DNA of 64,000 bases. Source: Pseudomonadota bacterium. Its GTDB lineage: Bacteria > Desulfobacterota > Binatia > Binatales > Binataceae. The position numbers were made by a program, and so were the translations under genes. Under the pieces are notes generated by a model. It was not told the origin of the DNA. It saw nothing but the letters and a program-made list of their open reading frames with translations, and ran no database searches. Location of the stretch: positions 74,646 through 138,645 of the forward strand of contig JAJPHZ010000022.1 of the NCBI GenBank assembly GCA_021325025.1, read 5' to 3'. Below, piece after piece: positions 1 through 64,000 of this stretch (positions within the stretch are counted from its first letter, which is position 1; every line of letters begins with the position of its first letter).

Positions 1-9
1 GGTGCCTCG

Positions 10-564
10 ATGACGATCTCGAGCACACCGGGCAAAGGTTCGGTGTTCACCGTCATCTTCCCGCCCTCGATGGAGGTGCATTGGGAACCGCGGCGCGCCG
101 CCCAGGCCGCGGCCTCCGCAGCGCCGCCGGCGCCGCCGGCGGAAGCGGCGGAGCCAATGCGTGCTGGCACGCCGCGCCCGACCGTGCTGGTGGTCGAAGA
201 CCAGCCCGATCAAGCCCTGTTCATGCGCGCGCTGCTGGAAGGTAAGTACCACGTGGAGATCGCGGCCAACGCGCGGGAGGCGATGGCGCTGCTGGAGCAA
301 CTGGATAAAACGAACCTCCTGATCCTGATGGATCTCTCGCTCAGCGGCGGGGAGGACGGACTGAGCCTGACCCGGCGCATCCGGGCTGATGCCCGGCTGC
401 GCCATATCCCGATTGTGGTCGCCACCGCGCATGCCTTCGAACAGGACCGCGAACGCGCGCTCAGCGCCGGATGCAGCGCCTATCTGGTCAAGCCGCTGGA
501 CGCCGGTCAGTTGCTGACCACGCTCCAAGAGCTGGCCGGTCAAGCTCATCAGGTCAGCGGTTAG
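10..564 (+). CDS. 5'-truncated hybrid sensor histidine kinase: C-terminal HATPase end followed by a fused REC receiver domain
   Basis: The ORF runs in from the window edge. It has receiver-domain hallmarks (VLVVEDQPD...LILMDLSLSGGEDGL...IPIVVATAHA...KPLD) preceded by the tail of a kinase ATPase domain (GKGSVFTVIFP). Confidence 0.7.
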   Translation: MTISSTPGKGSVFTVIFPPSMEVHWEPRRAAQAAASAAPPAPPAEAAEPMRAGTPRPTVLVVEDQPDQALFMRALLEGKYHVEIAANAREAMALLEQLDKTNLLILMDLSLSGGEDGLSLTRRIRADARLRHIPIVVATAHAFEQDRERALSAGCSAYLVKPLDAGQLLTTLQELAGQAHQVSG

Positions 565-586
565 CGCGATGCCGGGGAGCAGGACA

Positions 587-1399
587 ATGAGAATGAGCGA
601 AAACTTCGTGGCAGCGTGGGCTGTGGCCGCAGGCCTGATGCTGGCCGGATGCGCGCCGGTTGCCACCAACGAGGGCGCCGAGCAATGGCGGCCGGTCTCC
701 GCCATGGCGGGCACCAGTCCGCAACTGGCGCAAAGCGAAGGCCGCCTGGCAAGGCAATGCGGCGGCGCGAATGGCGCGCGCGAGTACACCAACGCCACGC
801 TCGGCGAAGAGCGCACCGTCTACCGCATCCAGCGCGGCGACAAGCTGCATTTGACTTTCTACCGCAACGGCGAGTTGGACCGTTACGTCGTGGTGCGCCC
901 CGACGGCCGCTTTACGATTGAGCCGTTCGGCGACGTTTTGGCGGCCGGGCTTACGCCGGCGCAACTGGCGCAAAAGCTCGACGCCATCTTCTCCGAGGCG
1001 CTGTATGAGCCGAGCGCGGCAGTCAGCGTCATCGACAGTCCCTTCCGCAAGGTCTTTGTCGGCGGGCAGGTCAATTACCCCGGAGCGGTCAATCTGCGGC
1101 CGGGCATGACCGCCACGCAGGCGATTATCTCTACCGGATGGTTTCGCGATGATGCGCGCTACGACCAGATCGTGCTGATCCGGCGCGACGCCTGCGGAGA
1201 GGCCTACGGCACCTTTATTCAGGTGGCCAAGGCGGTGGCGCAGGCATCGGACAATCACCTGCAGGACGTGGCGCTGCTGCCCAACGACATCATCGTGGTG
1301 CCGCGCACCACGATCGGCAACCTCAACCTGTTCGTCAAGCAATACATCCGGGGCATGCTGCCGATGGAGCCCTATCTGAGCCTGGGGCCGCCGCTGTAA
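587..1399 (+). CDS. Wza-like polysaccharide export outer-membrane lipoprotein (Poly_export + SLBB domains)
   Basis: Lipobox LAGC after a signal peptide. Poly_export-type motifs are present (YRIQRGDKLHLTFY, PDGRFTIEPFGDV) followed by an SLBB-like segment (VFVGGQVNYPGAVNLRPGMTATQAI). A GGGGAG RBS sits 7 nt before ATG 587. Alternative starts are 569 and 593. Confidence 0.8.
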   Translation: MRMSENFVAAWAVAAGLMLAGCAPVATNEGAEQWRPVSAMAGTSPQLAQSEGRLARQCGGANGAREYTNATLGEERTVYRIQRGDKLHLTFYRNGELDRYVVVRPDGRFTIEPFGDVLAAGLTPAQLAQKLDAIFSEALYEPSAAVSVIDSPFRKVFVGGQVNYPGAVNLRPGMTATQAIISTGWFRDDARYDQIVLIRRDACGEAYGTFIQVAKAVAQASDNHLQDVALLPNDIIVVPRTTIGNLNLFVKQYIRGMLPMEPYLSLGPPL

Positions 1400-1423
1400 G
1401 CGCTGCGCTGACAAGGGGGGAAC

Positions 1424-2956
1424 ATGAAACATCACGAGCCCGCGGTTTGGCTGGAGACGATTTGGCGCCGGCGCCGCCCCGCCGCCTGGACGGCGGCGGG
1501 GCTGTTCGCGCTGATCGCGGCCGGCACCTTTGCATATCCGCCGATTTATGAATCCAGCGCGCGGGTTCTGGTCTCGCCCAACCGCGCCCACTATATCGTA
1601 TCGCCCGCCCTGCAATCGGCCAGCGACCCTAACGCGCCGGTGGTCAACGACCGCGAGATCGGCGAGCAGGACCTCAACTCCGAAATGGAGCTGATCACCC
1701 AGCGCCGCCTGATCGAGCAGGCTCTGGCGGATATGGCGGGGCGCGAGCCGGCGCCCAGCCTGCTCGGCCGCGCGCTCAACGCGCTGGCCGGCCTGCCGGT
1801 CGAGCTCAGCGCGATGCTGCACGGCGCGCCGCGGCCGACCGCGCTGCAGCGCCGGGCGCGGGCGGCGGAACGGCGCCTGTCGGCCAGCGTGATTCGCAAG
1901 TCCGATCTGCTGGAAGTCTCCTTCCGCTCGCGCCATCCGCAGTGGAGCCGCGAGTTCCTGTCCGCGCTGCTCAAGCGCTACTTCGAACTGCACGCGCAAA
2001 TCGTGCACGACGCGCGCTCCGAGCGCTTCTTCGAGCAGCAGATCCTGCGCCGCCGCCAGGCCCTGCACGCCGCCGAAGACCATCTGCGCGCCGTGCGCGA
2101 GCAGACCGGCATCCTGAGTCTTGCCGATCAGAGTGAAGCGATTGTCTACCAATTGTCGGGGTTTCAGGCCGAGTATCGCAAAAATCACAGCCGCCTGGAC
2201 GGCGTCAACCGCCAAATCGCGGCGCTGGAGGAAGGACTCAAGCAGTCGCCGATGCGTCTGCTCAAGGAGGTCAAGAGCGCGCCCAACCCGGCTTATGAGG
2301 CGCTCAAACCCAAGGTGCTGGCGCTCCAACTCAATCGCGACGACGTGCTGCGGCGCTATCGCCCCTCCAGCAAGCTGGCGCGCGAGGTAACCCAACAGAC
2401 TGCCAACGCCCAGAGTGTGCTGGAGCAGGAAGATTATCCCAAGGTGATCGAGCGGCTGAGCGACCTCAGTCCGATATGGCTGGGGCTCGCCTCCAATCTG
2501 GCGCAGGCGCGCGTGACCGCGGCGGCGCTGGCGCAAAGCCAGCGCACGCTGGCGGCCGAAATACAGACCTATCAAGCCGAACTGCAGCGTCTGACCAATG
2601 ACGGAGTGGAAGTGGAGCGGGCTGTGCGCGAGGTGGAGGCGGGCAATGAGGCGTATCTCTCCTACCTGCGCAAGGGCGAGCAGGCGCGCGCCGAGCTGCA
2701 ATTGAACGAAAGCCGAATCATGAACGTGGTGTTGGCGATGCCGCCCACCGAACCCATCGAACCGCGGTTTCCCCGTGCCGACCTCAACCTCGCCGCCGGC
2801 CTGGTGTTGGCGCTGTTTGCGGGTCTGGCCGCGGCGTGGTGGGAGGAGCGCCGCGATCCCACCATTTACTCGGCCGCGGCCATTGCAGAATCCGCGCCGG
2901 CGCCGGTTGTCGCGGTGCTGCGCGCGTGCGCGAAACCGGGCGCCGCCGGCGCCTGA
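1424..2956 (+). CDS. Polysaccharide co-polymerase / chain-length determinant (Wzz/GumC-like, PCP family, no kinase domain)
   Basis: N-terminal TM helix, a Wzz-like motif (PPIYESSARVLV), a long coiled-coil periplasmic region and a C-terminal TM helix (LNLAAGLVLALFAGLAAAWWEERRDP). A GGGGGGA RBS precedes the ATG. Confidence 0.75.
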   Translation: MKHHEPAVWLETIWRRRRPAAWTAAGLFALIAAGTFAYPPIYESSARVLVSPNRAHYIVSPALQSASDPNAPVVNDREIGEQDLNSEMELITQRRLIEQALADMAGREPAPSLLGRALNALAGLPVELSAMLHGAPRPTALQRRARAAERRLSASVIRKSDLLEVSFRSRHPQWSREFLSALLKRYFELHAQIVHDARSERFFEQQILRRRQALHAAEDHLRAVREQTGILSLADQSEAIVYQLSGFQAEYRKNHSRLDGVNRQIAALEEGLKQSPMRLLKEVKSAPNPAYEALKPKVLALQLNRDDVLRRYRPSSKLAREVTQQTANAQSVLEQEDYPKVIERLSDLSPIWLGLASNLAQARVTAAALAQSQRTLAAEIQTYQAELQRLTNDGVEVERAVREVEAGNEAYLSYLRKGEQARAELQLNESRIMNVVLAMPPTEPIEPRFPRADLNLAAGLVLALFAGLAAAWWEERRDPTIYSAAAIAESAPAPVVAVLRACAKPGAAGA

Positions 2957-2967
2957 GAAGCAAGGAG

Positions 2968-3687
2968 ATGAAAGTGCCCGACACTGCACAGGTAGCAGGC
3001 GCGCCGCAACCCGCACCGACGGCCGCCGCCATCCAGGGGGCGCCGGTCGCTGAACCGGCAATGCTCATGGTGCGCAGCGCAGGAATCCGGATGCTGACCG
3101 AACCGATCGCGGCGGCGGCCCGCCTGACGGGCCATACACGGGTCCTGATCGCCGCCTGCCGCCCCGGCGACGGCGCATCGACGGTAGCCGGCGCCCTGGC
3201 CCTGGACCTGGCGAGCCGACTCGGCATCGACACGCTGCTGGTTACCGCCGACGGCGCCGGTGCTGAAAGCCCGGCCGCCGGCAATGGCCGTCCGGTGCGG
3301 ACCAACCAAACCGGTGTGCCGCATCTGTGGCTCGCGCGCTGTACCAGATCCGGCGAGCCGGCGCGCGGCGGCGCGGCTGACGGCGAGCGTGCCGAGCGCG
3401 ACGCCGTCGTCGAGGAGCTGCGTGCGATCATCGGGCGTTATCGCGCCGCAATCATCGACCTCGGCGTGGTGCGCCTGGATGCACGCATGCTGGCGCTGGC
3501 GCGTCCCGAAGATCCGGTACTGGTGGTGGCGCGCTACGGATGCACGCAGCGCGAGGAACTGGCCGCCACACTGGCCGTAATCAACGTGGCCAACGCCAAA
3601 AGCGCCGGCGTGATTCTCAACGGCTACGAAAGTCCGGCCGCCGATCGGCTGCCGTGGATTTCGCATCCGGAGCACGAAGGGCGATGA
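2968..3687 (+). CDS. Degenerate BY-kinase/MinD-like P-loop protein (predicted pseudo-kinase partner of the PCP)
   Basis: AAGGAG RBS 2962-2967 then ATG 2968. A Walker-A-like segment (VLIAACRPGDGASTVAGALALDLA) resembles BY-kinase SxxGEGKST but lacks the Lys. The Walker-B-like segment (AAIIDLGVV) lacks the DxPP signature. Confidence 0.55.
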   Translation: MKVPDTAQVAGAPQPAPTAAAIQGAPVAEPAMLMVRSAGIRMLTEPIAAAARLTGHTRVLIAACRPGDGASTVAGALALDLASRLGIDTLLVTADGAGAESPAAGNGRPVRTNQTGVPHLWLARCTRSGEPARGGAADGERAERDAVVEELRAIIGRYRAAIIDLGVVRLDARMLALARPEDPVLVVARYGCTQREELAATLAVINVANAKSAGVILNGYESPAADRLPWISHPEHEGR

Positions 3688-4760
3688 ATCGGTCCGACAT
3701 CGGCGGCGATGGCCCGCCGGTCACAGCGCGCCGGCTGCGCGGAGTAGCAGTGGTGGGACTTGGTTACTGGGGACCCAACTGGGTGCGCAATCTGCAAGCC
3801 AGCGGGGTTTGCGATCGGATCGTAGCCTGCGACCTCGACGCCGCGCGCCGCCGCCACGTGGAACGGCTTTACCCGGGGGTGCGCACCTTCTCCAGTATCG
3901 ATCCGATCCTGGCCGACCCCGAAATCGAAGCGGTTATCATCGCCACTCCGGTGCACACCCATTGGGAGCTGGGGCGCCGATGCCTTGGGGCGGACAAATC
4001 GCTGCTGGTGGAAAAGCCACTGGCCTCCTCGGTCAAGCAGTGTGCGGAGCTGATCGAGATGGCGGCGGCGCGTGGTCTGGTGCTGATGGTCGGCCACACC
4101 TTCGAGTACAGCGCCTCGGTCATCAAGCTGTGCGAAATCGTCAATGCCGGCGAACTGGGCGAGATTTTCTACATCAGCTCCATCCGCACCAACCTGGGTC
4201 TGCTCCAGCAGGACATCAACGTGGTGTGGGACCTGGCGCCGCACGACATCTCGATCATCCTGGCGATTTTGGGCCGCGCCCCCGAATCGGTGAACTGCCA
4301 GGGGCGCAGCCACTACAACCCCGGCATCGAGGACGTCGCGATGCTGACCATGAGCTTTTCGGGCAACGTGATCGCCTTTGTGCATGTCAGTTGGCTGGAT
4401 CCCAACAAGATTCGCCGCATCACCGTGGTCGGTTCGCGCAAGATGCTGATCTACGACGACATCGCCTACCAGGAGCCGATCCGCATTTATGACAAGGGCG
4501 TCAGCGTGCTGCCCTACTACGACACCTTCGGCGAGTTCCGCTTCACCTACCGCTACGGCGACATTCTGGCGCCGCGGGTGGCGGAGGCCGAACCGCTCAA
4601 GGCCGAAACCGAGCACTTTATCGATTGCGTGCTGAACAAGCGCCGGCCGCGCAGCGACGGATTAAGCGGCCTGCGCGTGGTCAGCGTGCTGGAGGGGGCC
4701 GACGCCTCGCTGCGCCGCGACGGCGCGCTGGTGCCGGTCAAATACGCGGTGGCGAAATGA
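3684..4760 (+). CDS. Gfo/Idh/MocA-family NAD-dependent sugar-nucleotide dehydrogenase (WbpB/WlbA-like UDP-GlcNAcA 3-dehydrogenase)
   Basis: Rossmann motif VAVVGLGYWGPNWVRNL and Gfo/Idh/MocA core (EKPLASSVKQCAELIEMAAARGLVLMVGHTFEY). The ATGA start/stop overlaps the upstream gene. Confidence 0.75.
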   Translation: MNRSDIGGDGPPVTARRLRGVAVVGLGYWGPNWVRNLQASGVCDRIVACDLDAARRRHVERLYPGVRTFSSIDPILADPEIEAVIIATPVHTHWELGRRCLGADKSLLVEKPLASSVKQCAELIEMAAARGLVLMVGHTFEYSASVIKLCEIVNAGELGEIFYISSIRTNLGLLQQDINVVWDLAPHDISIILAILGRAPESVNCQGRSHYNPGIEDVAMLTMSFSGNVIAFVHVSWLDPNKIRRITVVGSRKMLIYDDIAYQEPIRIYDKGVSVLPYYDTFGEFRFTYRYGDILAPRVAEAEPLKAETEHFIDCVLNKRRPRSDGLSGLRVVSVLEGADASLRRDGALVPVKYAVAK

Positions 4761-5257
4761 GCAATTCCTCTCTGCCGCCCAATGTCGTGGTGGCGCCCGA
4801 TGTCAAGCTGGGCCGCGGCGTCAGGCTGTCGCCCTTCGTCAACCTCTACGGCTGCTCGATCGGCGAGGAGACCACCATCGGGGCGTTTGTCGAAATCCAG
4901 CGCGGCGCCAGGATCGGGCGGCGCTGCAAGATCTCCAGCCATAGCTTTGTGTGCGACGGCGTGGAAATCGAGGACGAAGTCTTCGTCGGCCACGGCGTGG
5001 TTTTCATCAACGATCGCTATCCGCGCGCCACCAACCCGGACGGCTCGCTCAAAAGCGCGGGGGACTGGGCGATGGAACGGACCGTGGTGCGCCGGCGCGC
5101 GGCGATCGGCAGCGGCGCCGTGATCATGTGCGGAGTTGAAATCGGCGAGGGCGCGTTGGTGGGAGCGGGCGCGCTGGTCACGCGCAACGTCGCGCCCGGA
5201 GCGCTGGTGGCGGGAAATGCCAGCCGTCACTACGCCGGTGTGGCACCCCGGGATTAG
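4757..5257 (+). CDS. Left-handed beta-helix (hexapeptide-repeat) N-acetyltransferase, WbpD-like
   Basis: Repeated hexapeptide [LIV]-G-x-x-x-x units (VKLGRGVRLSPFVNLYGCSIGEETTIGAFVEIQRGARIG...). Its position between the WbpB-like and WbpE-like genes fits. ATGA overlap with the upstream stop. Confidence 0.75.
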   Translation: MSNSSLPPNVVVAPDVKLGRGVRLSPFVNLYGCSIGEETTIGAFVEIQRGARIGRRCKISSHSFVCDGVEIEDEVFVGHGVVFINDRYPRATNPDGSLKSAGDWAMERTVVRRRAAIGSGAVIMCGVEIGEGALVGAGALVTRNVAPGALVAGNASRHYAGVAPRD

Positions 5258-5265
5258 GTCGGCAT

Positions 5266-6396
5266 ATGAGTATCAAATTTCTGGATCTGGCGGCGCAAAA
5301 TCGCGAAATCGCCCAGCGTGCCGCCCGCGAGTTGGAGGCGCTGCACGCCGCGACCAGTTACGTGGGCGGTCCGGCGCTGGCCGCGTTCGAGCGGGAGTTC
5401 GCCGCCTACCTCGGGGTCAAGTACGTCGTCGGCGTCGGCAGCGGCAGCGACGCCCTGCGCCTGGCGCTGCTCGCACTGGGTATCGGCCCGGGCGATGGCG
5501 TGATCACGGTGCCGATGACCTTCATTGCCACCGCGGCGGCCATCGTGCAGGCGGGCGCGGTGCCCGAATTCGTCGACGTCGATCCCTCGACCTGCAACCT
5601 CAGTCCCGACCATCTGTGCCGCTACCTGGAGGCGGGGCGCTTCCGGTCGCCCAACGGACCACGCGCCGTAATCCCGGTGGACCTCTACGGGCTGCCCTGC
5701 GCGATGGACCAGGTCGCCGCGATCGCGCACCAGTATAAACTGCTGGTAGTCGAAGATGCCTGTCAGGCGCATGGTGCGCGGCTGTCAGTAGGGGGCCGAT
5801 GGGTCCGGGCGGGCACGCTCGCCGACGCCGGCTGCTTCAGCTTCTATCCGGCCAAGAACCTGGGCTGCTGGGGCCAGGGCGGTGCGCTTGCCACCAACGA
5901 CGAACGGCTGGCCGCGGTCGCGGCGCGGCTGGCCGACCACGGCCGCACGTCCCATTATGGACACGAGGCTTACGGCTACAACGCCCGGCTCGACACGCTC
6001 CAGGCGGCGGTGCTGCGCGCCAAGCTGGAGCATCTGGAGGACTGGAACCGGCGCCGGCGCGCGATTGCCGCGCGCTACCGCGAACTGCTCAACGGCTGCG
6101 GCGCGCTGCTGCCCGAGGAACCGGCAGGATTGGAATCCTGCTACCATCTGTTCACCATCCGCAGCGCCCGGCGCGACGCCATCCGCGCGGCGCTCAACGC
6201 GGCCGCAATCGGCAACGGCATCCATTATCCGCTCCCGCTCCACCTGCAGCCGGCCTGCGCCGCGCTGGGTTATCGGCCGGGCGATTTTCCCGCCAGCGAA
6301 CGCATCGCCGAAACCACCCTGTCGCTGCCGATGCATCCGCATCTGACCGACGACGAGGTCGCAACCGTCGCCGCAGTGGTACGCGGCGCGTTGTAG
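5266..6396 (+). CDS. DegT/DnrJ/EryC1/StrS-family PLP-dependent sugar aminotransferase (WbpE-like)
   Basis: Family-typical N-terminus (ELEALHAATSYVGGPALAAFEREFAAYLGVKYVVGVGSGSDALRLAL) and length of about 375 aa. Confidence 0.8.
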   Translation: MSIKFLDLAAQNREIAQRAARELEALHAATSYVGGPALAAFEREFAAYLGVKYVVGVGSGSDALRLALLALGIGPGDGVITVPMTFIATAAAIVQAGAVPEFVDVDPSTCNLSPDHLCRYLEAGRFRSPNGPRAVIPVDLYGLPCAMDQVAAIAHQYKLLVVEDACQAHGARLSVGGRWVRAGTLADAGCFSFYPAKNLGCWGQGGALATNDERLAAVAARLADHGRTSHYGHEAYGYNARLDTLQAAVLRAKLEHLEDWNRRRRAIAARYRELLNGCGALLPEEPAGLESCYHLFTIRSARRDAIRAALNAAAIGNGIHYPLPLHLQPACAALGYRPGDFPASERIAETTLSLPMHPHLTDDEVATVAAVVRGAL

Positions 6397-6407
6397 GAGG
6401 GGCGGCG

Positions 6408-7064
6408 ATGGCGGCTAGCGCGACGCGCTCGGACCTGCGCGCCTTTAATCCAGTGCGCAAGCGGGTTCTGGACCTGGTGCTGCTGGTCCCAATCCTGCTG
6501 GTGGCCGGGCCGCTGATGGCGCTGGTGGCGCTGGCGATTTGGCTGTGCGACGGCCGCCCGATTCTGTTTCGCCAGGTGCGCCTGGGAATGGGTGGACGGC
6601 CGTTTGAAATGCTCAAGTTCCGCACCATGCGTCCGGCCAGCGACGCGGCCCATCGCGAGTACGCCGCCCGATGGATCGAACAAGGCCGCCCATTCAGCGA
6701 CGGAGATGGCGCGGTCTACAAAATGGCGGACGATCCGCGCATCACACGCCTGGGCGCCATCCTGCGCCGCTTCAGCCTGGACGAACTGCCCCAGCTCATC
6801 AACGTCGTGCGCGGCGAGATGAGTCTCATCGGGCCGCGGCCGGCGATTCCTTACGAAGTCGAGCATTACCAGCCCTGGCATCGCCGCCGCCTGGAGGCGC
6901 CGCCGGGGCTGACCGGGCTGTGGCAGGTAAGCGGACGCAACCGGCTGTCGTTCGACGAGATGGTACGCCTGGACATCGACTACATCGATCACTGGTCGGT
7001 GGCGCGCGACCTGGCCATCCTGGCGCGAACGCCACGCGCGGTTCTTGCGGGAGAAGGGCGATGA
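6408..7064 (+). CDS. Small bacterial sugar transferase (polyprenyl-phosphate phosphoglycosyltransferase, PglC/EpsL-like)
   Basis: AGGAGGGG RBS then ATG 6408. One N-terminal TM helix followed by the Bac_transf core ([24 protein letters not shown]...[21 protein letters not shown]). Confidence 0.8.
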
Positions 7065-8560
7065 AACGGGAGGCCGCGCATGCTCCTCGCGCCCAGGCCG
7101 ACGACCGCCGGCTGTGGCGGGCATTCGCCCGCAGCGTGCTGTTCAACGTGCAGGCCGAGTTGGTTGCCAACCTGATTCGGGTGGGCGGCGTGATTTTTCT
7201 GGCGCGCGCCCTGGAGCCGCGCGACTTCGGCCTGCTGCGCATCCTGATCGTGCTCGGCGCGATCGCCGCGCTGATCGGCACCGCCGGGTTTCCCGAAGCG
7301 GTCATCCAGCGCAAGGAACTGTCGGGCGAGCATCAGACCACCGCCTGCTACCTGACCGCGGCGTGCGCCGGCGCGGTCGCCGCGATGCTGTTCGCCGCTG
7401 CGCCGCTGATTGAACGGCTGATGGCGATGGGGCATCTGGGTGCGATGATTCGCCTGCTGTGCGTGCCGATCTTTGTCGAAGGCACCTCGGCAATCCCCAA
7501 CGCCATCCTGCAACGCGCGCTTCGCTACGACGCGCTGGCCGCCGCCGACATCATCGCGGAGGGCGGTTTCGTCGCCGCCGCCGTCGCGTTGATTTACCTG
7601 GGGTTGCCCCGCCTCAGCCTGCCCGGCGGTCTGGGTGCACGCGCCCTGCTGCGCGGCGTCGCGATCTGGGCCGCGGCACGATTTGTTCCACGCGGCGCGC
7701 CCAGCCTGGGCGCCGCGCGCGAGCTATGGCCGTTTGCGGTCAGTGTGCTGGGCGGACAGACCCTGGTGATCCTGTCGCAAAACGCGGACTACGTGATGGT
7801 TGGACGGCTGCTGGGCGGCCGCGCGCTGGGCTTCTACGGCATGGCCTGGGACCTGCTGCGTTTCATCCCCGAACGCCTGTACCGGGTGGTAGGCCGCGTC
7901 ACACTGCCCGCCTTCAGCGCCATCTAGGAGCGGCAAAGCGAGCTGGCGCGCAGCTATCGCGCACTGATCGCGATGGTCGGGCGGATGCTGCTGCCGGCGA
8001 TGGCGCTGCTGGCGATCGCGGCTCCCAAACTGATTGTTACGATCTACGGGACAAAGTGGATGCCCGCCGCGCTGCCGCTGCGGCTGCTCACACCCGGACT
8101 GGCGCTGATCGGACTGCGCCTGGCGATCGGCTCCATCTACTATGCGCGCGGCTTTCCCGCCACCGACATTTTCGTCCACGGCCTGCGGTTGATCGCAATC
8201 GTGGCGGCGGTGGGGCTGACGGCGCCGCTGGGATTGGCGGCGGTGTGCGCCGCGATGAGCGCGGTGGAAGGCGCCGTGAGCGTGGCCGGGCAGTGGATCG
8301 TCTGCCGCATGATCAGGCTGGGTGCGTTGACCTTGGCCGCCGCCACCCTGCCGGGATTGTACAGCGCGGTGCTGTGTTCGGTGGTTGCGCTGGCCGGTGC
8401 GGCGCTGGCGGCGTGGCTGGCGGTGGCGGCGTGGCTGGCGCTGCTGGTGATGCTGGCGCCGGCGGGAGCCGCGTGGTGCTGGCGCGAACGCGCCACCGTG
8501 CGCGTGCTGTTGGGCGGCACGGACTTGCTCTCCAGCGCCGCCGAAGCGATGGGAGGATAA
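7061..8560 (+). pseudogene. Wzx-type polysaccharide flippase (MOP superfamily) interrupted by an in-frame TAG at 7925-7927
   Basis: ORFs 7061..7927 and 7973..8560 are in the same frame (both coordinate mod 3 = 2). Together they read as one typical 12-TM Wzx (...LPAFSAI*ERQSELARSYRALIAMVGRMLLPAMALLAIAAPKLIVTIYGTKWMPA...). TAG is used as a genuine stop elsewhere in this window (6394-6396). Confidence 0.55.
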
Positions 8561-8563
8561 CGC

Positions 8564-9427
8564 GTGACGCCACGCTATCTTGCCATCACTCCGGCGCGCG
8601 ATGAGCAACGCTTCCTGCCCGGACTGATCGCCAGCATGCGCGCGCAAACCATCGCACCGCAGCGCTGGATCATCATCGACGACGCCTCCACCGATTGCAC
8701 CGGCGCCATCATCGACGAGGCCGCCCGCACAACGCCGTGGATTGAGCCGCATCATCTGAAATCGGATCGCCCGCGCCAGGCCGGCGGCGAATCGGTAATC
8801 ATGCGCTTTCTTACCCGCGATCGATGGCAGGACATGGACTTCATCTTCCGCCTCGACGCCGACTTGAGTTTCGGTCCCGACCTGGTCGCGTTGCTGCTTG
8901 CCGAATTTGAGCGCGACCCGCGCCTGGGCATCGCCAGCCCGATCCTGGCCGAGCCGGCCGGTGGCGGAAGATGGAAGGATGTTGCGCTGCGTCCGATGCA
9001 CACCCGAGGGGCGGCCAAGATGTACTCGCGCGCGTGCTTTGAAGTGGTGGGAAAGCTCGAACCCGAGCTGGGTTGGGACGTGATTGACGGGGTGCGAGCC
9101 CAGATGGCGGGGTTCAGGACGCGCACCTTTTCTCATATCCGCTGCTTTCACCATCGGCCGCAAGGCTCCGCCGGCGGCCGGCTGCGCGGGCACTACGCGC
9201 TGGGCCGCTCCGCCTGGTACGTGGGCTATTCGCCGCTGTTCCTGCTGGCCGCAGCCCTGCGGCGCATCGCTGAGCCGCCCTTCGCGTTGGGCTCGCTGAT
9301 GATTATCGCCGGATACCTGGAGGGTCTGGTGAAACGCCGTCCGCGCGTGGACGATCCCGACCTGATCAGGTTTGTACGCCGCCAACAGCGCCGGCGCCTG
9401 CTGCTGATGGACTCGCTGTGGAGCTGA
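8564..9427 (+). CDS. Family 2 glycosyltransferase
   Basis: GT-A N-terminus (LAITPARDEQRFLPGLIASMRAQTIAPQRWIIIDDASTD). GGGAGGA RBS then GTG start at 8564. Confidence 0.7.
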   Translation: MTPRYLAITPARDEQRFLPGLIASMRAQTIAPQRWIIIDDASTDCTGAIIDEAARTTPWIEPHHLKSDRPRQAGGESVIMRFLTRDRWQDMDFIFRLDADLSFGPDLVALLLAEFERDPRLGIASPILAEPAGGGRWKDVALRPMHTRGAAKMYSRACFEVVGKLEPELGWDVIDGVRAQMAGFRTRTFSHIRCFHHRPQGSAGGRLRGHYALGRSAWYVGYSPLFLLAAALRRIAEPPFALGSLMIIAGYLEGLVKRRPRVDDPDLIRFVRRQQRRRLLLMDSLWS

Positions 9428-9431
9428 GCTT

Positions 9432-10652
9432 GTGCTGGGGGGACACGAACAGAGCGCCGCACCGGTCAGCGCGCCTCAACCCGTAGCGCGCAGCGCGGCG
9501 ATGCCGGCGCAAAAGCGCGCCATGATGCTGGGGTACCTGACCTACAGCATCGACGCGCGGGTCAAGCGCCAGGTCAAGACGCTGGCCGCGGCCGGCTACG
9601 CCGTGGACGTGATTTGCCTGGCGGACGACATCGGCCAGGCGCGCGACGCCAATCTGATCGGTATCAAGGTGCCGCATTACCGGGGCCTCAGCCGCTGGCG
9701 CTATGTCCGCGCCTACGCAACGTTTTTCATCAAAGCCGCCTGGACCGCGGCGTGCCTGGCGATACGCCATCGCTACGACGTCGCGATCGTCTGCAGCATG
9801 CCCGACTTCATCGTCGCCTGCGCGCTGGGACCCAAGCTGCGCGGCGCGACCATCGTGCTCGACGTGCACGATCCGATGCCGGAACTCTACCGCGTCAAAT
9901 TCGGGCGGCCGGCCGGATGTCTGGGCGAACGGTTGCTGATGCTGGAGGAGCGGGTCAGCGCCTGGATGGCGGACCGGGTCCTGGCCACCCACGACCTGCA
10001 TCTCAGCCGGCTGGTGCAAGCGGGCATTCCGCGCAGCAAGCTGCGCGTCGTGCTCAACGCGCCCAATCCCGAGTTGTTTCCTTACAGCGACCGCCCGCTG
10101 CGGCGCGGCGGCGGTCTGCGCCTGGTCTATCAGGGCACGATGTCGGCGCGGCTGGGGATCGATGTGGCGATCCGCGCAATGCGCCTGCTGCGGGCACGCA
10201 TCCCGGGAATCGAACTGCTGCTGATCGGGAACGGCGAAGCGCTGGAGGATTACAAGCGGCTGGCTGGCGCGCTGGAGGTGGCGGACATCGTGCGCTTCGA
10301 GCCGCCCATCCCCGTGGAGCGCATCGCGCCGGTCCTGCATTCGTGTTCGATTGGCGTGGTCCCCAATCGCGACAATGCCGCCACCCGCCTGATGCTGCCG
10401 GTCAAGCTGATGGAATACGCGATGCTCGGGGTTCCGATCGCGGCGGCGCGGCTTGCGCCAATCCTGCAGTATTTCGACGCGCGTGCGGTGGAATTCTTCG
10501 AGCCGGAGAATCCGGCTGATCTGGCCGCCGCAATCGTGCGGCTTTATGAAAATCCCGACCGCCTTGCGCAAATGGCGGCCGCCGCCAATCGCGTCGCGCT
10601 GCGGCTGAGCTGCGGGTGGAGCGAAAACTACCTGGAGGCGATCGCATCGTGA
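9432..10652 (+). CDS. Family 4 (GT-B) glycosyltransferase
   Basis: C-terminal GT4 core (RLVYQGTMSARLGIDVAIRAMRLL...IELLLIGNGEALEDYKRLAG...LMEYAMLGVPIAAARL). The start is uncertain: GTG 9432 or ATG 9501 / ATG 9522 (MMLGYLTY begins the first beta strand). Confidence 0.7.
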   Translation: MLGGHEQSAAPVSAPQPVARSAAMPAQKRAMMLGYLTYSIDARVKRQVKTLAAAGYAVDVICLADDIGQARDANLIGIKVPHYRGLSRWRYVRAYATFFIKAAWTAACLAIRHRYDVAIVCSMPDFIVACALGPKLRGATIVLDVHDPMPELYRVKFGRPAGCLGERLLMLEERVSAWMADRVLATHDLHLSRLVQAGIPRSKLRVVLNAPNPELFPYSDRPLRRGGGLRLVYQGTMSARLGIDVAIRAMRLLRARIPGIELLLIGNGEALEDYKRLAGALEVADIVRFEPPIPVERIAPVLHSCSIGVVPNRDNAATRLMLPVKLMEYAMLGVPIAAARLAPILQYFDARAVEFFEPENPADLAAAIVRLYENPDRLAQMAAAANRVALRLSCGWSENYLEAIAS

Positions 10653-12574
10653 GCGCACCCACCATTGAGTTCCGCCCCTGGCCGGGCGAGCCGCATTACA
10701 CATCGCTCACCGCTGCCGCGCTCTTCATCGCGGCCCTTTCGATTTGGGCGCTGGCCGTGATGTTGTTCGCACCCGCCGCGATTACGACCCTGGCCCTGTT
10801 CGCCATCGCGCTGCTGTTGGTGTCGGCCGGCCTTGCCTACCAGCGCTCGGACTGGCGCATGCTCGCGTTGCTGCTGGTGGTCGAGGCGCTGCCGTCGGCC
10901 AATCTGCTGCCGATCACCGAAGATCAGCGCCCGCTGGTGCGCTATCCGCTGTACCTGTTCTTCTGCGTTCCAATGCTGCCCAAAGTATGGCGTTCGGGAA
11001 TTCTCTCGCACGGCGGTTTCCGTCTGTATTCGATCTACTTCGCTTGGGCACTGTTGAGCGCTACGTGGTCGCTGGTGCCGATATTCTCCTTCGGCCGCGC
11101 CCTGGCCTCGACCCTGCTGTTCGTGGCGCTGTGCTCGATCGCCCTCGACATCGCCGACAACGACGCGCTGCTGCGCGTCATCCGCTATGTGTTGGCGGCC
11201 TGCGCGATCCTCACCGCAATCATCGCGGTTACCGCCTTCATCCCCGGACTGGAATCCGCCTGGATGTTCGACGCCGAGTTGGGCGCCTATCGCCTGCAAG
11301 GCATCTTCGACTCGCCCAACCAGGTCGGCGAGGTGAACATGATAGCGATCGGCGCGGCGCTGGCCAGTTGGCAGTCCCTGCGTACCCGCACCTACAAGCT
11401 CGGTGCTGCGTTGCTGATCGTGGTCTCGGTGCTGATGATGGTCGCGGCGGACTCGCGCTCGGCGGCGGTTGCGATGATCGTGAGCATGGCGGCGCTGGCG
11501 ATCTGGCGCTTTGGATGGCGCGGCGTGTTCGGGGTGATGGTGGGCGTAGCGGCCGGGGTGTTCGTAGCCGGTCAGTTAAGTCCGCAGGCGCTGCTGTACC
11601 TGACCCGCAGCGACGTCGCAACGCTAACCGGCCGCACCCAGGTGATGCATTTTTCGCTGCATCGAGTGATGGAAAATCCGCTGCTCGGTTATGGTTTCGG
11701 CGCCGAGGGACAAATCTTCCACAACCGCTATTTCCCGTTGTGGGAAGACCTGTGGACGTGGGGACCGCGCATCCCCATCCATAACGGCTATCTCTCGCGT
11801 GCCGTCGGACTGGGCGTGCCCGCCGCGCTGCTGTGGGCGTTTTTGTTTGCGCGCCCGTTCGTGGTGCTGTTCAGCCGGCCCGCGGACCCCTACGGACTGC
11901 GCAAGCCCGTGGTGTTGCTGCTCGTGCTGCCGGTGCTCATTTTGTATCTGAGCGAAACCCTGGGCGGCGATTGCCGCTTCCCGGCCGGAATCGTCAGCAC
12001 GCTGGTGTGGGCGGTGGCAGAAAAGGAACGCCTGCGCGCCACGGGCGCGTTGCCTGCGCGCAATCAGTCGGCCTCAACCCCGGCGCCCGTGGTGCCCCGG
12101 CGCGCAATGTCCCGCCTGTTGTTCCTCGCCGGTTTCATCTTGCCAATAACCATCGCGTCCGCGCGCAGCGCCCACGCCTACCGCCTGCATGTCCCGTGCA
12201 CCAGCAGCCACGATTGCCCGCGCGGCGCGTTTTGCCGCCATAAGACGAATTTCCGCGGCCAGTGCATCGTGCCGCCCCTGATGCCGTTCGGCGTGTTTGA
12301 ACGGCGCCAGATCGAATTTCCCGCCCAGCCCCTTCCTTTCGAGCACGCGCCGGGCTCGATAGCGGTGCTGCGATGCTCGGTCAAAGAGCCCTGTCCGCCC
12401 GGCTTCGTGTGCGCGAAATACGGCACCTCCAGTCTGAAAGAATCGCTGTGTGTGCCTTCCTCCGAACCGTGCTGGTCAACCGCCGACTGCGCTCCGGAGG
12501 ACATCTGTGACAAGGCCAACGATGAATTCAGCCTCACCGGCGTCTGCCGGCCGCGCGAGGAGGTCGGGGAATAG
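10649..12574 (+). CDS. O-antigen polymerase/ligase-family membrane protein (Wzy-like) with a C-terminal Cys-rich extracytoplasmic extension
   Basis: GTG start overlaps the upstream stop (GTGA). Multiple TM helices and a Wzy_C-like loop (VLMMVAADSRSAAVAMIVSMAALAIW...HFSLHRVMENPLLGYGFG). The C-terminal roughly 130 aa carry three Cys-rich units (HDCPRGAFCRH...GQC; EPCPPGFVCAKYG...SLC; EPCWSTADCAPEDICDK...GVC). Confidence 0.7.
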   Translation: MSAPTIEFRPWPGEPHYTSLTAAALFIAALSIWALAVMLFAPAAITTLALFAIALLLVSAGLAYQRSDWRMLALLLVVEALPSANLLPITEDQRPLVRYPLYLFFCVPMLPKVWRSGILSHGGFRLYSIYFAWALLSATWSLVPIFSFGRALASTLLFVALCSIALDIADNDALLRVIRYVLAACAILTAIIAVTAFIPGLESAWMFDAELGAYRLQGIFDSPNQVGEVNMIAIGAALASWQSLRTRTYKLGAALLIVVSVLMMVAADSRSAAVAMIVSMAALAIWRFGWRGVFGVMVGVAAGVFVAGQLSPQALLYLTRSDVATLTGRTQVMHFSLHRVMENPLLGYGFGAEGQIFHNRYFPLWEDLWTWGPRIPIHNGYLSRAVGLGVPAALLWAFLFARPFVVLFSRPADPYGLRKPVVLLLVLPVLILYLSETLGGDCRFPAGIVSTLVWAVAEKERLRATGALPARNQSASTPAPVVPRRAMSRLLFLAGFILPITIASARSAHAYRLHVPCTSSHDCPRGAFCRHKTNFRGQCIVPPLMPFGVFERRQIEFPAQPLPFEHAPGSIAVLRCSVKEPCPPGFVCAKYGTSSLKESLCVPSSEPCWSTADCAPEDICDKANDEFSLTGVCRPREEVGE

Positions 12575-12623
12575 CGGTAACGCGCGCGCCCCGATCTCCA
12601 AACAAGGCGCGCGGAGCGCGGCG

Positions 12624-13487
12624 ATGGGCCTGATTGGCAACACCCCGTTGACCGTGCTGCGCGCCGCCGGCCGGACCTCGCGCTTGATTGCCGGCCTCGG
12701 CGCGCGCTCCGCAGGCGGGCGCTGCCTAATCCTGACCTACCATGACTTCGTCGACCGCGCCGCCGCCGACCTGTTTGCGCGGCAGATGCAATATCTAAGC
12801 GTTGCCGCAAGTGTGGTCACGCTGGACGCGCTGCTTGAGGCGGCGCACCGCGGCGCATCTCACGGCATCCGCTGCGCAATCACCTTCGACGATGGCTACG
12901 AAGCGGTTTACCGCGAGGCCCTCCCGCATCTGCAGGAACATGGCTTTCCGGCGACGCTATACCTCGCGAGCGGTTTCATCCGCGAATCATTGAATTTCGC
13001 CGATTGCAGCGGGCGGTCGGGACTGCGCCCGGGACGCCCGATGCTGTCATGGCGCCAGGTGCGTGAACTGGACCGATGCGGCGTATGCGTCGGCTCGCAC
13101 ATGAGCGAGCATGGCGATCTGTCGGTTTTAGGCAGGCACGAGGCGATGGAGCAGTTGCGCCGCTCGCGCATCGAGATAGAGCAGCGCCTGGGCAAGCGCT
13201 GCGAGCATTTCGCCTATCCCTTCGGCCGCTTCACCGCGCAGGCTGTGCAGTGGGTGCGCGAAGCGGGGTTTCGCACCGCCGCGACCACGGTGCATCGGCC
13301 GCTGCGCGCCAACGACGATCTCTTGAGGCTGCCCAGGGCGGGCATCCAGGAGCGCTATTCGCTGGAGGATTTCAAAAGCATCATCCGCGGCGACTGGGAC
13401 TTCATCGGCCTGCTCCAAACCCTGCGCCGCCCCGCCTTGCGGATGACTTGTGCGCGCGCTACGCGGTCACCTTACCCCGGTTCGTAA
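12624..13487 (+). CDS. Polysaccharide deacetylase (NodB-homology / CE4 family)
   Basis: NodB motifs: TFDDGY (motif 1), H-x4-H-like CVGSHMSEHGDL, and FAYPFG (motif 3-like). Confidence 0.7.
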   Translation: MGLIGNTPLTVLRAAGRTSRLIAGLGARSAGGRCLILTYHDFVDRAAADLFARQMQYLSVAASVVTLDALLEAAHRGASHGIRCAITFDDGYEAVYREALPHLQEHGFPATLYLASGFIRESLNFADCSGRSGLRPGRPMLSWRQVRELDRCGVCVGSHMSEHGDLSVLGRHEAMEQLRRSRIEIEQRLGKRCEHFAYPFGRFTAQAVQWVREAGFRTAATTVHRPLRANDDLLRLPRAGIQERYSLEDFKSIIRGDWDFIGLLQTLRRPALRMTCARATRSPYPGS

Positions 13488-14030
13488 GTAGTGTAGTCTG
13501 ATGTTTTGTCCCTGATTGCGGTAGTCGAGCAAAGGGTTCATCGAAGTTTGGCGCTGTGACTACAGCTGGCCCCGCCCGCGTGCCTTGGAGCGCAAGACTC
13601 TTAGAGCGGCCGTTTCGGCGTATCAGCACGACGGAGGACAGATCCCATCTTGGGACTCGCTGATTCGGCCCACTTTGGCCATGTTCTTACGCGCCCAATT
13701 CGCACCCATCGCCATGCTATAAGAGACTCCCCTCAAGGGGCGAGTTCCAGGCGGGGCGGCGCTCGAATTTCTTTCCGTCCAAGTGCCTATCGAAGGCGAT
13801 AGATATATTTCACTGGCCTTGGTTCATTACACTATCCGTGGCGCGTGACCCTCACGCTGAGAGGATTTTTCGACATGTGTGCCAGATTCGGACCGTGCGC
13901 CGCCGGCGATCCATCGCTTGTCCGCGGTTGGCATCGCCTGCCGGCAGCGCCGCGCACGCGAAAAAAATTTCGGTGGTGGAGCGGGTGTCCGGGGTTATCA
14001 TCTTTGAAGACTTTTGCCTTGGAGCATGCC

Positions 14031-14504
14031 ATGTGCAGACATCTTCTACTTGCCGCCCTGGTGCTGATGCCGGGATGCAGCGCGGTCAACTGGCAGAACT
14101 TCACCAGCTCTGCGCCCCAGCAAACCGTCGAGGCGCACCGCTTTGTGCTGGTTGACGCAAACGGTAAGCCGATCGCGGAATTAGGCGCGGCGCCGGGCGG
14201 TTCGGGACTGGTGCTGATGGATTCCACCGGCAAGCCGCGCGCCGCGCTGGTGCTGACCCGCAGCGGCGAACCGGGCCTGAAACTGTACGATCGCGCCGGC
14301 GTGGTGCGGGCGGCCCTGGTGGTCGCCAATGACGGCCGCTCGGGGGTGGCCCTTTATGATGAGCACAGCCGCAACCGCGCGGCACTAGCTACCAACCCTC
14401 AAGGCGCGGCAGCGCTGATGCTGTTGGACGGCGCCGGCCAACCCACCGCGGTCCTGCCTTCCTCCCCTGCACGCGGCACGCCGGCCAGCGCGCAATCAGG
14501 ATGA
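14031..14504 (+). CDS. Small secreted lipoprotein of unknown function with tandem roughly 17-aa repeats
   Basis: Lipoprotein signal MCRHLLLAALVLMPGC. At least five degenerate repeats of the form [LV]-x-D-x-x-G-K/Q-P-x-A-x-L (VLVDANGKPIAEL, VLMDSTGKPRAAL, KLYDRAGVVRAAL, ALYDEHSRNRAAL, MLLDGAGQPTAVL). Confidence 0.5.
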   Translation: MCRHLLLAALVLMPGCSAVNWQNFTSSAPQQTVEAHRFVLVDANGKPIAELGAAPGGSGLVLMDSTGKPRAALVLTRSGEPGLKLYDRAGVVRAALVVANDGRSGVALYDEHSRNRAALATNPQGAAALMLLDGAGQPTAVLPSSPARGTPASAQSG

Positions 14505-15692
14505 CCAACGCAGATCGGAATGCTTGGCGTGCTGCAAACGCGTGCCGCAGTTGCGGCATCCGGCGCTATGGCGCTCCAACAACGCCGAACACCCCGGGCA
14601 TCGGCGGCTCGTCGCGCGCACGAATCCATAGGCGCTCGCCGCCGACAACATCATCACGATCGCCATCGCCGCCGCGGTTGGAAGCGATGGGTTCGGGATA
14701 TCCGAAAAACTCCCGCTGATGGTCCAGTTCTGAATGTGTTGTCCGGCCGGCCGAATCGCCGGTGGCTCGGGAGCGACCGCGATCGAGGTTAGGAGTGAGT
14801 CGCCGGGATTGACGACCAGCACCGGTGCGGCCTGCTGAATCGCACCGGTCCCGTCGCGGCTGCGCGCCGGCGCCTCGGGCATCCTCTGATCGGGCCGTCT
14901 CACAACAGTTTGATCGGGCCGCTTCACAACAGAGGGAGCACGCGCCGCTTGCGGCATGGCCGGCGGGGCATCAGCAGCCAGAGCAGCGCGCCGTTGGGGC
15001 GGCGGGTCCGAATGCCGCGAACGTACCGGTGCTTCATCGGACTGATCCTGGTCGGTGGAGGTGGAGGGATGGTCCGCTCCGGTGCTGGAGGCGGCATTGG
15101 ATGATACCGACACGGACACGCGCGCGGTCGCATCTACCGCAGCCGTCACGCTGGGCAGCGCGGGCAGGCCGTTGACCGCCGAACTCAAGGCGGCGTCGGC
15201 GGAAGCAGCCACGGCGGCGGCCGCCGCCGCCGTGTAGCCCAACGCCTGCGCCATCCCTCGATCCGGCTGGAATGGCCCGACGCCCATTTGCAGGGCCGCT
15301 CTTTGCGCCGCCAGCGCTGCGCCGTCGGTGGTGCCGCTGACCGAATCCGTCGTTGACAGCGATGCCGTGGTACCACTGCCGCTGACATCGGCGCCGCCGC
15401 CGGCAGAGGTGCTGGCGCCGGCCGCAGCACCGCCGCTGCCAATCGCGGCGCCGCCGCTCGCTCCAACGCTGCCGCCGCCAACCGACAGGCCCGTGCTCGC
15501 ACCTACGCCGCCGCTGCCGCCAGGGGCCACGCCCGCCCCGATTGCAACCCCGGGCGCGCCGACACCCACCGACACGCCGCCCACCGCGACGCTCACGCCG
15601 CCAAATCCCAGGCAGGGCCAAGCGCCGAAGAACAACCCGGCCACACCGAACGACACCGCGGCAACCACCCTGATTATGCGCGCAAAGCTCAT
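14496..15692 (-). CDS. Gly/Ala/Ser-rich low-complexity membrane protein with a C-terminal CxxC-x10-CxxC zinc ribbon (unknown function)
   Basis: GAGGAG RBS 9 nt upstream of the ATG on the minus strand. An N-terminal hydrophobic segment is followed by a long GASV-rich region, a second TM helix (LPTAAAMAIVMMLSAASAYGFV), then CPGCSALLERHSAGCRNC. Only short ORFs lie on the opposite strand. High GC inflates ORF lengths, so confidence is moderate. Confidence 0.4.
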   Translation of the reverse strand: MSFARIIRVVAAVSFGVAGLFFGAWPCLGFGGVSVAVGGVSVGVGAPGVAIGAGVAPGGSGGVGASTGLSVGGGSVGASGGAAIGSGGAAAGASTSAGGGADVSGSGTTASLSTTDSVSGTTDGAALAAQRAALQMGVGPFQPDRGMAQALGYTAAAAAAVAASADAALSSAVNGLPALPSVTAAVDATARVSVSVSSNAASSTGADHPSTSTDQDQSDEAPVRSRHSDPPPQRRAALAADAPPAMPQAARAPSVVKRPDQTVVRRPDQRMPEAPARSRDGTGAIQQAAPVLVVNPGDSLLTSIAVAPEPPAIRPAGQHIQNWTISGSFSDIPNPSLPTAAAMAIVMMLSAASAYGFVRATSRRCPGCSALLERHSAGCRNCGTRLQHAKHSDLRWSS

Positions 15693-15874
15693 CGCCCGTA
15701 GCTCCTCAAAGACGAAAAGAAAGCCATCGCTAAGAGTCTAACCCGCAACGCCACGCAAAGGCGATGAAATTGTTGGGCGTCGAACTGGGCCGATTGCCCC
15801 CTGGCCAATCGCCATGCACGCCGGACAAATGATTGAAGGACAAGCCAAAAAGCTTGACAGCATGCCTTCCAACC

Positions 15875-15889
15875 AATAGATGAGTTAGG
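15875..15889 (+). promoter_or_regulatory. Conserved 15-nt motif TTAGGCAATAGGGTA abutting the rrf2 start, repeated upstream of yezD (16381..16395, TAAGTCAATAGGGTA)
   Basis: The two copies share 13 of 15 positions and both are preceded by short tandem repeats (CCAATAGATGAG / TAAGTCtagTAAGTC). This may be an Rrf2 operator and/or a shared SD context. Confidence 0.35.
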
Positions 15890-15898
15890 CAATAGGGT

Positions 15899-16357
15899 AT
15901 GTTATCAAACAAGACCAAATATGCTCTCAAGGCGCTTCAGGTTTTGGCCAAGGAGTACGGTCAGGGGCCGGTGCTGATTTCGGAAATTGCGCGGCGCGAG
16001 AACATCCCCGCCAAGTTTCTCGAGCTGATCCTGTTGGAGTTGAAAAACCAGGGCATTCTGCAGAGCAAAAAGGGCAAGGGCGGCGGCTATTTTCTTGCTC
16101 GTCCGCCCCAGTCGGTGAGCGTCGGCCAAGTGGTGCGGGTGATGGAGGGGCCACTGGCACCGCTGCCCTGCGTCAGCCGCACCTCGTACATGCGCTGCCG
16201 CGAATGCCGCGATGAACGCAGCTGCGGTATCCGTCTGGTCATGAAAGACGTGCGCGACGCGACCGCGAAAATCCTGGATTCCACCACCTTGGCCGACGTC
16301 TTGAAGCGCGTCGAAGCGGTGGTGGCGGGCCGGGAGGGGCTGCACTACTCGATCTGA
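15899..16357 (+). CDS. Rrf2-family transcriptional regulator (IscR/NsrR/CymR class) with three C-terminal Cys cluster ligands
   Basis: Typical Rrf2 N-terminus (KTKYALKALQVLAKEYGQGPVLISEIARRENIPAKFLELILLELKNQGIL) and Cys ligands in PLPCVSRTSYMRCRECRDERSC. Confidence 0.85.
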   Translation: MLSNKTKYALKALQVLAKEYGQGPVLISEIARRENIPAKFLELILLELKNQGILQSKKGKGGGYFLARPPQSVSVGQVVRVMEGPLAPLPCVSRTSYMRCRECRDERSCGIRLVMKDVRDATAKILDSTTLADVLKRVEAVVAGREGLHYSI

Positions 16358-16401
16358 AATTTTTTTGGCTATAAGTCTAGTAAGTCAATAGGGTAAATCG
16401 T

Positions 16402-16608
16402 ATGCGAGAAGAAGACAGCACCCGGACCGGCAACCAGTTGCCCGACCCCGATCAGAGGCTGGAGGCGGCGATCGCTGAAATCCGCCGCGCGATCAAAAAT
16501 GTCCGCTTCGGCTCAGTGGAGATCACCATCCACGATTCCCGCGTGGTGCAGATCGAGCGCAAGGAGAAGGTCCGCCTGGAGCCGCCCGCGCGGCTCAGAA
16601 CGCAATGA
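16402..16608 (+). CDS. YezD/DUF2292-family small protein
   Basis: The core FGSVEITIHDSRVVQIERKEKVRL fits the DUF2292 pattern (a ...GS[VI]E[IV]..HD.K[IV]VQIE..EK.R motif, recalled from memory). Length about 68 aa. Confidence 0.6.
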   Translation: MREEDSTRTGNQLPDPDQRLEAAIAEIRRAIKNVRFGSVEITIHDSRVVQIERKEKVRLEPPARLRTQ

Positions 16609-16755
16609 AGGGCGAGCCGTAGCCCGGCGAAGGCTCTACTTTTTGTAGATCAAGCATGTCCACCAGGCCGCTGGAGACGCGATGCGCATGGGGTTTGAGG
16701 AATCTGACCGGATCACCGGAAGCCTCCTCGTTGGAAACGAAAGGCAAACGAGGCG

Positions 16756-18204
16756 ATGGCGAGCAATCGGTGGTCATGGCCGCATCTGGCGGCGGCCGCG
16801 TGGCTGTTGGCGGCGGTTTCGCCGGCGTCGGCCCAGTCCACGGCCGCGACGGTGCGCGAACTGCAAAGGCGCATCGAGCAACTGGAGCGGCAGGTCCAGG
16901 CCCTGCAAGCGGCCAACCAGCGCAAGGAGCGCAGTCTTCAGGCGGTCGATCGGCGGGTTGAGGTGCTGGACCGCAAGGTCGAGGTCCAACAGCAGGCCCA
17001 GCGGCACATCACCCAGTCGCTGCCCAAGGTCGATTTCGACTACAAGGACCAGGGCGGTCTAACACTTAAGAGCGCGGACGGCGCCAATCGCTTCACGGTC
17101 GGCGGATGGTTTCAGGCCGACGGCCGCTATTACACGACCCAGTCGCCCGGCGCGGCAAGTACCTTTCTGATCCGCCGCGCGCGCCCCTTTTTGGAGGGGA
17201 CGGTTGACAACTACTACGACTTCCGGATGATGCCGGACTTTGGCCAGGGCACGGTCACGCTGCAGGACGCCTACGCCGACGTCCATTATTTTCCGCAGTT
17301 GCGCCTGCGCGCGGGCAAGTTCAAAGAGCCGGTGGGGCTGGAGCGCTGGCAGGACGACCGCTGGAACGAGTTCGCCGAACGCGCGCTGACCAATCAACTG
17401 GTGCCCGACCGCGACATTGGCCTGCAGTTCCACGGCAAGCTGTGGGACGATCTGCTCGAGTACCATCTGGGCGTGTTCAACGGGTCGACCGACGCGGTGG
17501 TCACGCCCGATTTCGACTTCAACAACGCCAAGGACCTCTTGGGCCGCATCTTCGTGCGTCCCTTTGCCCGCGTCCACAGCGAGGCGCTGTCGGGCCTGGG
17601 GGTCGGATTTGCCGCGACCTACGGCACCTCGGAGAAGAACATCCCGCTGGATACCTACCGGACCGCGGCGCAAAACGTTTTCTTTCAGTACAACAAGAAC
17701 GCGTTCGCGGCCGGCAACCGTTACCGATACTCGCCGCAATTCTATTACTATGCCGGCCCCTTCGGTGTGCTGGGCGAGTTTGTCTACAATTCGCAGGAGG
17801 TCGGGGTGTTCGATCCTGTCCTCGGCGTGCGCACCCGCCAGATTTCCAATTACGCCTGGAACCTTACCGGCAGTTACGTGCTGACCGGCGAACGGGCGTC
17901 CTTTGAGGGGATCAACCCGCGCCACAACTTCGATCCGCGCGCCGGCTATTGGGGCGCGTTCGAGATTGTCGCACGCATCGATCAATTGGTGGTCGACGAG
18001 GACGCCTTCAACGGCGGCTTCGCCAATCCGTCCACCTCGGCGGGATGGGCCCTGGAGTGGGGCGTGGGAGTCAATTGGTGGCTGTCGCGCCGGCTCAAGC
18101 TGCAAACCGACTACGTGCGCACCACCTTCCATAAGGGCGCGCCCAATGGCGGCAGCCGCACGCCAGAGAGCGCCTTTTTGCAGGAACTGCAGATCCTGTT
18201 CTGA
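16756..18204 (+). CDS. OprO/OprP-family anion (phosphate)-selective outer-membrane porin
   Basis: Signal peptide ending ASAQS, an N-terminal coiled-coil (ELQRRIEQLERQVQALQAANQ), then a beta-barrel region with family-like motifs (RFTVGGWFQADGRYY, FLIRRARPFLEG, FRMMPDFG). Confidence 0.7.
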   Translation: MASNRWSWPHLAAAAWLLAAVSPASAQSTAATVRELQRRIEQLERQVQALQAANQRKERSLQAVDRRVEVLDRKVEVQQQAQRHITQSLPKVDFDYKDQGGLTLKSADGANRFTVGGWFQADGRYYTTQSPGAASTFLIRRARPFLEGTVDNYYDFRMMPDFGQGTVTLQDAYADVHYFPQLRLRAGKFKEPVGLERWQDDRWNEFAERALTNQLVPDRDIGLQFHGKLWDDLLEYHLGVFNGSTDAVVTPDFDFNNAKDLLGRIFVRPFARVHSEALSGLGVGFAATYGTSEKNIPLDTYRTAAQNVFFQYNKNAFAAGNRYRYSPQFYYYAGPFGVLGEFVYNSQEVGVFDPVLGVRTRQISNYAWNLTGSYVLTGERASFEGINPRHNFDPRAGYWGAFEIVARIDQLVVDEDAFNGGFANPSTSAGWALEWGVGVNWWLSRRLKLQTDYVRTTFHKGAPNGGSRTPESAFLQELQILF

Positions 18205-18267
18205 GCCTTGGCGACCGGATTATCGCGCCCGAGCCGGCCTGTTTGAATCGCAAGGAGATAAAACCTC

Positions 18268-19161
18268 ATGTTGCACACCGAACCCGGTTTGATGGTCTTG
18301 TTCGCAATCGCGCTGGTAGCCGCTGCGGTCAACGGCGCGCTCGGTTACGGCTTTTCGTCGATCACCGTGCCGGTTGCGTTGTTGTTCTTCTCCAACCGGC
18401 TGCTCTCTCCCGCGCTGGTGTTGATCGAACTGGCGGTCAATTCGTGGATCGTGTACCTCAATCGTGCCAGCCTTTCGGGCGCGCTGCGCCGGGCAATGCC
18501 GATTGTGCTCGGCCTGGTGCCCGGAGTTGTACTGGGCAGCGCGCTGCTCAGCGGGGTCGATCCGGGATGGCTGAAATTGTGCACCTACGCGGTCTTGCTG
18601 CCGTTCATACTGCTTCAGGCGGCAGGGTTTCGCCGGCCGATTCGATCCGAAGCGTTGGTCGCCGTCCCACTGGGCGTCGGGGTCGGAACGCTGTACGCGA
18701 CCACCACCATCTCGGGGCCGCCGCTGGCCTTGATGTTCAACAATCAAGGGCTGGACAAGGACCACTTTCGGGGCGCGCTTGGGATCGTGCGGGTCGCCGA
18801 AACGATGCTGACCGCGGCGGCCTATGGATGGTTGGGACTGTATAGTTCCGCCAGCCTCCGTTTGCTGATCTGGATTGTGCCGGCGGTGCTGATGGGGCTG
18901 CCGCTGGGCGCCTTCATCGTCGGGTACGTGCGGGTCGAAACCTTCCGGCGGGTCTGCATGAGTTTTGACGCGTGGATCGTCGGCTTCGGACTTGCGCGAA
19001 CCATCATCGAACTCAGGCTGCTCGCGCCCCATGCGGCATTCACTGTTTGGTACGCCGCGATCGGGCTCGATCTGTATCTGCTCTATCGCTACTTCCTTGT
19101 TGAGCGCGCGCTGAGCCGGCAGGCGAGGGATAATGAATACTGGCGAATCGCCAATTATTAG
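18268..19161 (+). CDS. TauE/SafE-family (DUF81) sulfite/sulfonate exporter-like membrane protein
   Basis: AGGAGA RBS. An internally duplicated 4+4 TM architecture with family-typical G-rich segments (GALGYGFSSITVPVALLFF ... ISGPPLALMF). Confidence 0.7.
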   Translation: MLHTEPGLMVLFAIALVAAAVNGALGYGFSSITVPVALLFFSNRLLSPALVLIELAVNSWIVYLNRASLSGALRRAMPIVLGLVPGVVLGSALLSGVDPGWLKLCTYAVLLPFILLQAAGFRRPIRSEALVAVPLGVGVGTLYATTTISGPPLALMFNNQGLDKDHFRGALGIVRVAETMLTAAAYGWLGLYSSASLRLLIWIVPAVLMGLPLGAFIVGYVRVETFRRVCMSFDAWIVGFGLARTIIELRLLAPHAAFTVWYAAIGLDLYLLYRYFLVERALSRQARDNEYWRIANY

Positions 19162-19259
19162 CTTGGTTTGCAATTCCCATTGCTGGGAACGATCCGAACC
19201 CGACGTTCTCTGATTTGAGAAAAGGCTTCTTGGTTTGAAGTGTTGCCAGCTTGCGCGCG

Positions 19260-19275
19260 AGGCATCCCATTTGCA
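19260..19275 (+). promoter_or_regulatory. Candidate sigma-54 (-24/-12) promoter upstream of the MMPL transporter
   Basis: aGGCATcccatTTGCA versus the consensus TGGCACG-N4-TTGCA. GG (19261-62) and GC (19273-74) are spaced exactly 12 nt apart, about 140 nt upstream of ATG 19415. An NtrC-type activator is encoded 4 kb downstream. Confidence 0.4.
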
Positions 19276-19414
19276 AGCCGCTGAGCGCTAGCACTCGCGA
19301 AGTTTTTCGATACTCCGCTTGGCTCGGCAAACCGGCAGCGCGCTTTTTCGCCCGGCCAGCCGGATGCTCGGTGTTTTGGTCCGAATCAGAATCTCACGGG
19401 AAGGCAGCGATCAG

Positions 19415-21856
19415 ATGGCGAGCAGAAAAAGGCTGGACATCGGACATATCGTGTTGCGCTACCGGCTGGCGATTGGGCTGATACTTGTACTGGCCACGGC
19501 CTTTATGGCGTACGAGGCCTCGCGGGTCAAAATCGGCACGCGCTTCGTCGATTTCTTTCCGCAAAGCGCGCACAACGTGGAACTCTACCGCCGCTTCCAC
19601 CGCTACGGCGGAGCACAGACGCTGGCGGTGATGGTCCACGTCAAGCGCGGCGACATCTTCAACTACGCGACCCTGAAAAAAATTCAGGACATCAACTCCG
19701 CGGTCGACCGGCTGCCCGGGGTCAACCATCAGGAAGTCTTTTCGCTGGCCTCCTATCGGGTTGCGTATGCTGAGGCGGTGGCGGGCGGGCTGGATACCAA
19801 GCCTTACATGTATCCCAACGTTCCGGACACGCCGGCCGGCATCAACGCCCTGAAAGTCCATGTTTTCGCCCATCGCGATCAGCTCGCCAACCTGATCAGT
19901 CCGGATTACAAGAGCACGCTGGTCACCGCGTCGTTTAACGAGGAAGGGCTGGACTACAAGACGCTGTTCGATGGTATCGAAGACATCGTACACAACTACC
20001 AAGATCCCAACACGGTGATTTACGTGGCGGGCGAACCGGTGGTGCGGGGCTACGGCTACCATTACTTCCCCGTGATCGTAGCCATCTTCTTCGCCGCGAT
20101 CTTTCTCATGATCATCACCCTGTACTGGAATTTGGGTGATTACAGTTCGTGGTGGGCGCCGATTGTCACCGGCACCTGCTCGGCGCTGTGGGGCCTGGGG
20201 TTCGTCGGCCTGATGGGTTACAACTTCGACCCGCTGATGCTGGTGGTGCCCTTCATCCTGACCGCGCGCGACATGAGCCACGGCATCCAGTGGCAGCGCC
20301 GCTACTACTACATGCTCGGCCGGACCCACCATCGGCGCATCGCCTGCATTGCCACCACCAACTTCATGCTGCCCGCCGGGCTGTTGGCGATCCTGGCCGA
20401 TATCGCCGGCATCGTCTTCATCTCCTTCTCCGGCATCACCGTGCTGGACGACATCGCGCGCGCCGGCACGGTATGGCTGGCCGCCAGCCTGCTGATGGTA
20501 TTCATCTTCCAGCCCATCATGATGAGTTACCTGCCGCGGCCCAAGCAGAAGGTTCGCGCCGAGGGCCAGGGGCTGTTCGCGCGCGTACTGTGGCCGGCGG
20601 CGCAGTGGCTGTGCCGGATGCCGGTTACGCCCGGACCGGCCCGGACCGGACTGCTGCTGGGCTCGCTGGTCTTCCTGCTGGCCGGGGTCTTTTCAGGCGT
20701 GCACGCCCAGGTCGGTTACACCCATCCCGGCACGCCCCTGTATCGGCCGGGGTCCAAGGTCAATCGCGACATAGCGGCCATTTCAAAATATTTTCCCACC
20801 GACGAGGGATGGGTGGTTGTGAGCACGCCGGCCTATCCCGATGCGCAGTCGGTGCTGGGTCCGGCCACGCTGCGGATGGCGGATGACATGCGCGCTTACC
20901 TGTTGCGCGATCCGCGGGTGCGCCAGGTCGTCACTTTTGCCTCCAACGTGATTCGCCCCTTCAACCAGATGTTTCACTACGGCCATCCCAAACTGTACGC
21001 AATTCCGCAAAACACCCAGATTGCCGGCAACCTGTGGTATCTGTTTTTGGGCGGCACCGCGCCGGGCGAGATGGAGCATTACATTTCCAGCACCGCCGCC
21101 AATGACACCTGCATCCGCGTGCTGCTCTCCAACCATACCTATCGCACGCTGGACGACATCCAGGCCAAGCTGGCCGACTTCGTCAAAACTCATGTGGCAG
21201 CCAATCCCGGACTTTCCAAGGTCCACGTGCTCTACATGGGCGGCATCGCCGGCCTGTATGCGGCCGCCAACCAGGTGCTGTTCAACCTCGATTTCTACAA
21301 CATCAGCTTCGTGCTGGCGTGCGTTTTTATCTTTTGCGTGGTTGCGTTTCGGTCGCTGGTCGGCGGCATCCTGTTCGTCTTCGCCTGTGTGCTGGCCAAC
21401 TTCGGCGCCTTCATCTACCTGCGTTTGCGCCAGATCGGACTTACGATCGACACGGTGCCGGTGATTTGGCTGGGCATCGGCCTGGGTGTCGACTACGGAA
21501 TATATACCGTTTCGCGAATCTGGGATGAGGTGAAGGGCGGGATGAAGCTTGAGGAAGCGATACCACTGGCGATCTCGAGCACCGGCGGCGCGGTATTCAT
21601 GGTGATGTGCGTAATGATCGGCGGCATCATCCCCTGGGCGTTTTCGCCCGCCCTCTTCCATAACAACATGAGTGTGCTACTCGCCGTGCTGATGTTCCTC
21701 AACGCGGTGGCCGGCGTATTCGTGCTGCCCTCGTTCATCGCCTGGTCGAGGTCCGGATTTATCACCCGCTTTGAACGCGCGGCCGCGCCCGGACCGGTGC
21801 AGGGGGCGGAAGCGCAAGCGCTGGGCGCCCTGGGCCGCGCACATCGCGCAGGCTGA
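19415..21856 (+). CDS. MMPL/RND-superfamily (HAE3/HpnN-like) transporter
   Basis: About 810 aa with two TM bundles (each an N-terminal TM helix then a large periplasmic loop then five TM helices). The MMPL-like conserved region is GYNFDPLMLVVPFILTARDMSHGI. Confidence 0.7.
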   Translation: MASRKRLDIGHIVLRYRLAIGLILVLATAFMAYEASRVKIGTRFVDFFPQSAHNVELYRRFHRYGGAQTLAVMVHVKRGDIFNYATLKKIQDINSAVDRLPGVNHQEVFSLASYRVAYAEAVAGGLDTKPYMYPNVPDTPAGINALKVHVFAHRDQLANLISPDYKSTLVTASFNEEGLDYKTLFDGIEDIVHNYQDPNTVIYVAGEPVVRGYGYHYFPVIVAIFFAAIFLMIITLYWNLGDYSSWWAPIVTGTCSALWGLGFVGLMGYNFDPLMLVVPFILTARDMSHGIQWQRRYYYMLGRTHHRRIACIATTNFMLPAGLLAILADIAGIVFISFSGITVLDDIARAGTVWLAASLLMVFIFQPIMMSYLPRPKQKVRAEGQGLFARVLWPAAQWLCRMPVTPGPARTGLLLGSLVFLLAGVFSGVHAQVGYTHPGTPLYRPGSKVNRDIAAISKYFPTDEGWVVVSTPAYPDAQSVLGPATLRMADDMRAYLLRDPRVRQVVTFASNVIRPFNQMFHYGHPKLYAIPQNTQIAGNLWYLFLGGTAPGEMEHYISSTAANDTCIRVLLSNHTYRTLDDIQAKLADFVKTHVAANPGLSKVHVLYMGGIAGLYAAANQVLFNLDFYNISFVLACVFIFCVVAFRSLVGGILFVFACVLANFGAFIYLRLRQIGLTIDTVPVIWLGIGLGVDYGIYTVSRIWDEVKGGMKLEEAIPLAISSTGGAVFMVMCVMIGGIIPWAFSPALFHNNMSVLLAVLMFLNAVAGVFVLPSFIAWSRSGFITRFERAAAPGPVQGAEAQALGALGRAHRAG

Positions 21857-22243
21857 CACGATGCGCGCAACCGCCGCGAATCCCAACTGTGCCGCAGTCA
21901 GGCCGGCGTGCGACCGCGGCGTGCGATCGATATAGTGTAAGAAGGGCGTCCTCGGCTGGTGGCGGACCAACGGATTTCGTTGGCTGATAATTAGCGCCAC
22001 TGCCTGAACAACAGCCGCCTCTCTCGACCTTCCCTGCTTGAGGTGGCGAAATGAGGGAGCCGGCGGCGGCGTAGACATTGCTTAAGCGGCCGGTTGTGGC
22101 CGACGGCGCCTTGGCCAGGGGTGAAGACGACGTCTAATGGAAATCGGCGCGGCGCGGGGAAGATCGAACCCGGGCCGTCACACGGGCGCAACACCCGCAG
22201 CGCCCGAGCGCCCGAGTTGGACCGCGATTTCGCGCGGCTGCTG

Positions 22244-23347
22244 ATGAGCACCGCGCAGGTCATCATCAAGATCCTGGATCCGCACGGCAGGATCCTGCGC
22301 TTCAATCCCTTCACCGAAGAGCTCTCCGGCTACCGGCTGGAGGAGATGCGCGGGCGTGACTGGTTTACCGCATTTCTGCCCGCTCACGAGCGCGAGCGCA
22401 TGCAGCAGTTGTTCGCGCGCTGCCTCAGAGGACAGGCGGTGGGGGCGTTCACGGGCACGATGCTGACCCGCACTGGTGTGGCGCGCGCAATCGACTGGCG
22501 CGCCACCGCCGTGGCGGACCGCGGCGGCGTGGCGGCGGGTGTGCTGCTCATCGGCAAGGATATCACGCAGCGCGTGCAGGCCGAGCGCGAACTGTACGAA
22601 CTCAACAAGATTGCCCAGCAGCGCGAGCGGCTGGCCGACGTCGGCGCCATCGCGGCCCAGATCGTGCACGACGTCGGCAACCCGCTGGCGGCCTTGTCGA
22701 TGCAGGCTCAGCTCATCCGCCGCCGCGCCCGCGAACATCCTGAGCAGCCGGTGGGGGCGGTGCTCAAGTCGGCGGAGCAGATGGTGTTGGAGCTGCGCCG
22801 CCTGGAGTCGCTGATTCGGGAGTTCATGAATTTCGCCCGCGAGCAGCGCCTGCATTTGCGCACCATCGACCTGGCGCGCTTTTTAACCGAAGTTGCCGCG
22901 TTGTGGCAGCAGGTCGCCTTCGCGCGGCGTATCGATCTGACCTTTGACAGCCCCGGACTGGCGCTGAGCGTGCGCGCCGACGAGGAGAAAATCCATCGCG
23001 TGCTGGACAACCTGATCAAGAACGCGGTGGAGGCGATCGGCGAGGGGCCGGGCCGCATCGGTATCAGCGCTCGCCCCTGTTCCGGGGGCCGGATCAGAAT
23101 TTCCGTGACCGACAGCGGTCCCGGCATCCCCAAGGATGTCGAGGTATTCCGCCTGTTTGAAAGCACCAAGGCGGACGGCTCGGGCCTGGGGTTGGCGGTT
23201 GCCCGACAGATTGTATTGGCCCACGGCGGTTCGATCTTCTTTGAGCCGGCCAGCCCTTGCGGCACCGTCTTCCATATCGAGCTGCCGATGGAGGGGCCCG
23301 CCGCGGCCAACGCCGCTGCGCCATTGCCTGCGGTGACCAACTCATGA
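22244..23347 (+). CDS. PAS-domain sensor histidine kinase
   Basis: PAS-like N-terminus. An H-box-like segment with the candidate phospho-His lies in IAAQIVHDVGNPLAAL. HATPase_c N/G boxes are present (DNLIKNAVEA; DSGPGIP; GSGLGLAV). Confidence 0.8.
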   Translation: MSTAQVIIKILDPHGRILRFNPFTEELSGYRLEEMRGRDWFTAFLPAHERERMQQLFARCLRGQAVGAFTGTMLTRTGVARAIDWRATAVADRGGVAAGVLLIGKDITQRVQAERELYELNKIAQQRERLADVGAIAAQIVHDVGNPLAALSMQAQLIRRRAREHPEQPVGAVLKSAEQMVLELRRLESLIREFMNFAREQRLHLRTIDLARFLTEVAALWQQVAFARRIDLTFDSPGLALSVRADEEKIHRVLDNLIKNAVEAIGEGPGRIGISARPCSGGRIRISVTDSGPGIPKDVEVFRLFESTKADGSGLGLAVARQIVLAHGGSIFFEPASPCGTVFHIELPMEGPAAANAAAPLPAVTNS

Positions 23348-24720
23348 ACCAGCCTCACGGCGTTTCCGGACGCATCCTGATCGCGGACGATGAGGCGTCG
23401 ATCCGCGACGGTCTGGTCGACGTGCTTACCGACGAGGGCTACGACGTGGCCGGCGCCGCCGACGGCGCGGCGGCGATCGCGGCCATCGAGCAATGCAGCT
23501 ACGACGTCGTGGTCACGGACCTGCGCATGCCCGGGGTCGACGGGCTGGAGGTGTTGCGCCGGGTACGCGAGCTGTCACCGCAGACCCTGGTGCTGCTGAT
23601 CACCGCCTATGCGTCGGTGGAAACCGCGGTCGAGGCGCTGCGCAACGGCGCCCACGACTACATCCTCAAGCCGCTGATCGTCGAGGACGTGCTCAGCAAA
23701 ATCCATCGCCTGCTCGAATACCGGCGCCTGGCGTGGGAAACCCAGATGCTGCGCCGCGAGATCGCCTCGCGCTACGACCTGGAGCAGATGGTGATCCGGT
23801 CGCCCGCGATGCGCGAGATCTTCGCGGTGATTCAAAAGGTCGGTCCGACCAACAGTACCGTGCTGATCACCGGTGAAAGCGGGGTGGGCAAGGAGGTGGT
23901 GGCGCGCGCGCTGCACGCCTTCAGCAGCCGGCGCGACAAGCTGTTTCTGCCGGTCAACTGCGGTGCGATCCCGGAAAATCTGCTGGAGAGCGAACTCTTC
24001 GGCCATGCTCGCGGCGCGTTCACCGGCGCCGCCGCGTCGCACGAGGGGCTGTTTCAACGCGCCCGCGGCGGCACCATCTTCCTCGACGAAATCGGCGATC
24101 TGCCCGCCACCGTGCAGGTCAAACTGTTGCGGGCAATCGAGACCCGGGAAATCCTGGCGCTCGGCACCAACACGCCGGTGATGACCGACGTGCGGATTAT
24201 CGACGCCACCAATCGCAATCTGCAGCAGGCCGTCAGCGAGGGGAAATTTCGCGAGGATCTGTTCTACCGTCTCAACGTGGTCGGCATCGAGGTGCCACCC
24301 TTGCGCCATCAGCGCGAGGCGATTCCCGCCCTGGTCGAATATTTAATCCGGCGTCACAACGCGGAACTGAAGAAGAGCTACCGGGGCGTCGACAATGCCA
24401 CGATGCGCATCCTGATCGCGCACTCATGGCCGGGAAATATTCGCGAGCTGGACAACGTCATCGAGCGCGCGATGATTCTGGGCAACGGCGAGTGGATCAC
24501 GCCCGCCGACCTGCCGCCCGCAATCCGCCAGGATGCCGAAAGCCTGCCGGTGGTGGCCGACAATCTCAAGGAAGCGATCCACGCCTACGAGAAAATCCAT
24601 ATCGAGAATGTCCTGCGCCGCGTCAGCGGGGACAAGCGCAAGGCCGCCGCGCTGCTTGGCCTGGGACTTTCTTCGCTCTACCGCAAGATCGAAGAACTCG
24701 AAATCAAGAACAGTTCCTGA
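23344..24720 (+). CDS. Sigma-54-dependent response regulator (NtrC family: REC + AAA+ sigma-54 activator + HTH)
   Basis: REC domain (ILIADDEASIRD...DVVVTDLRMPG), Walker A GESGVGKE, the GAFTGA motif (sigma-54 contact) and a C-terminal Fis-type HTH. The start is ATG 23344 (MNQPH...); the ATGA start/stop overlaps the kinase gene. Confidence 0.9.
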   Translation: MNQPHGVSGRILIADDEASIRDGLVDVLTDEGYDVAGAADGAAAIAAIEQCSYDVVVTDLRMPGVDGLEVLRRVRELSPQTLVLLITAYASVETAVEALRNGAHDYILKPLIVEDVLSKIHRLLEYRRLAWETQMLRREIASRYDLEQMVIRSPAMREIFAVIQKVGPTNSTVLITGESGVGKEVVARALHAFSSRRDKLFLPVNCGAIPENLLESELFGHARGAFTGAAASHEGLFQRARGGTIFLDEIGDLPATVQVKLLRAIETREILALGTNTPVMTDVRIIDATNRNLQQAVSEGKFREDLFYRLNVVGIEVPPLRHQREAIPALVEYLIRRHNAELKKSYRGVDNATMRILIAHSWPGNIRELDNVIERAMILGNGEWITPADLPPAIRQDAESLPVVADNLKEAIHAYEKIHIENVLRRVSGDKRKAAALLGLGLSSLYRKIEELEIKNSS

Positions 24721-24914
24721 CCGTCAATTCCTTTCGCACGAAGACCGTCGTGAATGAGGGCGGCTCCCCGTTTCCCGCCGCCAGTGGCAGTCGGCTCGGC
24801 TCCGACCCATGCCGACTTCTTGATGCTGCGCATCGATTAGGTGGCGCGAGCCAAAAAACGTTCGCGCGTCATGGCCGGCACGCTGGCCCGCCCACTCATC
24901 TTCTTATTCGGAAC

Positions 24915-25943
24915 TTAATAGCAGTGGGTGCGGTCGATCTGATTGATCAATTCGCGGCCCTCCAGCAAACGGCGCAGATTCTCCGCAATCAGTTCACAGC
25001 CCACGTCGTAATACGTCTTGCGCGCACCCGAGCAGTGCGGGGTCAGGATTACGTTTTCCATGTCCCACAGCTCGCTTTCGGGGTTGAGCGGCTCAGGATC
25101 GGTTACATCGAGACCCGCGCCACAAAGCCGCCCGTCCTTGAGCGCCTCGATCATCGCTTCCTGATCGATAATCGGACCGCGTCCGACATTGACCAGGTAT
25201 GCGCCGCGCTTGACCGCCTCGAACTCGCGCCGGCCCAAAAAGTGATGCGTGTCGGGAGTCAGCGGCAGGCTGACCACCACATAGTCGCTTTGCGCCAGCA
25301 GTTCGGCGCGGCTTTCCGGACCGTACCATCGGCTCGGGATAACGCCTTGCGGGTCGCCGATGCCGGGACGGATCCAACTCGTATCGGCGCGATGGCTTGG
25401 ATTGCGCTTGAGCGCCAGCACCTCCATGTTGTGTGCCTGGCATAGCCGTGCGGTCTCCCGCCCGATCGATCCGTAGCCAAGGATTCCCACGGTCTTGCCG
25501 CGCAATCCATCGACTCCCATCATGAACTGACCGAAGCCGAGCCATTCGCGGCGCCGCTGCGCCGCCATCGTGACGTGAAACCGATGGGTGAACAGCAGCA
25601 TCGAGGCAAGCACATACTCCGCGATCCAGGTTGCGGAAACGTCGCTGGCGTTGGTCAGGATGATGCGGTCCTGCGCGAGCAGGTCGGTGAGTTTCAAATG
25701 GTCGATGCCGGCGCCCATAAACTGAATCCACCTGAGCCGGGGCGCGAACTCGAGCAGGCCCGCACGCGCGCGATGCCCAATCAGCACGTCGGCGTCCTTG
25801 ACCAGCGGGTCGAGCACGTCGTGGTCCCACACCACGGGGCTGCGTGGGCGTTGCCCAGGACAGACAATCTCCGCGTCCGGACACGCCGCCTTGATCAGGG
25901 CTTTCTGGTGTTCGCTAAGCATCAAAGCCGAGGCGATTTTCAT
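24915..25943 (-). CDS. D-isomer-specific 2-hydroxyacid dehydrogenase family NAD-binding oxidoreductase
   Basis: NAD-binding fold GKTVGILGYGSIGRETARL. The catalytic region has RGPIIDQEAMIEAL and LDVTDPEP...HCSG. Confidence 0.8.
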   Translation of the reverse strand: MKIASALMLSEHQKALIKAACPDAEIVCPGQRPRSPVVWDHDVLDPLVKDADVLIGHRARAGLLEFAPRLRWIQFMGAGIDHLKLTDLLAQDRIILTNASDVSATWIAEYVLASMLLFTHRFHVTMAAQRRREWLGFGQFMMGVDGLRGKTVGILGYGSIGRETARLCQAHNMEVLALKRNPSHRADTSWIRPGIGDPQGVIPSRWYGPESRAELLAQSDYVVVSLPLTPDTHHFLGRREFEAVKRGAYLVNVGRGPIIDQEAMIEALKDGRLCGAGLDVTDPEPLNPESELWDMENVILTPHCSGARKTYYDVGCELIAENLRRLLEGRELINQIDRTHCY

Positions 25944-26069
25944 AGGGACTACCAATATCCAAAAGCGCAGCGGGCTGAAAAGCCTGGTTTGAGGACAGCC
26001 CACTGGCCGTAAATGCTGCGGCGGTGATACAAGATAAACTTCGCACTAATCCCACCGGGGAGGACAAGG

Positions 26070-26780
26070 GTGGCGGAAACTTTCGTACTGGTTCATGGAG
26101 GGAGCCTGGGCGCATGGAGCTGGGCCGCGGTTGTTGCGCAACTGCAAAAGCTCGGGCATCGGGCGATGGCGGTGGACCTGCCCGGGCGCGGCGAAAATCC
26201 CTACGACCTGGACAAGCTTACGCTGGCGGTGCACGTCGATTGTGTTGCCCGCTACATCGAGGAGCGCGACCTGCGCGAGGTGGTGATGGTCGGGCACAGC
26301 ATGGCCGGGATCATCATGCCCGGCGTGGCGGTGCGCATGCCGCATCGCATCAAGCGCTTGATCTTTGTCTCGGCGCTGATCATGCGCGACGGCGAATCGC
26401 CGATGGAAGTGTTCCGCCGCGGCGGGCTGCGCCAGGGCGAGGTGCGCTCGCGCGAGTCGATGGCCGAGCGCTTTCGCCGCCATCAGCTCAACGACGCCTC
26501 GCGCGACTTGCAGGATTTCGTGATGGCCGCGATCGTGCCCGACCAGATGGCAGTGCTGTCCGAGCCCGTCCCGATGAAGGACTTTTACGCGCTCGACCTG
26601 CCCACCAGCGTTATCGTCCTGGAAGACGACATCGCGATCCATCCGCTGCGCTTCCATCCGATGTTCACCGAGCGGCTGCGCAACCCGACCATCCGCTCGA
26701 TCAAAAGCGGCCACGGGGTGATGTTCACCAAACCGGTGGAATGTGCCCGCGCGATCGTGGAACTGACCGCGCAATCGTGA
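26070..26780 (+). CDS. Alpha/beta-hydrolase fold esterase (methylesterase/SABP2-like)
   Basis: GGGGAGGA RBS then GTG start. Opens FVLVHGGSLGAWSW, with a nucleophile elbow GHSMAG. Confidence 0.65.
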   Translation: MAETFVLVHGGSLGAWSWAAVVAQLQKLGHRAMAVDLPGRGENPYDLDKLTLAVHVDCVARYIEERDLREVVMVGHSMAGIIMPGVAVRMPHRIKRLIFVSALIMRDGESPMEVFRRGGLRQGEVRSRESMAERFRRHQLNDASRDLQDFVMAAIVPDQMAVLSEPVPMKDFYALDLPTSVIVLEDDIAIHPLRFHPMFTERLRNPTIRSIKSGHGVMFTKPVECARAIVELTAQS

Positions 26781-26914
26781 GCAAGGCGCGGCCGCCGGCC
26801 GCAGGCACCGGTCGCCGTGGCCAAAAGAAGGTATCGATTTCCGTGTTCCGGCTCTAGCCATCCGCTCGCTGCCGCTTCAGACGTGCTACAACCGGACCAC
26901 GCAGGAGCAGCATC

Positions 26915-28030
26915 ATGGTTCACTACAGGAAGGGGCGCGTGCCCAGGCAGGCCCATGTGGCGATTCCCGAGGGACTGTTCGAGGAGGAGCATGGCCGGCG
27001 CGGCTTTCACGGCAACGTCAGCCAGCTCTACCATCTGCATCCGCCCACCGAATGGCTTCGTATCGAGGGGCCGATCAGGCCGCGCACCGTCCGCACGCAT
27101 CAACTGGAGCCCGATGACCTGACCGACGCGCGAGGCCTGCCGATGCCGGTCTTTCACAACGACGACCTAGTCATCTCGGTGTCGCGCCGCGGCGCGCCGA
27201 TGCCGTTTTGTTTTCGCAATGGCGACGGCGACGAACTGCATTTCATCCACAAGGGCAGGGGACTCATCCGCACCGATTACGGCCCGCTGCGCTACGAAGA
27301 GGGTGACTACCTGCTGATTCCCAAGGGCACGACCTACCAGCTCATCCCCGACGGCGCCGACAACCTGAGTCTCGTCGTTCAGGCGCGCGGCGAAATCGGT
27401 TTTCCCGAGCGCGGCAACATCGGCCATTATGCGCCGTTTGACTACGGCGTGATCGAAACACCGGAGCCGGAAGCGGTCGCCGGGGACGGCCGCGAATGGG
27501 AACTGTGCATCAAGCGCCGCGGTCAGCTAAGCTCGGTATTCTACGCCTTCTGTCCGTTGGACGTGGTCGGATGGAAGGGCAACCTGACCGTGCTCAAGCT
27601 CAACCTCCGCGACATCCGGCCGCTGATGAGCGAGGGCGTGCATCTGCCGCCCAGTGCCCATTGCAACTTCCAGGCGCCGGGCTTTGCGGTGTGCACGTTC
27701 CTGCCGCGTCCGCTGGAAGGCGATCCAAAGGCGGAGCGCGTACCGTGGTACCATCGCAACATCGATTACGATGAGGTGTTCTTCATCCACGCCGGTCACT
27801 TCTCCTTCACCGGCGAGCCGTCGGGCCCGACGCCCGGAATGATGTTTCTCAATCCGCAGGGGTTGCATCACGGACCCAGCCGCAAGGAGTTGGAGACGGC
27901 GCGCGCCAACTGGCGCAAGGACGCACGGCTTGAACTGAGCGCGGTAAACATCGATTGCGAAAAACCGCTGGAGATGTCGCCCCAGGCGCAAGCCGCACTG
28001 GCGCGGGCGCGCAGGGTGCGCGAGCAATGA
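26915..28030 (+). CDS. Homogentisate 1,2-dioxygenase-like cupin-family protein (short bacterial type)
   Basis: 371 aa. The segments WYHRNIDYDEVFFIH and GDYLLIPKGTTYQL look HGD-like. Assigned by family resemblance only. Confidence 0.4.
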   Translation: MVHYRKGRVPRQAHVAIPEGLFEEEHGRRGFHGNVSQLYHLHPPTEWLRIEGPIRPRTVRTHQLEPDDLTDARGLPMPVFHNDDLVISVSRRGAPMPFCFRNGDGDELHFIHKGRGLIRTDYGPLRYEEGDYLLIPKGTTYQLIPDGADNLSLVVQARGEIGFPERGNIGHYAPFDYGVIETPEPEAVAGDGREWELCIKRRGQLSSVFYAFCPLDVVGWKGNLTVLKLNLRDIRPLMSEGVHLPPSAHCNFQAPGFAVCTFLPRPLEGDPKAERVPWYHRNIDYDEVFFIHAGHFSFTGEPSGPTPGMMFLNPQGLHHGPSRKELETARANWRKDARLELSAVNIDCEKPLEMSPQAQAALARARRVREQ

Positions 28031-28042
28031 GAGGAGCGGACG

Positions 28043-28813
28043 ATGGATCTTCGCCTTCACGGCAAAGTTGCGATCGTAACCGGCGGTAGCAAAGGGATCG
28101 GACGGGCGGTGGCGCTCGGCCTGCTCGCCGAAGGCGCGCGCGTGCTGATCTGTGCGCGGGGGCAGGAGGCGCTCGATGAGACCGTCGCGGCGGCGGGCCC
28201 CGACGGCGCGGCAAGCATCCTTGCCGCAGCCGCCGACCTGACCCGGTCCGAGGCGATCGAAGCGGTCGTCGAGCGCTGCCAAAGCCATTTCGGCGGAGTC
28301 GATATCCTGGTCAACAACGCCGGCAGCACCCGCCCGGGCGAGTTTCTCGAGCTCAGCGACCAGGCCTGGACGGAGGACTTTGCGCTGAAGTTTTTCGGCT
28401 ACGTGCGGATGGCACGCGCGGTCATCCCGATCATGGAGCAGCGCGGCGGAGGCGTGATCGTCAATGTAATTGGCACCGGCGCGCTGCGCCCGGCGGCGGG
28501 CTTCATGATCGGCGGCGCGGTCAATGCGGCGCTCAACCATTTCACCAAGGCGCTGGCCGACGAGGGCGCCAGGCGCGGGGTGCGCGTGGTGGGCGTCAAT
28601 CCGGGCCCAATTATGACCGAGCGCCTGCTGCGCTTCCTGCCGGCCGGCGAGCAACGTAATAGGGCGATGCGGCGCGCGACTCCGCTGGGCCGCGCGGGCC
28701 GGCCCGAAGAAGTCGCCGACCTGGTCGCCTTCCTCGTCTCCGAGCGCGCCTCTTTCATCCACGGCGCCAACATCACCATCGACGGCGGCGCCAACCCCGG
28801 GCTGATGGGTTGA
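28043..28813 (+). CDS. SDR-family oxidoreductase
   Basis: TGGSKGIGRAV Rossmann motif; the NNAG motif is present. Confidence 0.8.
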   Translation: MDLRLHGKVAIVTGGSKGIGRAVALGLLAEGARVLICARGQEALDETVAAAGPDGAASILAAAADLTRSEAIEAVVERCQSHFGGVDILVNNAGSTRPGEFLELSDQAWTEDFALKFFGYVRMARAVIPIMEQRGGGVIVNVIGTGALRPAAGFMIGGAVNAALNHFTKALADEGARRGVRVVGVNPGPIMTERLLRFLPAGEQRNRAMRRATPLGRAGRPEEVADLVAFLVSERASFIHGANITIDGGANPGLMG

Positions 28814-29634
28814 TGGACTCGATACTGGGGCTTGCGCCTCTTATCCAGTTTTTTCTCGTCTTCAGCGTGTTCGGTCTGATCGGCGTGCTGGGTCCCGCCC
28901 TGGTGCGGCGGCGCGCCAAGGGCCTGGCGGCCAAGGAGCATCACGACGTCCTTGGCATCATGTTCTCCGTGGCGGCGGCATTCTATGGCGTCGTGCTCGC
29001 CTTTGTGATCGTCGCCGCCTGGCAGAATTTCCAGGAGGCCACCGCGCGCGAGCGGGCCGAAGCGCTGGCGCTGACCGAGATTTACGTCATCAGCACGCGG
29101 CTACCGCCGCCGATGCAACAGCGGATGTTGGCGGCGCTGCGCGGCTACATTACCGACGCCTTGAACTACGAGTGGTCGGGCAAGCCGAACTTAAGGGCGG
29201 GGCGCCAGGAACTGGTCACCATGTTCAACGAATTGCTGGCGCTGGAGCCGCAAACCACCAAGCAGGCCATCCTTTATGGCAAGGCGATGGATCAGATCTC
29301 GCGCCTGTTCGAGGCACGCCAGGAGCGCCTGTTGTACACGCAAAACAATATTCCGCAGATCGTGTGGACGGTGATCATCTTCGGCGCGGTAGTAACGATC
29401 GCGCTGAGCTTTTTCTTCTTCACGCAGCATCGCGTGCTCCAGGCGGTGATTTCGATGCTGTTCGCGATGCTGGTGGGATTGACGATTATCGCGATTTACG
29501 ACCTCTCCCATCCCTACCAGGGCTTTTCGCGCATCCATCCGGCCGGGTTCAAGGAACTTTTGCGCGAGATCGATCGTCGCACCGCCGCGTTAGCGGGCAG
29601 CCAAGCGCCATCCGTGTTTGCACCGGTGCGCTGA
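28813..29634 (+). CDS. DUF4239-like integral membrane protein (unknown function)
   Basis: The start overlaps the upstream stop (TGATG). Two hydrophobic helices flank a coiled-coil region. Family assignment is tentative. Confidence 0.45.
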   Translation: MDSILGLAPLIQFFLVFSVFGLIGVLGPALVRRRAKGLAAKEHHDVLGIMFSVAAAFYGVVLAFVIVAAWQNFQEATARERAEALALTEIYVISTRLPPPMQQRMLAALRGYITDALNYEWSGKPNLRAGRQELVTMFNELLALEPQTTKQAILYGKAMDQISRLFEARQERLLYTQNNIPQIVWTVIIFGAVVTIALSFFFFTQHRVLQAVISMLFAMLVGLTIIAIYDLSHPYQGFSRIHPAGFKELLREIDRRTAALAGSQAPSVFAPVR

Positions 29635-29648
29635 GGAAAGCCGCGGGT

Positions 29649-30083
29649 TTATTCGGGGCGCAGCGTCAGGACCGGGCAGGGCGACTCGCGCACGACGCGC
29701 TCGGCGACGCTGCCCAAAAAGAAATGGCTGATTCCGGTGCGTCCGTGCGTCGCCATCACGATTAGATCGGCGCCGATTTCCGCCTGGGCCATCAGGATCC
29801 CCGCGGCGGGCTCGCCGCTGCGCGTGATCAGCTCATAATCGTCGATTTTGCCGACCAGCTTTTCCTCCGCCATCAACTCCAGCCGCTTTTTCGCCGTGAC
29901 TTCCCAAAACGGCTCCTTGTCCGCGGTCGAAGTCAGTTCGGCCGCGCCGATCGGGATGGCCGCCACGTACAGGACATACAGCCGCGCGCCGTTTTGCCGC
30001 GCCAGCCTGATGGCGAAATCAAGCGCCTTGAGGGAATGCTCAAGATCAATCGGACAGAGGATCTTGCTGAAGATGCCGGCCAT
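29649..30083 (-). CDS. Universal stress protein (UspA family)
   Basis: Opens [11 protein letters not shown]; the ATP-binding segment is [35 protein letters not shown]. Confidence 0.8.
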
Positions 30084-30180
30084 CGGGGTTGCCAAACGCT
30101 GAACCTCCTGCCGCCTGGACGGTGCGAGAGGGGCGGCGGCCGCCGGCGCGCGGGTCCGGCACCGGCGGCCGCCGTCACTT

Positions 30181-30375
30181 CTAATCCTCGACGATCGAGA
30201 TGGCCTGTTTGGGGCAGACCCGTACCGCTTTCTCGACCTTGGCGCGCAGCGATTCCGGCGGATTTTCATTCAGGATATACAGCCGGTCGTCGGAGCGCAC
30301 CTGGAACACCTCCGGCGCCACTTCCATGCACCGTGCGTTGCTTTCGCACAAATCGTAATTGACCACTACTTTCAT
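30181..30375 (-). CDS. Small single-cluster ferredoxin ([3Fe-4S]/[4Fe-4S] type, P450-redox-partner-like)
   Basis: 64 aa. Cys ligands lie in CESNARC...CP. Confidence 0.75.
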   Translation of the reverse strand: MKVVVNYDLCESNARCMEVAPEVFQVRSDDRLYILNENPPESLRAKVEKAVRVCPKQAISIVED

Positions 30376-30551
30376 CGCTCTCTCCAGTTTCGCCGAAATC
30401 GCTGCCCGGAGGGTAACCGCCCCCGTTTTGTTGTCGCGCGTTCAAGCGTTCGTTTCCGATTTATCTTACAGATTGCAGCCGCTGGCAAGGGCGCCGCACG
30501 TGGCAAGCGTCCGGACCAAGCCTACGCCTTCTTCTGCCGCCCCAAAAGCGG

Positions 30552-30565
30552 CGCTTGCACAAGCG
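30552..30565 (+). promoter_or_regulatory. Perfect 6-2-6 palindrome CGCTTGcaCAAGCG about 60 bp upstream of the epoxide hydrolase gene (candidate operator)
   Basis: A perfect inverted repeat read directly from the sequence. It sits in the divergent ferredoxin/epoxide-hydrolase intergenic region. Confidence 0.25.
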
Positions 30566-30623
30566 ATCGATTGCGGCCTAAACCTGGGTTGGCGGGGCGG
30601 GGCGCCCAGACGGAGAAAAATCG

Positions 30624-31790
30624 ATGGCTCACAAAGAACCGTTCAAGATTGCGATTCCATCCGCGGTGCTGACCGACCTGCGCGCGCGGCTTAAGAAAAC
30701 CCGGTGGGCCGAGGATTTCGGCAATCAGCAATGGGCCTACGGCACCAATTTCGACGCGCTCAGGGAATTGGTCGATTACTGGCAGAAAGGCTTCGATTGG
30801 CGCCGCCAGGAGCGCGAAATCAACCGCTTCGCCCATTACCGGACCACCATCGAAGGTATTCCCATTCACTTCATCCACGAACCCGGCAAGGGCCCGCGTC
30901 CCATCCCGCTGATCCTGAGCCACGGATGGCCCTGGACGTTCTGGGACCTGCACAAAGTGATTCGGCCGCTGGCCGACCCTGCCTCCTTCGGCGGTTCGCC
31001 CGAGGACGCCTTCGACGTGGTGGTGCCGTCGCTGCCCGGCTACGGCTTTTCCACCCCGCTGACCACCACCGGTATCAATTACTGGCGCACCGCCGACCTG
31101 TGGGTCCAACTGATGCGCGACGTGCTCGGCTACGAACGCTTTGCCGCGCAGGGTGGGGATTGGGGCGCGCTCATCACTGCGCAGCTGGGGCACAAGTACG
31201 CCGATCGGATGATCGGTATCCTGGTCACAATGGTGGGCGGCCTGTCTTTGACCGGGGGCAACGGGCCCAAGCCCGAGGACTATGCGCCGGAGGAAGCCGG
31301 CTGGGGCGAGCGCACCGCCAGCTTCTTCCACGGTGAGAGCGGCTACTTCCATCTGCAAACCACCAAGCCCCAGACGCTGGCCTTTGCGCTTAATGACTCG
31401 CCCGTGGGACTATGCTCCTGGATCCTGGAAAAGCGCCGCACCTGGAGCGACTGCGGCGGCCAGGTCGAGCGGCGCTTTACGAAGGACGAACTCCTGACCA
31501 CGATCATGATCTACTGGGCAACGCAGAGTTTCGGCACGTCGGCGCGATACTACTACGAAGCGATACATAACCCGTGGCGTCCGTCGCACGAAGGCGGCTG
31601 CCTGGTCGAGGCGCCCACCGCGGTGTCGGTGTTCCCCAAGGAGGTCGTCCTGATGCCGAGGCGATGGGTGGAGCGCCACTACAATCTACAGCGCTGGACG
31701 GTGCATCAAAGCGGCGGCCATTTCGCCCCGATGGAAGAGCCCGAGGCACTGGTCGAAGATATCCGCGCGTTCTTCCGCACGCTGCGATAA
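30624..31790 (+). CDS. Epoxide hydrolase (microsomal-EH-like N-terminal domain + alpha/beta-hydrolase)
   Basis: EHN-domain opening (FKIAIPSAVLTDLRARLKKTRW). The HGWP oxyanion motif and the nucleophile elbow GGDWG are present. Confidence 0.8.
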   Translation: MAHKEPFKIAIPSAVLTDLRARLKKTRWAEDFGNQQWAYGTNFDALRELVDYWQKGFDWRRQEREINRFAHYRTTIEGIPIHFIHEPGKGPRPIPLILSHGWPWTFWDLHKVIRPLADPASFGGSPEDAFDVVVPSLPGYGFSTPLTTTGINYWRTADLWVQLMRDVLGYERFAAQGGDWGALITAQLGHKYADRMIGILVTMVGGLSLTGGNGPKPEDYAPEEAGWGERTASFFHGESGYFHLQTTKPQTLAFALNDSPVGLCSWILEKRRTWSDCGGQVERRFTKDELLTTIMIYWATQSFGTSARYYYEAIHNPWRPSHEGGCLVEAPTAVSVFPKEVVLMPRRWVERHYNLQRWTVHQSGGHFAPMEEPEALVEDIRAFFRTLR

Positions 31791-31807
31791 ATCATCGAGC
31801 AGCGCGG

Positions 31808-32467
31808 ATGACGATCGGCCAATTGCGAACAGGAGGACTGGCAGTGGCGTCGGCTGACTATCGAATTACAAGCATCGAGCAGTTGCGCGGGCTTGTCGGC
31901 GAGCCCTATCCGATTGTGAAACACAAGCTGCTGACCGCGCTGGACGAGATGGCGATCGATTTTATCCGGCACGCGCCGTTTTTGGTTCTCGGCACCGCGG
32001 ACGCCGACGGCAACCTGGACGTATCGCCCAAGGGCGACGCACCGGGTTTTGTTGCGGTGGAAAACGAAACCACCCTGCTGGTTCCCGATCGCCCCGGCAA
32101 CAAGCTGATCTTCAGTTTGCAGAACATCCTGGCCAATCCGCAGGTCGGGATGATCTTCATGGTGCCGGGCACCGACGAAACCCTGCGTGTCAACGGCACC
32201 GCCCAATTGACCACCGATCCCGCCGTCCTGAACCGGCTGGCCGCGCGGGGCAAAACGCCGCTGCTGGCGATCCGTGTGTCGGTGCGCGAATGCTTTTTCC
32301 ATTGCGCCAAGGCCTTTCGCCGCTCCCAGCTTTGGCATCACGAGAACTGGCCGCCGCCGGTGCGGGTGTCCTTCGGCAAGCTGCTCGCCGCCAAAATGGG
32401 CGGCAACGAAGAGCTGGCCCGGCAAATCGATTTGCAATGCGAAGTGGATTACAAAGACAACCTGTAG
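31808..32467 (+). CDS. Pyridoxamine 5'-phosphate oxidase-family FMN/F420-binding flavoprotein (MSMEG_1061-like)
   Basis: Family-like segments FLVLGTADADGNLDVSPKGD and LRVNGTA. Confidence 0.65.
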   Translation: MTIGQLRTGGLAVASADYRITSIEQLRGLVGEPYPIVKHKLLTALDEMAIDFIRHAPFLVLGTADADGNLDVSPKGDAPGFVAVENETTLLVPDRPGNKLIFSLQNILANPQVGMIFMVPGTDETLRVNGTAQLTTDPAVLNRLAARGKTPLLAIRVSVRECFFHCAKAFRRSQLWHHENWPPPVRVSFGKLLAAKMGGNEELARQIDLQCEVDYKDNL

Positions 32468-32739
32468 CCGAAAAGGTTGGGCCTTTGTCTCAGATTGCGC
32501 GTTCCGAACCCTGGATAGAGGGCTGCTTTCCTGAACTTCTCTCCCTCCGGGAGCGATTAGAGTGAGGGGAGCAGGTTGCGGAAAATCCCTTTTTTCGCAA
32601 GCTGTTAGTTAGCGTTCTGACCGCAACGCAGCGGCGCCGGACCGCCGGATTGCGCCGCAACAACGCCAATCCTATCGGCTCACCGGCGGCGAGAACGACG
32701 TCTTCGGCTCCGCGACGTACTTCTATTGCGCCGACTCCC

Positions 32740-33609
32740 TCAAATCTCGAGCATCTGGCGGGCGTCTTGTGGGGTGGCCACCTCGTGGCCCATCGCCTTT
32801 ACGATCTGCACCGCGCGCTCGACGATTTGCGGATTGCTGAGCTTGCCCTCCCTGCGGTACTGATAGTCCTCCAGCCCCAGCCGGATATGCCCGCCCATCG
32901 CGACCGCCACCGGCGCGATTTGCAGTACGTCGCCGCCAAAGCATGAGGCGAACCAGTAGGCGCGCACGCCTTTGAGCATCTGGTTGTAGGCCTGGATGCT
33001 CTCGACGGTCGGGGGCAGGCCGAAGGGCTGCTCGGGTCCGCCGAAGTAGTATTTCAGCAGCAGCGGTTCTTCCAACAGCCCCTGCTCCAGAAAGATCAGG
33101 CAGGTGCGCAGGAAGGTGGCGTCGAAGATTTGCAGGGTGGGGCGCTTGAGCCCGCATTCCTTCATCAGCTTCAGTGTATCGCGCAGCACGTCAAAGGAGT
33201 TTTGATAGGTGCCGCCGCGCAGGGTTTTGGTCTGCGCGTCCCACACCGCCAGGTTGACCGAGCCCATGTCGGCGGCGCCCAGGTCGGGCCGGGTGGCGGG
33301 GTCCTTGGAAAGCTCCACGAAATGGCTGTAGCGCACGGCGGCGTCCTTGCCGCCGGGGAAGGTCGGCCACAGCAGCGGCGCGCCGGCGCCCATCGCGGAG
33401 CGGACCCGTTTGTAGACCTCCGCATAGTAGGGCACGTCTTGGCACCATTCGCCGTCGGGCTTGCGGACGTGGAAGTGGATCAGCGCGGCGCCCGCCTTGC
33501 AGGTCGCGATCGCGTCGGCGGCGATTTCCTCCGGCGTGTAGCCGATATGGGGATTGGCCTCCTTCATCGCGATGCCGTTGATCGCCGACTCGATCATTAC
33601 TTTCGCCAT
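32740..33609 (-). CDS. 3-keto-5-aminohexanoate cleavage enzyme-like (BKACE/DUF849 family)
   Basis: The opening AINGIAMKEANPHIGYTPEEIAADAIATCKAGAALIHFHVR matches BKACE. Length 289 aa. Confidence 0.75.
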   Translation of the reverse strand: MAKVMIESAINGIAMKEANPHIGYTPEEIAADAIATCKAGAALIHFHVRKPDGEWCQDVPYYAEVYKRVRSAMGAGAPLLWPTFPGGKDAAVRYSHFVELSKDPATRPDLGAADMGSVNLAVWDAQTKTLRGGTYQNSFDVLRDTLKLMKECGLKRPTLQIFDATFLRTCLIFLEQGLLEEPLLLKYYFGGPEQPFGLPPTVESIQAYNQMLKGVRAYWFASCFGGDVLQIAPVAVAMGGHIRLGLEDYQYRREGKLSNPQIVERAVQIVKAMGHEVATPQDARQMLEI

Positions 33610-33830
33610 GGCATCCTCCGCTTGGATGGTTACGTGGGTTGGCTAGCAAAGCGTCGCACGAACATCAAGGCGCCGGAACGTGCGCGCCTTGATTATTGGC
33701 ATCCGAAGGGTTACGCCATGCGTTCGTGGATCGCCGCCGGCGCGCCGCCGTATCAGATCCGGACCGAGCGGCGCAGTTTGCGGCGCACGACAAGAGGATT
33801 TGCATAAGGGGCACTGCCGTGGGGATCACG

Positions 33831-35069
33831 ATGTCGCGACAGATGCGCGGATGGGCGATCGTTGGGGCGTTCTTTCTGGCCGCCGCCTTCATCCAGGGCT
33901 CGGGCTTCGACACCACCGGCGTCTTCATCGCGCCGCTGGTCAAGCATTTCGGATGGAGCCGCACGCAGGTCTCCACGCTGCCCTCCATGATCGCGATCTT
34001 CATCGGCGCCTCCGGTCCGCTGATCGGATGGCTGCTCGACCGGCTTCAGGCGCGATGGATCGCGGCGGCGGGCAGCCTGCTGGCGGCGGCGGCCTTCGTG
34101 ATCGCCGGGTCCGCCAACAGCTTCACCGCGATGGCGCTGGCCTACTGCACGCTGGGCGTGGGCATGGCCGCGGGCGCCGTACTGCCCTGCTATTTCGTGG
34201 TGAGCAACTGGTTCAGCGACCGGCGCGGCCTGGCGCTTAGTGTATCGCAGGTCGGGATCGAAGTCGGGGGCACCGCGATGGCGCTGCTGACCGCCTACCT
34301 CATCCAGGCTCACGGATGGCGTTTGGCCTACTTCGCCCTCGCGGTTCCGATCGTACTTTTGGTCACGCCGCCATTGGCGCTGCTGGTGCGCAACCGCCCG
34401 CCCGATGAGCGGCCGGACGCGGCCGATGGCGCCCAAGCGCAAAACGCCGCCGGACTGGATGTCCGCGCGGCGCTTTGTTCGCGTTCGTTCTGGCTGATCG
34501 CGATGTTCGATTTCTGTGCGGTCGCGGTGGGCACTGGCCTGGTCGTGCACCTGGTGCCCTATCTGATCGGGCTGGGCTTCAGCTCCACGCACGCGACCAC
34601 CGCGTTCAGCATCATGCTGGCCTTTCAACTGCCCGGTAAGCCGGTGCTCGGATGGCTCGCCGACCGCATCGGGATTCGGCTGACGATGACGCTGGACGCG
34701 GTGGCCATCGCCGCCGGCTGCGTGCTGCTGCTGGGCGCCCGCCACATGCTGCCGCTGGCATTGTTCGTGGCGCTTTATGGTTTTACCTTCGGCGCCCCGG
34801 TGCCGCTCATCCCGATGCTGCTGGCCGACGCGGTGGGGCTTAGGCGGTTCGGGTCGCTGATGGGGCTGTTGTCGATTCCGGCGGTGATCGGCAGCGCCCT
34901 GGGACCGATTGTGGCGGGTGCGATCTTCGATCGGACCGGCAGCTATGTCTGGTCGATCGAGCTGTTTGCGGCGATCGTGGCTGCCGCCGCGCTGCTGCCG
35001 CTGCTGTGTGTGCCGTTTGCGGCGGGCGGCGCCAGTCAGGCGCCGCGTCGGGCTGCGGCCGCATCCTGA
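33831..35069 (+). CDS. MFS transporter
   Basis: 12 predicted TM helices. MFS loop motif WLLDRLQARW after TM2. Confidence 0.75.
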   Translation: MSRQMRGWAIVGAFFLAAAFIQGSGFDTTGVFIAPLVKHFGWSRTQVSTLPSMIAIFIGASGPLIGWLLDRLQARWIAAAGSLLAAAAFVIAGSANSFTAMALAYCTLGVGMAAGAVLPCYFVVSNWFSDRRGLALSVSQVGIEVGGTAMALLTAYLIQAHGWRLAYFALAVPIVLLVTPPLALLVRNRPPDERPDAADGAQAQNAAGLDVRAALCSRSFWLIAMFDFCAVAVGTGLVVHLVPYLIGLGFSSTHATTAFSIMLAFQLPGKPVLGWLADRIGIRLTMTLDAVAIAAGCVLLLGARHMLPLALFVALYGFTFGAPVPLIPMLLADAVGLRRFGSLMGLLSIPAVIGSALGPIVAGAIFDRTGSYVWSIELFAAIVAAAALLPLLCVPFAAGGASQAPRRAAAAS

Positions 35070-35134
35070 AACCGCAATCATGTCAATTTTGAGTAGTTTT
35101 CAAAACCGATCAATCAACGCAGGGAGAGTTGGCA

Positions 35135-35887
35135 ATGGCAGGTCGACTGTCGGGCAAGGTGGCATTGATTACGGGCGCCGCCGCGGGAATGGGCGCGGCC
35201 TTTGTGCGCGTATTCGCGGCGGAGGGCGCCCGGGTGGCCGCCGCCGACATCCAGGACGAACTGGGCCGCACGGTGGCCGATGAGGTCAATCGCGCCGGCG
35301 GAGAAGCGATTTATGTGCATCTGGATACCAGCCGGGAATCGGACTGGGCCGAAGCCGTGGCGCACACCGTCAAACGCTTCGGCAGGCTGACCACGCTGTG
35401 CAACGTGGCCGGCATTTACCGCACCGAGGGGGTGGAGGCCGAAACGATGGAAGGCTGGCAGCGGCTGATCGCGGTCGATCAGACCGGTGTATGGCTGGGC
35501 ATGAAGGCGGCGGTGCCGCACATGAAGCAGGCCGGCGGCGGCGCAATCGTCAACATCTCATCGGTGGCGGGGCTGTCCGCCCGCCCGATGGCGATTGCCT
35601 ATCACGCCGCCAAGGCCGCCGTTCACCTGATGAGCAAGGTGGCCGCGCTGGAGTACGCCGAACACAACATCCGCGTCAACTCCATTCATCCCGGCTTTAC
35701 CATGACCTCGACCGCCTCTGTGCTGCCCGAGGAGGTCAAAAAGGCGCTGGCCGATCCGGTGCCGATGCGCCGCGCGGCGACGCCCGAAGAGATCGCCTAT
35801 GGCGCCCTATACCTGTGCTCGGACGAAGCTGCCATCGTCACCGGCACCGAGCTGGTAATCGACGGTGGCCTGTCGGCGCGGCATTGA
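35135..35887 (+). CDS. SDR-family oxidoreductase (3-oxoacyl-ACP reductase-like)
   Basis: AGGGAGAG RBS. TGAAAGMG Rossmann motif, NVAG, and the catalytic S...YHAAK. Confidence 0.85.
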   Translation: MAGRLSGKVALITGAAAGMGAAFVRVFAAEGARVAAADIQDELGRTVADEVNRAGGEAIYVHLDTSRESDWAEAVAHTVKRFGRLTTLCNVAGIYRTEGVEAETMEGWQRLIAVDQTGVWLGMKAAVPHMKQAGGGAIVNISSVAGLSARPMAIAYHAAKAAVHLMSKVAALEYAEHNIRVNSIHPGFTMTSTASVLPEEVKKALADPVPMRRAATPEEIAYGALYLCSDEAAIVTGTELVIDGGLSARH

Positions 35888-36015
35888 GCGGCGTCCTTGC
35901 ATCAGATCAACGCCCCAGCGCGGTCTTGCGAAAGACCGCGCGCGGCGGGTAGGTCCCGAGAGTTGTCCGGTTGCGTGGGGCGGGAGGCGGTGATGGATGA
36001 TCCGGCGAAGAAGCT

Positions 36016-36189
36016 TCAGGACAACTCGACAGTCTGATCGGGTTGCGGTCCCGGAACCATGCCCTCGAGGTCGGGGTCTTTGCCGTCTTCACGCACGCGT
36101 TTCTGACGTTCAGCCGCACGCTCGACGCGCCGTTGTTCCTTTTGTTGTTGCTTCTGTCTGCGCGCACGTTCTCGCTGGCGTTTATCCAT
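36016..36189 (-). CDS. Small highly basic protein of unknown function (57 aa), possibly co-transcribed downstream of the RRM gene
   Basis: On the minus strand a GGAGG RBS sits 6 nt before the ATG. The product (MDKRQRERARRQKQQQKEQRRVERAAERQKRV...) is Arg/Lys/Gln-rich. No homology was recognised. Confidence 0.3.
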   Translation of the reverse strand: MDKRQRERARRQKQQQKEQRRVERAAERQKRVREDGKDPDLEGMVPGPQPDQTVELS

Positions 36190-36335
36190 GCATTTTGCCT
36201 CCGTCAACGGCATTTTCGAGGCTGATGAGAACCGGGCCGTCCGAATTGACGGCCCGGTCCGGCGCTGCTCAAGCGGCGCGCCGGAACCGGCCATCGCGCC
36301 TCAGGGCAAAATACGATCGCGCGCTGGCATCACTT

Positions 36336-36656
36336 TTACCAGCGGTTGCGGCCGCGGCCGGCACCGCCGCCGCTGTTGCGACCACGGTTGCCGGCGCCGA
36401 AGCCCGACTCGCGCGGCTTGGCCTCGTTTACCTTGATGTTGCGGCCCTTGAGTTCGCAATCGTTGAACTGACGAATCGCATCGGCGACTTCTTGCGCGGT
36501 CGCCATTTCGACAAAGCCAAAGCCCTTGGATTGTCCGGAAAACTTATCCGTGATGACCGTGGCGCTTTGCACTTGACCAACTTGCGAGAACAGTTCGTGA
36601 AGGTCGTCGTTGGTGACTGAGTAGGCCAGATTGCCTACGTATAACTTGCTGGGCAT
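36336..36656 (-). CDS. RRM-type glycine-rich RNA-binding protein
   Basis: RNP-2 (LYVGNL) and RNP-1 (KGFGFVEM) motifs. The C-terminal tail is Gly/Arg-rich (GFGAGNRGRNSGGGAGRGRNRW). Confidence 0.9.
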   Translation of the reverse strand: MPSKLYVGNLAYSVTNDDLHELFSQVGQVQSATVITDKFSGQSKGFGFVEMATAQEVADAIRQFNDCELKGRNIKVNEAKPRESGFGAGNRGRNSGGGAGRGRNRW

Positions 36657-37092
36657 TTTGCCCTCCGAGAGTTTGTGCCGGGGCAGCTCCGAACAGAGAA
36701 CCCGAGCTCATTCCCGGGTAGATGTGAAAGGAACGTCCGAACGTTGAGCCTTAACTCTACACCTGCCCGGCTCCTAAAGATACCCCCGTCCTGACCTGAT
36801 CGCTGATTTTTTCGAGCGGGCCGCGATTTTTGTTCGTCCCCTGGATGTACTTCTGCCGCCGCAAAGAATAAGGTGGAGGCTGCTCGACGTCGGATGCGGT
36901 CCTTCCCCGACCACCACGCGTCGCCTGCTGGGGACAATCCGAACCGCTTGAGGCAAGGAGTTCGGTAATGCCCCGCGAGCGCGTTGGAAATCTCGCCAAT
37001 CACAAGCGCCACCTGCGCATTGCTCGCATGCCATTACCAGAAAACATCAACGCAGCGTTCGATCGGTATAATCGATAAAGGCTTGTAAAAGC

Positions 37093-37875
37093 GTGATAGA
37101 AAGCATTCGCAACCAGATGTATCGCGTGTACCTCGATTTCCTTGAGACCGCCGAGAAGAAGCGCCACTGGAACATTTTCAACGATGTGCCGTGGGAGCGG
37201 CTTGAAACCTCAAAAGCGACCGAAAACTGCGCGCAGTGCGTGGAGATCTTCTGTGCCGAGGAGCTTTATGTCCCCGATTACAGCTCCAATGGGCTGGAGC
37301 TGGTACGTTCGCGATTCGGCATGGCCTGGTTCCAGACCTGCTGGGCCTTCGAGGAGTCCAGGCATGGACTGGTTTTCCGCGAGTACCTGACCCGCTCGGG
37401 CCTGCGGTCGGAAGCCCACGTCGAGGCCCTGGAGGCGAGCGTATGTGCCAAGGCCTGGAAGCTGCCGTTCCAAACGCCGCGCCAGATGGCGTGCTACGGA
37501 GCCTTGCAGGAGGGCGCGACCTATGTTGCCTACAGGCGTCAGCGCGACCAGGCGCGCAGCGCGAACGACCGTGTGCTAGAAGCCATCTTCCATCTGGTGG
37601 GCCGGGATGAAGCGGCGCACGGCGGATTTTACCGGGCCATCATCGAGCTGGAACTCGCGCAGGACCGCGCGGCGACAATCGCTGACCTGGCCGAGGTAAT
37701 TTCGAACTTCAAAATGCCCGGCGACGGCCTAATCGCGAACTACCAGCAAAGACTGCGGGCTTGCGGTGCAGGCATAAGTGCTCGCGCATTTGTCGAGCAT
37801 GTGGTGTGGCCGCTTCTGGTCACCCTGCAAATCAGCCGCCAGGAACTCAAAGCAGCCATCAACGCGCGCAGATAA
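37093..37875 (+). CDS. Soluble acyl-ACP desaturase-family di-iron protein (fatty acid desaturase type 2, DesA-like)
   Basis: Two EExxH di-iron motifs (EESRHG and DEAAHG) in a ferritin-like fold. GTG start at 37093 (alternative ATG 37117). Confidence 0.7.
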   Translation: MIESIRNQMYRVYLDFLETAEKKRHWNIFNDVPWERLETSKATENCAQCVEIFCAEELYVPDYSSNGLELVRSRFGMAWFQTCWAFEESRHGLVFREYLTRSGLRSEAHVEALEASVCAKAWKLPFQTPRQMACYGALQEGATYVAYRRQRDQARSANDRVLEAIFHLVGRDEAAHGGFYRAIIELELAQDRAATIADLAEVISNFKMPGDGLIANYQQRLRACGAGISARAFVEHVVWPLLVTLQISRQELKAAINARR

Positions 37876-37988
37876 AAGGCGCGACATGGGCGTGGAGCGC
37901 CGGCACCGATGGAGCCCCCCCTTGATGCGCCCGCCGCCGTTGGTGCGGCATCAGGCCGCGCGCTGCAACACCTTGCCTGGCCGCAAGC

Positions 37989-38873
37989 TCACTTGGCGAT
38001 GTCCAGTTTGAAGACCTCGATCGCGTTGTCCCGCAGGTAGCGGCGCTTGACTTCGTCCTTGAGCGGCACCGCCCATCCTTCCTGCGAGCAGCGCTGCATC
38101 GGCAGAATCGGATAGTCGCTGGACCACAGGATTTTGTTCGCGCCGCGCGTGTTGGCCAGATTCCACAGCTCCTGCGGCACGTGCTTGGGGGCCCAGCCCG
38201 AGGTGATCATGTAGAAGTTGGGAAACTTCTGCAGCAGCGCGACAGTTTCCAGATGCCAGGGGTGGCCGACGTGGGTGCCGACCACGGTCAATTCCGGAAA
38301 GGCCAGCAGCACCTCGTCCAGGTTCATCGGCTGCTGCAATCTGGCCTGGCGCAGCGGACCCGGCACCCCGCAATTGATCTTGACCGTCATGCCGAGCTCC
38401 ACGCACTTGGCATAAACCGGGAAGTAGCAGGCGTGATTGGCGGGCAGGCCAACCAGCGCCGGCATCATCCAAATCGACCGGAAACCATACTCCTTGTAGG
38501 CACGCTCGACCTGCCGCACGGCACGCATCATCCCGGTCGGATCGATCGCGGCGCATCCGTAAAGCCGCCCCGGATAGCGCTTGATGATGTCGGCCACTTC
38601 CTTGCAGGCGGCGTTGAAGGTCTCGTCGGTGATGCGCTGGCCGACGGCATAGGGACCGGCGGGCAGCTCGGGTTGCCCGGTCGCGGTCAGAATCGCGGCC
38701 TCGATCGAGCATTCATCCATGTCGGCCACCATCTGTTCGACCGTCGCCCCTTCCATCAGCGCCTTGGAATTGCGGAACCAGCGCGCGATGTTAGGGTCCT
38801 GTGAAGGATTGGGCGCCTTGGGCGGAAGTCCGATGAAGGGGTCGATCAGTTTGAATTGCTGCGCCATTGCCAA
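37989..38873 (-). CDS. Amidohydrolase-2 family metal-dependent hydrolase/decarboxylase (ACMSD-like)
   Basis: TIM-barrel amidohydrolase-2 features (SIWMMP...HACYFP...VVGTHVGHPW...WSSDYP). Confidence 0.7.
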   Translation of the reverse strand: MAMAQQFKLIDPFIGLPPKAPNPSQDPNIARWFRNSKALMEGATVEQMVADMDECSIEAAILTATGQPELPAGPYAVGQRITDETFNAACKEVADIIKRYPGRLYGCAAIDPTGMMRAVRQVERAYKEYGFRSIWMMPALVGLPANHACYFPVYAKCVELGMTVKINCGVPGPLRQARLQQPMNLDEVLLAFPELTVVGTHVGHPWHLETVALLQKFPNFYMITSGWAPKHVPQELWNLANTRGANKILWSSDYPILPMQRCSQEGWAVPLKDEVKRRYLRDNAIEVFKLDIAK

Positions 38874-38909
38874 CCTCCTGCGGGTTTCAAATCAAAGCGT
38901 TACTCGCGC

Positions 38910-40625
38910 CTAGCGGCCCTTGGCCGGAATCACCGGCAGCACGACGTGAGAAGGATGCTGCGGATCGTGGAAAACGCTCTGCACGGCGGGCCGCGTATGC
39001 CGCGCCAGGGCGGCCGGCTCGCCGGTGTTGGGGTTGCGATCGAACTTGGGGAAATTGCTGCTGGCGATCTCCAGCCGGATCTGATGGCCGGGCAGGAAGA
39101 CGTTTCCGGTGCCGTGCAGATCGATGGTGAATTCGTAGACCTCGCCCGGCGCCATCAGCTCCGCACGCGCCGGCGAGTTGCGGTAACGCGCCCGAATCAG
39201 CCCGTCGCACAGGTTGGCGGCGTAGCCGTTTGGGGCGACGTCGACCAGCTTGGCGCTGAAGTCGGTATCCGGCGCGGAACTGGAGGCATACAGCACCACC
39301 TTGACCGGACCGGTGACTTCGAGCGCTTCGCCCAGCGGCGGCGTCGAGTAGACCAGCACGTCGGAGCGGCCTTCCACGGAGCGCTGATCGTAGATGCCGC
39401 CGGCGCCGACGGTGGGGGTTGGATTCAATGGGTTGTATAAAAACACGTCAGGCGGTTGCGACGACGGTGTGTCGCGGCTCAGCCGGCCGTCGCCGCCGGC
39501 CGAATTGGCGCGTCCGCCGCTGTGCAGGTAAAAGCGCGTCCACTGCGTGCCCTCCAGCGGCCACTCCCGCTCCCGGCGCCATCCCTTGTTCATCACGTAC
39601 ACGCGCACCGGCGCCTCGGAAACGACCCAGTTGTCGGCGTCGCGCAGCCAATGGTCGAACCATCCCAGCTTGGTTTCGCTCAGCGGCACCAGCGAACGCC
39701 ATCCGTAATCGCGCTCTCCGATCGGCGAAAGCTGCGATTGCAGCGAGCCGTGCACCCACGGCCCGAAGATCAGACGCTGGCCGGCGCGGGCGCGCTCGGT
39801 CGCCGCGTGCCGGCGCAGGCCGGTGAAATTGTGCAGCGCGCCGGCCACGAACAGGTCGTACCATCCGCCCATGTGCAGGGCTGGCACGGCGACGCGGTCG
39901 TGATGGGCGATAATGTTGAAGCGCCGCCAGTACTCGCCGTCATCGGGATGCATCAGCCAGTCATAGAAGTAGGGCGCCAGGCCCTCCAGCTTCAGCAGCG
40001 GCAACTCCGCCAGCGGCAAATGCGACAGCGTGCGGCGCAGCCGCTCAAGGCCGTCGAGCAGGCGCTCGCGCTCGGCTTGACGCTGCGTGGGCGAGAGCGG
40101 CAGGCGATCCAGATGCGGGACGGCCAGGAACTGCGCGGCCCAGGCGGCGACGAAGCCGAGCCGGAAGGCGCCGCCCTCGTAGATCCAGCCGTTGTGGAAA
40201 TCGGCGGCGCTGACCACCGGGCAGATCGCCGACAGATGGGGCGGGGCGGCAGTCGCCGCCAGCAACTGGGTAGCGCCCACGTAGGACGTGCCAAACATCC
40301 CGATTCGGGCGTTTGACCACGGCTGGGCGGCGCACCATTCCACGGTGTCATAGCCGTCGTCGATGTCGCACAAAAACGGCACGAATTCGCCCTCGGAGGC
40401 GAAGCGGCCCCGGCAGTCCTGGATCACCACCGCGTAGCCCGCTTCAACCGCGTTGAGCACGTGCACCGTATCCAGCACCATGCGCGGCAGGGTCTTGCCG
40501 TACGGCGTGCGCTCCAGCAGCACCGGGTAGCGGCCGGGTGCGCCGGGCCGATAAAGGTCGGCGCGCAGCACTACGCCGTCGCGCATCGGCACCGGAACGT
40601 TCTTTTCAATCACTATGTCAGCCAC
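38910..40625 (-). CDS. CocE/NonD-family (X-Pro dipeptidyl-peptidase S15) hydrolase
   Basis: N-terminal segments PVPMRDGVVLRADLYRP, RTPYGK, and GMFGTSYVG. Length 571 aa with a C-terminal beta-sandwich. Confidence 0.8.
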   Translation of the reverse strand: MADIVIEKNVPVPMRDGVVLRADLYRPGAPGRYPVLLERTPYGKTLPRMVLDTVHVLNAVEAGYAVVIQDCRGRFASEGEFVPFLCDIDDGYDTVEWCAAQPWSNARIGMFGTSYVGATQLLAATAAPPHLSAICPVVSAADFHNGWIYEGGAFRLGFVAAWAAQFLAVPHLDRLPLSPTQRQAERERLLDGLERLRRTLSHLPLAELPLLKLEGLAPYFYDWLMHPDDGEYWRRFNIIAHHDRVAVPALHMGGWYDLFVAGALHNFTGLRRHAATERARAGQRLIFGPWVHGSLQSQLSPIGERDYGWRSLVPLSETKLGWFDHWLRDADNWVVSEAPVRVYVMNKGWRREREWPLEGTQWTRFYLHSGGRANSAGGDGRLSRDTPSSQPPDVFLYNPLNPTPTVGAGGIYDQRSVEGRSDVLVYSTPPLGEALEVTGPVKVVLYASSSAPDTDFSAKLVDVAPNGYAANLCDGLIRARYRNSPARAELMAPGEVYEFTIDLHGTGNVFLPGHQIRLEIASSNFPKFDRNPNTGEPAALARHTRPAVQSVFHDPQHPSHVVLPVIPAKGR

Positions 40626-40707
40626 CTGCAGTCATCCCTCGTGTCGATAGCCTGCCTGGAAACGGCCTGGCGCAATGGAAGCGGGCACCGGTGGGGGGCA
40701 CGCGGTG

Positions 40708-41826
40708 TCAGAGGCCCAAAGCTCTGGCCACCCGCTCCAAGTGGTCTTCGTTGGTGCCCATCATGACCTCTTCAGAGCGAGCGCGGCGGTAGTAGAACTG
40801 AAGGTCATACTCCTCCATGTAGCCAATGCCGCCATGGAGTTGGACGGCATTGGAAACCGCGAAGGTATAAGCCTGGCCGGCGAAGGCCTTGGCCGCGCCG
40901 ACCTCGAAATTACCTCCCAGCCCGCGGTCCATCGCCCACACCGCCTGGCGCGCGGCCAGTTCCGCGCCGTCGGCCATAATCGCCATGTCCGCGCAGATAT
41001 GCTGGACCGCCTGGAAGGTCGCCAGCGCGCGCCCGAACTGCACGCGCATCTTGGTGTATTCCACCGTCATTTCCAGCACCTGGCGCGTGCCGCCGGCCAT
41101 CTCGGCGGCGCGCAGAGCACAGAGCCGATTGAAGGTTCGCTCCATGATCGGCCATCCGCGGTCGCGCTCCCCGACCAGGTCGCCGGCAGCCGCGAGGACG
41201 CTCTCAAAGCCGAGTTCGGCCGCCGGGTCGCCGCCGGTTGTGGCCAGGCGTCGCCGCGCCAATCCCGGGGCGTCGCCGGCAACCAGCATCAGCGTCACCG
41301 CGTCATCGGAACCGGCCTGGCCGGCGCGGCCCGAGCAGAGCAGCAGATGGGCCGCATCCCCATATTCGACGAAACGTTTGAGGCCGCTCAGCCGGTACCC
41401 GTCGCTCACGGGCGTCATCGCGAGCTTGACCGCCGACGGTATCGGACGCGGGTCGGCTTCGCTGAAAGCGGGCACGACAATCAGGTCGCCGGCGATGATC
41501 TTGGCGACCAGGTCGGTGCGTCCCGCTTCCAGCAGCGTCAAGCCCGCCGCCACCGTATGGATGTAAGGGCTGGGCAGACAGGCGCGCCCCAGTTCCTCCG
41601 CCAGCAAGCCCGCGTCAATCAGGCTGCCGCCCACGCCGCCAACGCTTTCAGGAAAAGGCATGGCCAGCCATCCGAGCGCTGCCATCTGGCGCCACAGCGC
41701 GGGCGAATAACCCAGCGGGTCGGATTCGATCCGCCGAATCACGCTCTTGGGCGCTTCCTTGGCCAAAAAGCCGCGCGCGCTGTCGCGCAACATGGTCTGC
41801 GCTTCACTCCATCCCAGGTCAATCAC
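40708..41826 (-). CDS. Acyl-CoA dehydrogenase-family protein
   Basis: ACAD C-terminal region (QFGRALATFQAVQHICADMA...LHGGIGYMEEY). Confidence 0.8.
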   Translation of the reverse strand: MIDLGWSEAQTMLRDSARGFLAKEAPKSVIRRIESDPLGYSPALWRQMAALGWLAMPFPESVGGVGGSLIDAGLLAEELGRACLPSPYIHTVAAGLTLLEAGRTDLVAKIIAGDLIVVPAFSEADPRPIPSAVKLAMTPVSDGYRLSGLKRFVEYGDAAHLLLCSGRAGQAGSDDAVTLMLVAGDAPGLARRRLATTGGDPAAELGFESVLAAAGDLVGERDRGWPIMERTFNRLCALRAAEMAGGTRQVLEMTVEYTKMRVQFGRALATFQAVQHICADMAIMADGAELAARQAVWAMDRGLGGNFEVGAAKAFAGQAYTFAVSNAVQLHGGIGYMEEYDLQFYYRRARSEEVMMGTNEDHLERVARALGL

Positions 41827-41855
41827 ATCGCTCTCCGAAAATTCGGTCTATCGCC

Positions 41856-43019
41856 CTAGCCCCGCGGCATCCCCAGACCGCGTTGGGCGATGATGTTGCG
41901 CATCACCTCGTTGGTGCCGCCCGCGAACTTGTACAGCGGGAAACTGCGATACAGCTTCTCCAGGCGTCCTTCAATGGGCGCCGCCGGGTCTTCGGCGCGC
42001 AGCGTGGCATAGGGGCCCATGATGTCCTGCGCGGCGACTGCGATACGCTGGTTGAGTTCGCTCATGAAGATCTTGAAGACCGAGGCCTCCACATTGGGCA
42101 CCTGGCCGCACTCGATCATCCAGGCGCTGCGCAGCGAGAACAGGCGCAAGACTTCGACCTCGACCGCCAGCCGGGCCAGTGCGATGCGCACGCGCGGATG
42201 GCGGCTGAGCGGACACCCGTCGACCACCGTGCTTCTGGCGTAATCCATCAGATGCTCCAGGTAGCGGCGAGTCCGGTTGTGGGCCATCAGCCGCTCGAAG
42301 TCCAGTGCCATCGTCACGTAATACCATCCGCGGTTCTCCTCGCCGACCAGGTTGCCGGCAGGGATGCGGACGTCTTCGAAGAACACCTCGTTGCTGCGCT
42401 CGCTGCCCATCGTGGCCAGCGGGCGGACGGTCACGCCGGGCGCGTCGATCGGAACGATGAAGATGGACAGCCCCCGATGCTTGGCCGCCTTGGGATCGGT
42501 GCGTGCCAGCAGCCAGATGTGGGTCGAATGATGGGCGGCGGAGGTGTAGATCTTCTGCCCGTTGATAACGTAGCTGTCACCCTCGCGCACGGCGCGGGTC
42601 TGCAGCGAGGCCAAATCGGAGCCGGCGTTGGGCTCGGTGTAGCCGATTGCGAATTCGATCTCGCCGGTCAGGATGCGCGGCAGATACTCCTGCTTCTGCC
42701 GTTCCGAGCCGACTCGCATCAGGGTCGGCCCGGCGGAGTTGAGCGTCAGTCCGCCGGTGGGCAGGTTCTCCAGCGCCATCTCCTCCAAAAACAGCCATTG
42801 ATCGATGGCGCCGCGCCCCTGCCCGCCGTACTCGCGCGGCCAACCGATGCCGAGCCAGCCCTGCTGGCCCATCAGGCGGACGAATTGTTTCCCCAGCGGT
42901 CCGATTGCGTATTGCTCGCGCTCGACCTCCGCGCGCAGTTCCGGAGTCAGATGTTCGTGGATGAACTGCCTGACCTGCTTTTGAAACGATTCCTGCTCCG
43001 GGGTGAGGGAGAAATCCAC
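41856..43019 (-). CDS. Acyl-CoA dehydrogenase
   Basis: N-terminus MDFSLTPEQESFQKQVRQF. Middle region YTEPNAGSDLASL...YVINGQKIYTS. C-terminus FAGGTNEVMRNIIA. Confidence 0.85.
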   Translation of the reverse strand: MDFSLTPEQESFQKQVRQFIHEHLTPELRAEVEREQYAIGPLGKQFVRLMGQQGWLGIGWPREYGGQGRGAIDQWLFLEEMALENLPTGGLTLNSAGPTLMRVGSERQKQEYLPRILTGEIEFAIGYTEPNAGSDLASLQTRAVREGDSYVINGQKIYTSAAHHSTHIWLLARTDPKAAKHRGLSIFIVPIDAPGVTVRPLATMGSERSNEVFFEDVRIPAGNLVGEENRGWYYVTMALDFERLMAHNRTRRYLEHLMDYARSTVVDGCPLSRHPRVRIALARLAVEVEVLRLFSLRSAWMIECGQVPNVEASVFKIFMSELNQRIAVAAQDIMGPYATLRAEDPAAPIEGRLEKLYRSFPLYKFAGGTNEVMRNIIAQRGLGMPRG

Positions 43020-43040
43020 CGACGCCTCCGTACTCTCGCT

Positions 43041-43895
43041 CTACCAGTTCCAGTAGCGTCCCGAAAAACGCCGGTTGCGCTCTTCGATGCCGCCGCGCAA
43101 TCCCTTTTTGCGCACCTCTTCGCGGAAGTCGAATTCGTCGGGCTTGCGCTTTATCTGCAGGGCCAGCGGATGGATGGTGTAATGGGGCAGGAAGAAGCTC
43201 GGGATGCCCAGCGTGCCGTAGATTTCGTGCTGGAAAGATTTGGCGAAAGCCAGGCTGTCGCGCGGCAGACTGCACAGCGCGTGGATCAACTCGTTGACTT
43301 CGTCGTCGAGCTTTTCCATCGGCACCGCGTGGTTGATGAAGTTAAAGCGCTCGGCTTCCTCGGCGGTGAATTTGCGCCCGGTCATAAGCAATTCGCGCGC
43401 GCGCTTAAGTCCGCATTGCATCACTACGAAGGGAAAACACCAAACCCCTCCCGCGTCGCCGTAGCGCGATTCGGGAAAGCCGAACACGGTGTTGTCCGAA
43501 GCGATGGCAAAGTCGGCGACCAGGGTCAGGAACAGCCCCGCGCCGATACAGTGGCGATGGACGCGGGCGATGGTGGGCTTGAGCACGAACATCATGTCGC
43601 GCATGACTTCGGTGCGAAAGCGCAGGGCGTAGATGCCGTCGCGGACGTTGTTTTCGCCCACATCCGCGCCTTCATAGAAGAGGTCGGGGTCGCGCAGGTC
43701 GAAACCGACGCAAAAGGTGTCGCCCTTGCCCATCAGCTCGATCACCTTGACATCGTCGTCCTGCTCGGCACGGTGGTAGGCCTCGACGATTTGGGTGAAC
43801 ATCGGGTCGGTCAGGGCATTGCGCCGTTCCGGGCGGTTGAGAATCACCTTCGCTACCGGGCCGTCCTTTTCGTATAAAATCGCGTCGTCGCTCAT
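43041..43895 (-). CDS. Enoyl-CoA hydratase/isomerase (crotonase) family protein
   Basis: Crotonase-fold opening ILYEKDGPVAKVILNRPERRNAL, then GKGDTFCVGFDL...HCIGAGL. Confidence 0.8.
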   Translation of the reverse strand: MSDDAILYEKDGPVAKVILNRPERRNALTDPMFTQIVEAYHRAEQDDDVKVIELMGKGDTFCVGFDLRDPDLFYEGADVGENNVRDGIYALRFRTEVMRDMMFVLKPTIARVHRHCIGAGLFLTLVADFAIASDNTVFGFPESRYGDAGGVWCFPFVVMQCGLKRARELLMTGRKFTAEEAERFNFINHAVPMEKLDDEVNELIHALCSLPRDSLAFAKSFQHEIYGTLGIPSFFLPHYTIHPLALQIKRKPDEFDFREEVRKKGLRGGIEERNRRFSGRYWNW

Positions 43896-44434
43896 GGTTT
43901 CCTCCCTGGCCGTTGGCCAATCCGAAAACAGTAGGTACTACGAGCGCGGCCCGCGTGCCAACCAGCAGAGCGCGGCCTGAACCGCGCTGTCGTTCGTAGT
44001 ACCGCGCAAGAATCCCAAGCCGGACGAACAAGTTTCCGCGACCCAAACCGGCTGGTAATAGCTGAGCACCGGAAGAAAAACGCGGTGCTGCACAAAGCTC
44101 TTGGTCCGCAGGCCCCCAAAAGGAGTTGAACGAGAGCTCCGTGGGGTTGCATTTTTTCTGCGGTCAAGGCAAATCTTAGAGTCGCATTGGAAGTCGATGG
44201 CAAGATTGGCGGCATAAAAAAAACGCGCGGCGGAACAGACCCCATTTTCTGCAAATTAACGATGTCCAAGTTTAGCTATTGATTTCAGAATTTACGTCTG
44301 ATAGTTGTTTTGCCGCAAGACGCTGAAACGATGGCGGAGCAGGTTTTTCTCCTTCATTTCTTTTGATGACCCCGTCATCTATGTATCATTGGCGAGGTTA
44401 AGGCAGATTGGAAAAGCGTGACGAGCTTCCGAAC

Positions 44435-44474
44435 GGTTCCTTCGTTTTAAGGAACCCTTGGTCATTTTCCGATC
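44435..44474 (+). other. Strong stem-loop (8-bp stem GGTTCCTT/AAGGAACC, 6-nt loop) followed by a T-rich tract, inside the 1.15-kb intergenic region
   Basis: Perfect complementarity is seen directly in the sequence, followed by cttggtcattttcc. It is terminator-like but has no upstream protein gene on this strand. Confidence 0.3.
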
Positions 44475-45043
44475 TTACTGACGAGGCCAGCATAATGCTG
44501 AAGCCAGAGTGTTCAATTCGCTAGCTTCTTGGGCTCTGGCTGCAGTTGTGGGGGCTCCGGAGTTGCTGACTTGTGGGAAATCCCGAAAGTTTGCGCCAGT
44601 TTGCGGAAAGCTGACCGCAAATCTGTGTGGCTAGCGGCTCCAAGATGCTAGCGGACGGCTCCGGAGGCTGTGGACATCCTCTGGACCGAAAACGGGTTGC
44701 CGATCGAAGGAACGGCCGACCCGGTGGGCTGCATTGACGCGTTAAAGGGGGTTATCGTTAAAAGCAGCACGTTTTTACTGCTGCGCAACAACCGTGTGGG
44801 CTTCCCAGCACGGGATGGCGGACGCGTGTTCAAAAGGCCAAGACCGCCAATCCGAAGGATTTTCGGATCAGATCTTACCTTTTATAACTTGAAAGCTGCT
44901 ATTTGTCCTCTCACCTTTGCGGAATCGGGAGCGAGGCCCGTGATTTGCCCATCCCGGCGAAACGGCTGGTTTCGCCTCGCTCCAACTCCGCCTGTCGGAC
45001 CTAAAGGCTCAATGCGTTTTTGGAGGCCGGAGGGTAGGCTCTG

Positions 45044-48000
45044 ATGGCTCAACATCACACCGTTAAATTTGGCTGGCTCGCGACAGGCGCCATCGCGGCG
45101 GCCGCGATTGCCGCTTTGTCCCTGGCCGCACAGGCACAGGTCAGCGGTGGGGGCGGATTTCCGTACCCGACCGGGGTAACGAATGGGGCACCCGTCGCGC
45201 CTGCATATGGTGCAGGCACAGCCCCACCCTCGACGAACCCGTACGCCAATCCCGCCTATGGAAGTGCGCCGTATGGAACTGCGCCCTCCGCAGCAAACCC
45301 AGGGACTAACCCGTACACGACGCCCCCTTTCGGCAGTATCCCGCCCGGAAATCCGGCCTACGGGAGTTCTGCTTACGGACAAACCGCTCCAGGCTGGCAG
45401 GGTAGCTATTCCGCAACGCAATCCTACCTGTACTGGCGCGCTGCCGCCTGTGCCCGGGACCCTCGTAACTGTAGCAACGCGCCGTACAACGGCTACCTCG
45501 GTCCGAACGATTCCTCGTCGTTGTCGAAGTTCAATCCACCGATAACCGTGCCATACGGATCGGCGCCGATGCTGGGCCCGTATGGTTCGCCCGCGATCAC
45601 AGGGCCTTACGTGCCGCCCCCGGGGGGGACCTACGCTCCTCCGGCGCTTGCCAATACTCCGTATGGGCAGCCCGCTCCCTACGCTCAGCCCGGGGGATTC
45701 GGCGCCAATGGTGTGCCCGCCAACAACTCCTTTGCTCCCACGATGAGCAACCCACCCACGGGTGCACTGACCGGCGGGGCCGCATTCGGGCCTTATGGCC
45801 AACCCCCGATGGGCTATGTGGGACCGTCCTCACCGGGCCTGGCGGCCGGATCAGCCAACCTGGCAAACACCCAGATGCCCTCGCTTAACGGTCCTCCGCC
45901 CGCAGGTGGTTTTCCCTCCTCCGGCGGCTTTCCCAACTCAGGAACCATTGGATCATCGACGTCGGCCGCGAATGGCGGTCTGAACAATGCGTCGGGCGGC
46001 AACGGTGCGGCGGGTGGGTCAGGGATTTCCAACCTGCTCGGTGGAATCGACCAGAACACCCTCAACACCGTAGCCGCACAGCTTGGCGTTTCCACCGACC
46101 AACTCAACAAGCTCAAGACGGATGTCGCGAGCGGCGCGATTGGCTCCGACCAGCTACAGCAACTGAGCGCGCGCTTTGGTGCCCTGAACTTGAGCGACAA
46201 CCAGATGAACGCGATTGGCCGAACCTTGGGATTGAGCGACGCACAGATGGGCATGATCAAGCAGACGCTTGCGTCGGCCAGAGGTTCTCAACCCGGTATG
46301 CCAAACCCGGGCTTTGGCCCACCGCCCGCCGGGATAGCGCCGATGATGCCAGCGGTAAACGCAATGCCGCTACAGGTTCCGCCCTCGCCGATCGAGGTCA
46401 AGTTCCAACAAATCGACAATCCTTTGGACCTGCCCCAACCGCCGACAACCGACAATCTGACCCAGTTTGGCTACAACTTTTTTGTCTCAGGGGTTTCAAC
46501 CTTCGCGCCGGTGGCCAATGTGCCGGTGGGCAATGACTACGTCATCGGTCCGGGCGACGAAATCGATATCCTGCTGTGGGGGCGCGTCAACACCGTCTTG
46601 AACCCGGTCGTTGATCGCCAGGGAATGATCCAGGTGACGGAAATCGGACCGTTACAGGTCGCCGGCCTCACCTTTCAGCAAGCCAAAAAGCTGATCGAAG
46701 CCAAAGCCTCCAAAATGACCGGGGTTCAGGTCGACGTGACGATGGGCCAGTTGCGCACCATCAACGTGACCGTGGCCGGCGACGTCGTTCAGCCCGGCAG
46801 CTACCAGATCAGCGCTCTGTCGCGGGTTTCCAATGCGCTGGTGGCGGCGGGCGGGGTCAGCAAGGTCGGCAGCCTGCGCAACATCGAGGTGCGTCATGGC
46901 AATCAACTGGTCGATGTGATTGACATGTACGACATCCTGTTGCACGGCAACAATTCCGCCGACCGGCGCCTGGAAGAGGGCGACGTAATCTTCGTGCCGG
47001 TGATCGGTAGCGTGGTCGGGATTGCCGGCGACGTCAAGCGTCCGGCCATCTACGAGCTCAAGAAGGACCATCCCGAGACGCTGGATGCGGCATTAAGATT
47101 GGCAGGCGGAATTACCGGCTTCGGATTCGGCGACCATCTGCAGGTCGAGCGTATCCAGGACCACAAACGCATGGTGGCGATCAACGTCAGTCTCAGACGC
47201 CTGACCAATCAGAATTTCACGATTCGCGACGGCGATGTCATCAAGGTCTACCCGGTCATGATCGGGCCGGTCAACATGGTGATGCTGTCCGGAAACGTGC
47301 GCCGGCCGGGAAATTATCCGTGGTACAAAGGCATGCGTCTGTCTGACCTGATCAAAAAGGGCGACGGTGTATTGCCTAATACCTATTTGAAATACGCACT
47401 TGTTCGGCGGCTTTCCGGTCCGGGAAAGACCACTCATTTCCTCCAGGCCGATCTGGGCGATGCCCTGGCCAACCCCAGGATCGGGCAGGGTGACATTGCC
47501 CTGCAGCCCAAGGATGAAGTCGATATCTACAACGTTGAGGACGTCCGCGACCTGCCCTCCGTCGCGGTCAATGGAGAAGTGCGCCAGCCGGGCCGTTACG
47601 TCTTCAGCCCCGATATGAAGGTCAGCGACCTGGTCTTCATGGCCGGGGGATTGAAGGATGACGCCTACCAGGATCGCGTCGTGCTGGTGCGAACCGAAGT
47701 CGGCCCCGGTGGCAAGGCACAACGCAAACATTTCGATATCGATCTGCGCTCCATCATGCAGGGCAACTACAGTCTCGACACGCCGCTTAAGGCCAATGAC
47801 GAGTTATTCATAAGGTCGGTCGTGGACTGGCAGCGTCCGCCCCAGTTCGTTGAGATCACCGGCGAAGTCCGCATACCGGGTATCTATGACTACTATCCCG
47901 GCATGCGGGTCGGTGATCTGGTAGCTCTTGCCGGGGGAACACAGGATGATGCCTTTTTGAAGCGCGCGGAGCTGGCCCGCACTGAAGTTGTAAACGGTTC

Positions 48001-48949
48001 GCTGACGCGTCATACCTACATCGACATCGACCTGCGTCCGCAAGCCCAGGGCCCCAACGACAAGGCAACTCTGCTCAAACCCAATGACGAACTGTTGGTG
48101 AAGGCCGCGTCCAATTATCATCTGCCCTTTACCGTTACAGTCAGCGGCAAGGTGATGCGTCCGGGGGTTTACACAATCCGGGAAGGCGAACGGCTGCATT
48201 CGGTGCTTGAGCGATGCGGCGGCTTTTTGCCCGACGCCTTCGTGCAGGGCATCGTCTTCCGGCGGGTGTCAGTCCAGCAGATGGAGCAGGAGCGGCTCAA
48301 TGAAGCCCGCGAGCGGCTGAGCAAGGAAGCGGCGAACGTCGCGTTGACGCAGGCGCAGTTGGCGTCCTTCAACACCACCCCGGGCTCCGGGGCAAGCTCA
48401 GGCAACGCCACCGCCGCCATGATGGTATTGCAAAACGTGCTGTCGGCCTCCACCCGGCAGGCCGAAGGCCGCATGGTTATCCACGTCAATGCCGCGCTCG
48501 ACGGCAAGCCGGGTCCCGATGATGTCGTGCTGGAAGACGGCGACGAGATCGATGTCCCGGTCGTGCCGTCGTCAGTGATGGTGATGGGCGAGGTCAATCA
48601 TCCCAGTTCCTTCCTGAGACTGGGTTCCAAGACCGTGCGCGATTACATCAACGACGCCGGCGGTTTCACCCGTTATGCCGACAAAAAACAGGTCATCGTC
48701 ATCAAGGCGGACGGCTCGGTCCTGACCGCTGACGGCTACGATCAGAGCCGGCGCTCCAGGCTGTTTCCGGCCCTGCCGCTTATCTCGGGCGGCTTGATGG
48801 AGTCCAAACTGGAGGTCGGAGATACCGTTTTCGTTCCTGAAGATCTGTCCGGTTTCCAGAACATACAGATGACCAAGGATATAACGCAGATTGTAGCCAA
48901 CAGCGCCCAGAGCATAGCGATGATGGCGCTGCTCGCGACGCAACTGTAG
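45044..48949 (+). CDS. Giant multi-SLBB Wza/KpsD-like polysaccharide export protein fused to a roughly 450-aa Pro/Tyr/Gly/Ala-rich low-complexity N-terminal region
   Basis: GGAGG-rich RBS then ATG 45044. Signal peptide; residues roughly 30-460 are low-complexity (NPYANPAYGSAPYGTAP..., Gly/Ser-rich, LSDxQM helical repeats). A Poly_export-like domain follows (VIGPGDEIDILLWGR), then at least four beta-grasp SLBB repeats (each ...GEV..PG.Y......V.DL...AGG...). Confidence 0.8.
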   Translation: MAQHHTVKFGWLATGAIAAAAIAALSLAAQAQVSGGGGFPYPTGVTNGAPVAPAYGAGTAPPSTNPYANPAYGSAPYGTAPSAANPGTNPYTTPPFGSIPPGNPAYGSSAYGQTAPGWQGSYSATQSYLYWRAAACARDPRNCSNAPYNGYLGPNDSSSLSKFNPPITVPYGSAPMLGPYGSPAITGPYVPPPGGTYAPPALANTPYGQPAPYAQPGGFGANGVPANNSFAPTMSNPPTGALTGGAAFGPYGQPPMGYVGPSSPGLAAGSANLANTQMPSLNGPPPAGGFPSSGGFPNSGTIGSSTSAANGGLNNASGGNGAAGGSGISNLLGGIDQNTLNTVAAQLGVSTDQLNKLKTDVASGAIGSDQLQQLSARFGALNLSDNQMNAIGRTLGLSDAQMGMIKQTLASARGSQPGMPNPGFGPPPAGIAPMMPAVNAMPLQVPPSPIEVKFQQIDNPLDLPQPPTTDNLTQFGYNFFVSGVSTFAPVANVPVGNDYVIGPGDEIDILLWGRVNTVLNPVVDRQGMIQVTEIGPLQVAGLTFQQAKKLIEAKASKMTGVQVDVTMGQLRTINVTVAGDVVQPGSYQISALSRVSNALVAAGGVSKVGSLRNIEVRHGNQLVDVIDMYDILLHGNNSADRRLEEGDVIFVPVIGSVVGIAGDVKRPAIYELKKDHPETLDAALRLAGGITGFGFGDHLQVERIQDHKRMVAINVSLRRLTNQNFTIRDGDVIKVYPVMIGPVNMVMLSGNVRRPGNYPWYKGMRLSDLIKKGDGVLPNTYLKYALVRRLSGPGKTTHFLQADLGDALANPRIGQGDIALQPKDEVDIYNVEDVRDLPSVAVNGEVRQPGRYVFSPDMKVSDLVFMAGGLKDDAYQDRVVLVRTEVGPGGKAQRKHFDIDLRSIMQGNYSLDTPLKANDELFIRSVVDWQRPPQFVEITGEVRIPGIYDYYPGMRVGDLVALAGGTQDDAFLKRAELARTEVVNGSLTRHTYIDIDLRPQAQGPNDKATLLKPNDELLVKAASNYHLPFTVTVSGKVMRPGVYTIREGERLHSVLERCGGFLPDAFVQGIVFRRVSVQQMEQERLNEARERLSKEAANVALTQAQLASFNTTPGSGASSGNATAAMMVLQNVLSASTRQAEGRMVIHVNAALDGKPGPDDVVLEDGDEIDVPVVPSSVMVMGEVNHPSSFLRLGSKTVRDYINDAGGFTRYADKKQVIVIKADGSVLTADGYDQSRRSRLFPALPLISGGLMESKLEVGDTVFVPEDLSGFQNIQMTKDITQIVANSAQSIAMMALLATQL

Positions 48950-49176
48950 ACGGGCAGGATGACGCGGCTGCGACCTTTCAGACCGCTTGCAGCACGCGCT
49001 CGGCTGATATGCGTGCGGGCTGCACAGCGATCGCCGGCGTCACGTCCTTGCGCCTGGGCCGGGGACGCGAATCTAAAGGGCCGGCCAGGCAACGCGACTG
49101 GGACGTGGACAAGCGTGTGTTCATCACGATTCTCCCGTCACTGTGGTCTTCGGGATGCTGCAGGGAGAAGTAGACA

Positions 49177-51012
49177 ATGCAAGCCAAGCTTACCCTGCTT
49201 CCGGATCGGCAAACCGTTGTGAGCGCGAAAGCTGCGCACCCTGCGCCGGCCCATTATCTACTTGCGTGGACTGGCGCCGTGATCGCGGCTGTAGCCGCGC
49301 TCCTGACTGCATGCTGTGCCGTGCGCGCCTCAACCTATGTGGTGTATATCGCACTGGATGACCCGGCTTACGACGAACTCGACAAACTAAACGGGATGGG
49401 CCTGCTCGACGACTATCTGTCCGAAATCAGGCCCATCGCCCGCGTCGAGGCGGCACGTCTGACCCTGGAGGCGCAGCGCAATCTGGACGAAGCCGAACAG
49501 CCCGATGCGCTGGCGGGCGTGCTAATCCGGTCGCTGCGCGAGGAGTTCCACGAAGAAATCCAGTGGCTGGAAAACGATCACGAAGACAATCCGCCCACCA
49601 TGATTCATCCGCTGGAACGGGTGGAAGCGCAATACATTTATTCAAGCGGCACGCGCCGGCGGTTTGCGCTCTTTAGCTCCAATCCGCTTGAGTATCAGGC
49701 CCAGGAAGCCACTCCGCTGCTGGCCAACAACGATGGTTTACCCACTTCGCCGGGCAGCAACGAGATCTTGCGCATTTCGAACTGGGCAGGCGTGGGCGGC
49801 TTTCTGACTGCGTACGGCGAAACCTCGGTCGCCGGCCCAATCGTTCACAGCCCTGCGCTCTTTGAGCAGGCTTGGCCGCCTGGCGCGCTCTACAACGGCT
49901 CTCCCGCCGTCACCCAAACCTCGGATACCAACCGGCTGCGTCTGCTGCGCGGGGGCGTGGTGGCAAGCATCGGCAATCAGGCGCTGGCCTTTGGCTACCA
50001 GGAAATGGGCTGGGGCACAGGGTACTTCGCTCCGCTATCGCAGGGCAACAATGCGCGTGCGTTTCCGGCCTTGACCTTTCAAAGCGTTCATCCCAGGCTG
50101 CTGCCGGGCTTCTTGCGCTACCTGGGACCGTTTCGGCATCAGATCTTCGTCGGGCGCCTTAATAACGGCCGCTATGCGGAAGATCTGCGGTTAACCCCCC
50201 CGTTGCTCAAGAACTACAATTACCCCTGGATTTCGGGGCAGGTCATCGCGTTCAAACCGCTGCCGACCTTCGAGTTCGGCCTGGATCACGTAATCATGTT
50301 CGGCGGGGCCGGCAACTCAAATTACGGATGGACCGGATGGCTGGGACGCGCCACCGGCCTGAACACCGGAAATACCAGTCAGGGAAATACCAACTCACGC
50401 GGCGGCGTGTTCCTGAAGATATATCTCCCGAGCCTGCGTAACACGGAGATTTACCAGGAGATCCTCGGCGAAGATAATCTGAGCACCGAATTCCGGCCGG
50501 TGGGAGGAGCGCTGCCGTTCCTGTCCGTTTCCTACCAGGGGGGAGTATATATCCCGCGCGTGACCGCCGACGGTTTGACCGATGCCCGCTTCGAATATGC
50601 GCTCATCGAACCGAACTATTCCAGGCACGACGACTCGCTGTACTGGGCCTATTACGGTCAGTTGATGGCGGATCCGATCGGTCCTGACGCCACCGAAATC
50701 GATTTGAGTGTCGGCCGCTGGTTCAATTACCGTTACCGGGGAGACGCCGACGTCTTCTATACCGAACGCGCCCCGAACTTCGAGATTGCCGGGCTCAGCA
50801 AGGAGCGCAGCGGCGGTATCGCGATCGATGTGATGCAGATCCCGGGCAGATTCGACGTCCAAAACTTCTCCCTTCTCGGTTCGCTCAGAGTACGGGCCGC
50901 ATGTGAGTATGTGCATGACATCAACTGGATGCGCGGAACCGACTCGGTGCGGACGATGGTGCTGATATCGGGATCCCTGTGGCCGGCTTGGGGAAGCTGG
51001 ATCTGGCACTAA
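49177..51012 (+). CDS. Putative outer-membrane beta-barrel protein, possibly capsule-assembly Wzi-family
   Basis: After an N-terminal signal/TM, a helical segment (DDPAYDELDKLNGMGLLDDYLSEIRPIARVEAARL) resembles the Wzi N-domain pattern Y..L..L...G......RP..R.E.A.L. The remainder is aromatic/Gly-rich and the protein ends in an aromatic-rich tail (WGSWIWH). Position next to wza fits. Family assignment is from memory only. Confidence 0.45.
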   Translation: MQAKLTLLPDRQTVVSAKAAHPAPAHYLLAWTGAVIAAVAALLTACCAVRASTYVVYIALDDPAYDELDKLNGMGLLDDYLSEIRPIARVEAARLTLEAQRNLDEAEQPDALAGVLIRSLREEFHEEIQWLENDHEDNPPTMIHPLERVEAQYIYSSGTRRRFALFSSNPLEYQAQEATPLLANNDGLPTSPGSNEILRISNWAGVGGFLTAYGETSVAGPIVHSPALFEQAWPPGALYNGSPAVTQTSDTNRLRLLRGGVVASIGNQALAFGYQEMGWGTGYFAPLSQGNNARAFPALTFQSVHPRLLPGFLRYLGPFRHQIFVGRLNNGRYAEDLRLTPPLLKNYNYPWISGQVIAFKPLPTFEFGLDHVIMFGGAGNSNYGWTGWLGRATGLNTGNTSQGNTNSRGGVFLKIYLPSLRNTEIYQEILGEDNLSTEFRPVGGALPFLSVSYQGGVYIPRVTADGLTDARFEYALIEPNYSRHDDSLYWAYYGQLMADPIGPDATEIDLSVGRWFNYRYRGDADVFYTERAPNFEIAGLSKERSGGIAIDVMQIPGRFDVQNFSLLGSLRVRAACEYVHDINWMRGTDSVRTMVLISGSLWPAWGSWIWH

Positions 51013-51027
51013 GGAGGCCGTTGGCGC

Positions 51028-52098
51028 ATGGCGAATAACGAAGAGTTCAACGGGTCCAGGCAGACCCCTGCACAAAGCGGCAATGGCATCTTCGAGCTCG
51101 ACGGTGCGGCCGGAGAGGAAAGCAGCGGCATTCTGCGTTCCTACCTGGCGCTGGTCGCCCTGCGTCACCGCCGTCTGCTGATTGCCGCCACGGTGTCTTC
51201 AATGGTCCTGGTCTTCTGTCTGACCAAGTTCGTGATGAATCCCAAGTACCTGTCGACCGCGATCATCCGGCCGATCGGCCAAAGCACCAGCGGCATCGGC
51301 GGCCTGCTGCAGAGTACCGGGTTGTCCAACATGGCCAACATGAGCGGCACCGGAATTGACAGCGACATCGGCACCAATGTGCACGATCCGGAGGAATTGG
51401 TAGCCATCTTGAAAAGCTACACCTTCACCTCCAACCTCATCGAGAGCGAAAAACTCGGCCCCAGGCTTGGTGGAGGACACAGCATCTGGTCGCTGGTGCC
51501 CGCTTTTTTACGTCCCAAAGGCGGCGGCGGGTCGCCGCTGTGGGACTACTATCAGACGGTGAGTTCGCGTTTTGATTGTGAAAACAGCATGCGCACCGGC
51601 AATATCACCTTAACCTACATCGACAAGGATCCTGAACTGGCCAACTACGTCCTGCGCCTTTATATCGACCACCTGCGCGACCAGCTTCGCGCCCACGATG
51701 TAGCTTATGACAAGGCGGCGGCCAGATCGCTACAGCAGCAGGCGGCCACGGTCAGCGATCCGATGCTGCGCGACGACCTCTACGATCTCGCCGCCCGGCA
51801 AATAAAAAAGATTGGAACCGCGCAGGCCAACGCCGACTTCGCCTTCACCGTCCTGGAGAGACCCTACACCCCGCCTTATCCCGACCGGCCCTGGGTGGTG
51901 CTCGATACGCTGGCCGCCGGCATCGTGGTGCCGCTGTTTGTTTTTCTGGGCTTGGTGGTGCGCGACTGGGCGCCGCGTGTGAAGCACGATCTCGCTGAGG
52001 CTGCCTATGTGTCGGAGCGCACTCCCGACAGCATTGCGCTGTCGAGGAGACCTCGGCGTGCTCCGAGCCCCGAACAGGACCGGCCGTACACCGGATGA
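51028..52098 (+). CDS. Wzz-like polysaccharide co-polymerase (PCP-1 type, two TM helices)
   Basis: An N-terminal TM (LLIAATVSSMVLVFCLTKFV) directly precedes a Wzz-like motif (NPKYLSTAIIRP). A periplasmic coiled-coil follows, then a C-terminal TM (VVLDTLAAGIVVPLFVFLGLVV). Confidence 0.65.
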   Translation: MANNEEFNGSRQTPAQSGNGIFELDGAAGEESSGILRSYLALVALRHRRLLIAATVSSMVLVFCLTKFVMNPKYLSTAIIRPIGQSTSGIGGLLQSTGLSNMANMSGTGIDSDIGTNVHDPEELVAILKSYTFTSNLIESEKLGPRLGGGHSIWSLVPAFLRPKGGGGSPLWDYYQTVSSRFDCENSMRTGNITLTYIDKDPELANYVLRLYIDHLRDQLRAHDVAYDKAAARSLQQQAATVSDPMLRDDLYDLAARQIKKIGTAQANADFAFTVLERPYTPPYPDRPWVVLDTLAAGIVVPLFVFLGLVVRDWAPRVKHDLAEAAYVSERTPDSIALSRRPRRAPSPEQDRPYTG

Positions 52099-52143
52099 AG
52101 GTAAGTTCCGCGGTTGGCGTGCCGGTATAGTTCCCTGATTCTC

Positions 52144-52818
52144 ATGACGCTCGACCCATATCTGATCAAAAGGGTACCGAAATGGCATTGGAAACGCTTG
52201 ACCTTTACTGCGTGGGCAAAACTGTCGGACCTGCATAGCCGGCTCTTCTTCCAGGAATACGAGATTCCCATGATCGATCGCGTCGGTGAACCCGGCGCCG
52301 CGCCCGATGCCTGTTGGGATGAAACTCAGGTCACACCGCAGCAAGCGGCCTACTTGTTAAAGGCCCTCGCCTTGGCTGACAATTGCGGGGAGTGCGTCGT
52401 CGAGGTCGGCGCCTGGCGCGGGGTCACGACGGAATATCTCGCCGCGGCCACCGACTCTCCCGTAGTTGCGATCGACCCGTTTATCGGTTCGGCAAACGAG
52501 ACCAACTTGCGCCGCTTCATGGAGCGGACCGCCGCCCTGGGGAATGTCACGTTGAGGCGCGAGACTTTTGGCCAGGCAGTGCGCAACTGGAATCTTGGTC
52601 CGGCGCGATTCATTTTCATCGACGCCGCTCATGACTACGTCAACGTGAGCCATGATCTTGCCGCGGCGATGCGTATCACGAAGCCGGGAGCGATTTTGGC
52701 ACTACACGATGTTGACGATCGGCGCTATGCTGGATGCCGAAGGGCGGTCTACGAGCGGTTAGAACGGTTCGAGCTTATCGCGCACATTCCGAACCTCGTC
52801 ATAGTGCGGCGATCTTAA
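52144..52818 (+). CDS. Class I SAM-dependent methyltransferase (Methyltransf_24/TylF-related O-methyltransferase)
   Basis: Motif I VVEVGAWRG and post-I IFIDAAHDY...ILALHDV. The start is uncertain (ATG 52144 preferred; TTG 52114 and ATG 52270 are alternatives). Confidence 0.6.
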   Translation: MTLDPYLIKRVPKWHWKRLTFTAWAKLSDLHSRLFFQEYEIPMIDRVGEPGAAPDACWDETQVTPQQAAYLLKALALADNCGECVVEVGAWRGVTTEYLAAATDSPVVAIDPFIGSANETNLRRFMERTAALGNVTLRRETFGQAVRNWNLGPARFIFIDAAHDYVNVSHDLAAAMRITKPGAILALHDVDDRRYAGCRRAVYERLERFELIAHIPNLVIVRRS

Positions 52819-52828
52819 GTAATCGGCG

Positions 52829-53623
52829 GTGAAGAATATACTTAAATCCTTTCTGCGTAGCTATCTTCTGGAAAGAGGATGGCGGCCGGCGGCTGCGATA
52901 CCGATCGAGGCCGCATGCCTTAACACCACGTTTCATTACGATGAAGAGCAAGATATAAGGCGTGCCATAGCAATTGTTCGCGGTCATACAATGATGTCTT
53001 TCGAGCGAGCTGCGACGCTTTGGCAACAGATGCGCTATCTTGACCGCCATCAGATCGAGGGTGCCATGGTGGAATGTGGTGTTTGGAAAGGCGGTGCCGT
53101 GGGACTGAGCGCCCTGGCGCACCTGGCGTCAGCAGCTCCTCCCCGCCGCCACCTCCATCTGTTCGACAGTTTCAACGGTCTTCCGGAGCCCGATGAGGAA
53201 CTGGACGGTCACAAAGCCGTACAGCTGAGCAATGGCAGGGCTTCGGGACGTCTCCAATCAACAAATGTGCTGGTGGCCGGAATCGAGGATAGCAAGACTC
53301 TTCTTGAGAGCATCATCGGCTATCCAAAAGAGCTGATTCATTACCATCGGGGCTGGTTTCAAGATACCATACCGCGTGATGCCAATACGATTGGTGCAAT
53401 CGCACTCCTCAGAATGGACGGCGACTGGTACGAGTCAACCGCGATCTGCATCAAGTATCTGTATCCGAAGGTCGCAAAGAACGGTATTGTCGTGATCGAC
53501 GACTATGGTCACTTCGAAGGGTGCCGCCGTGCGATAGACGAGTTTCTAGCCAAAGAAGCGTGTCCCATATTCTTAAACCATGTCGATTATGCCTGCCGGT
53601 ACTTTATCAAGCCTGAACGATGA
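52829..53623 (+). CDS. TylF/MycF-family macrocin-type sugar O-methyltransferase
   Basis: Family motifs ECGVWKGGA, LFDSFNGLP, and MDGDWYEST...VIDDYGHFEGCRRAIDEF. Confidence 0.8.
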   Translation: MKNILKSFLRSYLLERGWRPAAAIPIEAACLNTTFHYDEEQDIRRAIAIVRGHTMMSFERAATLWQQMRYLDRHQIEGAMVECGVWKGGAVGLSALAHLASAAPPRRHLHLFDSFNGLPEPDEELDGHKAVQLSNGRASGRLQSTNVLVAGIEDSKTLLESIIGYPKELIHYHRGWFQDTIPRDANTIGAIALLRMDGDWYESTAICIKYLYPKVAKNGIVVIDDYGHFEGCRRAIDEFLAKEACPIFLNHVDYACRYFIKPER

Positions 53624-53718
53624 CTAGACTATTAGCGCGCGAGCTGCCCAGCGCCTGGAACGTGGACGGGTGCTGAGAGAGTCGCTAATCCCAGGCTGGC
53701 CAGCAAACAGAGGAGGAG

Positions 53719-54843
53719 GTGCGGTCGATCGGACCAAGCAAGGCCCATCCCACGGTTGCAGTGTTTTTTCCGTTGCTCGCCGGAGGCGGATTGGAGCGGG
53801 TAATGTTGAACCTGGCCCGCGGTTTGGCGCTGAAGGGCACGCGTGTCGACCTGGTACTTGCGTGCGCGCAGGGGCCTTACCTCCAGGCCGTGCCTCCGGG
53901 CGTCAATCTGGTCGATTTCCGTTCGCTCAGGGTAAGCAGGTCGATCCTGCGCCTGGCGAGTTATCTCCGGCACAGGCGGCCCGATGCGGTTATTTCGGCT
54001 TCCACCCACGCCAATGTGGCCACCATTTGCGCCAGAGCGATTGCGCGCGGCGCCACGCGCGTGATCGTCACCGAACATAACCCGCCGACCACGGTTGCTG
54101 AGTACAACCAGGACTGGCGTACGTGGTTGCTGCATAGGACCATGAAGTCGGCCTACCGCTTCGCCGACTCAGTGGTGGCCGTGTCCCGGGGTCTGGCCGA
54201 CGATATGGCACGCCGCCTTCAGTTTGACCGCGACAGCATAAATGTCATCTACAATCCGGTGGTGACACCTGCGCTTCTTGCCAACGCCGCCGAACCCCTG
54301 GACCATCCATGGTTCGGACCGGGGCAACCCCCAGTTGTTCTAGCCGTGGGCCGGCTTGAGCCGCGTAAGGACTTTTCCACCCTGCTGAGAGCGTTCACCC
54401 GGCTCAGGCGCGCGCGGCCGGCGCGTATTATGATTCTGGGCGAAGGCCCGGACCGACCGCGGCTGGAATCAATTGTCCGAGAGCTGAGGATTGAGGAAAA
54501 CGCAGCACTTCCCGGCTTTGTGGATAATCCCTACAAATATATGAAGCGGGCAAAGGTTCTGGTTCTTTCTTCCCGATCGGAAGGACTGCCGACGGTTCTG
54601 ATCGAGGCGATGGCTCTGGGAACGCAAGTGGTGAGCACGGATTGCCTGAGCGGACCAGACGAGATTCTCGAATGGGGAAAATGGGGAAAATTGGTGCCGG
54701 TTGGTGATGACCTTCAAATGGCCTCCGCCATCTGCGATATTCTCGACGGTCGAGCTCGCTACAACGTCGAAGACCGAGCATCGGCTTTCTCACTGGATAA
54801 TATCGTTGATTCCTACCTCGATGTGGTATTGGCCGGCAGTTGA
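53719..54843 (+). CDS. Family 4 (GT-B) glycosyltransferase
   Basis: AGGAGGAGG RBS then GTG 53719. N-terminus FFPLLAGGGLERVMLNLARGL. C-terminal GT4 core PVVLAVGRLEPRKDFSTLLRAF...SRSEGLPTVLIEAMALGTQVVSTD. Confidence 0.85.
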   Translation: MRSIGPSKAHPTVAVFFPLLAGGGLERVMLNLARGLALKGTRVDLVLACAQGPYLQAVPPGVNLVDFRSLRVSRSILRLASYLRHRRPDAVISASTHANVATICARAIARGATRVIVTEHNPPTTVAEYNQDWRTWLLHRTMKSAYRFADSVVAVSRGLADDMARRLQFDRDSINVIYNPVVTPALLANAAEPLDHPWFGPGQPPVVLAVGRLEPRKDFSTLLRAFTRLRRARPARIMILGEGPDRPRLESIVRELRIEENAALPGFVDNPYKYMKRAKVLVLSSRSEGLPTVLIEAMALGTQVVSTDCLSGPDEILEWGKWGKLVPVGDDLQMASAICDILDGRARYNVEDRASAFSLDNIVDSYLDVVLAGS

Positions 54844-55050
54844 TGCGTTCCTGCAGGATCGAGTAGCAGCGCTCCGGAGAAGTAGACTTGCGGAACCTAC
54901 GCGTAACGCCTGCAAGCAAGCATCTACGGCCGGGCTGGTCTCAATTGCCCTGTATCAGTCCGGACGGAGGCCGATGCGCTTTTCTATGAAAGGGTCCGCG
55001 TTACCTTTGGGACAGCAAGCCGCGCGAGTTGCGAAAGACGCTTTTGACCG

Positions 55051-56412
55051 ATGAACCCGGCTGGCATCTGGCTGTCACTGCAAAAACGCAGCGCCTTCGG
55101 AGCTAATGTTGCTCTGACGGCTGCGACTAACCTTGCCATCGGAGTGCTTGGTCTGGTCACCGGAGTTCTCGCGGCGCGCCTTTTGGGCCCGCGCGGGCGA
55201 GGGGAGCTGGCGGCCATCCAAACCTACCCGATGCTACTCGCAAACCTGGCTATGCTGGGAACCGGTCCGTCGGTGGTCTATTTTTCGGCGCGTGATCCCG
55301 AACGCGCCGGGCGCTACCTTGGCTGCGCGGCTGTGATCGCGCTGCTTGCCTCCGCGCCTTTGATAACCGGCGGCTACCTGGCGATGCCGCTGTTGCTATC
55401 GGCCCAGTCGCCCCAAATCGTGACTGCGGCATGCTGGTACCTGATCAACGTACCCGTAGTCGCGATCATGTCGCTGTGGCTCTTTGTGCTGCGCGGCCGC
55501 AGTGATTTCCTGCCCTGGAACGCACTGCGGATTTTGCCGACCCTGGCTTGGCTGGCGGTGCTGGCTTCGGCCTGGTTGTGCGGAATCAGAGACCCGCGTC
55601 GCGTCGCGGCGGTTTACCTTGCCGCTCTATTCGCACTGTTAATCCCGTTCGAATTGATAGTCAAAAGGAACGTGCCGGGACGATTCACGCCCGAGGCGCG
55701 TCAATTCAGGCCGATGCTCGCCTATGGATTGCCTTGCGTGGCTTCCAGCTTGCCAGTGGTACTCAACCTGCGTCTGGATCAGATGTTGATGGCAGGCCTG
55801 CTGGCGCCCAGCGAACTCGGCCTGTACGTAGCGGCCGTTGCTTGGAGCGGCGCGATTAATCCTCTGATGAACGCCTTAAGTTCGGTGTTGTTTCCGAAGA
55901 TTGCTGCGCACAGGGCGGAAGCGGACCGCTTCCGCAGTTTCTTGCACGGCAGCCGCCTCGCGGTTGTGGTCGCCTTGATCACGGCGCCAATACTGGCTGC
56001 AGCCACTCCATGGGGCGTGGTTCTATTGTTCGGGGCCAAATTCCGCGGCGCGATCAAGGCGGCGCTGATACTGGTCCCGGCCGGGGCGGTGTCGGCACTC
56101 AACAGCGTGATCGAAGAGGGTTTTCGCGGCCTCGGCAAGCCGGCCGCGGTATTGTACGCCGAACTGGCCGGGCTGTTGATGACGATTGTCAGCTTGTATC
56201 TGCTGCTGCGCCCCATGGGGATCATCGGCGCGTCGATCGCTTCTTTGGCGGGTTATTCGACCGTAATGATGTCGCTGCTGCTTCAGGCCCGCTGGCTGAC
56301 GCACAAGTCGCCGGCTGAATTGCTGCTTCCGAGTCCGGAGGATGTTGTCGAAGGGCTTAAGCGCTTAGCCACATTGGCGCGGAGCATGGTTTTGGTGATA
56401 TCGCGCGCCTGA
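55051..56412 (+). CDS. Wzx-type polysaccharide flippase (MOP superfamily), second copy in the window
   Basis: 453 aa, about 12-14 TM helices, with Wzx-typical loop motifs (LGPRGRGELAAIQTY; LPCVASSLPVVLNLRLDQMLMAGL). Confidence 0.8.
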   Translation: MNPAGIWLSLQKRSAFGANVALTAATNLAIGVLGLVTGVLAARLLGPRGRGELAAIQTYPMLLANLAMLGTGPSVVYFSARDPERAGRYLGCAAVIALLASAPLITGGYLAMPLLLSAQSPQIVTAACWYLINVPVVAIMSLWLFVLRGRSDFLPWNALRILPTLAWLAVLASAWLCGIRDPRRVAAVYLAALFALLIPFELIVKRNVPGRFTPEARQFRPMLAYGLPCVASSLPVVLNLRLDQMLMAGLLAPSELGLYVAAVAWSGAINPLMNALSSVLFPKIAAHRAEADRFRSFLHGSRLAVVVALITAPILAAATPWGVVLLFGAKFRGAIKAALILVPAGAVSALNSVIEEGFRGLGKPAAVLYAELAGLLMTIVSLYLLLRPMGIIGASIASLAGYSTVMMSLLLQARWLTHKSPAELLLPSPEDVVEGLKRLATLARSMVLVISRA

Positions 56413-56512
56413 AAGAGGTTGCAGCGATTTGCTGCCTGGCACGCCGCAACAAGCGCCTGGCCTGCTTGCGGCATTACGTCGGCGCGGATGACTTGTTGCT
56501 TTTACGAAATCG

Positions 56513-57400
56513 ATGGCGCGTAAACCGAATTTCTTCATAATTGGCGCTCCCAAGTGCGGCACGACTTCTCTGGCTACCTATCTCCGTGAACACCCAAAAA
56601 TATTCTTCCCGGCTCGAAAGGAACTGCTCTTTTTCAACACCGATATGGCGTCCCGGGCGGTCCGGTCCGAGGCCGATTACTATGGATATTTCAGTGATGC
56701 CCAGCCGCAGCATATTGCAGTCGGTGAAGGCTCAGTAACGTATCTATATTCCGACGCAGCGGTACCCAATATCCTGAAAGCAATTCCCGACGCCAAGTTT
56801 ATCGTGATGGCGCGCAATCCGATCGACATGGCGGTCTCCTTGCACGCGCAGCTTCACCGCCAGGGAGACGAAAATTTGAAAGACTTCGCGACCGCCTGGC
56901 ATGTGCAGGAAAAGAGAAAAAAGGGAAAGCGGATTCCGCCGCTTTGCACCGATCCGAGCCTTTTACTGTATGGCAATGTCTGCAGCGTCGGATGGCAGTT
57001 GAAGCGGCTTTACACTAGAGTTGCCCGGCACCGTGTGCTCGTCCTCTTCCAAGACGACCTCAAGCGCGACACCAGGTCGGTGTATCTGCAGACACTGGAG
57101 TTTCTTGGCGTGCCGGACGACGGCCGAACGGCCTTCGGCGTCCACAATACTCGCCAGCCCCGGCTCCGCTCGCAACTTTTTCAGGCCGTACTCCGCTCCA
57201 TCGGCGTTCTAAAACTGAGACTGGGTGTGAAACGTTCATTCCGCATCCTGCCTCTGATCGAGCGACTCAATGTTACGTCCGTCCGAGAGAGCGTGATCGA
57301 CCGGGAATTCAAGGTGGAGTTGGCGCAATACTTCCGCAACGACGTGGAAGAGATGTCCACCCTTGTAGACCGTGATCTGTCAGCGTGGCTGCGAGTCTGA
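56513..57400 (+). CDS. PAPS-dependent sulfotransferase (carbohydrate sulfotransferase-like)
   Basis: 5'-PSB motif FFIIGAPKCGTTSL at the N-terminus. A 3'-PB-like region (RNPIDMAVSLHAQ). Confidence 0.8.
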   Translation: MARKPNFFIIGAPKCGTTSLATYLREHPKIFFPARKELLFFNTDMASRAVRSEADYYGYFSDAQPQHIAVGEGSVTYLYSDAAVPNILKAIPDAKFIVMARNPIDMAVSLHAQLHRQGDENLKDFATAWHVQEKRKKGKRIPPLCTDPSLLLYGNVCSVGWQLKRLYTRVARHRVLVLFQDDLKRDTRSVYLQTLEFLGVPDDGRTAFGVHNTRQPRLRSQLFQAVLRSIGVLKLRLGVKRSFRILPLIERLNVTSVRESVIDREFKVELAQYFRNDVEEMSTLVDRDLSAWLRV

Positions 57401-57526
57401 CGCGGACGGTTGCACGGGTCGAAATGCCGCCGGAATCGGGCGGCGTGTACGCGGGCGCCAATAGCGGGCACGCCGCGCAAGTCCATGCGCAATGCCGCGT
57501 TTGTGCACTGAAGCGTGGGGCGTTAG

Positions 57527-58945
57527 ATGAGTGTCCAATTCGTTATTTATGGCGCAATCGTGCTGGTCGCCTCGCTGATCGCCTTGATCGTGGTCAAGCC
57601 GCGCAATGCGTTCGACCTCAGCCGCTGCGTGGGCTGGTACATCCTGCTCTTTGCGACGACCTATGTGGTGCGGCCGGCATTGTCGGAGTTGGTCGGCGAC
57701 TATTCGATGTACCAGTGGTTGCAAGCCGGCTATCTCGAGGATCACTGGGAACTAATGGCGGTCGCCGGCTCGCTGGCGATTGTCTGCTTCGGAATCGGCT
57801 ATGCATCAGGGCGCCCATCGCGCCGGCTCGCGGCCGTCGCCGAAAATCCGGCGCCAGAGCCGACAGTAAATCCGCGTCTGGTCCGAAGACTTATTGTTTG
57901 TCTTCTCTTCATTGGCTACCTGTCCGCATTGTTTGTTCTAAAATACGGCGGCGGGGACGAAACGCTTCACGCCAGGACTGCCACGATGGGGACCTACGAG
58001 CACGGCACGGCCTGGTTCTCGCAGGATGATCTGCTTATTTCGTGCGCCACGGTCCTTTACTATATAGCGACCGGACGTCTTGGCATAAGTCTCTTGCTAG
58101 CCGGTCCATGGCTTGGGTTAAGAGTACTAAGCGGGTGGGGCAGGACGAACCTGATTGGGCACTTTTTTGCGCTGATGTCCGTGTATTTTCTCAAGCGCCG
58201 CAAGAGGGAACGTGTTGCCGGGAAAACTCGTCAGGCTCTTGTCATCGGTTGCGGGGTTGTGTCGGTGCTTGTTCTGTTTCCGTTGATGGGGATGCTGCGG
58301 GGTTTGAGAAGTGAGTTGGGTGGCAGCGCAAAGGATGCCATCATGATGGTACGATCGACCACCGATCCGGGAGACGTGGCGCAGACCTATTTCGGCACCA
58401 ACAGCCCGGTCTCCGGATTTGAACTGACGCTGTCGCATCTGGTTAACGACAAACGTTCCGAACTGGGTACACAGTATCTATACTATTTTTTCTTCCAGCC
58501 AATCCCGCGCATTATCTGGCCTGGCAAAGGCAGCCCATACAGTTGGCCGGAAAAGCTGCGGGGCATCGAGGTCGACCCCTTATTGGGAATAATCGGTGCT
58601 GCTCCGGGCTCGATCGGGATGGCATTCGAGCAATGGGGCTGGCTCGGGATTCCGCTGGAATTCATCCTTACCGGGCTGATAATTCGCAGGTGGGAGGAAG
58701 CCGCACGCCGGCGCCCGAAGGCGCTTCATGTGCAGTTAAGTTATGCAGGACTTTGCAGCCTCGTGCCGCAGCTCGGTCGAGACAGTTTATTTTATATGAT
58801 CTCGCAGTTCTGGCTGTTTAAGTTCGGCATCGCAGTTTTCATCCTGTGGATTATGTACCGAAGTGAGCTCGCACGAAGCGGATTGCGAACGACTTCAGCA
58901 CGTGTGTTTCCGGTGCCGCCGGCCCCAGCCGCTGCCAAGGCGTAG
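57527..58945 (+). CDS. Wzy-type oligosaccharide repeat-unit polymerase (membrane protein), second copy
   Basis: 472 aa, about 10-12 TM helices with a large central loop. No conserved enzymatic motif; it sits between the wzx and GT genes. Confidence 0.6.
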   Translation: MSVQFVIYGAIVLVASLIALIVVKPRNAFDLSRCVGWYILLFATTYVVRPALSELVGDYSMYQWLQAGYLEDHWELMAVAGSLAIVCFGIGYASGRPSRRLAAVAENPAPEPTVNPRLVRRLIVCLLFIGYLSALFVLKYGGGDETLHARTATMGTYEHGTAWFSQDDLLISCATVLYYIATGRLGISLLLAGPWLGLRVLSGWGRTNLIGHFFALMSVYFLKRRKRERVAGKTRQALVIGCGVVSVLVLFPLMGMLRGLRSELGGSAKDAIMMVRSTTDPGDVAQTYFGTNSPVSGFELTLSHLVNDKRSELGTQYLYYFFFQPIPRIIWPGKGSPYSWPEKLRGIEVDPLLGIIGAAPGSIGMAFEQWGWLGIPLEFILTGLIIRRWEEAARRRPKALHVQLSYAGLCSLVPQLGRDSLFYMISQFWLFKFGIAVFILWIMYRSELARSGLRTTSARVFPVPPAPAAAKA

Positions 58946-59117
58946 TGCTCAAGGCTCGAGCTGGTGACGCAAAACCAACGCCAGGCCCTCGAAGTGCGCA
59001 AAAATAGCAGTTTTTGCACCGAACCTCGACGGTGGTGCTGCGGGTCGCATCGCCGCCCGATTGGATACGCTACGGGGCAGTCCGGGCTTGCTGTGCGGTG
59101 CAAAGCTTCGGCTTTAG

Positions 59118-60356
59118 ATGATCCGTGCAAGGTCTGTGGGGGCGACAAAAGATAATAGTATTCGCACCGATATAGCTCCGGAAGCCCGGCCGGTGCCGCT
59201 GCGCGTAGCGCTGCTCGTTGCCAATTATGGAAACTACCATCTGGCAAGAGCGCGGGCGCTGACCCACATCGGGGACATCGAACCCAGCTTCATCGAGTTG
59301 GCGGCGGGAGTGAAAAGATCGCCGTGGTGGACCGGGGAGCGGGAGTTCGATCGCCGCATTATCAGGTTGAGCGATTCATCGTACGAGGAAGCGCCGATGC
59401 GGCAGTTGAGCCGCCAAGTGCTGGCAGTGCTGTCGCAGCTTGAGCCAGCCGTGGTCGTTATCGCGGGATACAGCGACCCGCCGATGCGTAGCGCGGCGCG
59501 CTGGGCGCGGCGCAACTCGCGCGGCGTGGTGCTGATGGGAGAAACCACCGAGTGGGATCTCAGGCGGCACTGGTGGAAGGAATTCCTCAAGCGGGCATGG
59601 ATAAGACGCTATGTTGACGCGGCGGTCGTCGGCGGCCAGCCCCACCGTAGCTACATCGTCAAGCTCGGCATCGATCCCAAACGCGTCTGGGATCGTTACG
59701 ACGTCGTCGATAATGAGTATTTCTCTTCGCACGCCGATGCACTACGGGCCGCGGGTTCCAAGGCGCGGATCGAGGCGGGATTGCCTGAAGATTACTTTCT
59801 GTTTGTGGGCCGCTTCGCGCCGGAAAAGGGCCTGCAGACGCTGCTGCGCGCCTATCGCCGCTATCGTCAACAGGATGTGCGCCCCTGGAGTCTGGTTCTG
59901 GTGGGCGATGGACCGCTGCGCGCCGCTCTGATGAAAGTCGAGCGCGAAGAGGGGATTGAGGGCGTGGTCTGGGCCGGCCCAAAGCTGGGAGAGGAATTGC
60001 CGCGCTTTTACGGTTTCGCGGGATGTTTCATCCTGCCCAGCATCCTCGAGCCGTGGGGCCTGGTGGTAAACGAAGCGATGGCCAGTGGACTGCCGGTAAT
60101 CGTGTCTAATCGATGCGGCAGCGCGGCGGACCTTGTCGTCCCCGGAGTTAACGGGTTTGTGTTTGATGCCGCCGACGTCGATCAACTCGGCGCGCTGATG
60201 TCGCAGATGGCGGCGAAATCACGGGAACAGCGGCACGCGATGGGCATGGCGTCCAGAAAAATCATCGCCTCATGGTCGCCGGAACGATGGGCTGCTCAGG
60301 TGGCATGTGCGGTGCGGGTCGCGGCCCGATGGGCGCCGGCCGGGCGCAACTCCTGA
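59118..60356 (+). CDS. Family 4 glycosyltransferase
   Basis: N-terminus RVALLVANYGNYH. GT4 core FLFVGRFAPEKGLQTLLRAY...LPSILEPWGLVVNEAMASGLPVIVSN...NGFVFD. Confidence 0.8.
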   Translation: MIRARSVGATKDNSIRTDIAPEARPVPLRVALLVANYGNYHLARARALTHIGDIEPSFIELAAGVKRSPWWTGEREFDRRIIRLSDSSYEEAPMRQLSRQVLAVLSQLEPAVVVIAGYSDPPMRSAARWARRNSRGVVLMGETTEWDLRRHWWKEFLKRAWIRRYVDAAVVGGQPHRSYIVKLGIDPKRVWDRYDVVDNEYFSSHADALRAAGSKARIEAGLPEDYFLFVGRFAPEKGLQTLLRAYRRYRQQDVRPWSLVLVGDGPLRAALMKVEREEGIEGVVWAGPKLGEELPRFYGFAGCFILPSILEPWGLVVNEAMASGLPVIVSNRCGSAADLVVPGVNGFVFDAADVDQLGALMSQMAAKSREQRHAMGMASRKIIASWSPERWAAQVACAVRVAARWAPAGRNS

Positions 60357-60370
60357 ACCGCCGGCGACCA

Positions 60371-61561
60371 ATGCGTGTGCTCGCGATTAGCCATTACGCG
60401 ACCTGGGGCGGCCCGATCAATCGTGCCTCTTGTCTGGCGCCGCTTCTGCGCGAACGTGGGATCGAGACTATGGTGCTCGTGCCCGCCGAGAAGGGCGATG
60501 CCCCTGAACGGTTGAACGAGGCCGGCGTAAAAACGATTCAGATGCCGCTGCATAGGATGCGCCGCACCATCCATCCCGTCGAGCATGCAAGGTATTTTAG
60601 AGCGTTCCCCGGCGAAATTCGTTCGCTGCGCAAGGTGCTGCGTGAGCACAGCGTCGACCTGGTGCAGATTTACGGGCTTAACCTGCAAGGCGGAATCGCG
60701 GGAAAACTGGAAGGGATACCGGTTGTCTGGCAACTGGTCGATGTTGGCAACCCGTTTCTGCTGCGCCGGCTGACGATGCCAATTGTGCTGCGGCTTGCCG
60801 ATGTGCTGATGACCACCGGTCGAGCGGTTGCTCAAGCGCATCCGGGCGCAACCAGTTTCAACGATCGTCTGTTCGTTTTCTTTCCACCGGTGGATCTCAA
60901 CCGTTTCAGGTCCGACGCCGCGTTGCGAGCGGCGGCGCGCCTGGAGCTCGGCGTCAGACCCGGGGAGTTGGTGATCGGAACCGTGGGCAATATCAGTCCC
61001 CAGAAAGACCATTTTACATTTGTAGAGGCGGCTGCGGCGCTGAAGAAAAGATTTGCCGCGCTGCGCTTTGTCATCCTGGGCACCACGCTGGCGACCCGGC
61101 GCGAGTTCGCCGCGCACCTTTTGCAACGCGCGCAAGAGCTGGGCTTGAGCCCGGAGCGCGATATCACGATCAGAAACCCGGGAACCAGGGTGCCTCAACT
61201 GGCCCAAGCGTTCGATATTTTCTGGCTGACGTCGCTATGGGAAGGACTTCCAACCGCTGTGGAAGAGGCAATGGCGTTGCAAATTCCCGTTGTTGCCACC
61301 GACGTTGGTTCCGTGCGCGAAGCCATCCACGACGGCGTAAATGGATGCCTCGTGCCCGCCCGCGACCCCGACGCCCTGGTTCACGCGACTCTGCCTCTAC
61401 TGCACAGTGAGCAACTCCGCAAGCGCATCGGAGCCGAAGCGTATTCATTTGCAGCCAAGCATTTTGACTCCCGAATTTGCGCGGAGGTGCATGCGCTGGC
61501 GTTCGAGCGGGCCGTCGCCAACCATAATGCCGCACATCACAACGGCTGGACGCATCCATAG
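60371..61561 (+). CDS. Family 4 glycosyltransferase
   Basis: N-terminus MRVLAISHYATWGGP. GT4 core LVIGTVGNISPQKDHFTFVEAA...LWEGLPTAVEEAMALQIPVVATDVGSVRE. Confidence 0.8.
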   Translation: MRVLAISHYATWGGPINRASCLAPLLRERGIETMVLVPAEKGDAPERLNEAGVKTIQMPLHRMRRTIHPVEHARYFRAFPGEIRSLRKVLREHSVDLVQIYGLNLQGGIAGKLEGIPVVWQLVDVGNPFLLRRLTMPIVLRLADVLMTTGRAVAQAHPGATSFNDRLFVFFPPVDLNRFRSDAALRAAARLELGVRPGELVIGTVGNISPQKDHFTFVEAAAALKKRFAALRFVILGTTLATRREFAAHLLQRAQELGLSPERDITIRNPGTRVPQLAQAFDIFWLTSLWEGLPTAVEEAMALQIPVVATDVGSVREAIHDGVNGCLVPARDPDALVHATLPLLHSEQLRKRIGAEAYSFAAKHFDSRICAEVHALAFERAVANHNAAHHNGWTHP

Positions 61562-61767
61562 CAGGGTGTTGAGAAAGTATATCTCTCCCAGAGGGACAGA
61601 AGATTAAGGAAGGAAGCCATTTTTTATGCAGGTATTGTGCACAACCTGCTTGGTGAACTCCACAATCCCGAAGTCGCATTCATTGAGCTTTCCTTTACGC
61701 GAAATTGAAGTGGCGGTGAGAGCGAGCCGCGGGAATACCTCGGGTCGCCGCCAGAGCTAGCGTTACG

Positions 61768-63678
61768 ATGTGCGGTATAGCTGGCTATCTGGGGCCGCGT
61801 CACGAGGCTTTGGGCGGCATGGCCGCCCGGATGGCACAGTGCTTGTACCATCGCGGACCTGACGACGGCGGAGAGGTAATCCTAAACGCTCGATCCGATC
61901 GGATGCTCATGTTGGTACATCGCCGCCTGGCCATAGTCGACCTGTCTGTTTTGGGGCGTCAACCGATGCACGACCCCCAGAGCGGCAACTGGCTGGTGTT
62001 CAACGGCGAAATCTACAACTTCAGGGAACTGAGGCGAGTGCTGGAGCAGCACGGCGTCGCTTTTCGTTCTCACAGCGATACGGAAGTTCTGCTCAAGGGA
62101 CTCGCCACCCGCGGTCGAGCCCTGCTGGACGAGCTGTGCGGTATGTTCGCTTTTGCCAACTGGGATGCCGCGCGCCATGAACTGATGCTCGCCGTTGATC
62201 CGTTGGGAATCAAGCCTTTGTATTACTGGCAGGGGCCTGGCGGGGAGTTCGTTTTCGCTTCGGAGCTGAGGACCATTCTTTCTACCGGCCTGATTCCGCG
62301 CCGCATCGATCCGGTTGGCCTGGAGACTTATTTGACTTTCGGCGCGGTGCAAGGACCGGGCACCATAATTGAAGGTGTGCGTGTACTTCTGCCCGGTACG
62401 TTTATGGTGATATCGGCAGACGGCGCGACCGGCACTCCTCAAGCATATTGGACGCCGCCCTTTCCCACCGCGCAATCCGAACCGGTAAGGAAGGATTTTG
62501 ACGATCAGCTGCGCGCGGTGCTGGATGAAGTGATCCAACAGCATTTGATTAGCGACGTGCCACTGGGTGCTTTTCTAAGCGGCGGAATCGACTCGAGTGC
62601 GATCGTCGCGCTGGCCAGCCCGTGCGCTTCGAGCCTGCGCACCTTTTCAGTAACCTTTGATGAGAAGGAGTTTTCCGAAGCGCCATACTCACGCCAGGTG
62701 GCGGCCGCTTTCGGCACCCAACACACGGAGCTGCGCCTGACCGAGAGCGACATGCTGAATATGCTGCCCGGCGCACTTGAGGCGCTGGATCAACCGAGCT
62801 TCGACGGCACCAACGTATACGTGATATCCAAAGCGGTACGCGAAGCGGGATTGACGGTTGCTTTGTCGGGACAAGGCGGCGACGAGGTTTTCGGTGGCTA
62901 CTCGACATTCCGCCGGGGCCCTGCTCTGCGCGCGTGGTGCAACCGGCTGAGCATGGTTCCGCGGTCTATTCGCCGTGGCGCTGCCGCGTTGTGCGCTTGT
63001 GTCCCGGTGCGAAGTGCAGCCGCCGAAAAATTGGCCGAGTCGTTCAGTGGCGAACCGAACCTGTTTGCCGCCTATTCGGTCCTGCGGCAGAACTTTCTGC
63101 CGCGCACCCGCCGCGCCCTGTTTCCCGCCGGCGCCGGATTGACCAGCGCCGAAGGATTGCCCAATGAACTGGCCGCAGAGCTGCATCAGTGCGCGGACGG
63201 ACTGGATGAGATCAATCAGGTGTCGCTGCTCGAATTACGCACCTATCTGGCCAACATGCTGTTGCGCGACGGCGACGTGATGAGCATGGCCCACGCGCTG
63301 GAAATTCGAGTGCCATTCCTCGACCGAAGGGTTGTCGAGATGGTGGCTCGGCTTTGCGGCACAGCCAAGATGAATCCCAGGCTGCCCAAGCCCTTGCTGC
63401 TCGGTGCGCTGAAGGGCGCGCTTCCGCCGGCAATCTACCGCAGACCCAAGCAGGGCTTTCATCTGCCCTGGTTCCACTGGCTGCGCAATCAGTTGCGGCC
63501 GATGGCTGAGGAAGCGCTGCATGACACTGGCACGTTCGCTTACATGGGTATCGATCCGCTGACGGTCAAACGGCTGTGGAACGATTTTCTGAGCGGACGC
63601 CCGCGGATTGGATGGGCCCGTATCTGGTCGCTGATTGTATTGCGAGAGTGGTCGCGGCGAAACCTGCTAGCTAACTGA
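61768..63678 (+). CDS. Asparagine synthetase B-type glutamine amidotransferase (WbpS-like polysaccharide amidotransferase candidate)
   Basis: MCGIAGY N-terminal nucleophile Cys, a GAT-II domain, and a PP-loop SGGIDSS. Length 636 aa. Confidence 0.85.
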   Translation: MCGIAGYLGPRHEALGGMAARMAQCLYHRGPDDGGEVILNARSDRMLMLVHRRLAIVDLSVLGRQPMHDPQSGNWLVFNGEIYNFRELRRVLEQHGVAFRSHSDTEVLLKGLATRGRALLDELCGMFAFANWDAARHELMLAVDPLGIKPLYYWQGPGGEFVFASELRTILSTGLIPRRIDPVGLETYLTFGAVQGPGTIIEGVRVLLPGTFMVISADGATGTPQAYWTPPFPTAQSEPVRKDFDDQLRAVLDEVIQQHLISDVPLGAFLSGGIDSSAIVALASPCASSLRTFSVTFDEKEFSEAPYSRQVAAAFGTQHTELRLTESDMLNMLPGALEALDQPSFDGTNVYVISKAVREAGLTVALSGQGGDEVFGGYSTFRRGPALRAWCNRLSMVPRSIRRGAAALCACVPVRSAAAEKLAESFSGEPNLFAAYSVLRQNFLPRTRRALFPAGAGLTSAEGLPNELAAELHQCADGLDEINQVSLLELRTYLANMLLRDGDVMSMAHALEIRVPFLDRRVVEMVARLCGTAKMNPRLPKPLLLGALKGALPPAIYRRPKQGFHLPWFHWLRNQLRPMAEEALHDTGTFAYMGIDPLTVKRLWNDFLSGRPRIGWARIWSLIVLREWSRRNLLAN

Positions 63679-63700
63679 AGGATTGTGCATTTACAGGAGT

Positions 63701-64000
63701 ATGCAGTCAAAGCCGCAGATGATTGTTGAATCCGCGCAGCCGGATCGCTGCGAAGACCCGAGCAGCAAAGTGAGAGGCGGCAAGACGCAGGTTGCCAGTT
63801 TCTGGAGCTCCAATCCGTGCGGGTCAGGCCTCGCCGGCGGCCTTGAGCCGGGAACGCCGGAGTTTTTCGAAGTGACAGAGGCGATACGTTATCGCCGCGA
63901 ACCGTTTGTCAGGGATTTTGCACAGTTTGAAAAGTGGAAAGGCCAATGGGTACTCGAGGTCGGCTGCGGGATGGGGGCCGACCTTTCGATGTTTGCACGT
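63701..64000 (+). CDS. Class I SAM-dependent methyltransferase, 3'-truncated at the window edge
   Basis: Motif I VLEVGCGMG appears just before the window ends. ATG at 63701. Confidence 0.5.
   Translation, partial: MQSKPQMIVESAQPDRCEDPSSKVRGGKTQVASFWSSNPCGSGLAGGLEPGTPEFFEVTEAIRYRREPFVRDFAQFEKWKGQWVLEVGCGMGADLSMFAR

Follow-up and report, generated by a model that had tools for sequence, protein, structure and literature searches.

A subfamily in which a BY pseudokinase is paired with a kinase-less PCP-2 protein was described in 2025, with EcpK/EpsV of Myxococcus xanthus and HfsB/HfsA of Caulobacter crescentus as members (Blocher et al., PMC12004946). For the first pair, the C-terminal cytoplasmic tail of EpsV was proposed as docking element in a phosphorylation-independent scaffold model (PMC12004946). 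For the second, both proteins are essential for holdfast synthesis, HfsA is stabilised by HfsB, and the interaction was modelled via the last 27 residues of HfsA (PMC12004946). In Staphylococcus aureus, CapA and CapB are a PCP-2b protein and a stand-alone BY-kinase; CapB1, which lacks activity, has itself been discussed as resembling a pseudokinase. Here we analyse a comparable gene pair of the Binataceae, contained in a stretch of 64 kb of DNA (referred to as the window). The second gene of the pair (2968..3687) probably encodes a BY pseudokinase that is partnered with a kinase-less PCP and serves as a phosphorylation-independent scaffold of the export machinery.

The gene cluster and the co-polymerase

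The genes for the Wza-like OPX protein, the phosphoglycosyl transferase, Wzx, Wzy and the glycosyltransferases lie in a single co-directional cluster, with the following features:

569..1399, + strand: Wza-like outer-membrane polysaccharide export (OPX) protein (Pfam Poly_export and SLBB; TIGR03027, 97 bits)
1424..2956, + strand: PCP-2-type polysaccharide co-polymerase of 510 aa, no kinase domain (Pfam Wzz; TIGR03007 and TIGR01005 match the N-terminal part only)
2840..2953, + strand: cytoplasmic C-terminal tail of the PCP, WEERRDPTIYSAAAIAESAPAPVVAVLRACAKPGAAGA, positional counterpart of the fused PCP-2a juxtamembrane segment and of the CapA activator tail
2968..3687, + strand: BY pseudokinase gene, ORF of 239 aa; stand-alone cytoplasmic protein of BY-kinase fold without the catalytic motifs
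3687-4760, + strand: GFO/IDH/MocA oxidoreductase, following the pseudokinase (nucleotide-sugar modification)
4757-5257, + strand: hexapeptide acetyltransferase (nucleotide-sugar modification)
5266-6396, + strand: DegT aminotransferase (nucleotide-sugar modification)
6408-7064, + strand: phosphoglycosyl transferase
7061-8560, + strand: Wzx flippase, interrupted by TAG 7925-7927
8564-9427, + strand: GT2 glycosyltransferase
9432-10652, + strand: GT4 glycosyltransferase
10616-12574, + strand: Wzy-like polymerase
12450-13487, + strand: polysaccharide deacetylase

The interval 6408..13487 (+) is the rest of the Wzx/Wzy-dependent cluster. In this strain wzx carries a nonsense codon at the position given above, and the locus may therefore be non-functional in this strain.

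The original prediction held that the PCP encoded at 1424..2956 has no cytoplasmic kinase domain, and this was borne out. The protein gave Wzz/GNVR matches only, has the two transmembrane helices and the periplasmic domain of a PCP-2, and terminates 37 residues past the second transmembrane helix. The 25 PCP homologs that were found are likewise all about 510 aa or shorter fragments. We presume that this PCP is the membrane partner of the pseudokinase.

Conservation of the cytoplasmic tail extends over more than 50 loci, and its pattern matches that of fused PCP-2a proteins. A profile of the tail searched against the PDB yielded chance matches alone (melatonin receptors, E about 0.2), so that its likeness to the CapA/PCP-2a juxtamembrane segment is based on position and sequence pattern. 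By analogy, the tail is presumed to be the docking element for the pseudokinase. In a model of a tail-pseudokinase chimera, the segment VVAVLR was placed as a paired beta-strand with a pLDDT of about 45–50 (37–51 for the whole tail); the alignment comprised the chimera and pseudokinase homologs, leaving the tail without alignment depth and the model of low confidence here. The Foldseek E-values of this low-confidence model were ∼70-fold better than those of the pseudokinase alone. The tail Tyr (DPxIYS) is often conserved and is Cys or Ser across one subclade (RICS, RISS).

In total, 53 loci were found in genomes of the Binataceae type (MAGs), with up to three loci per MAG. The gene order Wza, kinase-less PCP, (ExeA-like ATPase), pseudokinase, GFO, acetyltransferase, DegT is kept in nearly all of them, the exceptions to the downstream GFO-acetyltransferase-DegT synteny being contigs that end early, and the synteny is in this sense invariant. 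The ExeA-like ATPase (TIGR03015, 215 bits; Walker A GEIGAGKT) is encoded between PCP and pseudokinase in most related loci, and its gene is absent from the clade of the window. A second BY-kinase homolog was not found within 10 kb of any of the 53 loci nor in the 64-kb window; a canonical BY-kinase may act in trans from outside these regions. Among the genes of the cluster, none matched a phosphotyrosine phosphatase family. The pseudokinase/PCP pair appears to be the standard arrangement in Binataceae, with as many as three paralogous loci in one genome and a canonical kinase absent from their surroundings. A 500-aa sequence joining the N-terminal part of a PCP to a pseudokinase (P0152) and a pseudokinase that continues into the GFO gene (P0037/L004/L050) are apparent frameshift or assembly artefacts and were not taken for natural fusions.

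Fold, motifs and conservation of the pseudokinase

The ORF at 2968..3687 (+) is intact and encodes 239 aa. A Shine-Dalgarno sequence (AAGGAG, 2962-2967) directly adjoins the ATG at 2968. A GTG codon 6 nt further on, at 2974, provides a closer fit to the N-termini of the homologs (MSNTAQV.., MPNTVQV..), and the true product may thus have 237 aa; judged from the sequence, this GTG is the likelier start. Public gene calls place the start at M42, which yields 198 aa. No Pfam or NCBIfam model identifies the family above its cut-off. The protein scored 21.8, 19.2 and 23 bits against curated cut-offs of 108, 230.7 and 411.7 bits (models TIGR01007, TIGR03018, TIGR03029 and TIGR01005), all below the threshold, and the same TIGR families gave weak matches to 30 scanned members of the pseudokinase family (best E-value 7e-13). 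Homologs are currently labelled 'Mrp family chromosome partitioning ATPase' or 'hypothetical'.

Homology to BY-kinases was assessed with single sequence, family profile and predicted structure. The kinase region of NCBIfam TIGR01005 matched the single pseudokinase sequence with an E-value of 1.9e-5. The family profile retrieved from the PDB CapA1B1 (E 4e-11), VpsO (1.5e-9), BceF (1.3e-7), Wzc (5.6e-6) and Etk (1.6e-4), and MinD with an E-value of merely 0.011. Alignment of the family to 20 canonical BY-kinase domains by hhalign had a probability of 99.9% (E 2.4e-32). The AlphaFold2 model has seven strands (mean pLDDT 82.4, pTM 0.77), and the top 50 Foldseek matches in the PDB are all kinase domains of BceF, Wzc, Etk, CapB or VpsO. 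The protein has the BY-kinase P-loop (SIMIBI-like) fold with detectable homology, and is a true homolog of BY-kinase domains, the likeness being far beyond chance. The positions that correspond to the catalytic motifs are as follows:

3154..3183, + strand: remodelled P-loop A63-C-R-P-G-D-G-A70-S-T72 in place of Walker A (column equivalence from hhalign)
3232..3258, + strand: Walker A' remnant T89-LLVTADGA97, DxDxR lost in the clade of the window
3448..3474, + strand: Walker B remnant A161-IIDLGVVR169, Asp164 kept and two Pro replaced

The substitutions named in the original prediction were all recovered in the alignment with the canonical domains. The Walker A Lys is replaced within PGDGASTVAG (residues 66-75), where the equivalent codon (GCA, 3175-3177) specifies Ala70 and the hhalign columns place Ala on the Lys position. 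Among the 200 aligned unique members (of 202 in the family), this position is Ala in 148, Val in 39, Thr in 8, Ser in 3 and Cys in 2, and Lys in none; orthologs with an intact Walker A were thus not among them, and the degenerate motifs are kept across orthologous loci. Walker B (hhhhDxxP) is represented by IIDLGVV (residues 162-168), with D-L-G-V aligned to D-x-P-P, so that both Pro positions are occupied by G and V, and the Asp is retained (D164, codon 3457-3459). The original prediction saw no obvious C-terminal Tyr cluster, and this was borne out. The protein has three Tyr in total (157, 190 and 220), none clustered C-terminally, and the sole Tyr of the tail is that of GYES; in the last 25 residues of the 202 family members there is no Tyr in 106, one in 90, two in 5 and three in 1. 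Walker A' (hhhhDxDxR) has also been lost in the protein of the window, which reads LLVTADGAG, and in the main clade the region is LVDAHLRHP, in which the first Asp and the Arg alone are kept. The same applies to the EX2RX2R oligomerisation motif, defined on helix alpha2 of BY-kinases (PMC9800525): by hhalign its Glu corresponds to A38, its middle Arg to R41 and its last Arg to T44, leaving the central Arg alone, and R41 is present in 109 of 194 family members.

The P-loop has not decayed along with these motifs; no other part of the pseudokinase is as well conserved, and the consensus of the loop in the family is GCRPGDGAST. C64 is found in 200, D68 in 197, G69 in 197 and S71 in 192 of 200 members, and R65 in 182. 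Also still present are the Ser/Thr that coordinates Mg and the Walker B Asp (D164 in 196 of 197), and G166 and R169 (194 of 197) are near-invariant. The dN/dS values of the pseudokinase are 0.05–0.27 in the main clade and about 0.38–0.41 in the clade of the window, compared with 0.19–0.26 for the neighbouring genes, and the family is under purifying selection. In the clade of the window the pseudokinase evolves ∼2 times faster than its neighbours.

The proposed role and its alternatives

The loss of the Walker A Lys, Walker A', the Walker B Pro residues, EX2RX2R and the Tyr cluster suggests that the protein is most likely catalytically dead, with neither ATP hydrolysis nor autophosphorylation. 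A pseudokinase scaffold within the export machinery, as originally predicted, agrees with the published model for EcpK/EpsV and HfsB/HfsA. The pseudokinase would serve as docking site for the conserved cytoplasmic PCP tail, as CapB does for the tail of CapA and EcpK for that of EpsV, and would then stabilise or organise the PCP oligomer through which Wzy polymerisation is coupled to Wza export. Control of the oligomer would thus proceed without a cycle of phosphorylation and dephosphorylation. What is unexpected for an inert scaffold is that the best-conserved region of the protein is its P-loop, as this would be a functionless site.

The strong conservation of the P-loop means that the pseudokinase may bind a ligand. 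A Mg-nucleotide or another phosphorylated molecule could be bound, and left unhydrolysed, by the invariant GC(R)PGDG(A/V)ST loop with Asp164 and Arg169, occupancy switching the association with the PCP and thereby gating the assembly of the PCP ring. Such a switch would take the place of the phosphorylation cycle, and in most loci would act jointly with the adjacent ExeA-like AAA ATPase. The best-conserved positions of the family are indeed those of this site, with the Walker B Asp and the Ser/Thr for Mg coordination still in place, in contrast to EcpK, which reportedly lacks all of the motifs (PMC12004946). In addition, the catalytically inactive Wzc K540M goes over almost entirely to the closed state once ATP-Mg is bound (BY-kinase review, PMC9800525). 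However, nucleotide affinity normally depends in large part on the Walker A Lys, an invariant basic residue that would compensate for it is lacking (R65 being the 182/200 position), Walker A' has been lost in the window's own clade, and the conservation is equally explicable by a structural or protein-binding role. We consider a ligand-gated pseudo-enzyme unlikely.

Residual activity would require a non-canonical kinase or ATPase with relocated catalytic residues, comparable to the WNK-type kinases, acting on another substrate such as the Tyr in the DPxIYS motif of the PCP tail. The complete fold with its seven strands, the retention of the Walker B Asp and of Ser71/Thr72, and the frequent conservation of the tail Tyr would be compatible with this. 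In 187 of 200 members, however, Ala or Val, both small and apolar, stands at the Lys position, both Walker A' and EX2RX2R have degenerated, the candidate substrate is replaced throughout the RICS/RISS subclade, and the cluster yielded no phosphatase gene, which makes an active enzyme very unlikely.

The database labels of many homologs (from JGI, 'Mrp family') would place the protein among MinD/ParA/Mrp-type positioning ATPases unrelated to the PCP, and weak Pfam matches to AAA_26 and CbiA (CbiA 13.7 bits, below the cut-off) as well as the MinD match (E 0.011) point in the same direction. This identity was rejected as highly improbable: in the profile search BY-kinases were better than MinD by about nine orders of magnitude (CapB 4e-11), the top fold matches are all BY-kinase domains, the deviant Walker A motif KGGxxGK[ST] is absent, and the gene always directly follows the PCP gene, or the PCP and ATPase genes, in EPS clusters. 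Finally, it is scarcely credible that the degenerate motifs are an artefact or mark a decaying pseudogene in this strain only (sequencing error or recent inactivation), as the nonsense codon in wzx and the raised dN/dS (∼0.39) in the window's clade might suggest, since the ORF is intact with dN/dS well below 1, the same substitutions recur in ∼200 unique homologs, the most distant with 35% identity, four independent public contigs with the locus are 99.98–100% identical to the window over the shared parts, and the occurrence of Lys in 0 of 200 members together with dN/dS of 0.05–0.4 excludes sequencing error.

Comparison with described systems

In gene content the locus resembles the XrtA/PEP-CTERM EPS loci, which have a comparable set (TIGR03027 for export, TIGR03007 for chain-length determination, the TIGR03018 tyrosine autokinase and the TIGR03015 ATPase), and the weak best matches of Wza, PCP and pseudokinase of the window are to models of these loci, with all scores below the curated cut-offs. 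In contrast to the XrtA/PEP-CTERM loci, the clade of the window has no ATPase gene and the kinase slot is filled by a Lys-less protein. The locus was not assigned to this type: equivalog-level matches were absent, and the genes scanned, which cover the window up to about 29.6 kb, gave no match to an exosortase family.

CapA/CapB shares with the Binataceae pair the split point of the bipartite system, with a short tail just past the second transmembrane helix, and the pseudokinase family finds its best sequence match in the PDB in CapA1B1. CapB2, however, has kinase activity, is subject to cycling by a phosphatase and possesses complete Walker A, A' and B motifs, a Tyr cluster and EX2RX2R, not one of which survives intact in the Binataceae protein.

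The likeness to HfsB/HfsA lies in the combination of a stand-alone BY pseudokinase with a kinase-less PCP-2, in another lineage and for another polysaccharide (holdfast export). EcpK/EpsV has in common with the Binataceae pair a stand-alone BY-kinase fold without Walker A Lys or Tyr tail, a kinase-less PCP-2 partner, and a Wzx/Wzy pathway with an OPX protein. EcpK and HfsB are likened to the Binataceae protein by their description rather than by sequence, and the Binataceae pair is known from its genes alone. EcpK differs in its trimmed fold, which has five strands and lacks several helices and strands as well as any recognisable Walker motif, whereas the Binataceae protein has seven strands and keeps the conserved glycine-rich P-loop, the Ser/Thr and the Walker B Asp. 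Moreover, ecpK is not adjacent to epsV, while the Binataceae genes are adjacent or split by the ATPase gene only. Because of its full-size fold and its strongly conserved Lys-less P-loop, unlike EcpK, the family is a good system for the question of nucleotide binding in BY pseudokinases, and equally for that of the control of PCP oligomerisation in the absence of tyrosine phosphorylation. With a structural homolog of BY-kinase domains that has neither the catalytic Walker residues nor a Tyr-rich tail, next to a 510-aa PCP-2 without BY-kinase domain, the Binataceae pair is a further example of the published arrangement, as a functional class and not by orthology, and extends the phosphorylation-independent PCP-2 subfamily to an uncultured soil lineage.

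The putative pseudokinase gene and its cluster

The pseudokinase gene is located in a co-directional cluster of the Wzx/Wzy exopolysaccharide (EPS) type, with the following order:

10..564 (+), hybrid histidine kinase, 3' end
569..1399 (+), Wza-like outer-membrane polysaccharide export (OPX) protein
1424..2956 (+), polysaccharide co-polymerase (PCP, Wzz type, 510 aa)
2968..3687 (+), putative BY pseudokinase
3687..4760 (+), GFO/IDH/MocA oxidoreductase
4757..5257 (+), hexapeptide acetyltransferase (AcT)
5266..6396 (+), DegT aminotransferase
6408..7064 (+), phosphoglycosyl transferase
7061..8560 (+), Wzx flippase, in-frame TAG at 7925-7927
8564..9427 (+), GT2 glycosyltransferase
9432..10652 (+), GT4 glycosyltransferase
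10616..12574 (+), Wzy-like polymerase
12450..13487 (+), polysaccharide deacetylase

The pseudokinase reading frame is genuine and encodes 239 aa. A Shine-Dalgarno sequence (AAGGAG, 2962-2967) directly adjoins its ATG, with no spacer. The GTG at 2974 is better spaced and fits the conserved N-termini of the homologs (MSNTAQV.., MPNTVQV..); translation therefore probably begins there, for a product of 237 aa. Public gene calls start at M42 and yield 198 aa.

Neither a further BY-kinase homolog nor an open reading frame with a convincing GxxxxGK[ST] context was found in the 64-kb window, and no EPS cluster gene matched a phosphotyrosine phosphatase family. Two putative reading frames at the distal end of the cluster, 13845..14504 (+) and 14496..15692 (-), belong to no Pfam or NCBIfam family. 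The TAG in wzx (..TLPAFSAI*ERQSELARSY..) is a nonsense change (CAG to TAG) at a conserved site, since 42 of 43 related loci encode Gln there. The identical TAG is present in a public assembly (L058, ENA ERZ27279671) with 100% identity to the window over 11.6 kb. With wzx interrupted, this strain may have an inactive EPS cluster or a split flippase.

The window opens within a 409-aa hybrid histidine kinase/response regulator, and in the public contigs carrying this locus (L057-L060) an Hpt protein, a TetR regulator and an RND efflux pump are encoded upstream of it. A two-component module directly upstream of wza occurs only in the window's clade (the window, L001, L004, L005 and L050), an arrangement suggestive of clade-specific EPS regulation.

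Fold and motifs of the putative pseudokinase

As a single sequence, the pseudokinase matched TIGR01007, TIGR03018 and the kinase portion of TIGR01005 (E 1.9e-5 for the last), each well under the curated cut-off. A homolog search yielded 134 proteins of ~250 aa, several from Candidatus Binataceae MAGs, named only 'hypothetical' or 'Mrp family chromosome partitioning ATPase'. The layout had been described as BY-kinase/MinD-like; a profile of 30 family members pointed to the BY-kinases, with matches to the solved CapA1B1 (4e-11), VpsO (1.5e-9), CapAB (~3e-8), BceF (1.3e-7), Wzc (5.6e-6) and Etk (1.6e-4), and just 0.011 for MinD. Alignment of 113 family members against 20 canonical BY-kinase domains with hhalign gave a probability of 99.9% (E 2.4e-32). 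The AlphaFold2 model, built on the 113-sequence alignment (mean pLDDT 82.4, pTM 0.77), has a seven-stranded sheet flanked by helices, and the top 50 Foldseek matches in the PDB were all BY-kinase domains (E ~1e-7, TM 0.5-0.64). The gene product thus has the BY-kinase fold, which argues against the possibility that the segment lacks a P-loop NTPase fold.

Motif equivalences were fixed by hhalign and HMMER alignments.

Motifs of canonical BY-kinases, the pseudokinase family and the window protein. The EX2RX2R motif is as given in PMC9800525.
Motif; canonical; family; window protein
Walker A; S-x-x-P-G-x-G-K-S-T; G-C-R-P-G-D-G-A-S-T; Lys replaced by Ala70
Walker A'; LLVDaDLRxP; LLVDAHLRHP (in the main clade); LLVTADGAG
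Walker B; VViDsPPV; VIDLGVVR; IIDLGVVR
Ring motif; EX2RX2R; central Arg only; R41

The predicted replacement of the Walker A Lys was confirmed: PGDGASTVAG spans residues 66-75, with GCA (3175-3177) as the Lys-equivalent codon. The same holds for Walker B, where IIDLGVV (162-168) aligns with the DxPP-containing stretch. Of 202 unique family sequences, two have gaps in the Walker A columns; the other 200 carry A (148), V (39), T (8), S (3) or C (2) in place of the Lys and none carries K, and therefore a sequencing error against a background of intact orthologs does not explain the motif. The expected absence of a C-terminal Tyr cluster was also borne out, with 0 or 1 Tyr in the last 25 residues of 196/202 members. 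Judged from these alignments, none of the catalytic features of canonical BY-kinases is intact in the protein.

The surrounding residues are nearly invariant, both in the loop (C64 200/200, D68 and G69 each 197/200, S71 192/200) and around Walker B (D164 196/197, G166 197/197, R169 194/197). The main alternative to a non-catalytic docking partner, which we consider improbable, is a ligand switch, in which a conserved P-loop of this kind would bind a ligand even without the Lys.

The cytoplasmic tail of the co-polymerase

As stated in the original prediction, the PCP has no kinase domain; its C-terminus lies 37 residues past the second transmembrane helix. The tail is conserved across loci as (W/Y)WEExRDPxIYSxAAIxExSGLxTVAVL, followed by 4-11 residues. 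Since a like pattern, AFLRExxDxT(V/I)(R/K)Sxx(D/E)(V/I)...LPVL..(V/I)P, follows TM2 in the fused PCP-2a proteins of the profile-search set, the two genes appear to be split at the same place as CapA and CapB.

A profile built on just the tail had no match in the PDB. In a CapAB-style chimera model (last 44 PCP residues plus pseudokinase, with alignment depth for the latter part only), the tail segment VVAVLR was predicted as a beta-strand (DSSP E29-34), at a low pLDDT of ~45-50. A predicted beta-strand needs a pairing partner. Foldseek E-values against BY-kinase domains were ~70-fold better for the chimera than for the pseudokinase alone (BceF 1.1e-7 to 1.6e-9).

We consider it likely that the pseudokinase plays a non-catalytic part: docked on the PCP tail, it would help the PCP to oligomerise and function, with no tyrosine phosphorylation involved. 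Homology, fold, motif loss, conservation and synteny are established here and agree with the proposed pseudokinase scaffold in the export machinery; that the protein is inactive, binds the PCP and serves as a scaffold is inferred.

Distribution and comparison with known systems

An exhaustive representative search returned 52 clusters (50% identity) with E < 1e-30, with a gap beyond. In a scan limited to one genome for each species, 53 loci were located, all in Binataceae-type MAGs, many labelled 'uncultured delta proteobacterium' and one Acidiferrales. The order Wza-PCP-pseudokinase-GFO-AcT-DegT was kept in every locus with sufficient contig, and no second BY-kinase homolog lay within 10 kb of any locus. 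A single MAG can carry as many as three paralogous loci (L004/L040/L051, L005/L025/L048 and L030/L042/L050), each triplet comprising one window-type and two ATPase-containing loci; because single MAGs hold paralogs of both types, the module has duplicated and diversified inside this lineage.

The ATPase of most loci is encoded between PCP and pseudokinase (L003 8465-9988; equivalent position in most of L006-L056). It is an ExeA-like AAA ATPase with a C-terminal LysM domain and an intact Walker A (GEIGAGKT), scoring 215 bits against TIGR03015 (XrtA/PEP-CTERM-associated ATPase), under the cut-off. L001, L004, L005 and L050 lack this ATPase and have the hybrid kinase upstream instead, and tblastn detected no copy of the ATPase gene in the 64-kb window; the gene was either lost from the window's clade or never there.

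Pairwise dN/dS (Nei-Gojobori) of the pseudokinase ranged from 0.05 to 0.27 in the main clade; pairs from the window's clade gave 0.38-0.41. Between the window and L001 it was 0.38, against 0.19-0.26 for neighbouring genes. The gene is under purifying selection, evolving at about twice the rate of its neighbours, and orthologs do keep the degenerate motifs.

In several loci from long-read MAGs the pseudokinase frame is broken or runs into the GFO or PCP gene (L056 9806-11728, L004 6984-8150, L050 9806-11065; proteins P0037 and P0152); these look more like frameshifts or assembly errors than natural fusions.

Outside the family, the Lys was absent in 39 of the next 80 representative matches, a sample that includes a few family fragments and is biased by the Lys-less query profile. 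Many BY-kinase-like metagenome proteins (P0182-P0263) have V, A, T, C or S at this position. Some are stand-alone (~210-260 aa), often with a terminal Y(I/V)PxW..R.L motif; others form fusions with full-length PCPs (P0198, P0204, P0244, P0257). Lys-less BY-kinase domains seem widespread in metagenomes and largely unannotated.

Exactly such an arrangement of a pseudokinase and a kinase-less PCP-2 was defined by Blocher et al. 2025 (PMC12004946). EcpK, which has the BY-kinase fold but neither Walker motifs nor a Tyr tail, binds the C-terminal end of EpsV, a PCP-2 lacking a kinase domain, and is required for EPS synthesis. Caulobacter provides a second pair, HfsB/HfsA, and further pairs, e.g. Syntrophus SYN_00779/00780, are among those listed by Cuthbertson et al. 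(2009), as cited there. Blocher et al. proposed a third, phosphorylation-independent PCP-2 subfamily with the pseudokinase as scaffold. The Binataceae protein has the testable defining features of this class. Unlike EcpK, it keeps a near-full-size fold and retains a highly conserved glycine-rich loop, the Ser/Thr and the Walker B Asp, and its gene adjoins that of its PCP. The Binataceae pseudokinase is a new, lineage-specific example of an arrangement already described.

Follow-up and report, generated by a model that had tools for sequence, protein, structure and literature searches.

A nonsense polymorphism, very probably recent and inactivating, in a PST/Wzx-type flippase gene of soil Binataceae

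The window, meaning the whole 64-kb stretch of DNA analysed here, contains two polysaccharide loci, A and B (Table 1). Locus A begins with genes encoding a Wza-like exporter, a Wzz/PCP-like protein and a 198-aa protein of no assigned family, followed by a GFO_IDH sugar 3-dehydrogenase-like enzyme, a hexapeptide acetyltransferase, a DegT aminotransferase and the initiating phosphoglycosyltransferase. The remainder of the locus encodes a flippase, GT2 and GT4 proteins, a 641-aa protein with a Wzy_C domain and a polysaccharide deacetylase. The domains found across the locus are Bac_transf, GT2, GT4, Wzy_C, Poly_export and Wzz. Regulatory genes, for Hpt and hybrid kinase proteins, lie upstream, at the start of the window and beyond it. 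Every gene of locus A is complete except the flippase gene, the ATG of which overlaps the stop codon of the upstream phosphoglycosyltransferase gene (ATGA), and locus B has an intact flippase of its own, the sole candidate substitute within the window; an earlier reading made without database searches (the sequence-only reading) had described locus A as otherwise intact in just this way.

The same gene order is found in L004, L005 and L037, Binataceae relatives with an unbroken flippase gene. It is also kept in a further relative, L006, but there the flippase and phosphoglycosyltransferase genes are frameshifted. In the scan of genome contigs for related loci, the closest match is 76% identical, and the homologues of the flippase are oligosaccharide flippase family proteins of Candidatus Binataceae MAGs.

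Table 1. Features of the two polysaccharide loci and of the interrupted flippase gene, by position in the window
Feature	Position	Strand	Description and evidence
Locus A, Wzx/Wzy-type polysaccharide cluster	569..13487 (approx.)	+	Domain matches, NCBIfam, synteny
Initiating polyprenyl-phosphate glycosyl-phosphotransferase, small Bac_transf type	6408..7064	+	PF02397; TIGR03025 and related models
Flippase 5' fragment	7061..7927	+	288 codons and premature TAG; encodes TM1-TM8
48-bp segment, deleted in L001	7225..7272	+	16 residues (56-71), most of TM2 (helix 53-74)
A/C polymorphism	7318	+	Glu86 in the window, Asp in L001
Premature amber TAG	7925..7927	+	CAG (Gln289) to TAG, C-to-T transition at 7925
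In-frame 3' remainder	7928..8560	+	Encodes TM9-TM14; first ATG 7973 (Met305, within TM9)
Locus B	45044 to beyond 63678		Wza-like, Wzi, methyltransferases, sulfotransferase, glycosyltransferases, Wzy, PST flippase
Locus-B PST-family flippase, intact	55051..56412	+	Distant paralogue, ~24% identity to the locus-A protein

The locus-A flippase gene, 7061-8560 on the forward strand, is a single 499-codon frame with one internal stop, a TAG in the frame of ATG 7061 (...GCC ATC TAG GAG CGG...). Two ORFs, 7061..7927 (288 aa) and 7973..8560 (195 aa), share this frame; in the mechanical ORF list, the first of them sits inside a longer, upstream-extended ORF. When the two are joined, PF13440 (Polysacc_synt_3) gives a single alignment that runs over the stop and covers profile positions 2-291 of 293 (E=1.1e-54). 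The separate halves match the same profile with E=2.3e-42 (N-terminal) and 1.4e-05 (C-terminal), the N-terminal fragment ending at profile position 243 and the C-terminal fragment picking up at 247. GC3 is even across the gene, at 0.84 in the N-terminal half, 0.80 in the 45-nt linker and 0.88 in the C-terminal half. In a scan of both strands of the 64 kb for stops within coding-like sequence, TAG 7925 is the only gene-internal match, and the two other matches are ordinary boundaries between unrelated genes. The unbroken profile alignment, the even GC3 and the singularity of this stop together rule out chance juxtaposition of two ORFs. The pair is a real interruption, and the sequence-only reading was right that a lone in-frame amber codon divides what would otherwise be one Wzx-type flippase. 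The 288-aa product (P0016) is also called, in identical form, in other assemblies.

Sequence, fold and gene context all place the interrupted gene in the PST/Wzx family of MOP flippases. The joined protein scores 186 bits against PF13440 (cut-off 23) and 97 bits against PF01943 (cut-off 28.2), and in matching both families above the gathering scores it resembles WzxE (PDB 9G9N, 9G95) and WzxC. Its best NCBIfam match is PRK10459, the model for the WzxC colanic-acid flippase, itself a MOP flippase. All NCBIfam scores fall under the curated cut-offs, and the protein is thus not an equivalog of any named flippase. The genomic setting also agrees with the Wzx family: the gene is flanked by those for the initiating phosphoglycosyltransferase and the glycosyltransferases, and the cluster includes Wzy_C, Wza and Wzz-like genes.

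The intact allele was modelled with AlphaFold2 from a 66-sequence alignment, and the model has a mean pLDDT of 91.3, a pTM of 0.88 and 14 long helices. In Foldseek searches, the best full-length matches, including TM13-14, are MurJ structures (PDB 5T77, 6CC4, 7WAW; TM 0.70-0.77); the predicted fold also superposes on WzxE (TM 0.73-0.74, target-normalised), and MATE transporters are matched as well. WzxE has 12 helices, whereas the model has 14, as does MurJ, and MurJ 5T77 gives a weak profile match across TM8-TM11 that includes the mutated site (E = 1e-4). However, sequence identity to MurJ is only 13-16%, the MurJ models (PF03023 and the NCBIfam MurJ model) were not returned, Pfam giving only PF13440 and PF01943, and MurJ serves cell-wall synthesis, whereas the context here is an exopolysaccharide or O-antigen locus. 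The likeness to MurJ is one of fold alone. Unlike the Wzx flippases, the window copy has a reading frame broken at codon 289, while the frame is uninterrupted in the 499-aa allele P0123; the window copy is a disrupted member, a pseudogene allele, of the family.

Comparison with orthologous loci, one of the checks suggested by the sequence-only reading, gives a clear ancestral state for the interrupted codon. Among 38 related genomic loci, codon 289 is CAG in 34, CAA in three and GCG (Ala) in one, so that Gln is encoded in 37 of the 38 and a stop in none. In the alignment of full-length homologues (483-513 aa), column 289 is Gln throughout, and Gln289 is at least 90% conserved in the 66-sequence alignment, which reaches down to ~20% identity. 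With Gln at this site in the relatives and no stop among them, the TAG is derived from CAG through one C-to-T transition. A split at codon 289 is found in none of the 38 related loci or of roughly 100 full-length homologues. The idea that a split Wzx might be the conserved state, against which the sequence-only reading had set its own interpretation, is refuted, as the homologues are single full-length proteins with Gln289.

Values of dN/dS for the two halves, which had also been proposed as a check, are ~0.16-0.19 for the N-terminal half and 0.23-0.37 for the C-terminal half in comparisons with L004, L005 and L037; these are between-species values, insensitive to relaxation in a TAG allele one base from the intact one, and bear on past selection only. 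Within that scope, both halves show purifying selection between species, and the gene was therefore functional until recently. The frameshifted flippase genes of L006 and L038 were considered as signs of recurrent decay among the relatives. This was rejected: both loci come from one MAG, SMAG_U6541, which has frameshifts in neighbouring genes too, and assembly quality accounts for them more simply.

Contigs of the same population, found through exact-protein look-ups, carry both states of the codon. An exact-pattern scan for the two alleles in a metagenome contig collection, one that evidently does not include these samples, gave no match. Besides the window, five assemblies have TAG. Four of these match the window base for base (100%) over 3.7-11.6 kb: L002 (ENA ERZ27279671, 13.3 kb; no differences over the 11.6-kb overlap), L003 (JGI 3300027706), L045 (ENA ERZ27279669) and L046 (Logan SRR5579885). 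The fifth, L044 (NCBI JBAIGS), has five extra substitutions relative to the window. Three contigs have CAG. Over 5,698 bp, L043 (Logan SRR24677575) differs from the window by T7925C only; over 8,112 bp, L042 (NCBI JBAIHT) has T7925C and two substitutions in the GFO gene; and L001 (JGI 3300063276) has T7925C, A7318C (Glu86Asp) and a 48-bp in-frame deletion of 7225-7272. The intact protein P0123 (499 aa) is found in JBAIHT and SRR24677575 and differs from the joined window protein at residue 289 only, the 3' remainder of the window gene being identical to its C-terminal part. It follows that the mutation arose very recently and that the C-terminal part is free of decay. A recent nonsense mutation or inactivation had been one option of the sequence-only reading, and it is the one singled out by this intact allele, which occurs in the same soil system and is identical at all other bases over 5.7 kb.

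Two of these assemblies can be placed in time and space. JBAIGS corresponds to SRR24677604 (Cen15, October 2016, 31.8 °C) and JBAIHT to SRR24677575 (Cen21, October 2015, 33.8 °C); both sites lie on fire-affected soil at Centralia, Pennsylvania, and each sample was sequenced on NovaSeq and assembled separately with metaSPAdes (PMC11237453). The JGI data set is a sequencing effort separate from the Centralia NovaSeq series. The TAG, CAG and TM2-deletion alleles segregate within a single wild population of Binataceae, in soil heated by a coal fire.

The same contigs decide whether the TAG might be a sequencing or assembly artefact over a genomic CAG, as the sequence-only reading had allowed. MAG consensus sequences can hold errors, and one of the TAG contigs, L044, has five further changes that look like errors. 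However, T at 7925 recurs under four assembly pipelines (it is shared by JGI 3300027706, Logan SRR5579885, two ENA MEGAHIT assemblies and the metaSPAdes assembly JBAIGS from Cen15 2016), while sister samples give C and L002, L003, L045 and L046 match the window at every compared base. Some of the TAG assemblies may re-assemble the same reads, and 3300027706 and SRR5579885 are probably one sample; JGI 3300027706 and Centralia Cen15 2016 are certainly independent read sets, which makes the number of independent observations at least two, not six. That independent read sets share the T while sister samples have C excludes an error in base calling or assembly, and the artefact explanation is effectively refuted, its residual probability being close to nil.

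In L044, a 2.3-kb contig, all five extra substitutions are transversions and have an error-like look. They were considered as decay after inactivation and may be errors.

In the model, residue 289 lies in a four-residue loop between helix 253-287 (TM8) and helix 292-329 (TM9). MOP flippases have an N-in topology, and on that basis the loop is presumably cytoplasmic. The 288-aa product is predicted to keep TM1-8 and to lose TM9-14, most of the C-lobe. Judged from the MOP fold, TM9-14 would be indispensable, and the TAG allele is most likely null or strongly hypomorphic for flipping.

Several ways in which the stop might be bypassed or reversed can be compared with the sequence around it. The sequence-only reading had taken TAG to be a functional stop elsewhere in the window, and it indeed ends about nine other well-supported genes. 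Pyrrolysine incorporation or genome-wide reassignment of TAG was rejected on this ground and because the site is polymorphic with CAG. Neither tRNA genes nor Rfam families are found in the 64-kb window. The RNA fold of the 120 nt at 7915-8034 has z = -1.39, and 16 of 200 shuffles fold at least equally well. Programmed readthrough or suppression, another of the options first raised, is unsupported: this fold is not exceptional, TAG is a normal stop elsewhere, the stop is absent in 38 of 38 relatives, and a CAG allele exists in the same population. Classical phase variation, which the single nonsense codon had also been taken to suggest, fares no better. The sequence around 7925, GCCATCTAGGAGCGG, is without a repeat tract, a repeat search of 6900-8700 returned short scattered repeats only, with no simple repeat or invertible element, and the change is a point substitution.

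Unprogrammed leakage of the stop is a separate matter. It may be that a near-cognate tRNA-Gln occasionally reads UAG and reinserts Gln, yielding a trace of full-length flippase; this could be enough against sequestration of the carrier lipid, and perhaps would down-tune polysaccharide output. Basal readthrough in bacteria is low, typically well below 1%, which weighs against this reading. Insertion of Gln at UAG by near-cognate tRNAs applies to bacteria too. The ancestral residue, Gln, is among those that natural near-cognate tRNAs insert at UAG, as was shown in yeast (PMC4150775). The ordinary downstream RNA fold, the lack of the stop in any of the 38 relatives, by which nothing programmed is indicated, and the use of TAG to end other genes in the window all count against a leaky allele, and it is considered quite unlikely.

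Another possibility is that the flippase functions in two pieces, with TM1-8 and a separately initiated TM9-14, starting at ATG 7973 or a nearby codon, assembling in the membrane. Split polytopic transporters sometimes reassemble, both ORFs are intact and in frame, the break falls in an inter-helix loop, and a terminating ribosome would be just 46 nt from ATG 7973. However, Met305 lies within TM9, and a fragment starting there would be without about a third of that helix. No Shine-Dalgarno sequence was found upstream of ATG 7973 or 7985, whereas several neighbouring genes of locus A have GGAGG-like sites; the one AGGAG nearby, at 7926-7930, overlaps the stop and is followed only by a CTG, 12 nt downstream. 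Such a split is seen in none of the related loci or full-length homologues, and an allele one base from the intact one has left no time for selection to shape such an arrangement. Taken together, these points make a functional split flippase highly improbable. For annotation, the two ORFs are best joined into a single gene model marked as a disrupted flippase rather than listed as two proteins, and the TAG is not to be handled as recoded.

What best accounts for the observations is a recent, segregating loss-of-function nonsense polymorphism in a PST/Wzx-type MOP flippase gene, and this explanation is held with high, though not complete, confidence. An in-frame stop stands at a codon that is sense in the orthologues, one step from an intact allele. 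The intact flippase would normally carry lipid-linked repeat units of the locus-A polysaccharide over the inner membrane. A single C-to-T transition turned the conserved Gln289 CAG into TAG, translation would then end after TM8 in the short TM8-TM9 loop, and the product would be without TM9-14 and hence without most of the C-lobe lining the transport cavity.

Lesions of the same kind, with the initiating transferase likewise intact, are known from natural or laboratory wzx mutants of P. aeruginosa (wzx), E. coli (wzxB/wzxE) and S. pneumoniae (cpsJ), and the expected consequence is alike, namely dead-end lipid-linked intermediates (PMC12826051). In model organisms, loss of Wzx with an intact initiating transferase is usually harmful because it ties up the undecaprenyl-phosphate carrier, and suppressors are selected as a result (PMC12826051; PMC11813082). 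In contrast to those mutants, the window allele segregates in an uncultured soil population with no suppressor visible in the compared part of the locus. The transferase at 6408..7064 is intact and identical between TAG and CAG haplotypes (the doubtful contig L044 excepted), and no second-site suppressor is seen in the 3.7-11.8 kb common to both haplotypes. The two differences in the GFO dehydrogenase gene were considered for this role and rejected, since the window has the residues of the closest orthologues and the changes are derived on the CAG haplotype.

Given that Wzx loss is usually harmful and that no suppressor is seen, the persistence of TAG in several samples with an intact transferase could mean residual function, and it would be easier to understand if the allele were leaky. 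Under the preferred explanation of a recent loss-of-function polymorphism, tolerance might instead come from low expression of the locus or from another flippase taking over, with trace UAG readthrough as a further route. Some MOP flippases have relaxed specificity (PMC11759038), so that substitution by the locus-B flippase or another one is conceivable.

The phenomenon is ordinary in kind and well known, involves no new mechanism and is mildly interesting as population microdiversity. What it adds is that public metagenomes from one soil system contain the ancestral allele and the derived one together with a second, independent lesion, so that on/off variation between strains in a surface-polysaccharide pathway is cleanly exemplified in an uncultured soil lineage. 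It also bears on the question of whether wild populations, as distinct from laboratory models, tolerate loss of the flippase while the initiating transferase stays intact. In the seven-year public metagenome series (PMC11237453), allele frequencies could be tracked over sites, years and soil temperature.

The second lesion is the 48-bp deletion in L001. The deleted segment is bordered by GCCGCGC direct repeats, as expected for replication slippage, and loss of these 16 residues of TM2 is expected to abolish function. The stop at Gln289 and this deletion are independent lesions, carried by haplotypes that are almost the same elsewhere. The ~9 kb compared holds five credible variant events; three of these lie within the 1.5-kb flippase gene, two of the three being disruptive, and by a rough binomial estimate such clustering has P ~0.04. 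Selection for flippase loss, or tolerance of it, is hinted at by this pattern and not proved. A broader claim, that loss of the locus-A flippase has been repeatedly selected in soil Binataceae, as two lesions might suggest, and is tolerated through UAG-to-Gln readthrough or the locus-B flippase, is speculative and on the unlikely side. If true, it would point to conditions, such as phage attack or thermal disturbance, that favour shedding one surface polysaccharide or turning it down. The remaining difference in the flippase gene of L001, at 7318, is probably neutral, as Asp also occurs at this position in the homologue P0010.

Among the related loci, the flippase is frameshifted in only two, L006 (9300-10200) and L038 (7400-10700), which come from one metagenome-assembled genome (MAG), SMAG_U6541 (DASZGF01). 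In both, neighboring phosphoglycosyltransferase or DegT aminotransferase genes are frameshifted too. If real, the joint disruption of transferase and flippase would fit the classical suppressor pattern. However, because the adjoining genes are also affected and a single MAG is the source of both loci, these frameshifts point to assembly quality rather than biology.

Two calls of the orthologous flippase from other Binataceae assemblies are also aberrant. In P0097 (520 aa, NCBI/ENA, 24.9-kb contig) a frameshift fuses the flippase to the Bac_transf gene upstream of it. P0095 (280 aa, 1.19-Mb contig) comprises just a C-terminal piece of the protein, ending in an aberrant tail. The gene is therefore called in disrupted form repeatedly across MAGs.

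One of the population contigs that carry the TAG allele, L044 (NCBI JBAIGS010040923.1, from the Cen15 2016 soil sample), corresponds to window positions 5830-8103 and differs from the window by five additional substitutions, all of them transversions and four nonsynonymous. The flippase changes, M246R and A262D, each fall in a column at least 90% conserved; those in DegT are A216S and A287E. The extra substitutions reflect either errors from low coverage or a locus decaying on the nonsense background.

Toward its 3' end, the flippase gene contains a near-perfect 18-nt tandem duplication at 8401-8436 (GGCGCTGGCGGCGTGGCT / GGCGGTGGCGGCGTGGCT), a potential slippage site. The duplication specifies the residues ALAAWL-AVAAWL, which belong to the last transmembrane region.

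In the interval 13500-15900, between locus A, the polysaccharide cluster that includes the flippase gene, and the Rrf2 regulator gene, there are two putative ORFs. The gene content of locus B suggests that its product is a capsule-like polymer carrying sulfate or methyl groups.

Features of the window outside locus A
Feature	Position	Strand	Remarks
Putative ORF	13845-14504	+	No Pfam match
Putative ORF	14496-15692	-	No Pfam match
Locus B	45044-63678		Second polysaccharide cluster; lower GC, about 0.59
Locus B: Wza-like protein			1301 aa, seven SLBB repeats
Locus B: Wzi			
Locus B: two methyltransferases			One TylF-like
Locus B: sulfotransferase			
Locus B: PST flippase and Wzy			Own to locus B
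Locus B: three glycosyltransferases			GT4
Locus B: amidotransferase			AsnB-type

Follow-up and report, generated by a model that had tools for sequence, protein, structure and literature searches.

A Wzy_C-family membrane protein fused to an exported 12-cysteine protein that most relatives encode as a separate gene

Introduction

WaaL, a member of the Wzy_C GT-C superfamily, bears conserved Arg and His residues on a long periplasmic loop (PMC10920833). Some enzymes of this type carry a second module. WadA is a bimodular O-antigen ligase in which GT121 is fused to GT25, and its fused forms cluster phylogenetically, which has been read as coupled action of the two parts (PMC10920833). Other Wzy proteins work with separate partners: the Wzz/PCP co-polymerases (e.g., in the WzyE-WzzE complex) face the periplasm and both bind and regulate the Wzy polymerase (PMC10030265). 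In LtaS, a polytopic synthase of an envelope polymer, the signal peptidase I SpsB cuts the extracytoplasmic domain from the membrane domain (PMC12260438).

The window analysed here, a stretch of 64,000 nucleotides from an uncultured soil bacterium of the Binataceae, contains a gene that can be compared with these systems. Its product had been described as Wzy-like, with three Cys-rich units forming a periplasmic module at the C-terminus, which is correct. Of the three readings offered for that module (carbohydrate binding, chain hand-off or a fused small gene), the evidence favours the last. Sequence comparison indicates that two genes which are normally adjacent but separate, wzy and the gene of a Sec-exported 12-Cys protein, have naturally fused into this ORF.

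The gene cluster and the Wzy core

The fused gene lies within a cluster whose main parts are the following.

569..9427, + strand: rest of the Wzx/Wzy-type exopolysaccharide cluster (Pfam and NCBIfam scans)
9432..10652, + strand: upstream GT4 glycosyltransferase (Pfam), syntenic in all related loci (tblastn)
10649..12574, + strand: complete fused ORF, 641 aa plus stop, with Wzy_C core, linker, putative internal signal peptide and Cys-rich domain
10649..12040, + strand: Wzy_C/WaaL-fold GT-C membrane core, aa 1-464 (Pfam, AF2, Foldseek and homolog ends)
12624..13487, + strand: downstream polysaccharide deacetylase (Polysacc_deac_1; Pfam), syntenic in most related loci (tblastn)

On the + strand, the reading frame stays open between 10616/10649 and 12574 (ORF list). 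The start codon, GTG 10649, is preceded by GGAGG and overlaps the stop of the GT4 gene. It agrees with the N-termini of homologs and with the database protein P0001, which is 641 aa long, 100% identical to the window ORF and present in NCBI, ENA and Logan. Read from its N-terminus, the protein consists of the core (aa 1-464), an Arg-rich linker of 22 aa, a segment resembling a signal peptide (aa 487-510) and a tail of 131 aa.

The core scores well above the Pfam cutoff for Wzy_C (PF04932; 56.8 bits versus 31.7, aa 256-397). Its AF2 model, with pLDDT mostly >90, superposes on WaaL, the best Foldseek match in the PDB (7TPG, E 1.5e-7, TMt 0.63). A long, presumably periplasmic loop (aa 311-389) holds invariant Arg and His residues (R320, R329 and H378, among 11 homologs), which may correspond to the catalytic residues of WaaL. 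However, WaaL is only 16% identical to the core and has neither a 13th hydrophobic segment nor a Cys-rich periplasmic tail. About 30 homologs of ~485 aa stop where the core ends.

Because of the genomic context, the core is read as the probable repeat-unit polymerase of the cluster rather than a lipid A-core ligase. The region 569..9427 encodes a Wza-like exporter (Poly_export), a Wzz/PCP-like protein (1424-2956), a GFO/IDH/MocA oxidoreductase, a hexapeptide acetyltransferase, a DegT aminotransferase, a Bac_transf protein, a Wzx flippase (Polysacc_synt) and a GT2. A flippase, an initiating transferase and chain-length/export parts are thus found together with a sole Wzy_C gene, and the cluster has no second polymerase candidate. 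The RfaL equivalog model NF012031 gives 22.3 bits on the protein against a cutoff of 277. The wzx gene of the window contains an in-frame TAG, so that this genome may have an impaired pathway.

The linker and the putative internal signal peptide

Two short features join the core to the tail.

12041..12106, + strand: Arg-rich linker, aa 465-486, TGALPARNQSASTPAPVVPRRA (junction comparison; presumably cytoplasmic)
12107..12178, + strand: signal-peptide-like segment, aa 487-510, MSRLLFLAGFILPITIASARSAHA, aligning with the N-terminal signal peptides of at least 24 stand-alone homologs

The linker occupies the place of the wzy stop codon and intergenic spacer of relatives. The segment that follows, which the original prediction took for the last TM helix, is built like a signal peptide, with a positive n-region (PRRAMSR), an h-region of 16 uncharged residues including one Pro (LLFLAGFILPITIASA; 11-24 residues in the family) and a terminal A-H-A (-3 to -1), so that both -3 and -1 are small residues. 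Family signal peptides have Ala at -3 in 29 of 30 cases and either Ala or Gly at -1 in 28 of 30.

Topology was judged from AF2 helices, loop charges (positive-inside rule), helix parity and homology to the stand-alone signal peptides; a Kyte-Doolittle TM scan proved too coarse and was set aside. The core matches the 12-TM WaaL, three helices (390-409, 418-435 and 444-464; AF2) follow the long loop, and the linker ahead of the extra segment is rich in Arg. Parity and the signal peptide together argue strongly for a periplasmic tail. Because the Wzy core would end in the cytoplasm, the segment would insert N-in/C-out and bring the Cys-rich domain to the periplasm.

Two other routes were considered and rejected. 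Separate translation from the ATG at 12107 would lack an SD-like sequence, and the fused proteins P0002 and P0003 have no Met there. For Tat export, inspection of the aligned N-termini found twin-Arg motifs to be inconsistent among family members. AF2 was also run on the full-length protein to look for docking, using a block alignment of Wzy homologs and stand-alone tails. The result is evidence neither for nor against docking: pLDDT is <50 at residues 480-573, the hydrophobic segment is not built as a helix and the tail has no confident model.

The Cys-rich domain and its family

The tail is organized as follows.

12179..12571, + strand: mature Cys-rich domain, 131 aa, 12 Cys, 57-75% identical to downstream ORFs of relatives
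12197..12265, + strand: Cys unit 1, CTSSHDCPRGAFCRHKTNFRGQC (C-x5-C-x5-C-x9-C; regex match, invariant columns)
12266..12373, + strand: Pro-rich inter-unit segment PFG...R..E.P...GS..LR (conserved, predicted disordered)
12374..12451, + strand: Cys unit 2, CSVKEPCPPGFVCAKYGTSSLKESLC (C-x5-C-x5-C-x12-C; regex match, conservation)
12470..12547, + strand: Cys unit 3, CWSTADCAPEDICDKANDEFSLTGVC (C-x5-C-x5-C-x12-C; regex match, conservation)

The ~130 residues originally predicted after the last hydrophobic segment are 131 by count (nt 12179-12571). They contain 12 Cys, versus 4 in the preceding 486 residues. The three proposed Cys units are real, but each has exactly four Cys rather than four to six, in the arrangement C-x5-C-x5-C-x9/12/12-C. 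A six-frame translation of the window matches this pattern three times in the tail and three times elsewhere, the expectation being ~0.1 per shuffled window. All 12 Cys are conserved in the family alignments, and family conservation is highest in HVPCTSSHDCPRGAFCRH, the stretch to which unit 1 belongs. The inter-unit segment (AF2 pLDDT <50 at mature residues 38-60) takes up five of the six private substitutions of the window. AF2 models the domain as three beta-hairpin units (pLDDT 62), presumably disulfide-bonded in the periplasm. With dN/dS of 0.08-0.26 for the tail versus 0.15-0.21 for the core (relatives at least 64% identical), the tail is under purifying selection.

The tail has no match above cutoff in Pfam or NCBIfam, and none in a PDB sequence profile search or among PDB folds (Foldseek, E <1). 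Generic Cys repeats all score below their curated cutoffs: DUF7107 comes closest (21.9 against 24.6), followed by DX (20.6 against 25), Dickkopf_N (17.4 against 25), Lustrin_cystein (15.4 against 27) and TIGR04201 Myxo_Cys_RPT (14.1 against 25). When used as a query, the tail retrieves 24 stand-alone proteins of 156-237 aa, each with a positive n-region, an h-region and A-x-A immediately ahead of a conserved (F/Y)RLHVPCTSSHDC start. They belong to an unnamed Binataceae family of Wzy-linked 12-Cys secreted proteins (P0039-P0063, P0067 and P0068). The tail of the window has the marks of this family: a 131-aa mature domain, 12 aligned Cys, the HVPCTSSHDCPRGAFCRH motif and a position directly 3' of a Wzy core. 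The family is small, with seven clusters at E <1e-10 among 1.84 billion representative proteins, and all members whose source is named are from uncultured Binataceae.

A profile search of the 1.84e9 representatives and a second profile search widen the family by only the six-member P0064 group. Like the tail family, P0064-type proteins have a signal peptide followed by three PC-x-[ST]S-x-DCP-x-G-x-x-C-x-H...G-x-C units (hhalign probability 93.9%, E 1.5e-7). Identity is 25-27%, however, the conserved inter-unit segment is missing from them, and they do not occur beside Wzy genes; the neighbours of P0064, P0069 and P0070 are TctC and other unrelated genes.

The conserved Ser/Thr motifs of the tail (CTSSHDC, YGSS and CWST) bring another function of the pair into view. 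O-oligosaccharyltransferases (O-OTases) lie within the Wzy_C family, and a Pfam match alone cannot separate them from ligases or polymerases. The enzyme might then be of the PglL, TfpO or PglS type, and the Cys-rich protein its dedicated glycosylation acceptor. The gene tfpO adjoins pilA, and pglS adjoins comP; the cluster has pgl-like parts (Bac_transf, DegT aminotransferase, hexapeptide acetyltransferase, flippase and two GTs). This reading is nonetheless quite improbable. The Wza-like exporter and Wzz/PCP-like protein imply a polymer and hence a polymerase, for which there is no other candidate. No PglL_A-type Pfam match is found on the full protein at E up to 1, although O-OTase activity could still be present. 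Moreover, an enzyme fused to its own stoichiometric substrate would be unusual, and known O-OTase acceptors are glycosylated in flexible, low-complexity regions, unlike a compact 12-Cys protein.

Fused and separate genes among relatives

Most relatives have the module as a separate gene, with its own signal peptide, directly 3' of wzy, which answers a comparison of homologs that the original prediction had proposed. In every unfused relative examined (Wzy at least 50% identical), the tail ORF is directly downstream, after a stop and in another frame. The order GT4, Wzy and Cys-rich ORF is kept in 10 loci found by tblastn via Wzy-core or tail homologs, with the deacetylase next in most; in these, the Cys-rich ORF is post-stop and in another frame, save in the fused L009. 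L013 and L014 likewise have the order Wzy, Cys-rich protein and deacetylase, and in L013 the ATG of the partner overlaps the wzy stop as ATGA. The position directly after wzy holds across Wzy proteins down to 52% identity, and no Cys-rich partner is found near Wzy homologs at 34-41% identity. A partner-specific unpaired core Cys (C442, in a short periplasmic loop) was considered and rejected, as homologs without the partner have C442 too.

Fusion is found in five distinct sequences (the window/P0001, P0002, P0003, P0073 and P0076) from NCBI, ENA, Logan and JGI assemblies. The junctions of unfused loci contain a stop and 113-443 nt, with a +2 frame offset ahead of the mature domain, whereas those of fused loci are 51-58 codons in frame. 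An extension lying in a different ORF, which had been raised as a possible objection, is therefore true of the relatives but not of the window and the four other distinct fused sequences, where the frame is continuous; the fusion is thus natural and not an error. There is no frameshift at 12100-12200, and the frame is colinear with two fused homologs at 66-72% identity.

A missed stop or an indel from assembly or sequencing, masking two genes in the true genome, would be the trivial explanation. Indels do occur in MAG assemblies, the small ORF homologs in L001, L002 and L006 are frameshifted relative to P0039, and the in-frame TAG of the window wzx might be taken in the same sense. However, the identical 641-aa product is present in three databases, and the near-identical P0073 (at least 90%) is found on three JGI contigs. 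P0002, P0076 and P0003 keep the frame down to ~66% identity, and the window junction is 47 nt shorter than that of the nearest unfused relative, i.e., more than a single-base difference. Since the five distinct sequences come from independent assemblies, the likelihood of an artefact is practically negligible.

Fused forms are monophyletic in 0 of 300 bootstrap replicates, and a clade of the unfused L001, L003 and L004 without the fused L009 has 96% support. Since the fused forms are not monophyletic, fusion or fission has recurred, with at least two events as judged from the trees. In the window, deletion of the wzy stop codon and the intergenic spacer would have put both frames in one, and the former N-terminal signal peptide of the partner would have become an internal 13th hydrophobic segment.

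The Cys-rich protein might still have nothing to do with Wzy. Sharing no more than the operon, it could be a secreted peptide of a defensin-like, metal-binding or structural kind, the fusions being tolerated accidents of a short spacer. Its distant relatives P0064, P0069 and P0070 stand beside genes other than wzy, the families that it weakly matches are Cys-rich repeats of a generic type (Lustrin_cystein, Dickkopf_N, DX and Nodulin_late), and no docking is supported by AF2. This explanation is unlikely, however, given that the post-wzy position is kept to 52% Wzy identity, including the ATGA overlap, that the partner is absent from the loci of more distant Wzy homologs, that fusion or fission took place at least twice and that purifying selection persists in fused forms. 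In addition, an independently exported protein is not expected behind a 12-TM protein unless co-delivery is acceptable or useful. A functional partnership with Wzy is supported at moderate confidence, whereas adjacency and fusion are linkage, short of physical interaction.

Proposed processing and function of the fusion protein

Once in the periplasm, the three 4-Cys units would become disulfide-bonded. The short h-region and the retained Ala-x-Ala site point to probable release by signal peptidase I, which would free the same mature protein that relatives encode separately; otherwise, the domain would stay tethered. Cleavage at AHA is a prediction, plausible at moderate confidence. Fused forms could have kept A-x-A by descent and not through selection.

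An exported but uncleaved protein, in which the segment is a permanent 13th TM anchor and the Cys-rich module is tethered, is a less likely variant that would differ in processing only. Signal peptidase might not reach a segment embedded in a polytopic protein, and in the fused P0003 the uncharged stretch is longer (21 residues). Bimodular Wzy_C-family enzymes with permanent extra domains also exist, e.g., WadA with GT121 and GT25 (PMC10920833). However, permanent anchoring is doubtful for an h-region of only 16 uncharged residues including a Pro, for which AF2 builds no stable helix, and the canonical A-H-A falls exactly at the mature N-terminus of the stand-alone homologs. Cutting of LtaS by SpsB moreover demonstrates such cleavage in a polytopic synthase (PMC12260438). 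LtaS is thus a precedent for release, with the difference that its freed domain is catalytic and cutting inactivates it, whereas the part freed here is a formerly separate protein and cutting would restore the two-protein state.

Of the known arrangements, that of the cytochrome b/c1 precursor FbcH of Bradyrhizobium japonicum is similar to the released form. According to work attributed to Thony-Meyer et al. from 1989 and 1991, an internal signal peptide reportedly exports the second part of FbcH and is then cleaved. There, too, a single polypeptide comprises two partners of a membrane complex, each said to have its own gene elsewhere. The protein families are unrelated, and processing of FbcH is reported from experiment, whereas that of the window protein is predicted. 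WadA is similar in that a Wzy_C-type membrane enzyme is fused to a second module acting in one pathway. However, the domain appended in WadA is a recognisable globular glycosyltransferase, unlike an unclassified 12-Cys exported module with its own signal peptide.

Most likely, the Cys-rich protein serves the exopolysaccharide polymerase as an accessory subunit in the periplasm. It would work with the polymerase at the periplasmic face, and the fusion would enforce 1:1 co-delivery. Taken whole, a natural fusion, probable release by signal peptidase I and an accessory role form the account that we consider on balance probable. A more specific role, such as glycan binding or the chain hand-off already suggested in the original prediction, can be named only as a weak conjecture. 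The protein would be another periplasmic partner of Wzy beside the Wzz/PCP proteins. The latter are two-TM coiled-coil oligomers to which it has no similarity, and the cluster already has a Wzz/PCP-like gene. We tentatively raise a bolder possibility, that Wzy has an obligate periplasmic subunit, hitherto overlooked, in the 12-Cys protein. Delivery would be either in trans, from a gene of its own, or in cis, within a polyprotein that signal peptidase I cuts at the internal signal peptide, with repeated fusion/fission marking the interaction.

No Cys-rich partner of Wzy came up in a literature search, and an obligate subunit would be the first known accessory factor of Wzy-type polymerases that is disulfide-rich. 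The scope is narrow, the family being tiny and restricted to Binataceae. The fusion would contribute a bacterial case of an internal, probably cleavable signal peptide in a polytopic enzyme. Apart from the Wzz co-polymerases, little is understood of how Wzy is controlled on its periplasmic side, and this Rosetta-stone fusion provides a candidate new partner.

Architecture of the fused Wzy-like protein

The Wzy-like protein is encoded by a single uninterrupted ORF on the + strand (10616/10649 to 12574). A GGAGG stands before its GTG start at 10649, which overlaps the stop codon of the GT4 gene upstream and agrees with the N-termini of homologs and of a 100% identical database protein of 641 aa (P0001). 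A frameshift at ~12100-12200, which the original prediction wanted excluded, is not present. The protein consists of the following parts, the conserved core comprising aa 1-464:

aa 256-397, + strand: Wzy_C domain (Pfam, 56.8 bits vs a cutoff of 31.7)
aa 465-486, + strand: Arg-rich linker of 22 aa, 3' of the conserved core
aa 487-510 (nt 12107-12178), + strand: hydrophobic segment MSRLLFLAGFILPITIASARSAHA
nt 12179-12571, + strand: Cys-rich tail of 131 residues

Twelve of the 16 Cys fall in the tail, grouped into three units spaced C-x5-C-x5-C-x9/12/12-C, a pattern with ~0.1 occurrences per shuffled window. The C-terminal triple Cys-rich module was thus correctly recognized, but each unit holds exactly four Cys and not 4-6. 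The tail has no significant match in Pfam, NCBIfam, PDB sequences or PDB folds. Its AF2 model (pLDDT 62) contains three small beta-hairpin units, and the inter-unit segment is disordered in the model yet conserved in sequence.

The tail is a separate gene in relatives

A whole-protein search returned ~35 homologs, nearly all of which are ~485 aa long and end just past the core; the tail is present only in the window's protein, in P0002 (621 aa, 72% identical) and in P0003 (641 aa, 66% identical). Cluster look-up added two further fused forms, P0073 (641 aa, three JGI contigs) and P0076 (649 aa). A tail-only search yielded 24 stand-alone proteins of 156-237 aa; wherever their source is named, it is Candidatus Binataceae. 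At the 10 loci found via Wzy-core or tail homologs (tblastn), the gene order is constant: GT4, Wzy core, Cys-rich ORF and then, in most, a deacetylase. Two further loci, L013 and L014, likewise show the order Wzy, Cys-rich ORF, deacetylase.

Where the two genes are unfused, a stop codon precedes the Cys-rich ORF, which is read in the +2 frame, and the mature domain starts 113-443 nt after the wzy stop; where they are fused, 51-58 in-frame codons link core and mature domain. The window junction is 47 nt shorter than that of L001, the nearest unfused relative, which is the size expected if a deletion had removed the stop and restored the frame. Given the stand-alone tail genes directly 3' of wzy and this junction comparison, the earlier suggestion of a fused small gene is correct, and the ORF is a natural gene fusion; that it arose as an assembly artefact is highly improbable. 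In L013, the most divergent partner-bearing locus (Wzy only 52% identical), the ATG of the partner and the TGA that ends wzy overlap in the sequence ATGA (L013 6446-6449), which suggests translational coupling.

In two unfused loci, an indel within a G/C run puts the signal-peptide and mature parts of the small Cys-rich ORF out of frame with each other (L001 7485-7575; L006 5911-6001); gene callers overlooked the ORF. The same frame break is probable in L002. On other contigs the break site is read without interruption, giving the stand-alone protein P0039 (…GFAGGARAYRLHV…), and the break may be an assembly error or mark a pseudogene.

Selection and phylogeny

Purifying selection is indicated for the tail, fused and unfused alike, by dN/dS values of 0.08-0.26 vs 0.15-0.21 for the core (relatives ≥64% identical). 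When NJ trees were bootstrapped for the core alone and for core plus tail, none of the 300 replicates recovered the three fused loci as monophyletic, and a clade with 96% support unites the unfused L001, L003 and L004 with the fused window and L014, leaving the fused L009 outside. Fusion or fission would therefore have occurred at least twice, on a gene tree built by distance methods.

The window's tail forms the longest ingroup branch of the tail tree and carries six private substitutions at otherwise near-invariant positions. Five (G41E, P49A, S51P, D52L and P62A in mature-domain numbering) lie in the inter-unit segment 12266-12373, and the sixth, S105A, in unit 3.

Topology and processing

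AF2 models the core with confidence (pLDDT mostly >90), and among PDB structures the model matches the 12-TM ligase WaaL best (7TPG, E 1.5e-7). WaaL has conserved Arg and His residues on a long periplasmic loop (PMC10920833); loop 311-389 of the window's protein contains the invariant residues R320, R329 and H378. Three helices follow in the model (390-409, 418-435 and 444-464), and this count, together with the Arg/Lys-rich character of loop 410-417 and of the following linker, places the core C-terminus in the cytoplasm, so that one further N-in/C-out segment would carry the tail into the periplasm. Independent of the helix count, relatives export the same domain via an N-terminal signal peptide, as judged from sequence. 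Each stand-alone protein begins with a positively charged n-region, then 11-24 uncharged residues, and a small-x-small site directly precedes the conserved mature start (F/Y)RLHVPCTSSHDCPRGAFCRH, with Ala at position -3 in 29/30 and Ala or Gly at position -1 in 28/30. This segment has the features of a classical Sec/signal-peptidase-I signal peptide. We infer with high confidence that the tail is periplasmic and disulfide-bonded.

In the fused protein, signal peptidase I would then cut at A-H-A; this site, a short Pro-containing h-region and the lack of an AF2 helix at the segment are compatible with such cleavage. The B. japonicum FbcH b/c1 polyprotein offers one precedent. Another, documented in a polytopic polymer synthase, is LtaS, which is cut by SpsB (PMC12260438). 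A variant of this explanation, in which the tail stays tethered, is possible though doubtful. Separate translation of the tail from ATG 12107 is unlikely, as no SD-like sequence lies upstream of that codon.

Distribution of the tail family

The family is small: a tail profile run against 1.84 billion representative proteins gave only 7 clusters at E < 1e-10, and GTDB species genomes gave only 5 loci, two titled Binataceae and three titled (uncultured) Proteobacteria MAGs. The P0064 group has the three-unit architecture in common with the tail (hhalign probability 93.9%) and occurs in unrelated genomic contexts. Three of these small secreted proteins are:

L011 482-982: P0064
L015 1425-2057: P0070
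L016 4609-5016: P0069

These distant kin of the tail carry three tandem units PC-x-[ST]S-x-DCP-x-G-x-x-C-x-H…G-V-C-V, and their genes are found close to TctC/Bug-family genes rather than polysaccharide genes.

Gene cluster and the role of the Cys-rich partner

The window cluster encodes a Wza-like exporter, a Wzz/PCP-like protein, Bac_transf, Wzx, GT2, GT4, the Wzy_C protein and a deacetylase, plus a sugar-modification trio resembling WbpB/D/E, as judged from matches to GFO_IDH_MocA, hexapeptide and DegT. The Wzy_C protein is its sole polymerase candidate. O-oligosaccharyltransferases are also Wzy_C members and often adjoin their substrates, and the Cys-rich protein might be the acceptor of such an enzyme; however, the cluster has exporter and chain-length genes and no other polymerase, making this reading quite improbable.

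The window's wzx (7061-8560, + strand) has an in-frame TAG at 7925-7927, a codon that is CAG (Gln) in L004, L007 and L009; outside it, the gene can be aligned over its full length to the L001 flippase (76% identity). The TAG may reflect a sequencing error, variation within the population or a true nonsense mutation; this genome may have an impaired pathway. ORF 2836-3687 runs across the end of the Wzz/PCP-like gene; its only match, to AAA_26, is weak, and it may encode, as a separate protein, the tyrosine-kinase-like ATPase of a PCP that has been split. GC is 0.53 at 44001-45000 vs 0.57-0.70 elsewhere in the window.

The best-supported reading is a functional partnership of the Cys-rich protein with Wzy: its gene is strictly adjacent on the 3' side of wzy, junctions overlap, it co-occurs with one subclade of Wzy, and fusion is recurrent; no Cys-rich ORF lies near Wzy homologs of 34-41% identity. 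That the gene is an unrelated operon neighbour, fused by accident, seems unlikely against this pattern. The tail is read as a putative periplasmic accessory subunit of the polymerase. It could serve in glycan binding, chain hand-off, regulation or stabilisation, the evidence favouring none over the others, and the full-length AF2 model gives it no confident placement. Other bimodular Wzy_C enzymes are known, WadA among them (PMC10920833), and Wzz is a known Wzy partner (PMC10030265). A literature search found no published report of a Cys-rich periplasmic Wzy partner or of such a fusion. The fusion offers a tidy Rosetta-stone hypothesis, within a very narrow uncultured lineage.

Follow-up and report, generated by a model that had tools for sequence, protein, structure and literature searches.

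Two predicted Rrf2 operators and a conserved leader RNA in a putative sulfate-acquisition operon of a Binataceae bacterium

What brings an Rrf2-type regulator, a small DUF2292 protein, an outer-membrane porin and a TauE-type permease together in one locus of a Binataceae bacterium, and what controls their expression? The window, that is, the whole stretch of 64,000 nucleotides analysed, carries the four genes in a row on the plus strand: rrf2 (15899-16357; Pfam PF02082, E=1e-37, 129 bits, cutoff 30), yezD (16402-16608; DUF2292/YezD, PF10055, E=2e-17, 63 bits, cutoff 22), a gene for an OprO/P-family outer-membrane anion porin (16756-18204; Porin_O_P, PF07396, E=5e-23, 82 bits, cutoff 20.9) and tauE, encoding a TauE/TSUP permease (18268-19161; TauE, PF01925, E=3e-21, 77 bits, cutoff 32.6). 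These Pfam matches bear out the strand and the families given in a first-pass annotation of this DNA. The annotation also proposed a small sulfur or anion regulon under the adjacent Rrf2, which is supported by the conserved operator and the sulfate gene contexts described below. On sequence grounds, the locus is probably a self-contained sulfate-acquisition operon with two levels of control, Rrf2 operators and a leader RNA. The leader, located between yezD and the porin gene, was missing from the module as first annotated; its other parts are taken up where the results bear on them.

Both rrf2 and yezD had been described as preceded by a shared 15-nt motif behind short repeats. The repeats were found as claimed (CAATAG at 15874 and 15890; TAAGTC at 16372 and 16381), and both motif copies lie on the plus strand: TTAGGCAATAGGGTA at 15885-15899, whose final A begins the rrf2 ATG, and TAAGTCAATAGGGTA at 16381-16395, 6 nt 5' of the yezD ATG. 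The exact core CAATAGGGTA is present just twice in the 64 kb (15890-15899 and 16386-16395), against 0.01 copies expected, and two or more copies arose in none of 100 dinucleotide shuffles. Looser searches of the window were not significant alone, with 3 matches to the core at one mismatch against 0.70 expected and 2 matches to the degenerate 15-mer at up to three mismatches against 0.75 expected. The latter results, together with the position of each copy no more than 7 nt from a start codon and the AGGG within it, are what would be seen if the motif were chance or merely the Shine-Dalgarno-like initiation context of two adjacent genes. The annotation had itself named random frequency or a common Shine-Dalgarno context as the refutation of its motif; looked at in the 64-kb window, neither was upheld. 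The exact core is far in excess of expectation and the yezD-proximal site is singled out by an independent matrix, so that the shared motif is real. Bacteroidota do not rely on Shine-Dalgarno sequences. Because the AGGG of rrf2 is 2 nt from the ATG, too near for a Shine-Dalgarno sequence, and because the dyad to which the motif belongs is conserved in many phyla including Bacteroidota, at varying distance (10-60 nt) from start codons, the motif is not such a context. This reading is already largely refuted, and we consider it extremely unlikely.

The 15-mer is part of an operator, but not the functional unit; it is merely the 3' part (spacer and right half-site) of a 23-25 bp dyad with the consensus TTAGTCTAY-N7-RTAGACTAA. 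Operators were scored with a weight matrix built solely from rrf2-upstream sites of 26 other genomes; within the host genome the scan covered the 64-kb window. The operator 5' of yezD, Op2 (TAAGTCTAG-TAAGTC-AATAGGGTAA, 16372-16396), has a CTA-N9-TAG core centred at 16384. It scored 29.1 bits, far above all other positions of the window, the highest score among 100 shuffles being 17.6. The orthologous site is kept in all Binatia relatives and in other phyla. The rrf2-proximal operator, Op1 (TAGATGAGTTAGGCAATAGGGTA, 15877-15899), scored 6.9 bits (p about 0.014-0.04 for its 100-nt region). Its right half, AATAGGGTA, is good and abuts the ATG, whereas its left half, TAGATG, is also the -10 box, and the layout TTGACA-17-TAGATR-N9-RATAGGGT-ATG is kept in relatives with Rrf2 proteins 91-92% identical. 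Full dyads of 20-25 bits are present at the Op1 position in more distant Binatia and in locus L208; in the window and the closest relatives the cross-phylum matrix gave 0.4-6.9 bits. The autoregulation of rrf2 that had been proposed therefore stands only in part. It is plausible but weaker, since the window site is half-degenerate and shares its left half with the -10 box, and the low scores in the closest relatives imply that autoregulation here may be slight or absent.

The -35 hexamer of the rrf2 promoter, TTGACA (15854-15859, plus strand), is identical in close relatives (L081-L087), and a (c)TTGAC(a/t) box is located 16-18 nt 5' of the operator left half in Binatia and many other phyla. 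A strict consensus scan missed this promoter because its -10 box lacks T6. For yezD, a T7 run ending in TTGGCT (16360-16370, plus strand) is a candidate -35 (TTGnnn) with a T-rich upstream tract; a T6-T9 run, mostly ending in TTG, recurs 5-8 nt 5' of Op2 in Binatia, Geobacterales, Acidobacteriota and Flavobacteriales. The right half of Op2, TAGGGT, is a possible -10, and its position 7 nt before the yezD ATG would imply a leaderless mRNA. No yezD promoter passed the strict sigma-70 scan, the proposed spacer being 18-19 nt, and no intrinsic terminator was found between rrf2 and yezD.

Which protein recognises these sites? The dyad precedes rrf2 in many phyla, for example as TACCCTATC-N5-GATAGGGTA (L049), and lies 10-30 nt upstream of the rrf2 start codons. 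In 29 of 77 orthologous loci, the first 150 nt past the rrf2 stop contain a site that scores 15 bits or more, where 0.0023 per locus is expected, and the training set of the matrix had excluded sites 3' of the rrf2 stop. The two-operator layout occurs in at least six phylum-level groups. The CTAY-N7-RTAG dyads have the geometry of the Rrf2 family (about 23 bp, inverted half-sites, 7-bp centre), which is consistent with their predicted binding; operators of this size with a 7-bp centre are known from solved Rrf2-DNA complexes and from the Fe-S sensors of the family (PMC9338935). The dyads thus appear to be operators of the adjacent four-Cys Rrf2 and part of a sulfate-uptake switch. They could also be true operators of another transcription factor, with Rrf2 a passenger or regulating something else, as strong sites precede NifH-like, radical-SAM and URO-D genes in a Geobacter locus (L017), so that the regulon is not purely one of sulfate uptake. 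However, every site was found starting from rrf2 orthologues, the sites flank rrf2 on each side in 29 of 77 loci against a background of 1.5e-5 per nt, the size and symmetry of the operator suit Rrf2 dimers, and no second regulator gene is consistently nearby. Another factor is very unlikely on this evidence. With Rrf2 as the binder, a dimer would occupy each 23-25 bp dyad. Bound at Op2, between the TTG-type -35 and the -10-like hexamer TAGGGT, it would block transcription of yezD, the porin gene and tauE; at Op1, which overlaps the rrf2 -10 box and start site, it would exert a weaker autorepression.

The Rrf2 protein matches the full-length family model TIGR00738 with 118 bits (cutoff 73.3). 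It had been credited with three Cys ligands, but four Cys are conserved (C91, C100, C103 and C109; pattern CX8CX2CX5C), each in 79-81 of 81 aligned sequences (80 orthologues and the window protein). By this pattern it belongs to a distinct, widespread four-Cys clade. Its scores are under the NCBIfam equivalog cutoffs of CymR, IscR, RirA and NsrR (CymR NF047409, 84.5 bits against 195; IscR TIGR02010 and PRK10857, 69 and 56 bits against 208 and 275). CymR of Bacillus subtilis and Staphylococcus aureus, a member of the same family, is its best NCBIfam and near-best PDB relative, and is a master repressor of cysteine and sulfur uptake genes whose operators overlap promoters, as here. CymR has no metal-ligand Cys and uses CysK as partner and O-acetylserine as signal (PDB 2y75), whereas the present Rrf2 has four invariant Cys, and the operator consensus found here differs from the CymR box, TAAWNCN2ANTWNAN3ATMGGAATTW. 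The Fe-S sensors IscR, NsrR, RirA and RsrR likewise have a segment rich in Cys that separates the DNA-binding part from the dimerisation part, and their autoregulatory layout is common to this locus. Their Cys spacing is CX5CX5C(X2H), however, against CX8CX2CX5C in the present protein, the cluster of which is putative, and the spacing of the IscR ligands (Cys92/98/104 and His107) is not found in it. The Cys4 site could instead hold Zn or be a thiol switch. Among the neighbour genes clustered or annotated, none was an isc, suf, hmp or iron gene. In the literature, neither an operator nor a description of the Cys4 pattern nor an experiment was found for this Rrf2 clade. Naming of Rrf2 proteins by gene context reportedly includes a 'sulfate transport' variant. 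A link between Rrf2 and sulfate genes was earlier proposed from gene context, and one such name is quoted in PMC8557817; the Rhodococcus/mycobacterial group quoted there seems to be a different clade. A mycobacterial Rrf2 cluster is without conserved Cys, and several large Rrf2 clusters are given as uncharacterised (PMC9218516).

The sulfate function is suggested by the gene contexts. The closest relatives have rrf2-yezD-porin-sbp-cysTWA, so tauE stands where they have sbp-cysTWA, and the same rrf2-yezD-porin-tauE module is found in L208 with two 24-bit operators. Other loci contain Sbp, CysT, CysW, CysA with the CysA_C_terminal domain, and PAPS reductase/CysD (CysH/CysD), while DASS, TauE, Alginate_exp and other outer-membrane barrels are encoded directly 3' of rrf2 in other phyla. 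A gene for a PiT-type (PHO4) transporter is located just 5' of rrf2 in L021. Except in the Geobacter locus, the genes 3' of the operators are consistently for sulfate transporters or assimilation enzymes.

Export is the annotated role of many TauE/TSUP proteins, and this one had been called exporter-like. Import is more likely, because tauE replaces the ABC transporter of close relatives and because its orthologues adjoin cysS or genes of cysteine and methionine synthesis (cysK-like, metY-like and metX-like); in two loci (L039 and L043) tauE is directly 3' of rrf2. CysZ of Corynebacterium glutamicum, which shares the TSUP family with TauE, is a precedent for sulfate uptake (PMC5840216). TauE is thus probably an inner-membrane importer of sulfate or another sulfur oxyanion. 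An Rrf2-governed combination of O/P porin and TSUP permease seems to be without published precedent.

OprO/P porins are classically phosphate-selective. The present porin shares its Pfam family with OprO and OprP, channels for phosphate and pyrophosphate, whereas its own gene context argues for sulfate, not phosphate. YezD (68 aa) has no Cys and no internal Met, that is 0% sulfur amino acids, and the porin has 2 Met and 0 Cys in 455 mature residues (0.4%), against a window median of 2.9%. This low content may be taken as a signature of sulfur starvation. In Pseudomonas, the oscA operon is under CysB, not an Rrf2. Its order, oscA-sbp-cysTWA, places a small DUF2292 protein directly 5' of sulfate-uptake genes, as in the orthologous modules here. 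YezD has a near-invariant core, GSVEITIHDSRVVQIERKEK, and scored 64.2 bits against the cutoff of 85 of the NCBIfam OscA model NF033785, hence it is not an OscA equivalog. Still, it is not quite the functionally uncharacterised protein it was taken for, since OscA is a partly studied relative that is induced along with sbp in sulfur starvation and chromate stress (PMC2996968).

The module might serve another anion or the opposite direction, namely phosphate or pyrophosphate uptake, sulfite or sulfonate export, or the handling of selenite, tellurite or chromate. The Pfam names (phosphate-selective porin, sulfite exporter), the best NCBIfam match of the porin, a weak one to the selenite/tellurite porin ExtI, and the chromate sensitivity of OscA mutants point in that direction. 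We regard this as improbable, because orthologous modules contain Sbp, CysA with its sulfate-specific domain and CysH/CysD, tauE orthologues are beside cysteine and methionine synthesis genes, and YezD and the porin are poor in sulfur; moreover, an exporter and a substrate-uptake porin under a starvation-type repressor would hardly be sensible. For sulfate acquisition, we propose the following course. Sulfur shortage would take the repressor off the DNA, most likely because the Cys4 metal or Fe-S site is empty or modified, and the derepressed cell would make the anion porin, the TSUP/TauE permease importing sulfate or a related sulfur oxyanion, and YezD.

The yezD-porin spacer contains a tandem-hairpin leader RNA (16658-16758, plus strand), which follows yezD in 38 of 46 copies and is conserved across phyla. 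Nearly every time, its place is behind yezD and ahead of sulfate porin or Sbp genes. Unit A, the hairpin GUC-CA-CCAG-GCCG-CUGG-A-GAC (16658-16678, plus strand), is present in both the MFE and the centroid folds. In an alignment of 17 sequences, hand-picked by eye, 91% of its cells are paired and 6 of 8 pairs are changed on both sides, and the covariation score for these hand-picked sequences was reached in 0 of 500 shuffles. Unit B, AUCU-GA-CCGG-AUCA-CCGG-A-AGCCU (16702-16726, plus strand), contains CUGACCGG-N4-CCGGARG as its invariant element; among copies collected via rrf2 and not via the RNA pattern, 20 of 20 have ACCGG-N4-CCGGA unchanged. In the predicted fold of the expression platform (16722-16758, plus strand), GCCUCCUCGUU, which flanks unit B on its 3' side, forms a helix with AACGAGGC immediately 5' of the porin AUG (16756), so the leader is predicted to sequester the porin ribosome-binding site. 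The duplex between flank and initiation region is more stable within a locus than between loci (-10.4 against -8.9 kcal/mol; permutation p=2e-4, 49 copies). The window region matched no Rfam 15 family at E up to 5, nor did ten other leader-carrying loci at E up to 1.

If the spacer were conserved as DNA, as a second protein site or a promoter, the invariant and palindromic CCGG-N4-CCGG core would be expected, and the window leader folds no more stably than its shuffles (z=+0.8). Such a DNA site is nevertheless unlikely, since the element is strand-specific in 54 of 54 curated copies, the unit A stems covary, the 3' flank and the initiation region of its own gene vary together, and L042 has the element joined to a terminator whose hairpin is 13 bp long and carries a U-tract (z=-2.8). 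The leader, a conserved and hitherto undescribed RNA, probably adds a second layer of control to the operon.

The leader has generic traits of riboswitches: a conserved structured sensor, covariation and alternative expression platforms, the ligand being putative. As in riboswitches and protein-dependent attenuators, one sensor is combined with two platforms, mostly a helix with the SD/start codon and, in L042, a terminator, and the folds are predicted to be mutually exclusive. Its sensor is small compared with riboswitches, consisting of two CCNG hairpins of 4 bp that both contain a GA/A internal loop, and is without an Rfam family. Since folding of unit B and sequestration of the ribosome-binding site by its 3' flank exclude each other, a ligand or protein stabilising the hairpin would switch porin translation on. 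We tentatively suggest, as a possibility that is less than even, that the leader is either a riboswitch not described so far or an RNA switch under the control of YezD/OscA, gating translation (in some lineages termination) of sulfate-uptake genes, while in parallel the four-Cys Rrf2 reads sulfur supply through occupancy of its Fe-S or metal site. In that role, Rrf2 would be a master regulator of sulfate in many non-model phyla. An RNA switch operated by YezD/OscA would give DUF2292 a function. More copies of unit B were found in metagenomes, before porin or Sbp genes.

How bacteria control sulfate assimilation is well known only for a few model groups, through CysB in enterobacteria and pseudomonads and CymR in Firmicutes. 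From sequence comparison, one clade of Rrf2 proteins, marked by the signature CX8CX2CX5C and the operator TTAGTCTAY-N7-RTAGACTAA, appears to govern sulfate uptake. This clade is found in Binatia, Acidobacteriota, Geobacterales, Myxococcota, Bacteroidota and other groups, and many of its carriers are dominant soil bacteria. The system would work like CymR-controlled sulfur acquisition joined to an oscA-sbp-type operon. What appears to be new is the four-cysteine Rrf2 clade with its operator consensus, the repeated use of two operators per locus, the combination of an O/P porin and TauE in sulfur uptake, and a leader RNA, the last of which could be new in kind. Direct tests can now address the operator with its regulon, possible sulfate roles of the O/P-type porin and the TSUP permease, what the orphan YezD/OscA family does, and an RNA that is a candidate new regulator of inorganic sulfur uptake.

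In the window (GC content 63%; nearest genome relatives, Candidatus Binataceae MAGs), rrf2 (15899-16357, +) is followed by yezD/DUF2292 (16402-16608, +) and the genes for an OprO/P-family porin (16756-18204, +) and a TauE/TSUP permease (18268-19161, +). By membership the module is composed of Rrf2, DUF2292, Porin_O_P and TSUP, with no equivalog of CymR, IscR or OscA. The same module occurs in an unlike neighbourhood in another fetched locus, L208. The tauE gene is the last gene of the module; it is followed by a 250-nt gap with a terminator-like hairpin (19359-19372) and, in L208, by a gene on the opposite strand. An MMPL/HAE3-type RND transporter gene (19415-21856) lies beyond the gap and is outside the L208 module. 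Divergent from rrf2 is a 398-aa Gly/Ala/Ser/Pro-rich low-complexity ORF (14496-15692, -) without a Pfam match, which may not be a real gene.

The first-pass annotation reported a 15-nt motif shared by the upstream regions of rrf2 and yezD. Both 15-mers are at the positions it assigned (15885-15899 and 16381-16395). Their common core, CAATAGGGTA, has no third copy in the 64-kb window (0.01 expected), and two copies were reached in 0/100 shuffles; loosened versions of the pattern had no significance by themselves in the window. We fetched 80 loci with Rrf2 orthologues (52-82% identity, many phyla). In many of them a dyad is located 10-30 nt 5' of the rrf2 start, downstream of a TTGAC -35 box, such as CTCTAC-TAATTCG-ATAGAG in L014, TACCCTATC-CAACC-GATAGGGTA in L049 and TTAGTCTAG-CCACC-CTATCGACTAA in Binatia. 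A symmetrised 25-bp matrix (consensus TTAGTCTATCGAATCGATAGACTAA) was built from 26 rrf2-upstream sites with the window sites excluded; it pools phyla with unlike half-sites, TAGTC in Binatia and TACCC elsewhere. By this matrix the operator before yezD (Op2, 16372-16396, TAAGTCTAGTAAGTCAATAGGGTAA) scores 29.1 bits, against a maximum of 17.6 over 100 Markov shuffles. Because the matrix matches the whole dyad, the 15-mer is a real motif but only part of the operator, namely the 6-nt spacer and the 9-nt right half-site. The TAAGTC-tag-TAAGTC sequence, previously taken as a tandem repeat, is present and is read here as the left half-site and the adjoining spacer. The operator geometry (23 bp with a 7-bp centre) is the same as in solved Rrf2-DNA complexes (PMC9338935). 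When the 15-mers were instead taken as left half-sites with a downstream partner (centres 16393 and 15897), they scored only 10.4 and 3.4 bits. The second-best match in the window (55641-55665), inside a flippase-like membrane-protein ORF, is taken as a chance match, as its 14.3 bits are below the shuffle maximum. A polysaccharide-synthesis cluster with glycosyltransferase, flippase-like and sulfotransferase-like ORFs is located at 53700-57400. Directly 3' of yezD, the palindrome CTCTAC-TTTTT-GTAGAT (16634-16650) is operator-like with the wrong spacing (CTA-N7-TAG; 5.7 bits); it may be what is left of an operator, or a weak stem-loop.

Two operators per locus are recurrent. A site of at least 15 bits is found within 150 nt 3' of the rrf2 stop in 29/77 evaluable loci, against an expectation of 0.0023 per locus calculated from the remainder of the same loci, and none of these sites was in the matrix training set. 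A site before rrf2 is also found in 29 of the 77 loci, a partly circular count in that 26 of them are training sites. The rrf2-yezD spacers of Binatia are nearly superimposable (T-run, 5-8 nt, TTAGTCTAGTCAYCTAATAGGATA, 4-7 nt, ATG), and this layout is still recognisable in Acidobacteriota and other phyla. In the window, the rrf2-proximal operator (Op1, 15877-15899, TAGATGAGTTAGGCAATAGGGTA) is much weaker than Op2, scoring 6.9 bits (local p ~0.014-0.04). It has a perfect right half, and a -10-like hexamer 17 nt past TTGACA (15854-15859) makes up the left half. Since relatives with 91-92% identical Rrf2 retain the exact layout TTGACA-17-TAGATA-N9-GATAGGGT-ATG and L208 has a full dyad of 24-25 bits before rrf2, we take Rrf2 autoregulation to be ancestral and probably kept in the window through the half-degenerate Op1. 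At the rrf2 promoter, the operator would cover the -10 box and the start site. In four Bacteroidota loci (L057, L062, L072 and L075) the operator lies directly upstream of a TAnnTTTG box, the -7 promoter element of Bacteroidota.

A T6-T9 run lies directly 3' of the rrf2 stop and 5-8 nt 5' of the second operator in the window (16360-16366) and in about 20 loci of several phyla, and may serve as a -35/UP-like element or enhance translation as a U-rich tract. The run usually ends in TTG (TTGGCT in the window, TTGAAA or TTGGAC elsewhere), and the right half of the operator supplies a TAGnnT hexamer (TAGGGT in the window, TAGGAT in most Binatia, TAGAAT in L042), giving a proposed promoter spacer of 18-19 nt. 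A strict promoter scan of the window did not call this promoter. The hexamer is 4-7 nt from the yezD ATG in most Binatia relatives, except L001 (16 nt). A -10 box and a start site are separated by this same distance, and on that tentative basis the yezD mRNA may be leaderless. The T-run was rejected as a terminator of rrf2, as no hairpin was found between rrf2 and yezD; read-through into yezD is thus also possible. A consensus scan found an opposite-strand promoter-like site (16359-16388, -; TTGACT-18-AAAAAT) built from the operator and the T-run, antisense to rrf2, which is probably a coincidence. In L085-L087 (~7470-7530) the right half of the yezD operator is partly duplicated, CTAGTAACTAAATAGGGTT being followed by ACTAGTTAAATGGGGTT 5' of the start codon.

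The window Rrf2 falls under all NCBIfam equivalog cutoffs, the best being CymR (84.5 vs 195), and among solved structures it is closest to a Thermincola IscR-like protein (4cic) and to B. subtilis CymR (2y75). In an alignment of 80 orthologues and the window protein, C91, C100, C103 and C109 are kept in 79-81 of the 81 sequences, across all phyla. This signature, CX8CX2CX(4-5)C, is unlike those of IscR, NsrR and RirA, and CymR lacks it. The cysteines may hold an Fe-S cluster or zinc, or may act as redox-active thiols. In our preferred model, occupancy of the cofactor would report sulfur supply: by analogy with IscR, holo Rrf2 would repress and loss of the cofactor would derepress. Several large Rrf2 clusters were given as uncharacterised in a 2022 survey (PMC9218516). 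Our literature search on this Rrf2 clade, DUF2292/YezD or a sulfate-gene leader found only OscA and a RAST annotation name.

Genes in the fetched loci were called by a crude longest-ORF rule, with Pfam checks on representatives only. Downstream of rrf2 (and yezD), other Binatia and unrelated phyla have an O/P porin, a secreted beta-helix protein, and Sbp, CysT, CysW and a CysA that has CysA_C_terminal and TOBE_3 domains. Chitinophagaceae (Bacteroidota) loci have a peroxiredoxin gene and then PAPS reductase and CysD, Flavobacteriales a DASS sodium:sulfate symporter-type protein, Bryobacterales (L039 and L043) TauE, and others Alginate_exp or other outer-membrane barrels. In L021, PiT-type (PHO4) and PhoU_div genes are directly upstream of rrf2. 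Thus, in most annotated loci but not in L017 and L018, the first target would be a component that takes up sulfate-type oxyanions, and several transporter families are represented. L017, from an uncultured Geobacter MAG, has operator sites at 3297, 4261 and 7704 (23-30 bits), and its strong sites precede NifH/Mrp-like ATPase, radical-SAM and other genes in a cluster with a URO-D gene; sulfate uptake is not the obvious theme of this regulon. In the Chitinophagaceae and Cytophagales loci L056, L066, L073, L075 and L079 the first gene encodes an AhpC/1-Cys peroxiredoxin, and in L066 and L079 cysH and cysD come next.

The TauE/SafE protein was initially described as exporter-like. This label is probably misleading here, since the window tauE occupies the slot of sbp-cysTWA of its closest relatives, other TauE orthologues (67-68% identity) adjoin cysS, or a gene for a PLP-dependent cysteine synthase-like protein with metY-like and metX-like genes after it, and the sulfate-uptake protein CysZ of C. 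glutamicum is a TSUP member (PMC5840216). Two stand-alone TauE orthologues of this kind, next to cysS or to cysK/metY-like genes in L209 (4900-5000) and L210 (4900-4950), share the upstream motif AGACT..TAAGTAATCTATTCG, and L209 has an additional operator-like site of 18.6 bits, which hints that these genes belong to the same regulon via a variant site. YezD contains neither Cys nor an internal Met, and the 455 residues of the mature porin include 2 Met; in the long ORFs of the window, sulfur amino acids have a median share of 2.9%. Proteins made under sulfur starvation typically have such a sulfur-sparing composition. In one Binatia subclade (L002, L004, L005, L006 and L008) a secreted right-handed beta-helix gene (~6720-7710 in L002) lies between yezD and the porin gene, and in L081-L084 the porin is replaced by genes for 117-aa and 545-566-aa proteins without assigned function.

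The earlier account of the module did not notice a candidate leader RNA (16658-16758) between yezD and the porin gene. The spacer contains the element CUGACCGG-N4-CCGGARG (16704-16722), whose ACCGG-N4-CCGGA core is invariant in 20/20 copies aligned from the first 16 loci; these copies were reached via rrf2, independently of the RNA pattern. Besides the window, the element occurs in L001-L009, L014-L016, L042, L081-L087, L208 and about 30 metagenome loci, and loci with the beta-helix gene have two copies, before that gene and before the porin gene. The metagenome scan with a 20-mer gave many chance matches within GC-rich genes, leaving about 30 non-coding copies, every one of which is 5' of a gene for an O/P-type porin, Sbp (MRNW...LNVSYDVTREFY) or a secreted protein. 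A same-strand yezD ORF lies upstream in 38 of the 46 copies with enough upstream sequence; it ends 20-125 nt from the leader in 31 of these 38, and about 1 kb away, with one gene between, in the remainder.

The leader is composed of two hairpins. Unit B has the order outer helix (GCU/AGU), GA, CCGG, tetraloop, CCGG, A, outer helix. Unit A (16658-16678, GUC-CA-CCAG-GCCG-CUGG-A-GAC), about 35-40 nt 5' of unit B, has the same architecture with variable sequence. In an alignment of 17 unit A sequences selected by eye, 91% of cells are paired and both sides change in 6/8 pairs; this covariation score was matched by 0/500 shuffles, and slid controls collapsed. The 3' flank of unit B (GGAAGYYYCC) is complementary to the SD/start-codon region of its own gene (GUUCC/GGAAC, GUCUCC/GGAGAC, GCCUC/GAGGC, UCUCCC/GGGAGA), forming a helix that would sequester the SD. 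The mean duplex energy was -10.4 kcal/mol within a locus, compared with -8.9 between loci and -6.9 when targets were shuffled (p=2e-4 by permutation). Since RNAalifold, run on a plain MAFFT alignment, returned no helix other than the invariant unit B hairpin, covariation is shown by this permutation test and the focused unit A alignment. In the MFE fold of L003, unit B is opened and CCGGAAGUUCC pairs with GGAACCUCCGUGAUG. In L042 (Geomesophilobacter) the flank begins a terminator hairpin of 13 bp with UUUU behind it (z=-2.8). Because one sensor-like element is joined to two kinds of expression platform with mutually exclusive folds, the leader has the signature of a riboswitch or a protein-operated attenuator. 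Rfam 15 had no family match for the window region or for 10 leader-bearing loci, and we know of no described riboswitch for inorganic sulfur uptake.

The tight yezD-leader linkage makes YezD an obvious candidate effector of the leader, but the linkage could also reflect no more than a shared operon. No RNA-binding support for YezD was found by fold or sequence. A PDB sequence search gave no match at E up to 10. The AlphaFold2 model (55 homologues; pLDDT 74) has one helix (residues 16-32), with strands unassigned in the conserved core, and Foldseek found no match in the PDB, so the fold gives no clue. As the leader is GGA-rich, YezD was also compared with E. coli CsrA, and a relationship was rejected at 0.2% profile probability. 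A tblastn search with YezD against plasmids for annotated proteobacterial oscA loci gave one weak, uninformative Paenibacillus match. Among the cultured carriers of an rrf2 orthologue are Geomesophilobacter sediminis Red875, Geotalea SG265, Magnetospirillum molischianum DSM 120, Flavihumibacter petaseus and Deminuibacter soli, so the regulator is experimentally accessible; the leader was found in G. sediminis alone among cultured strains.
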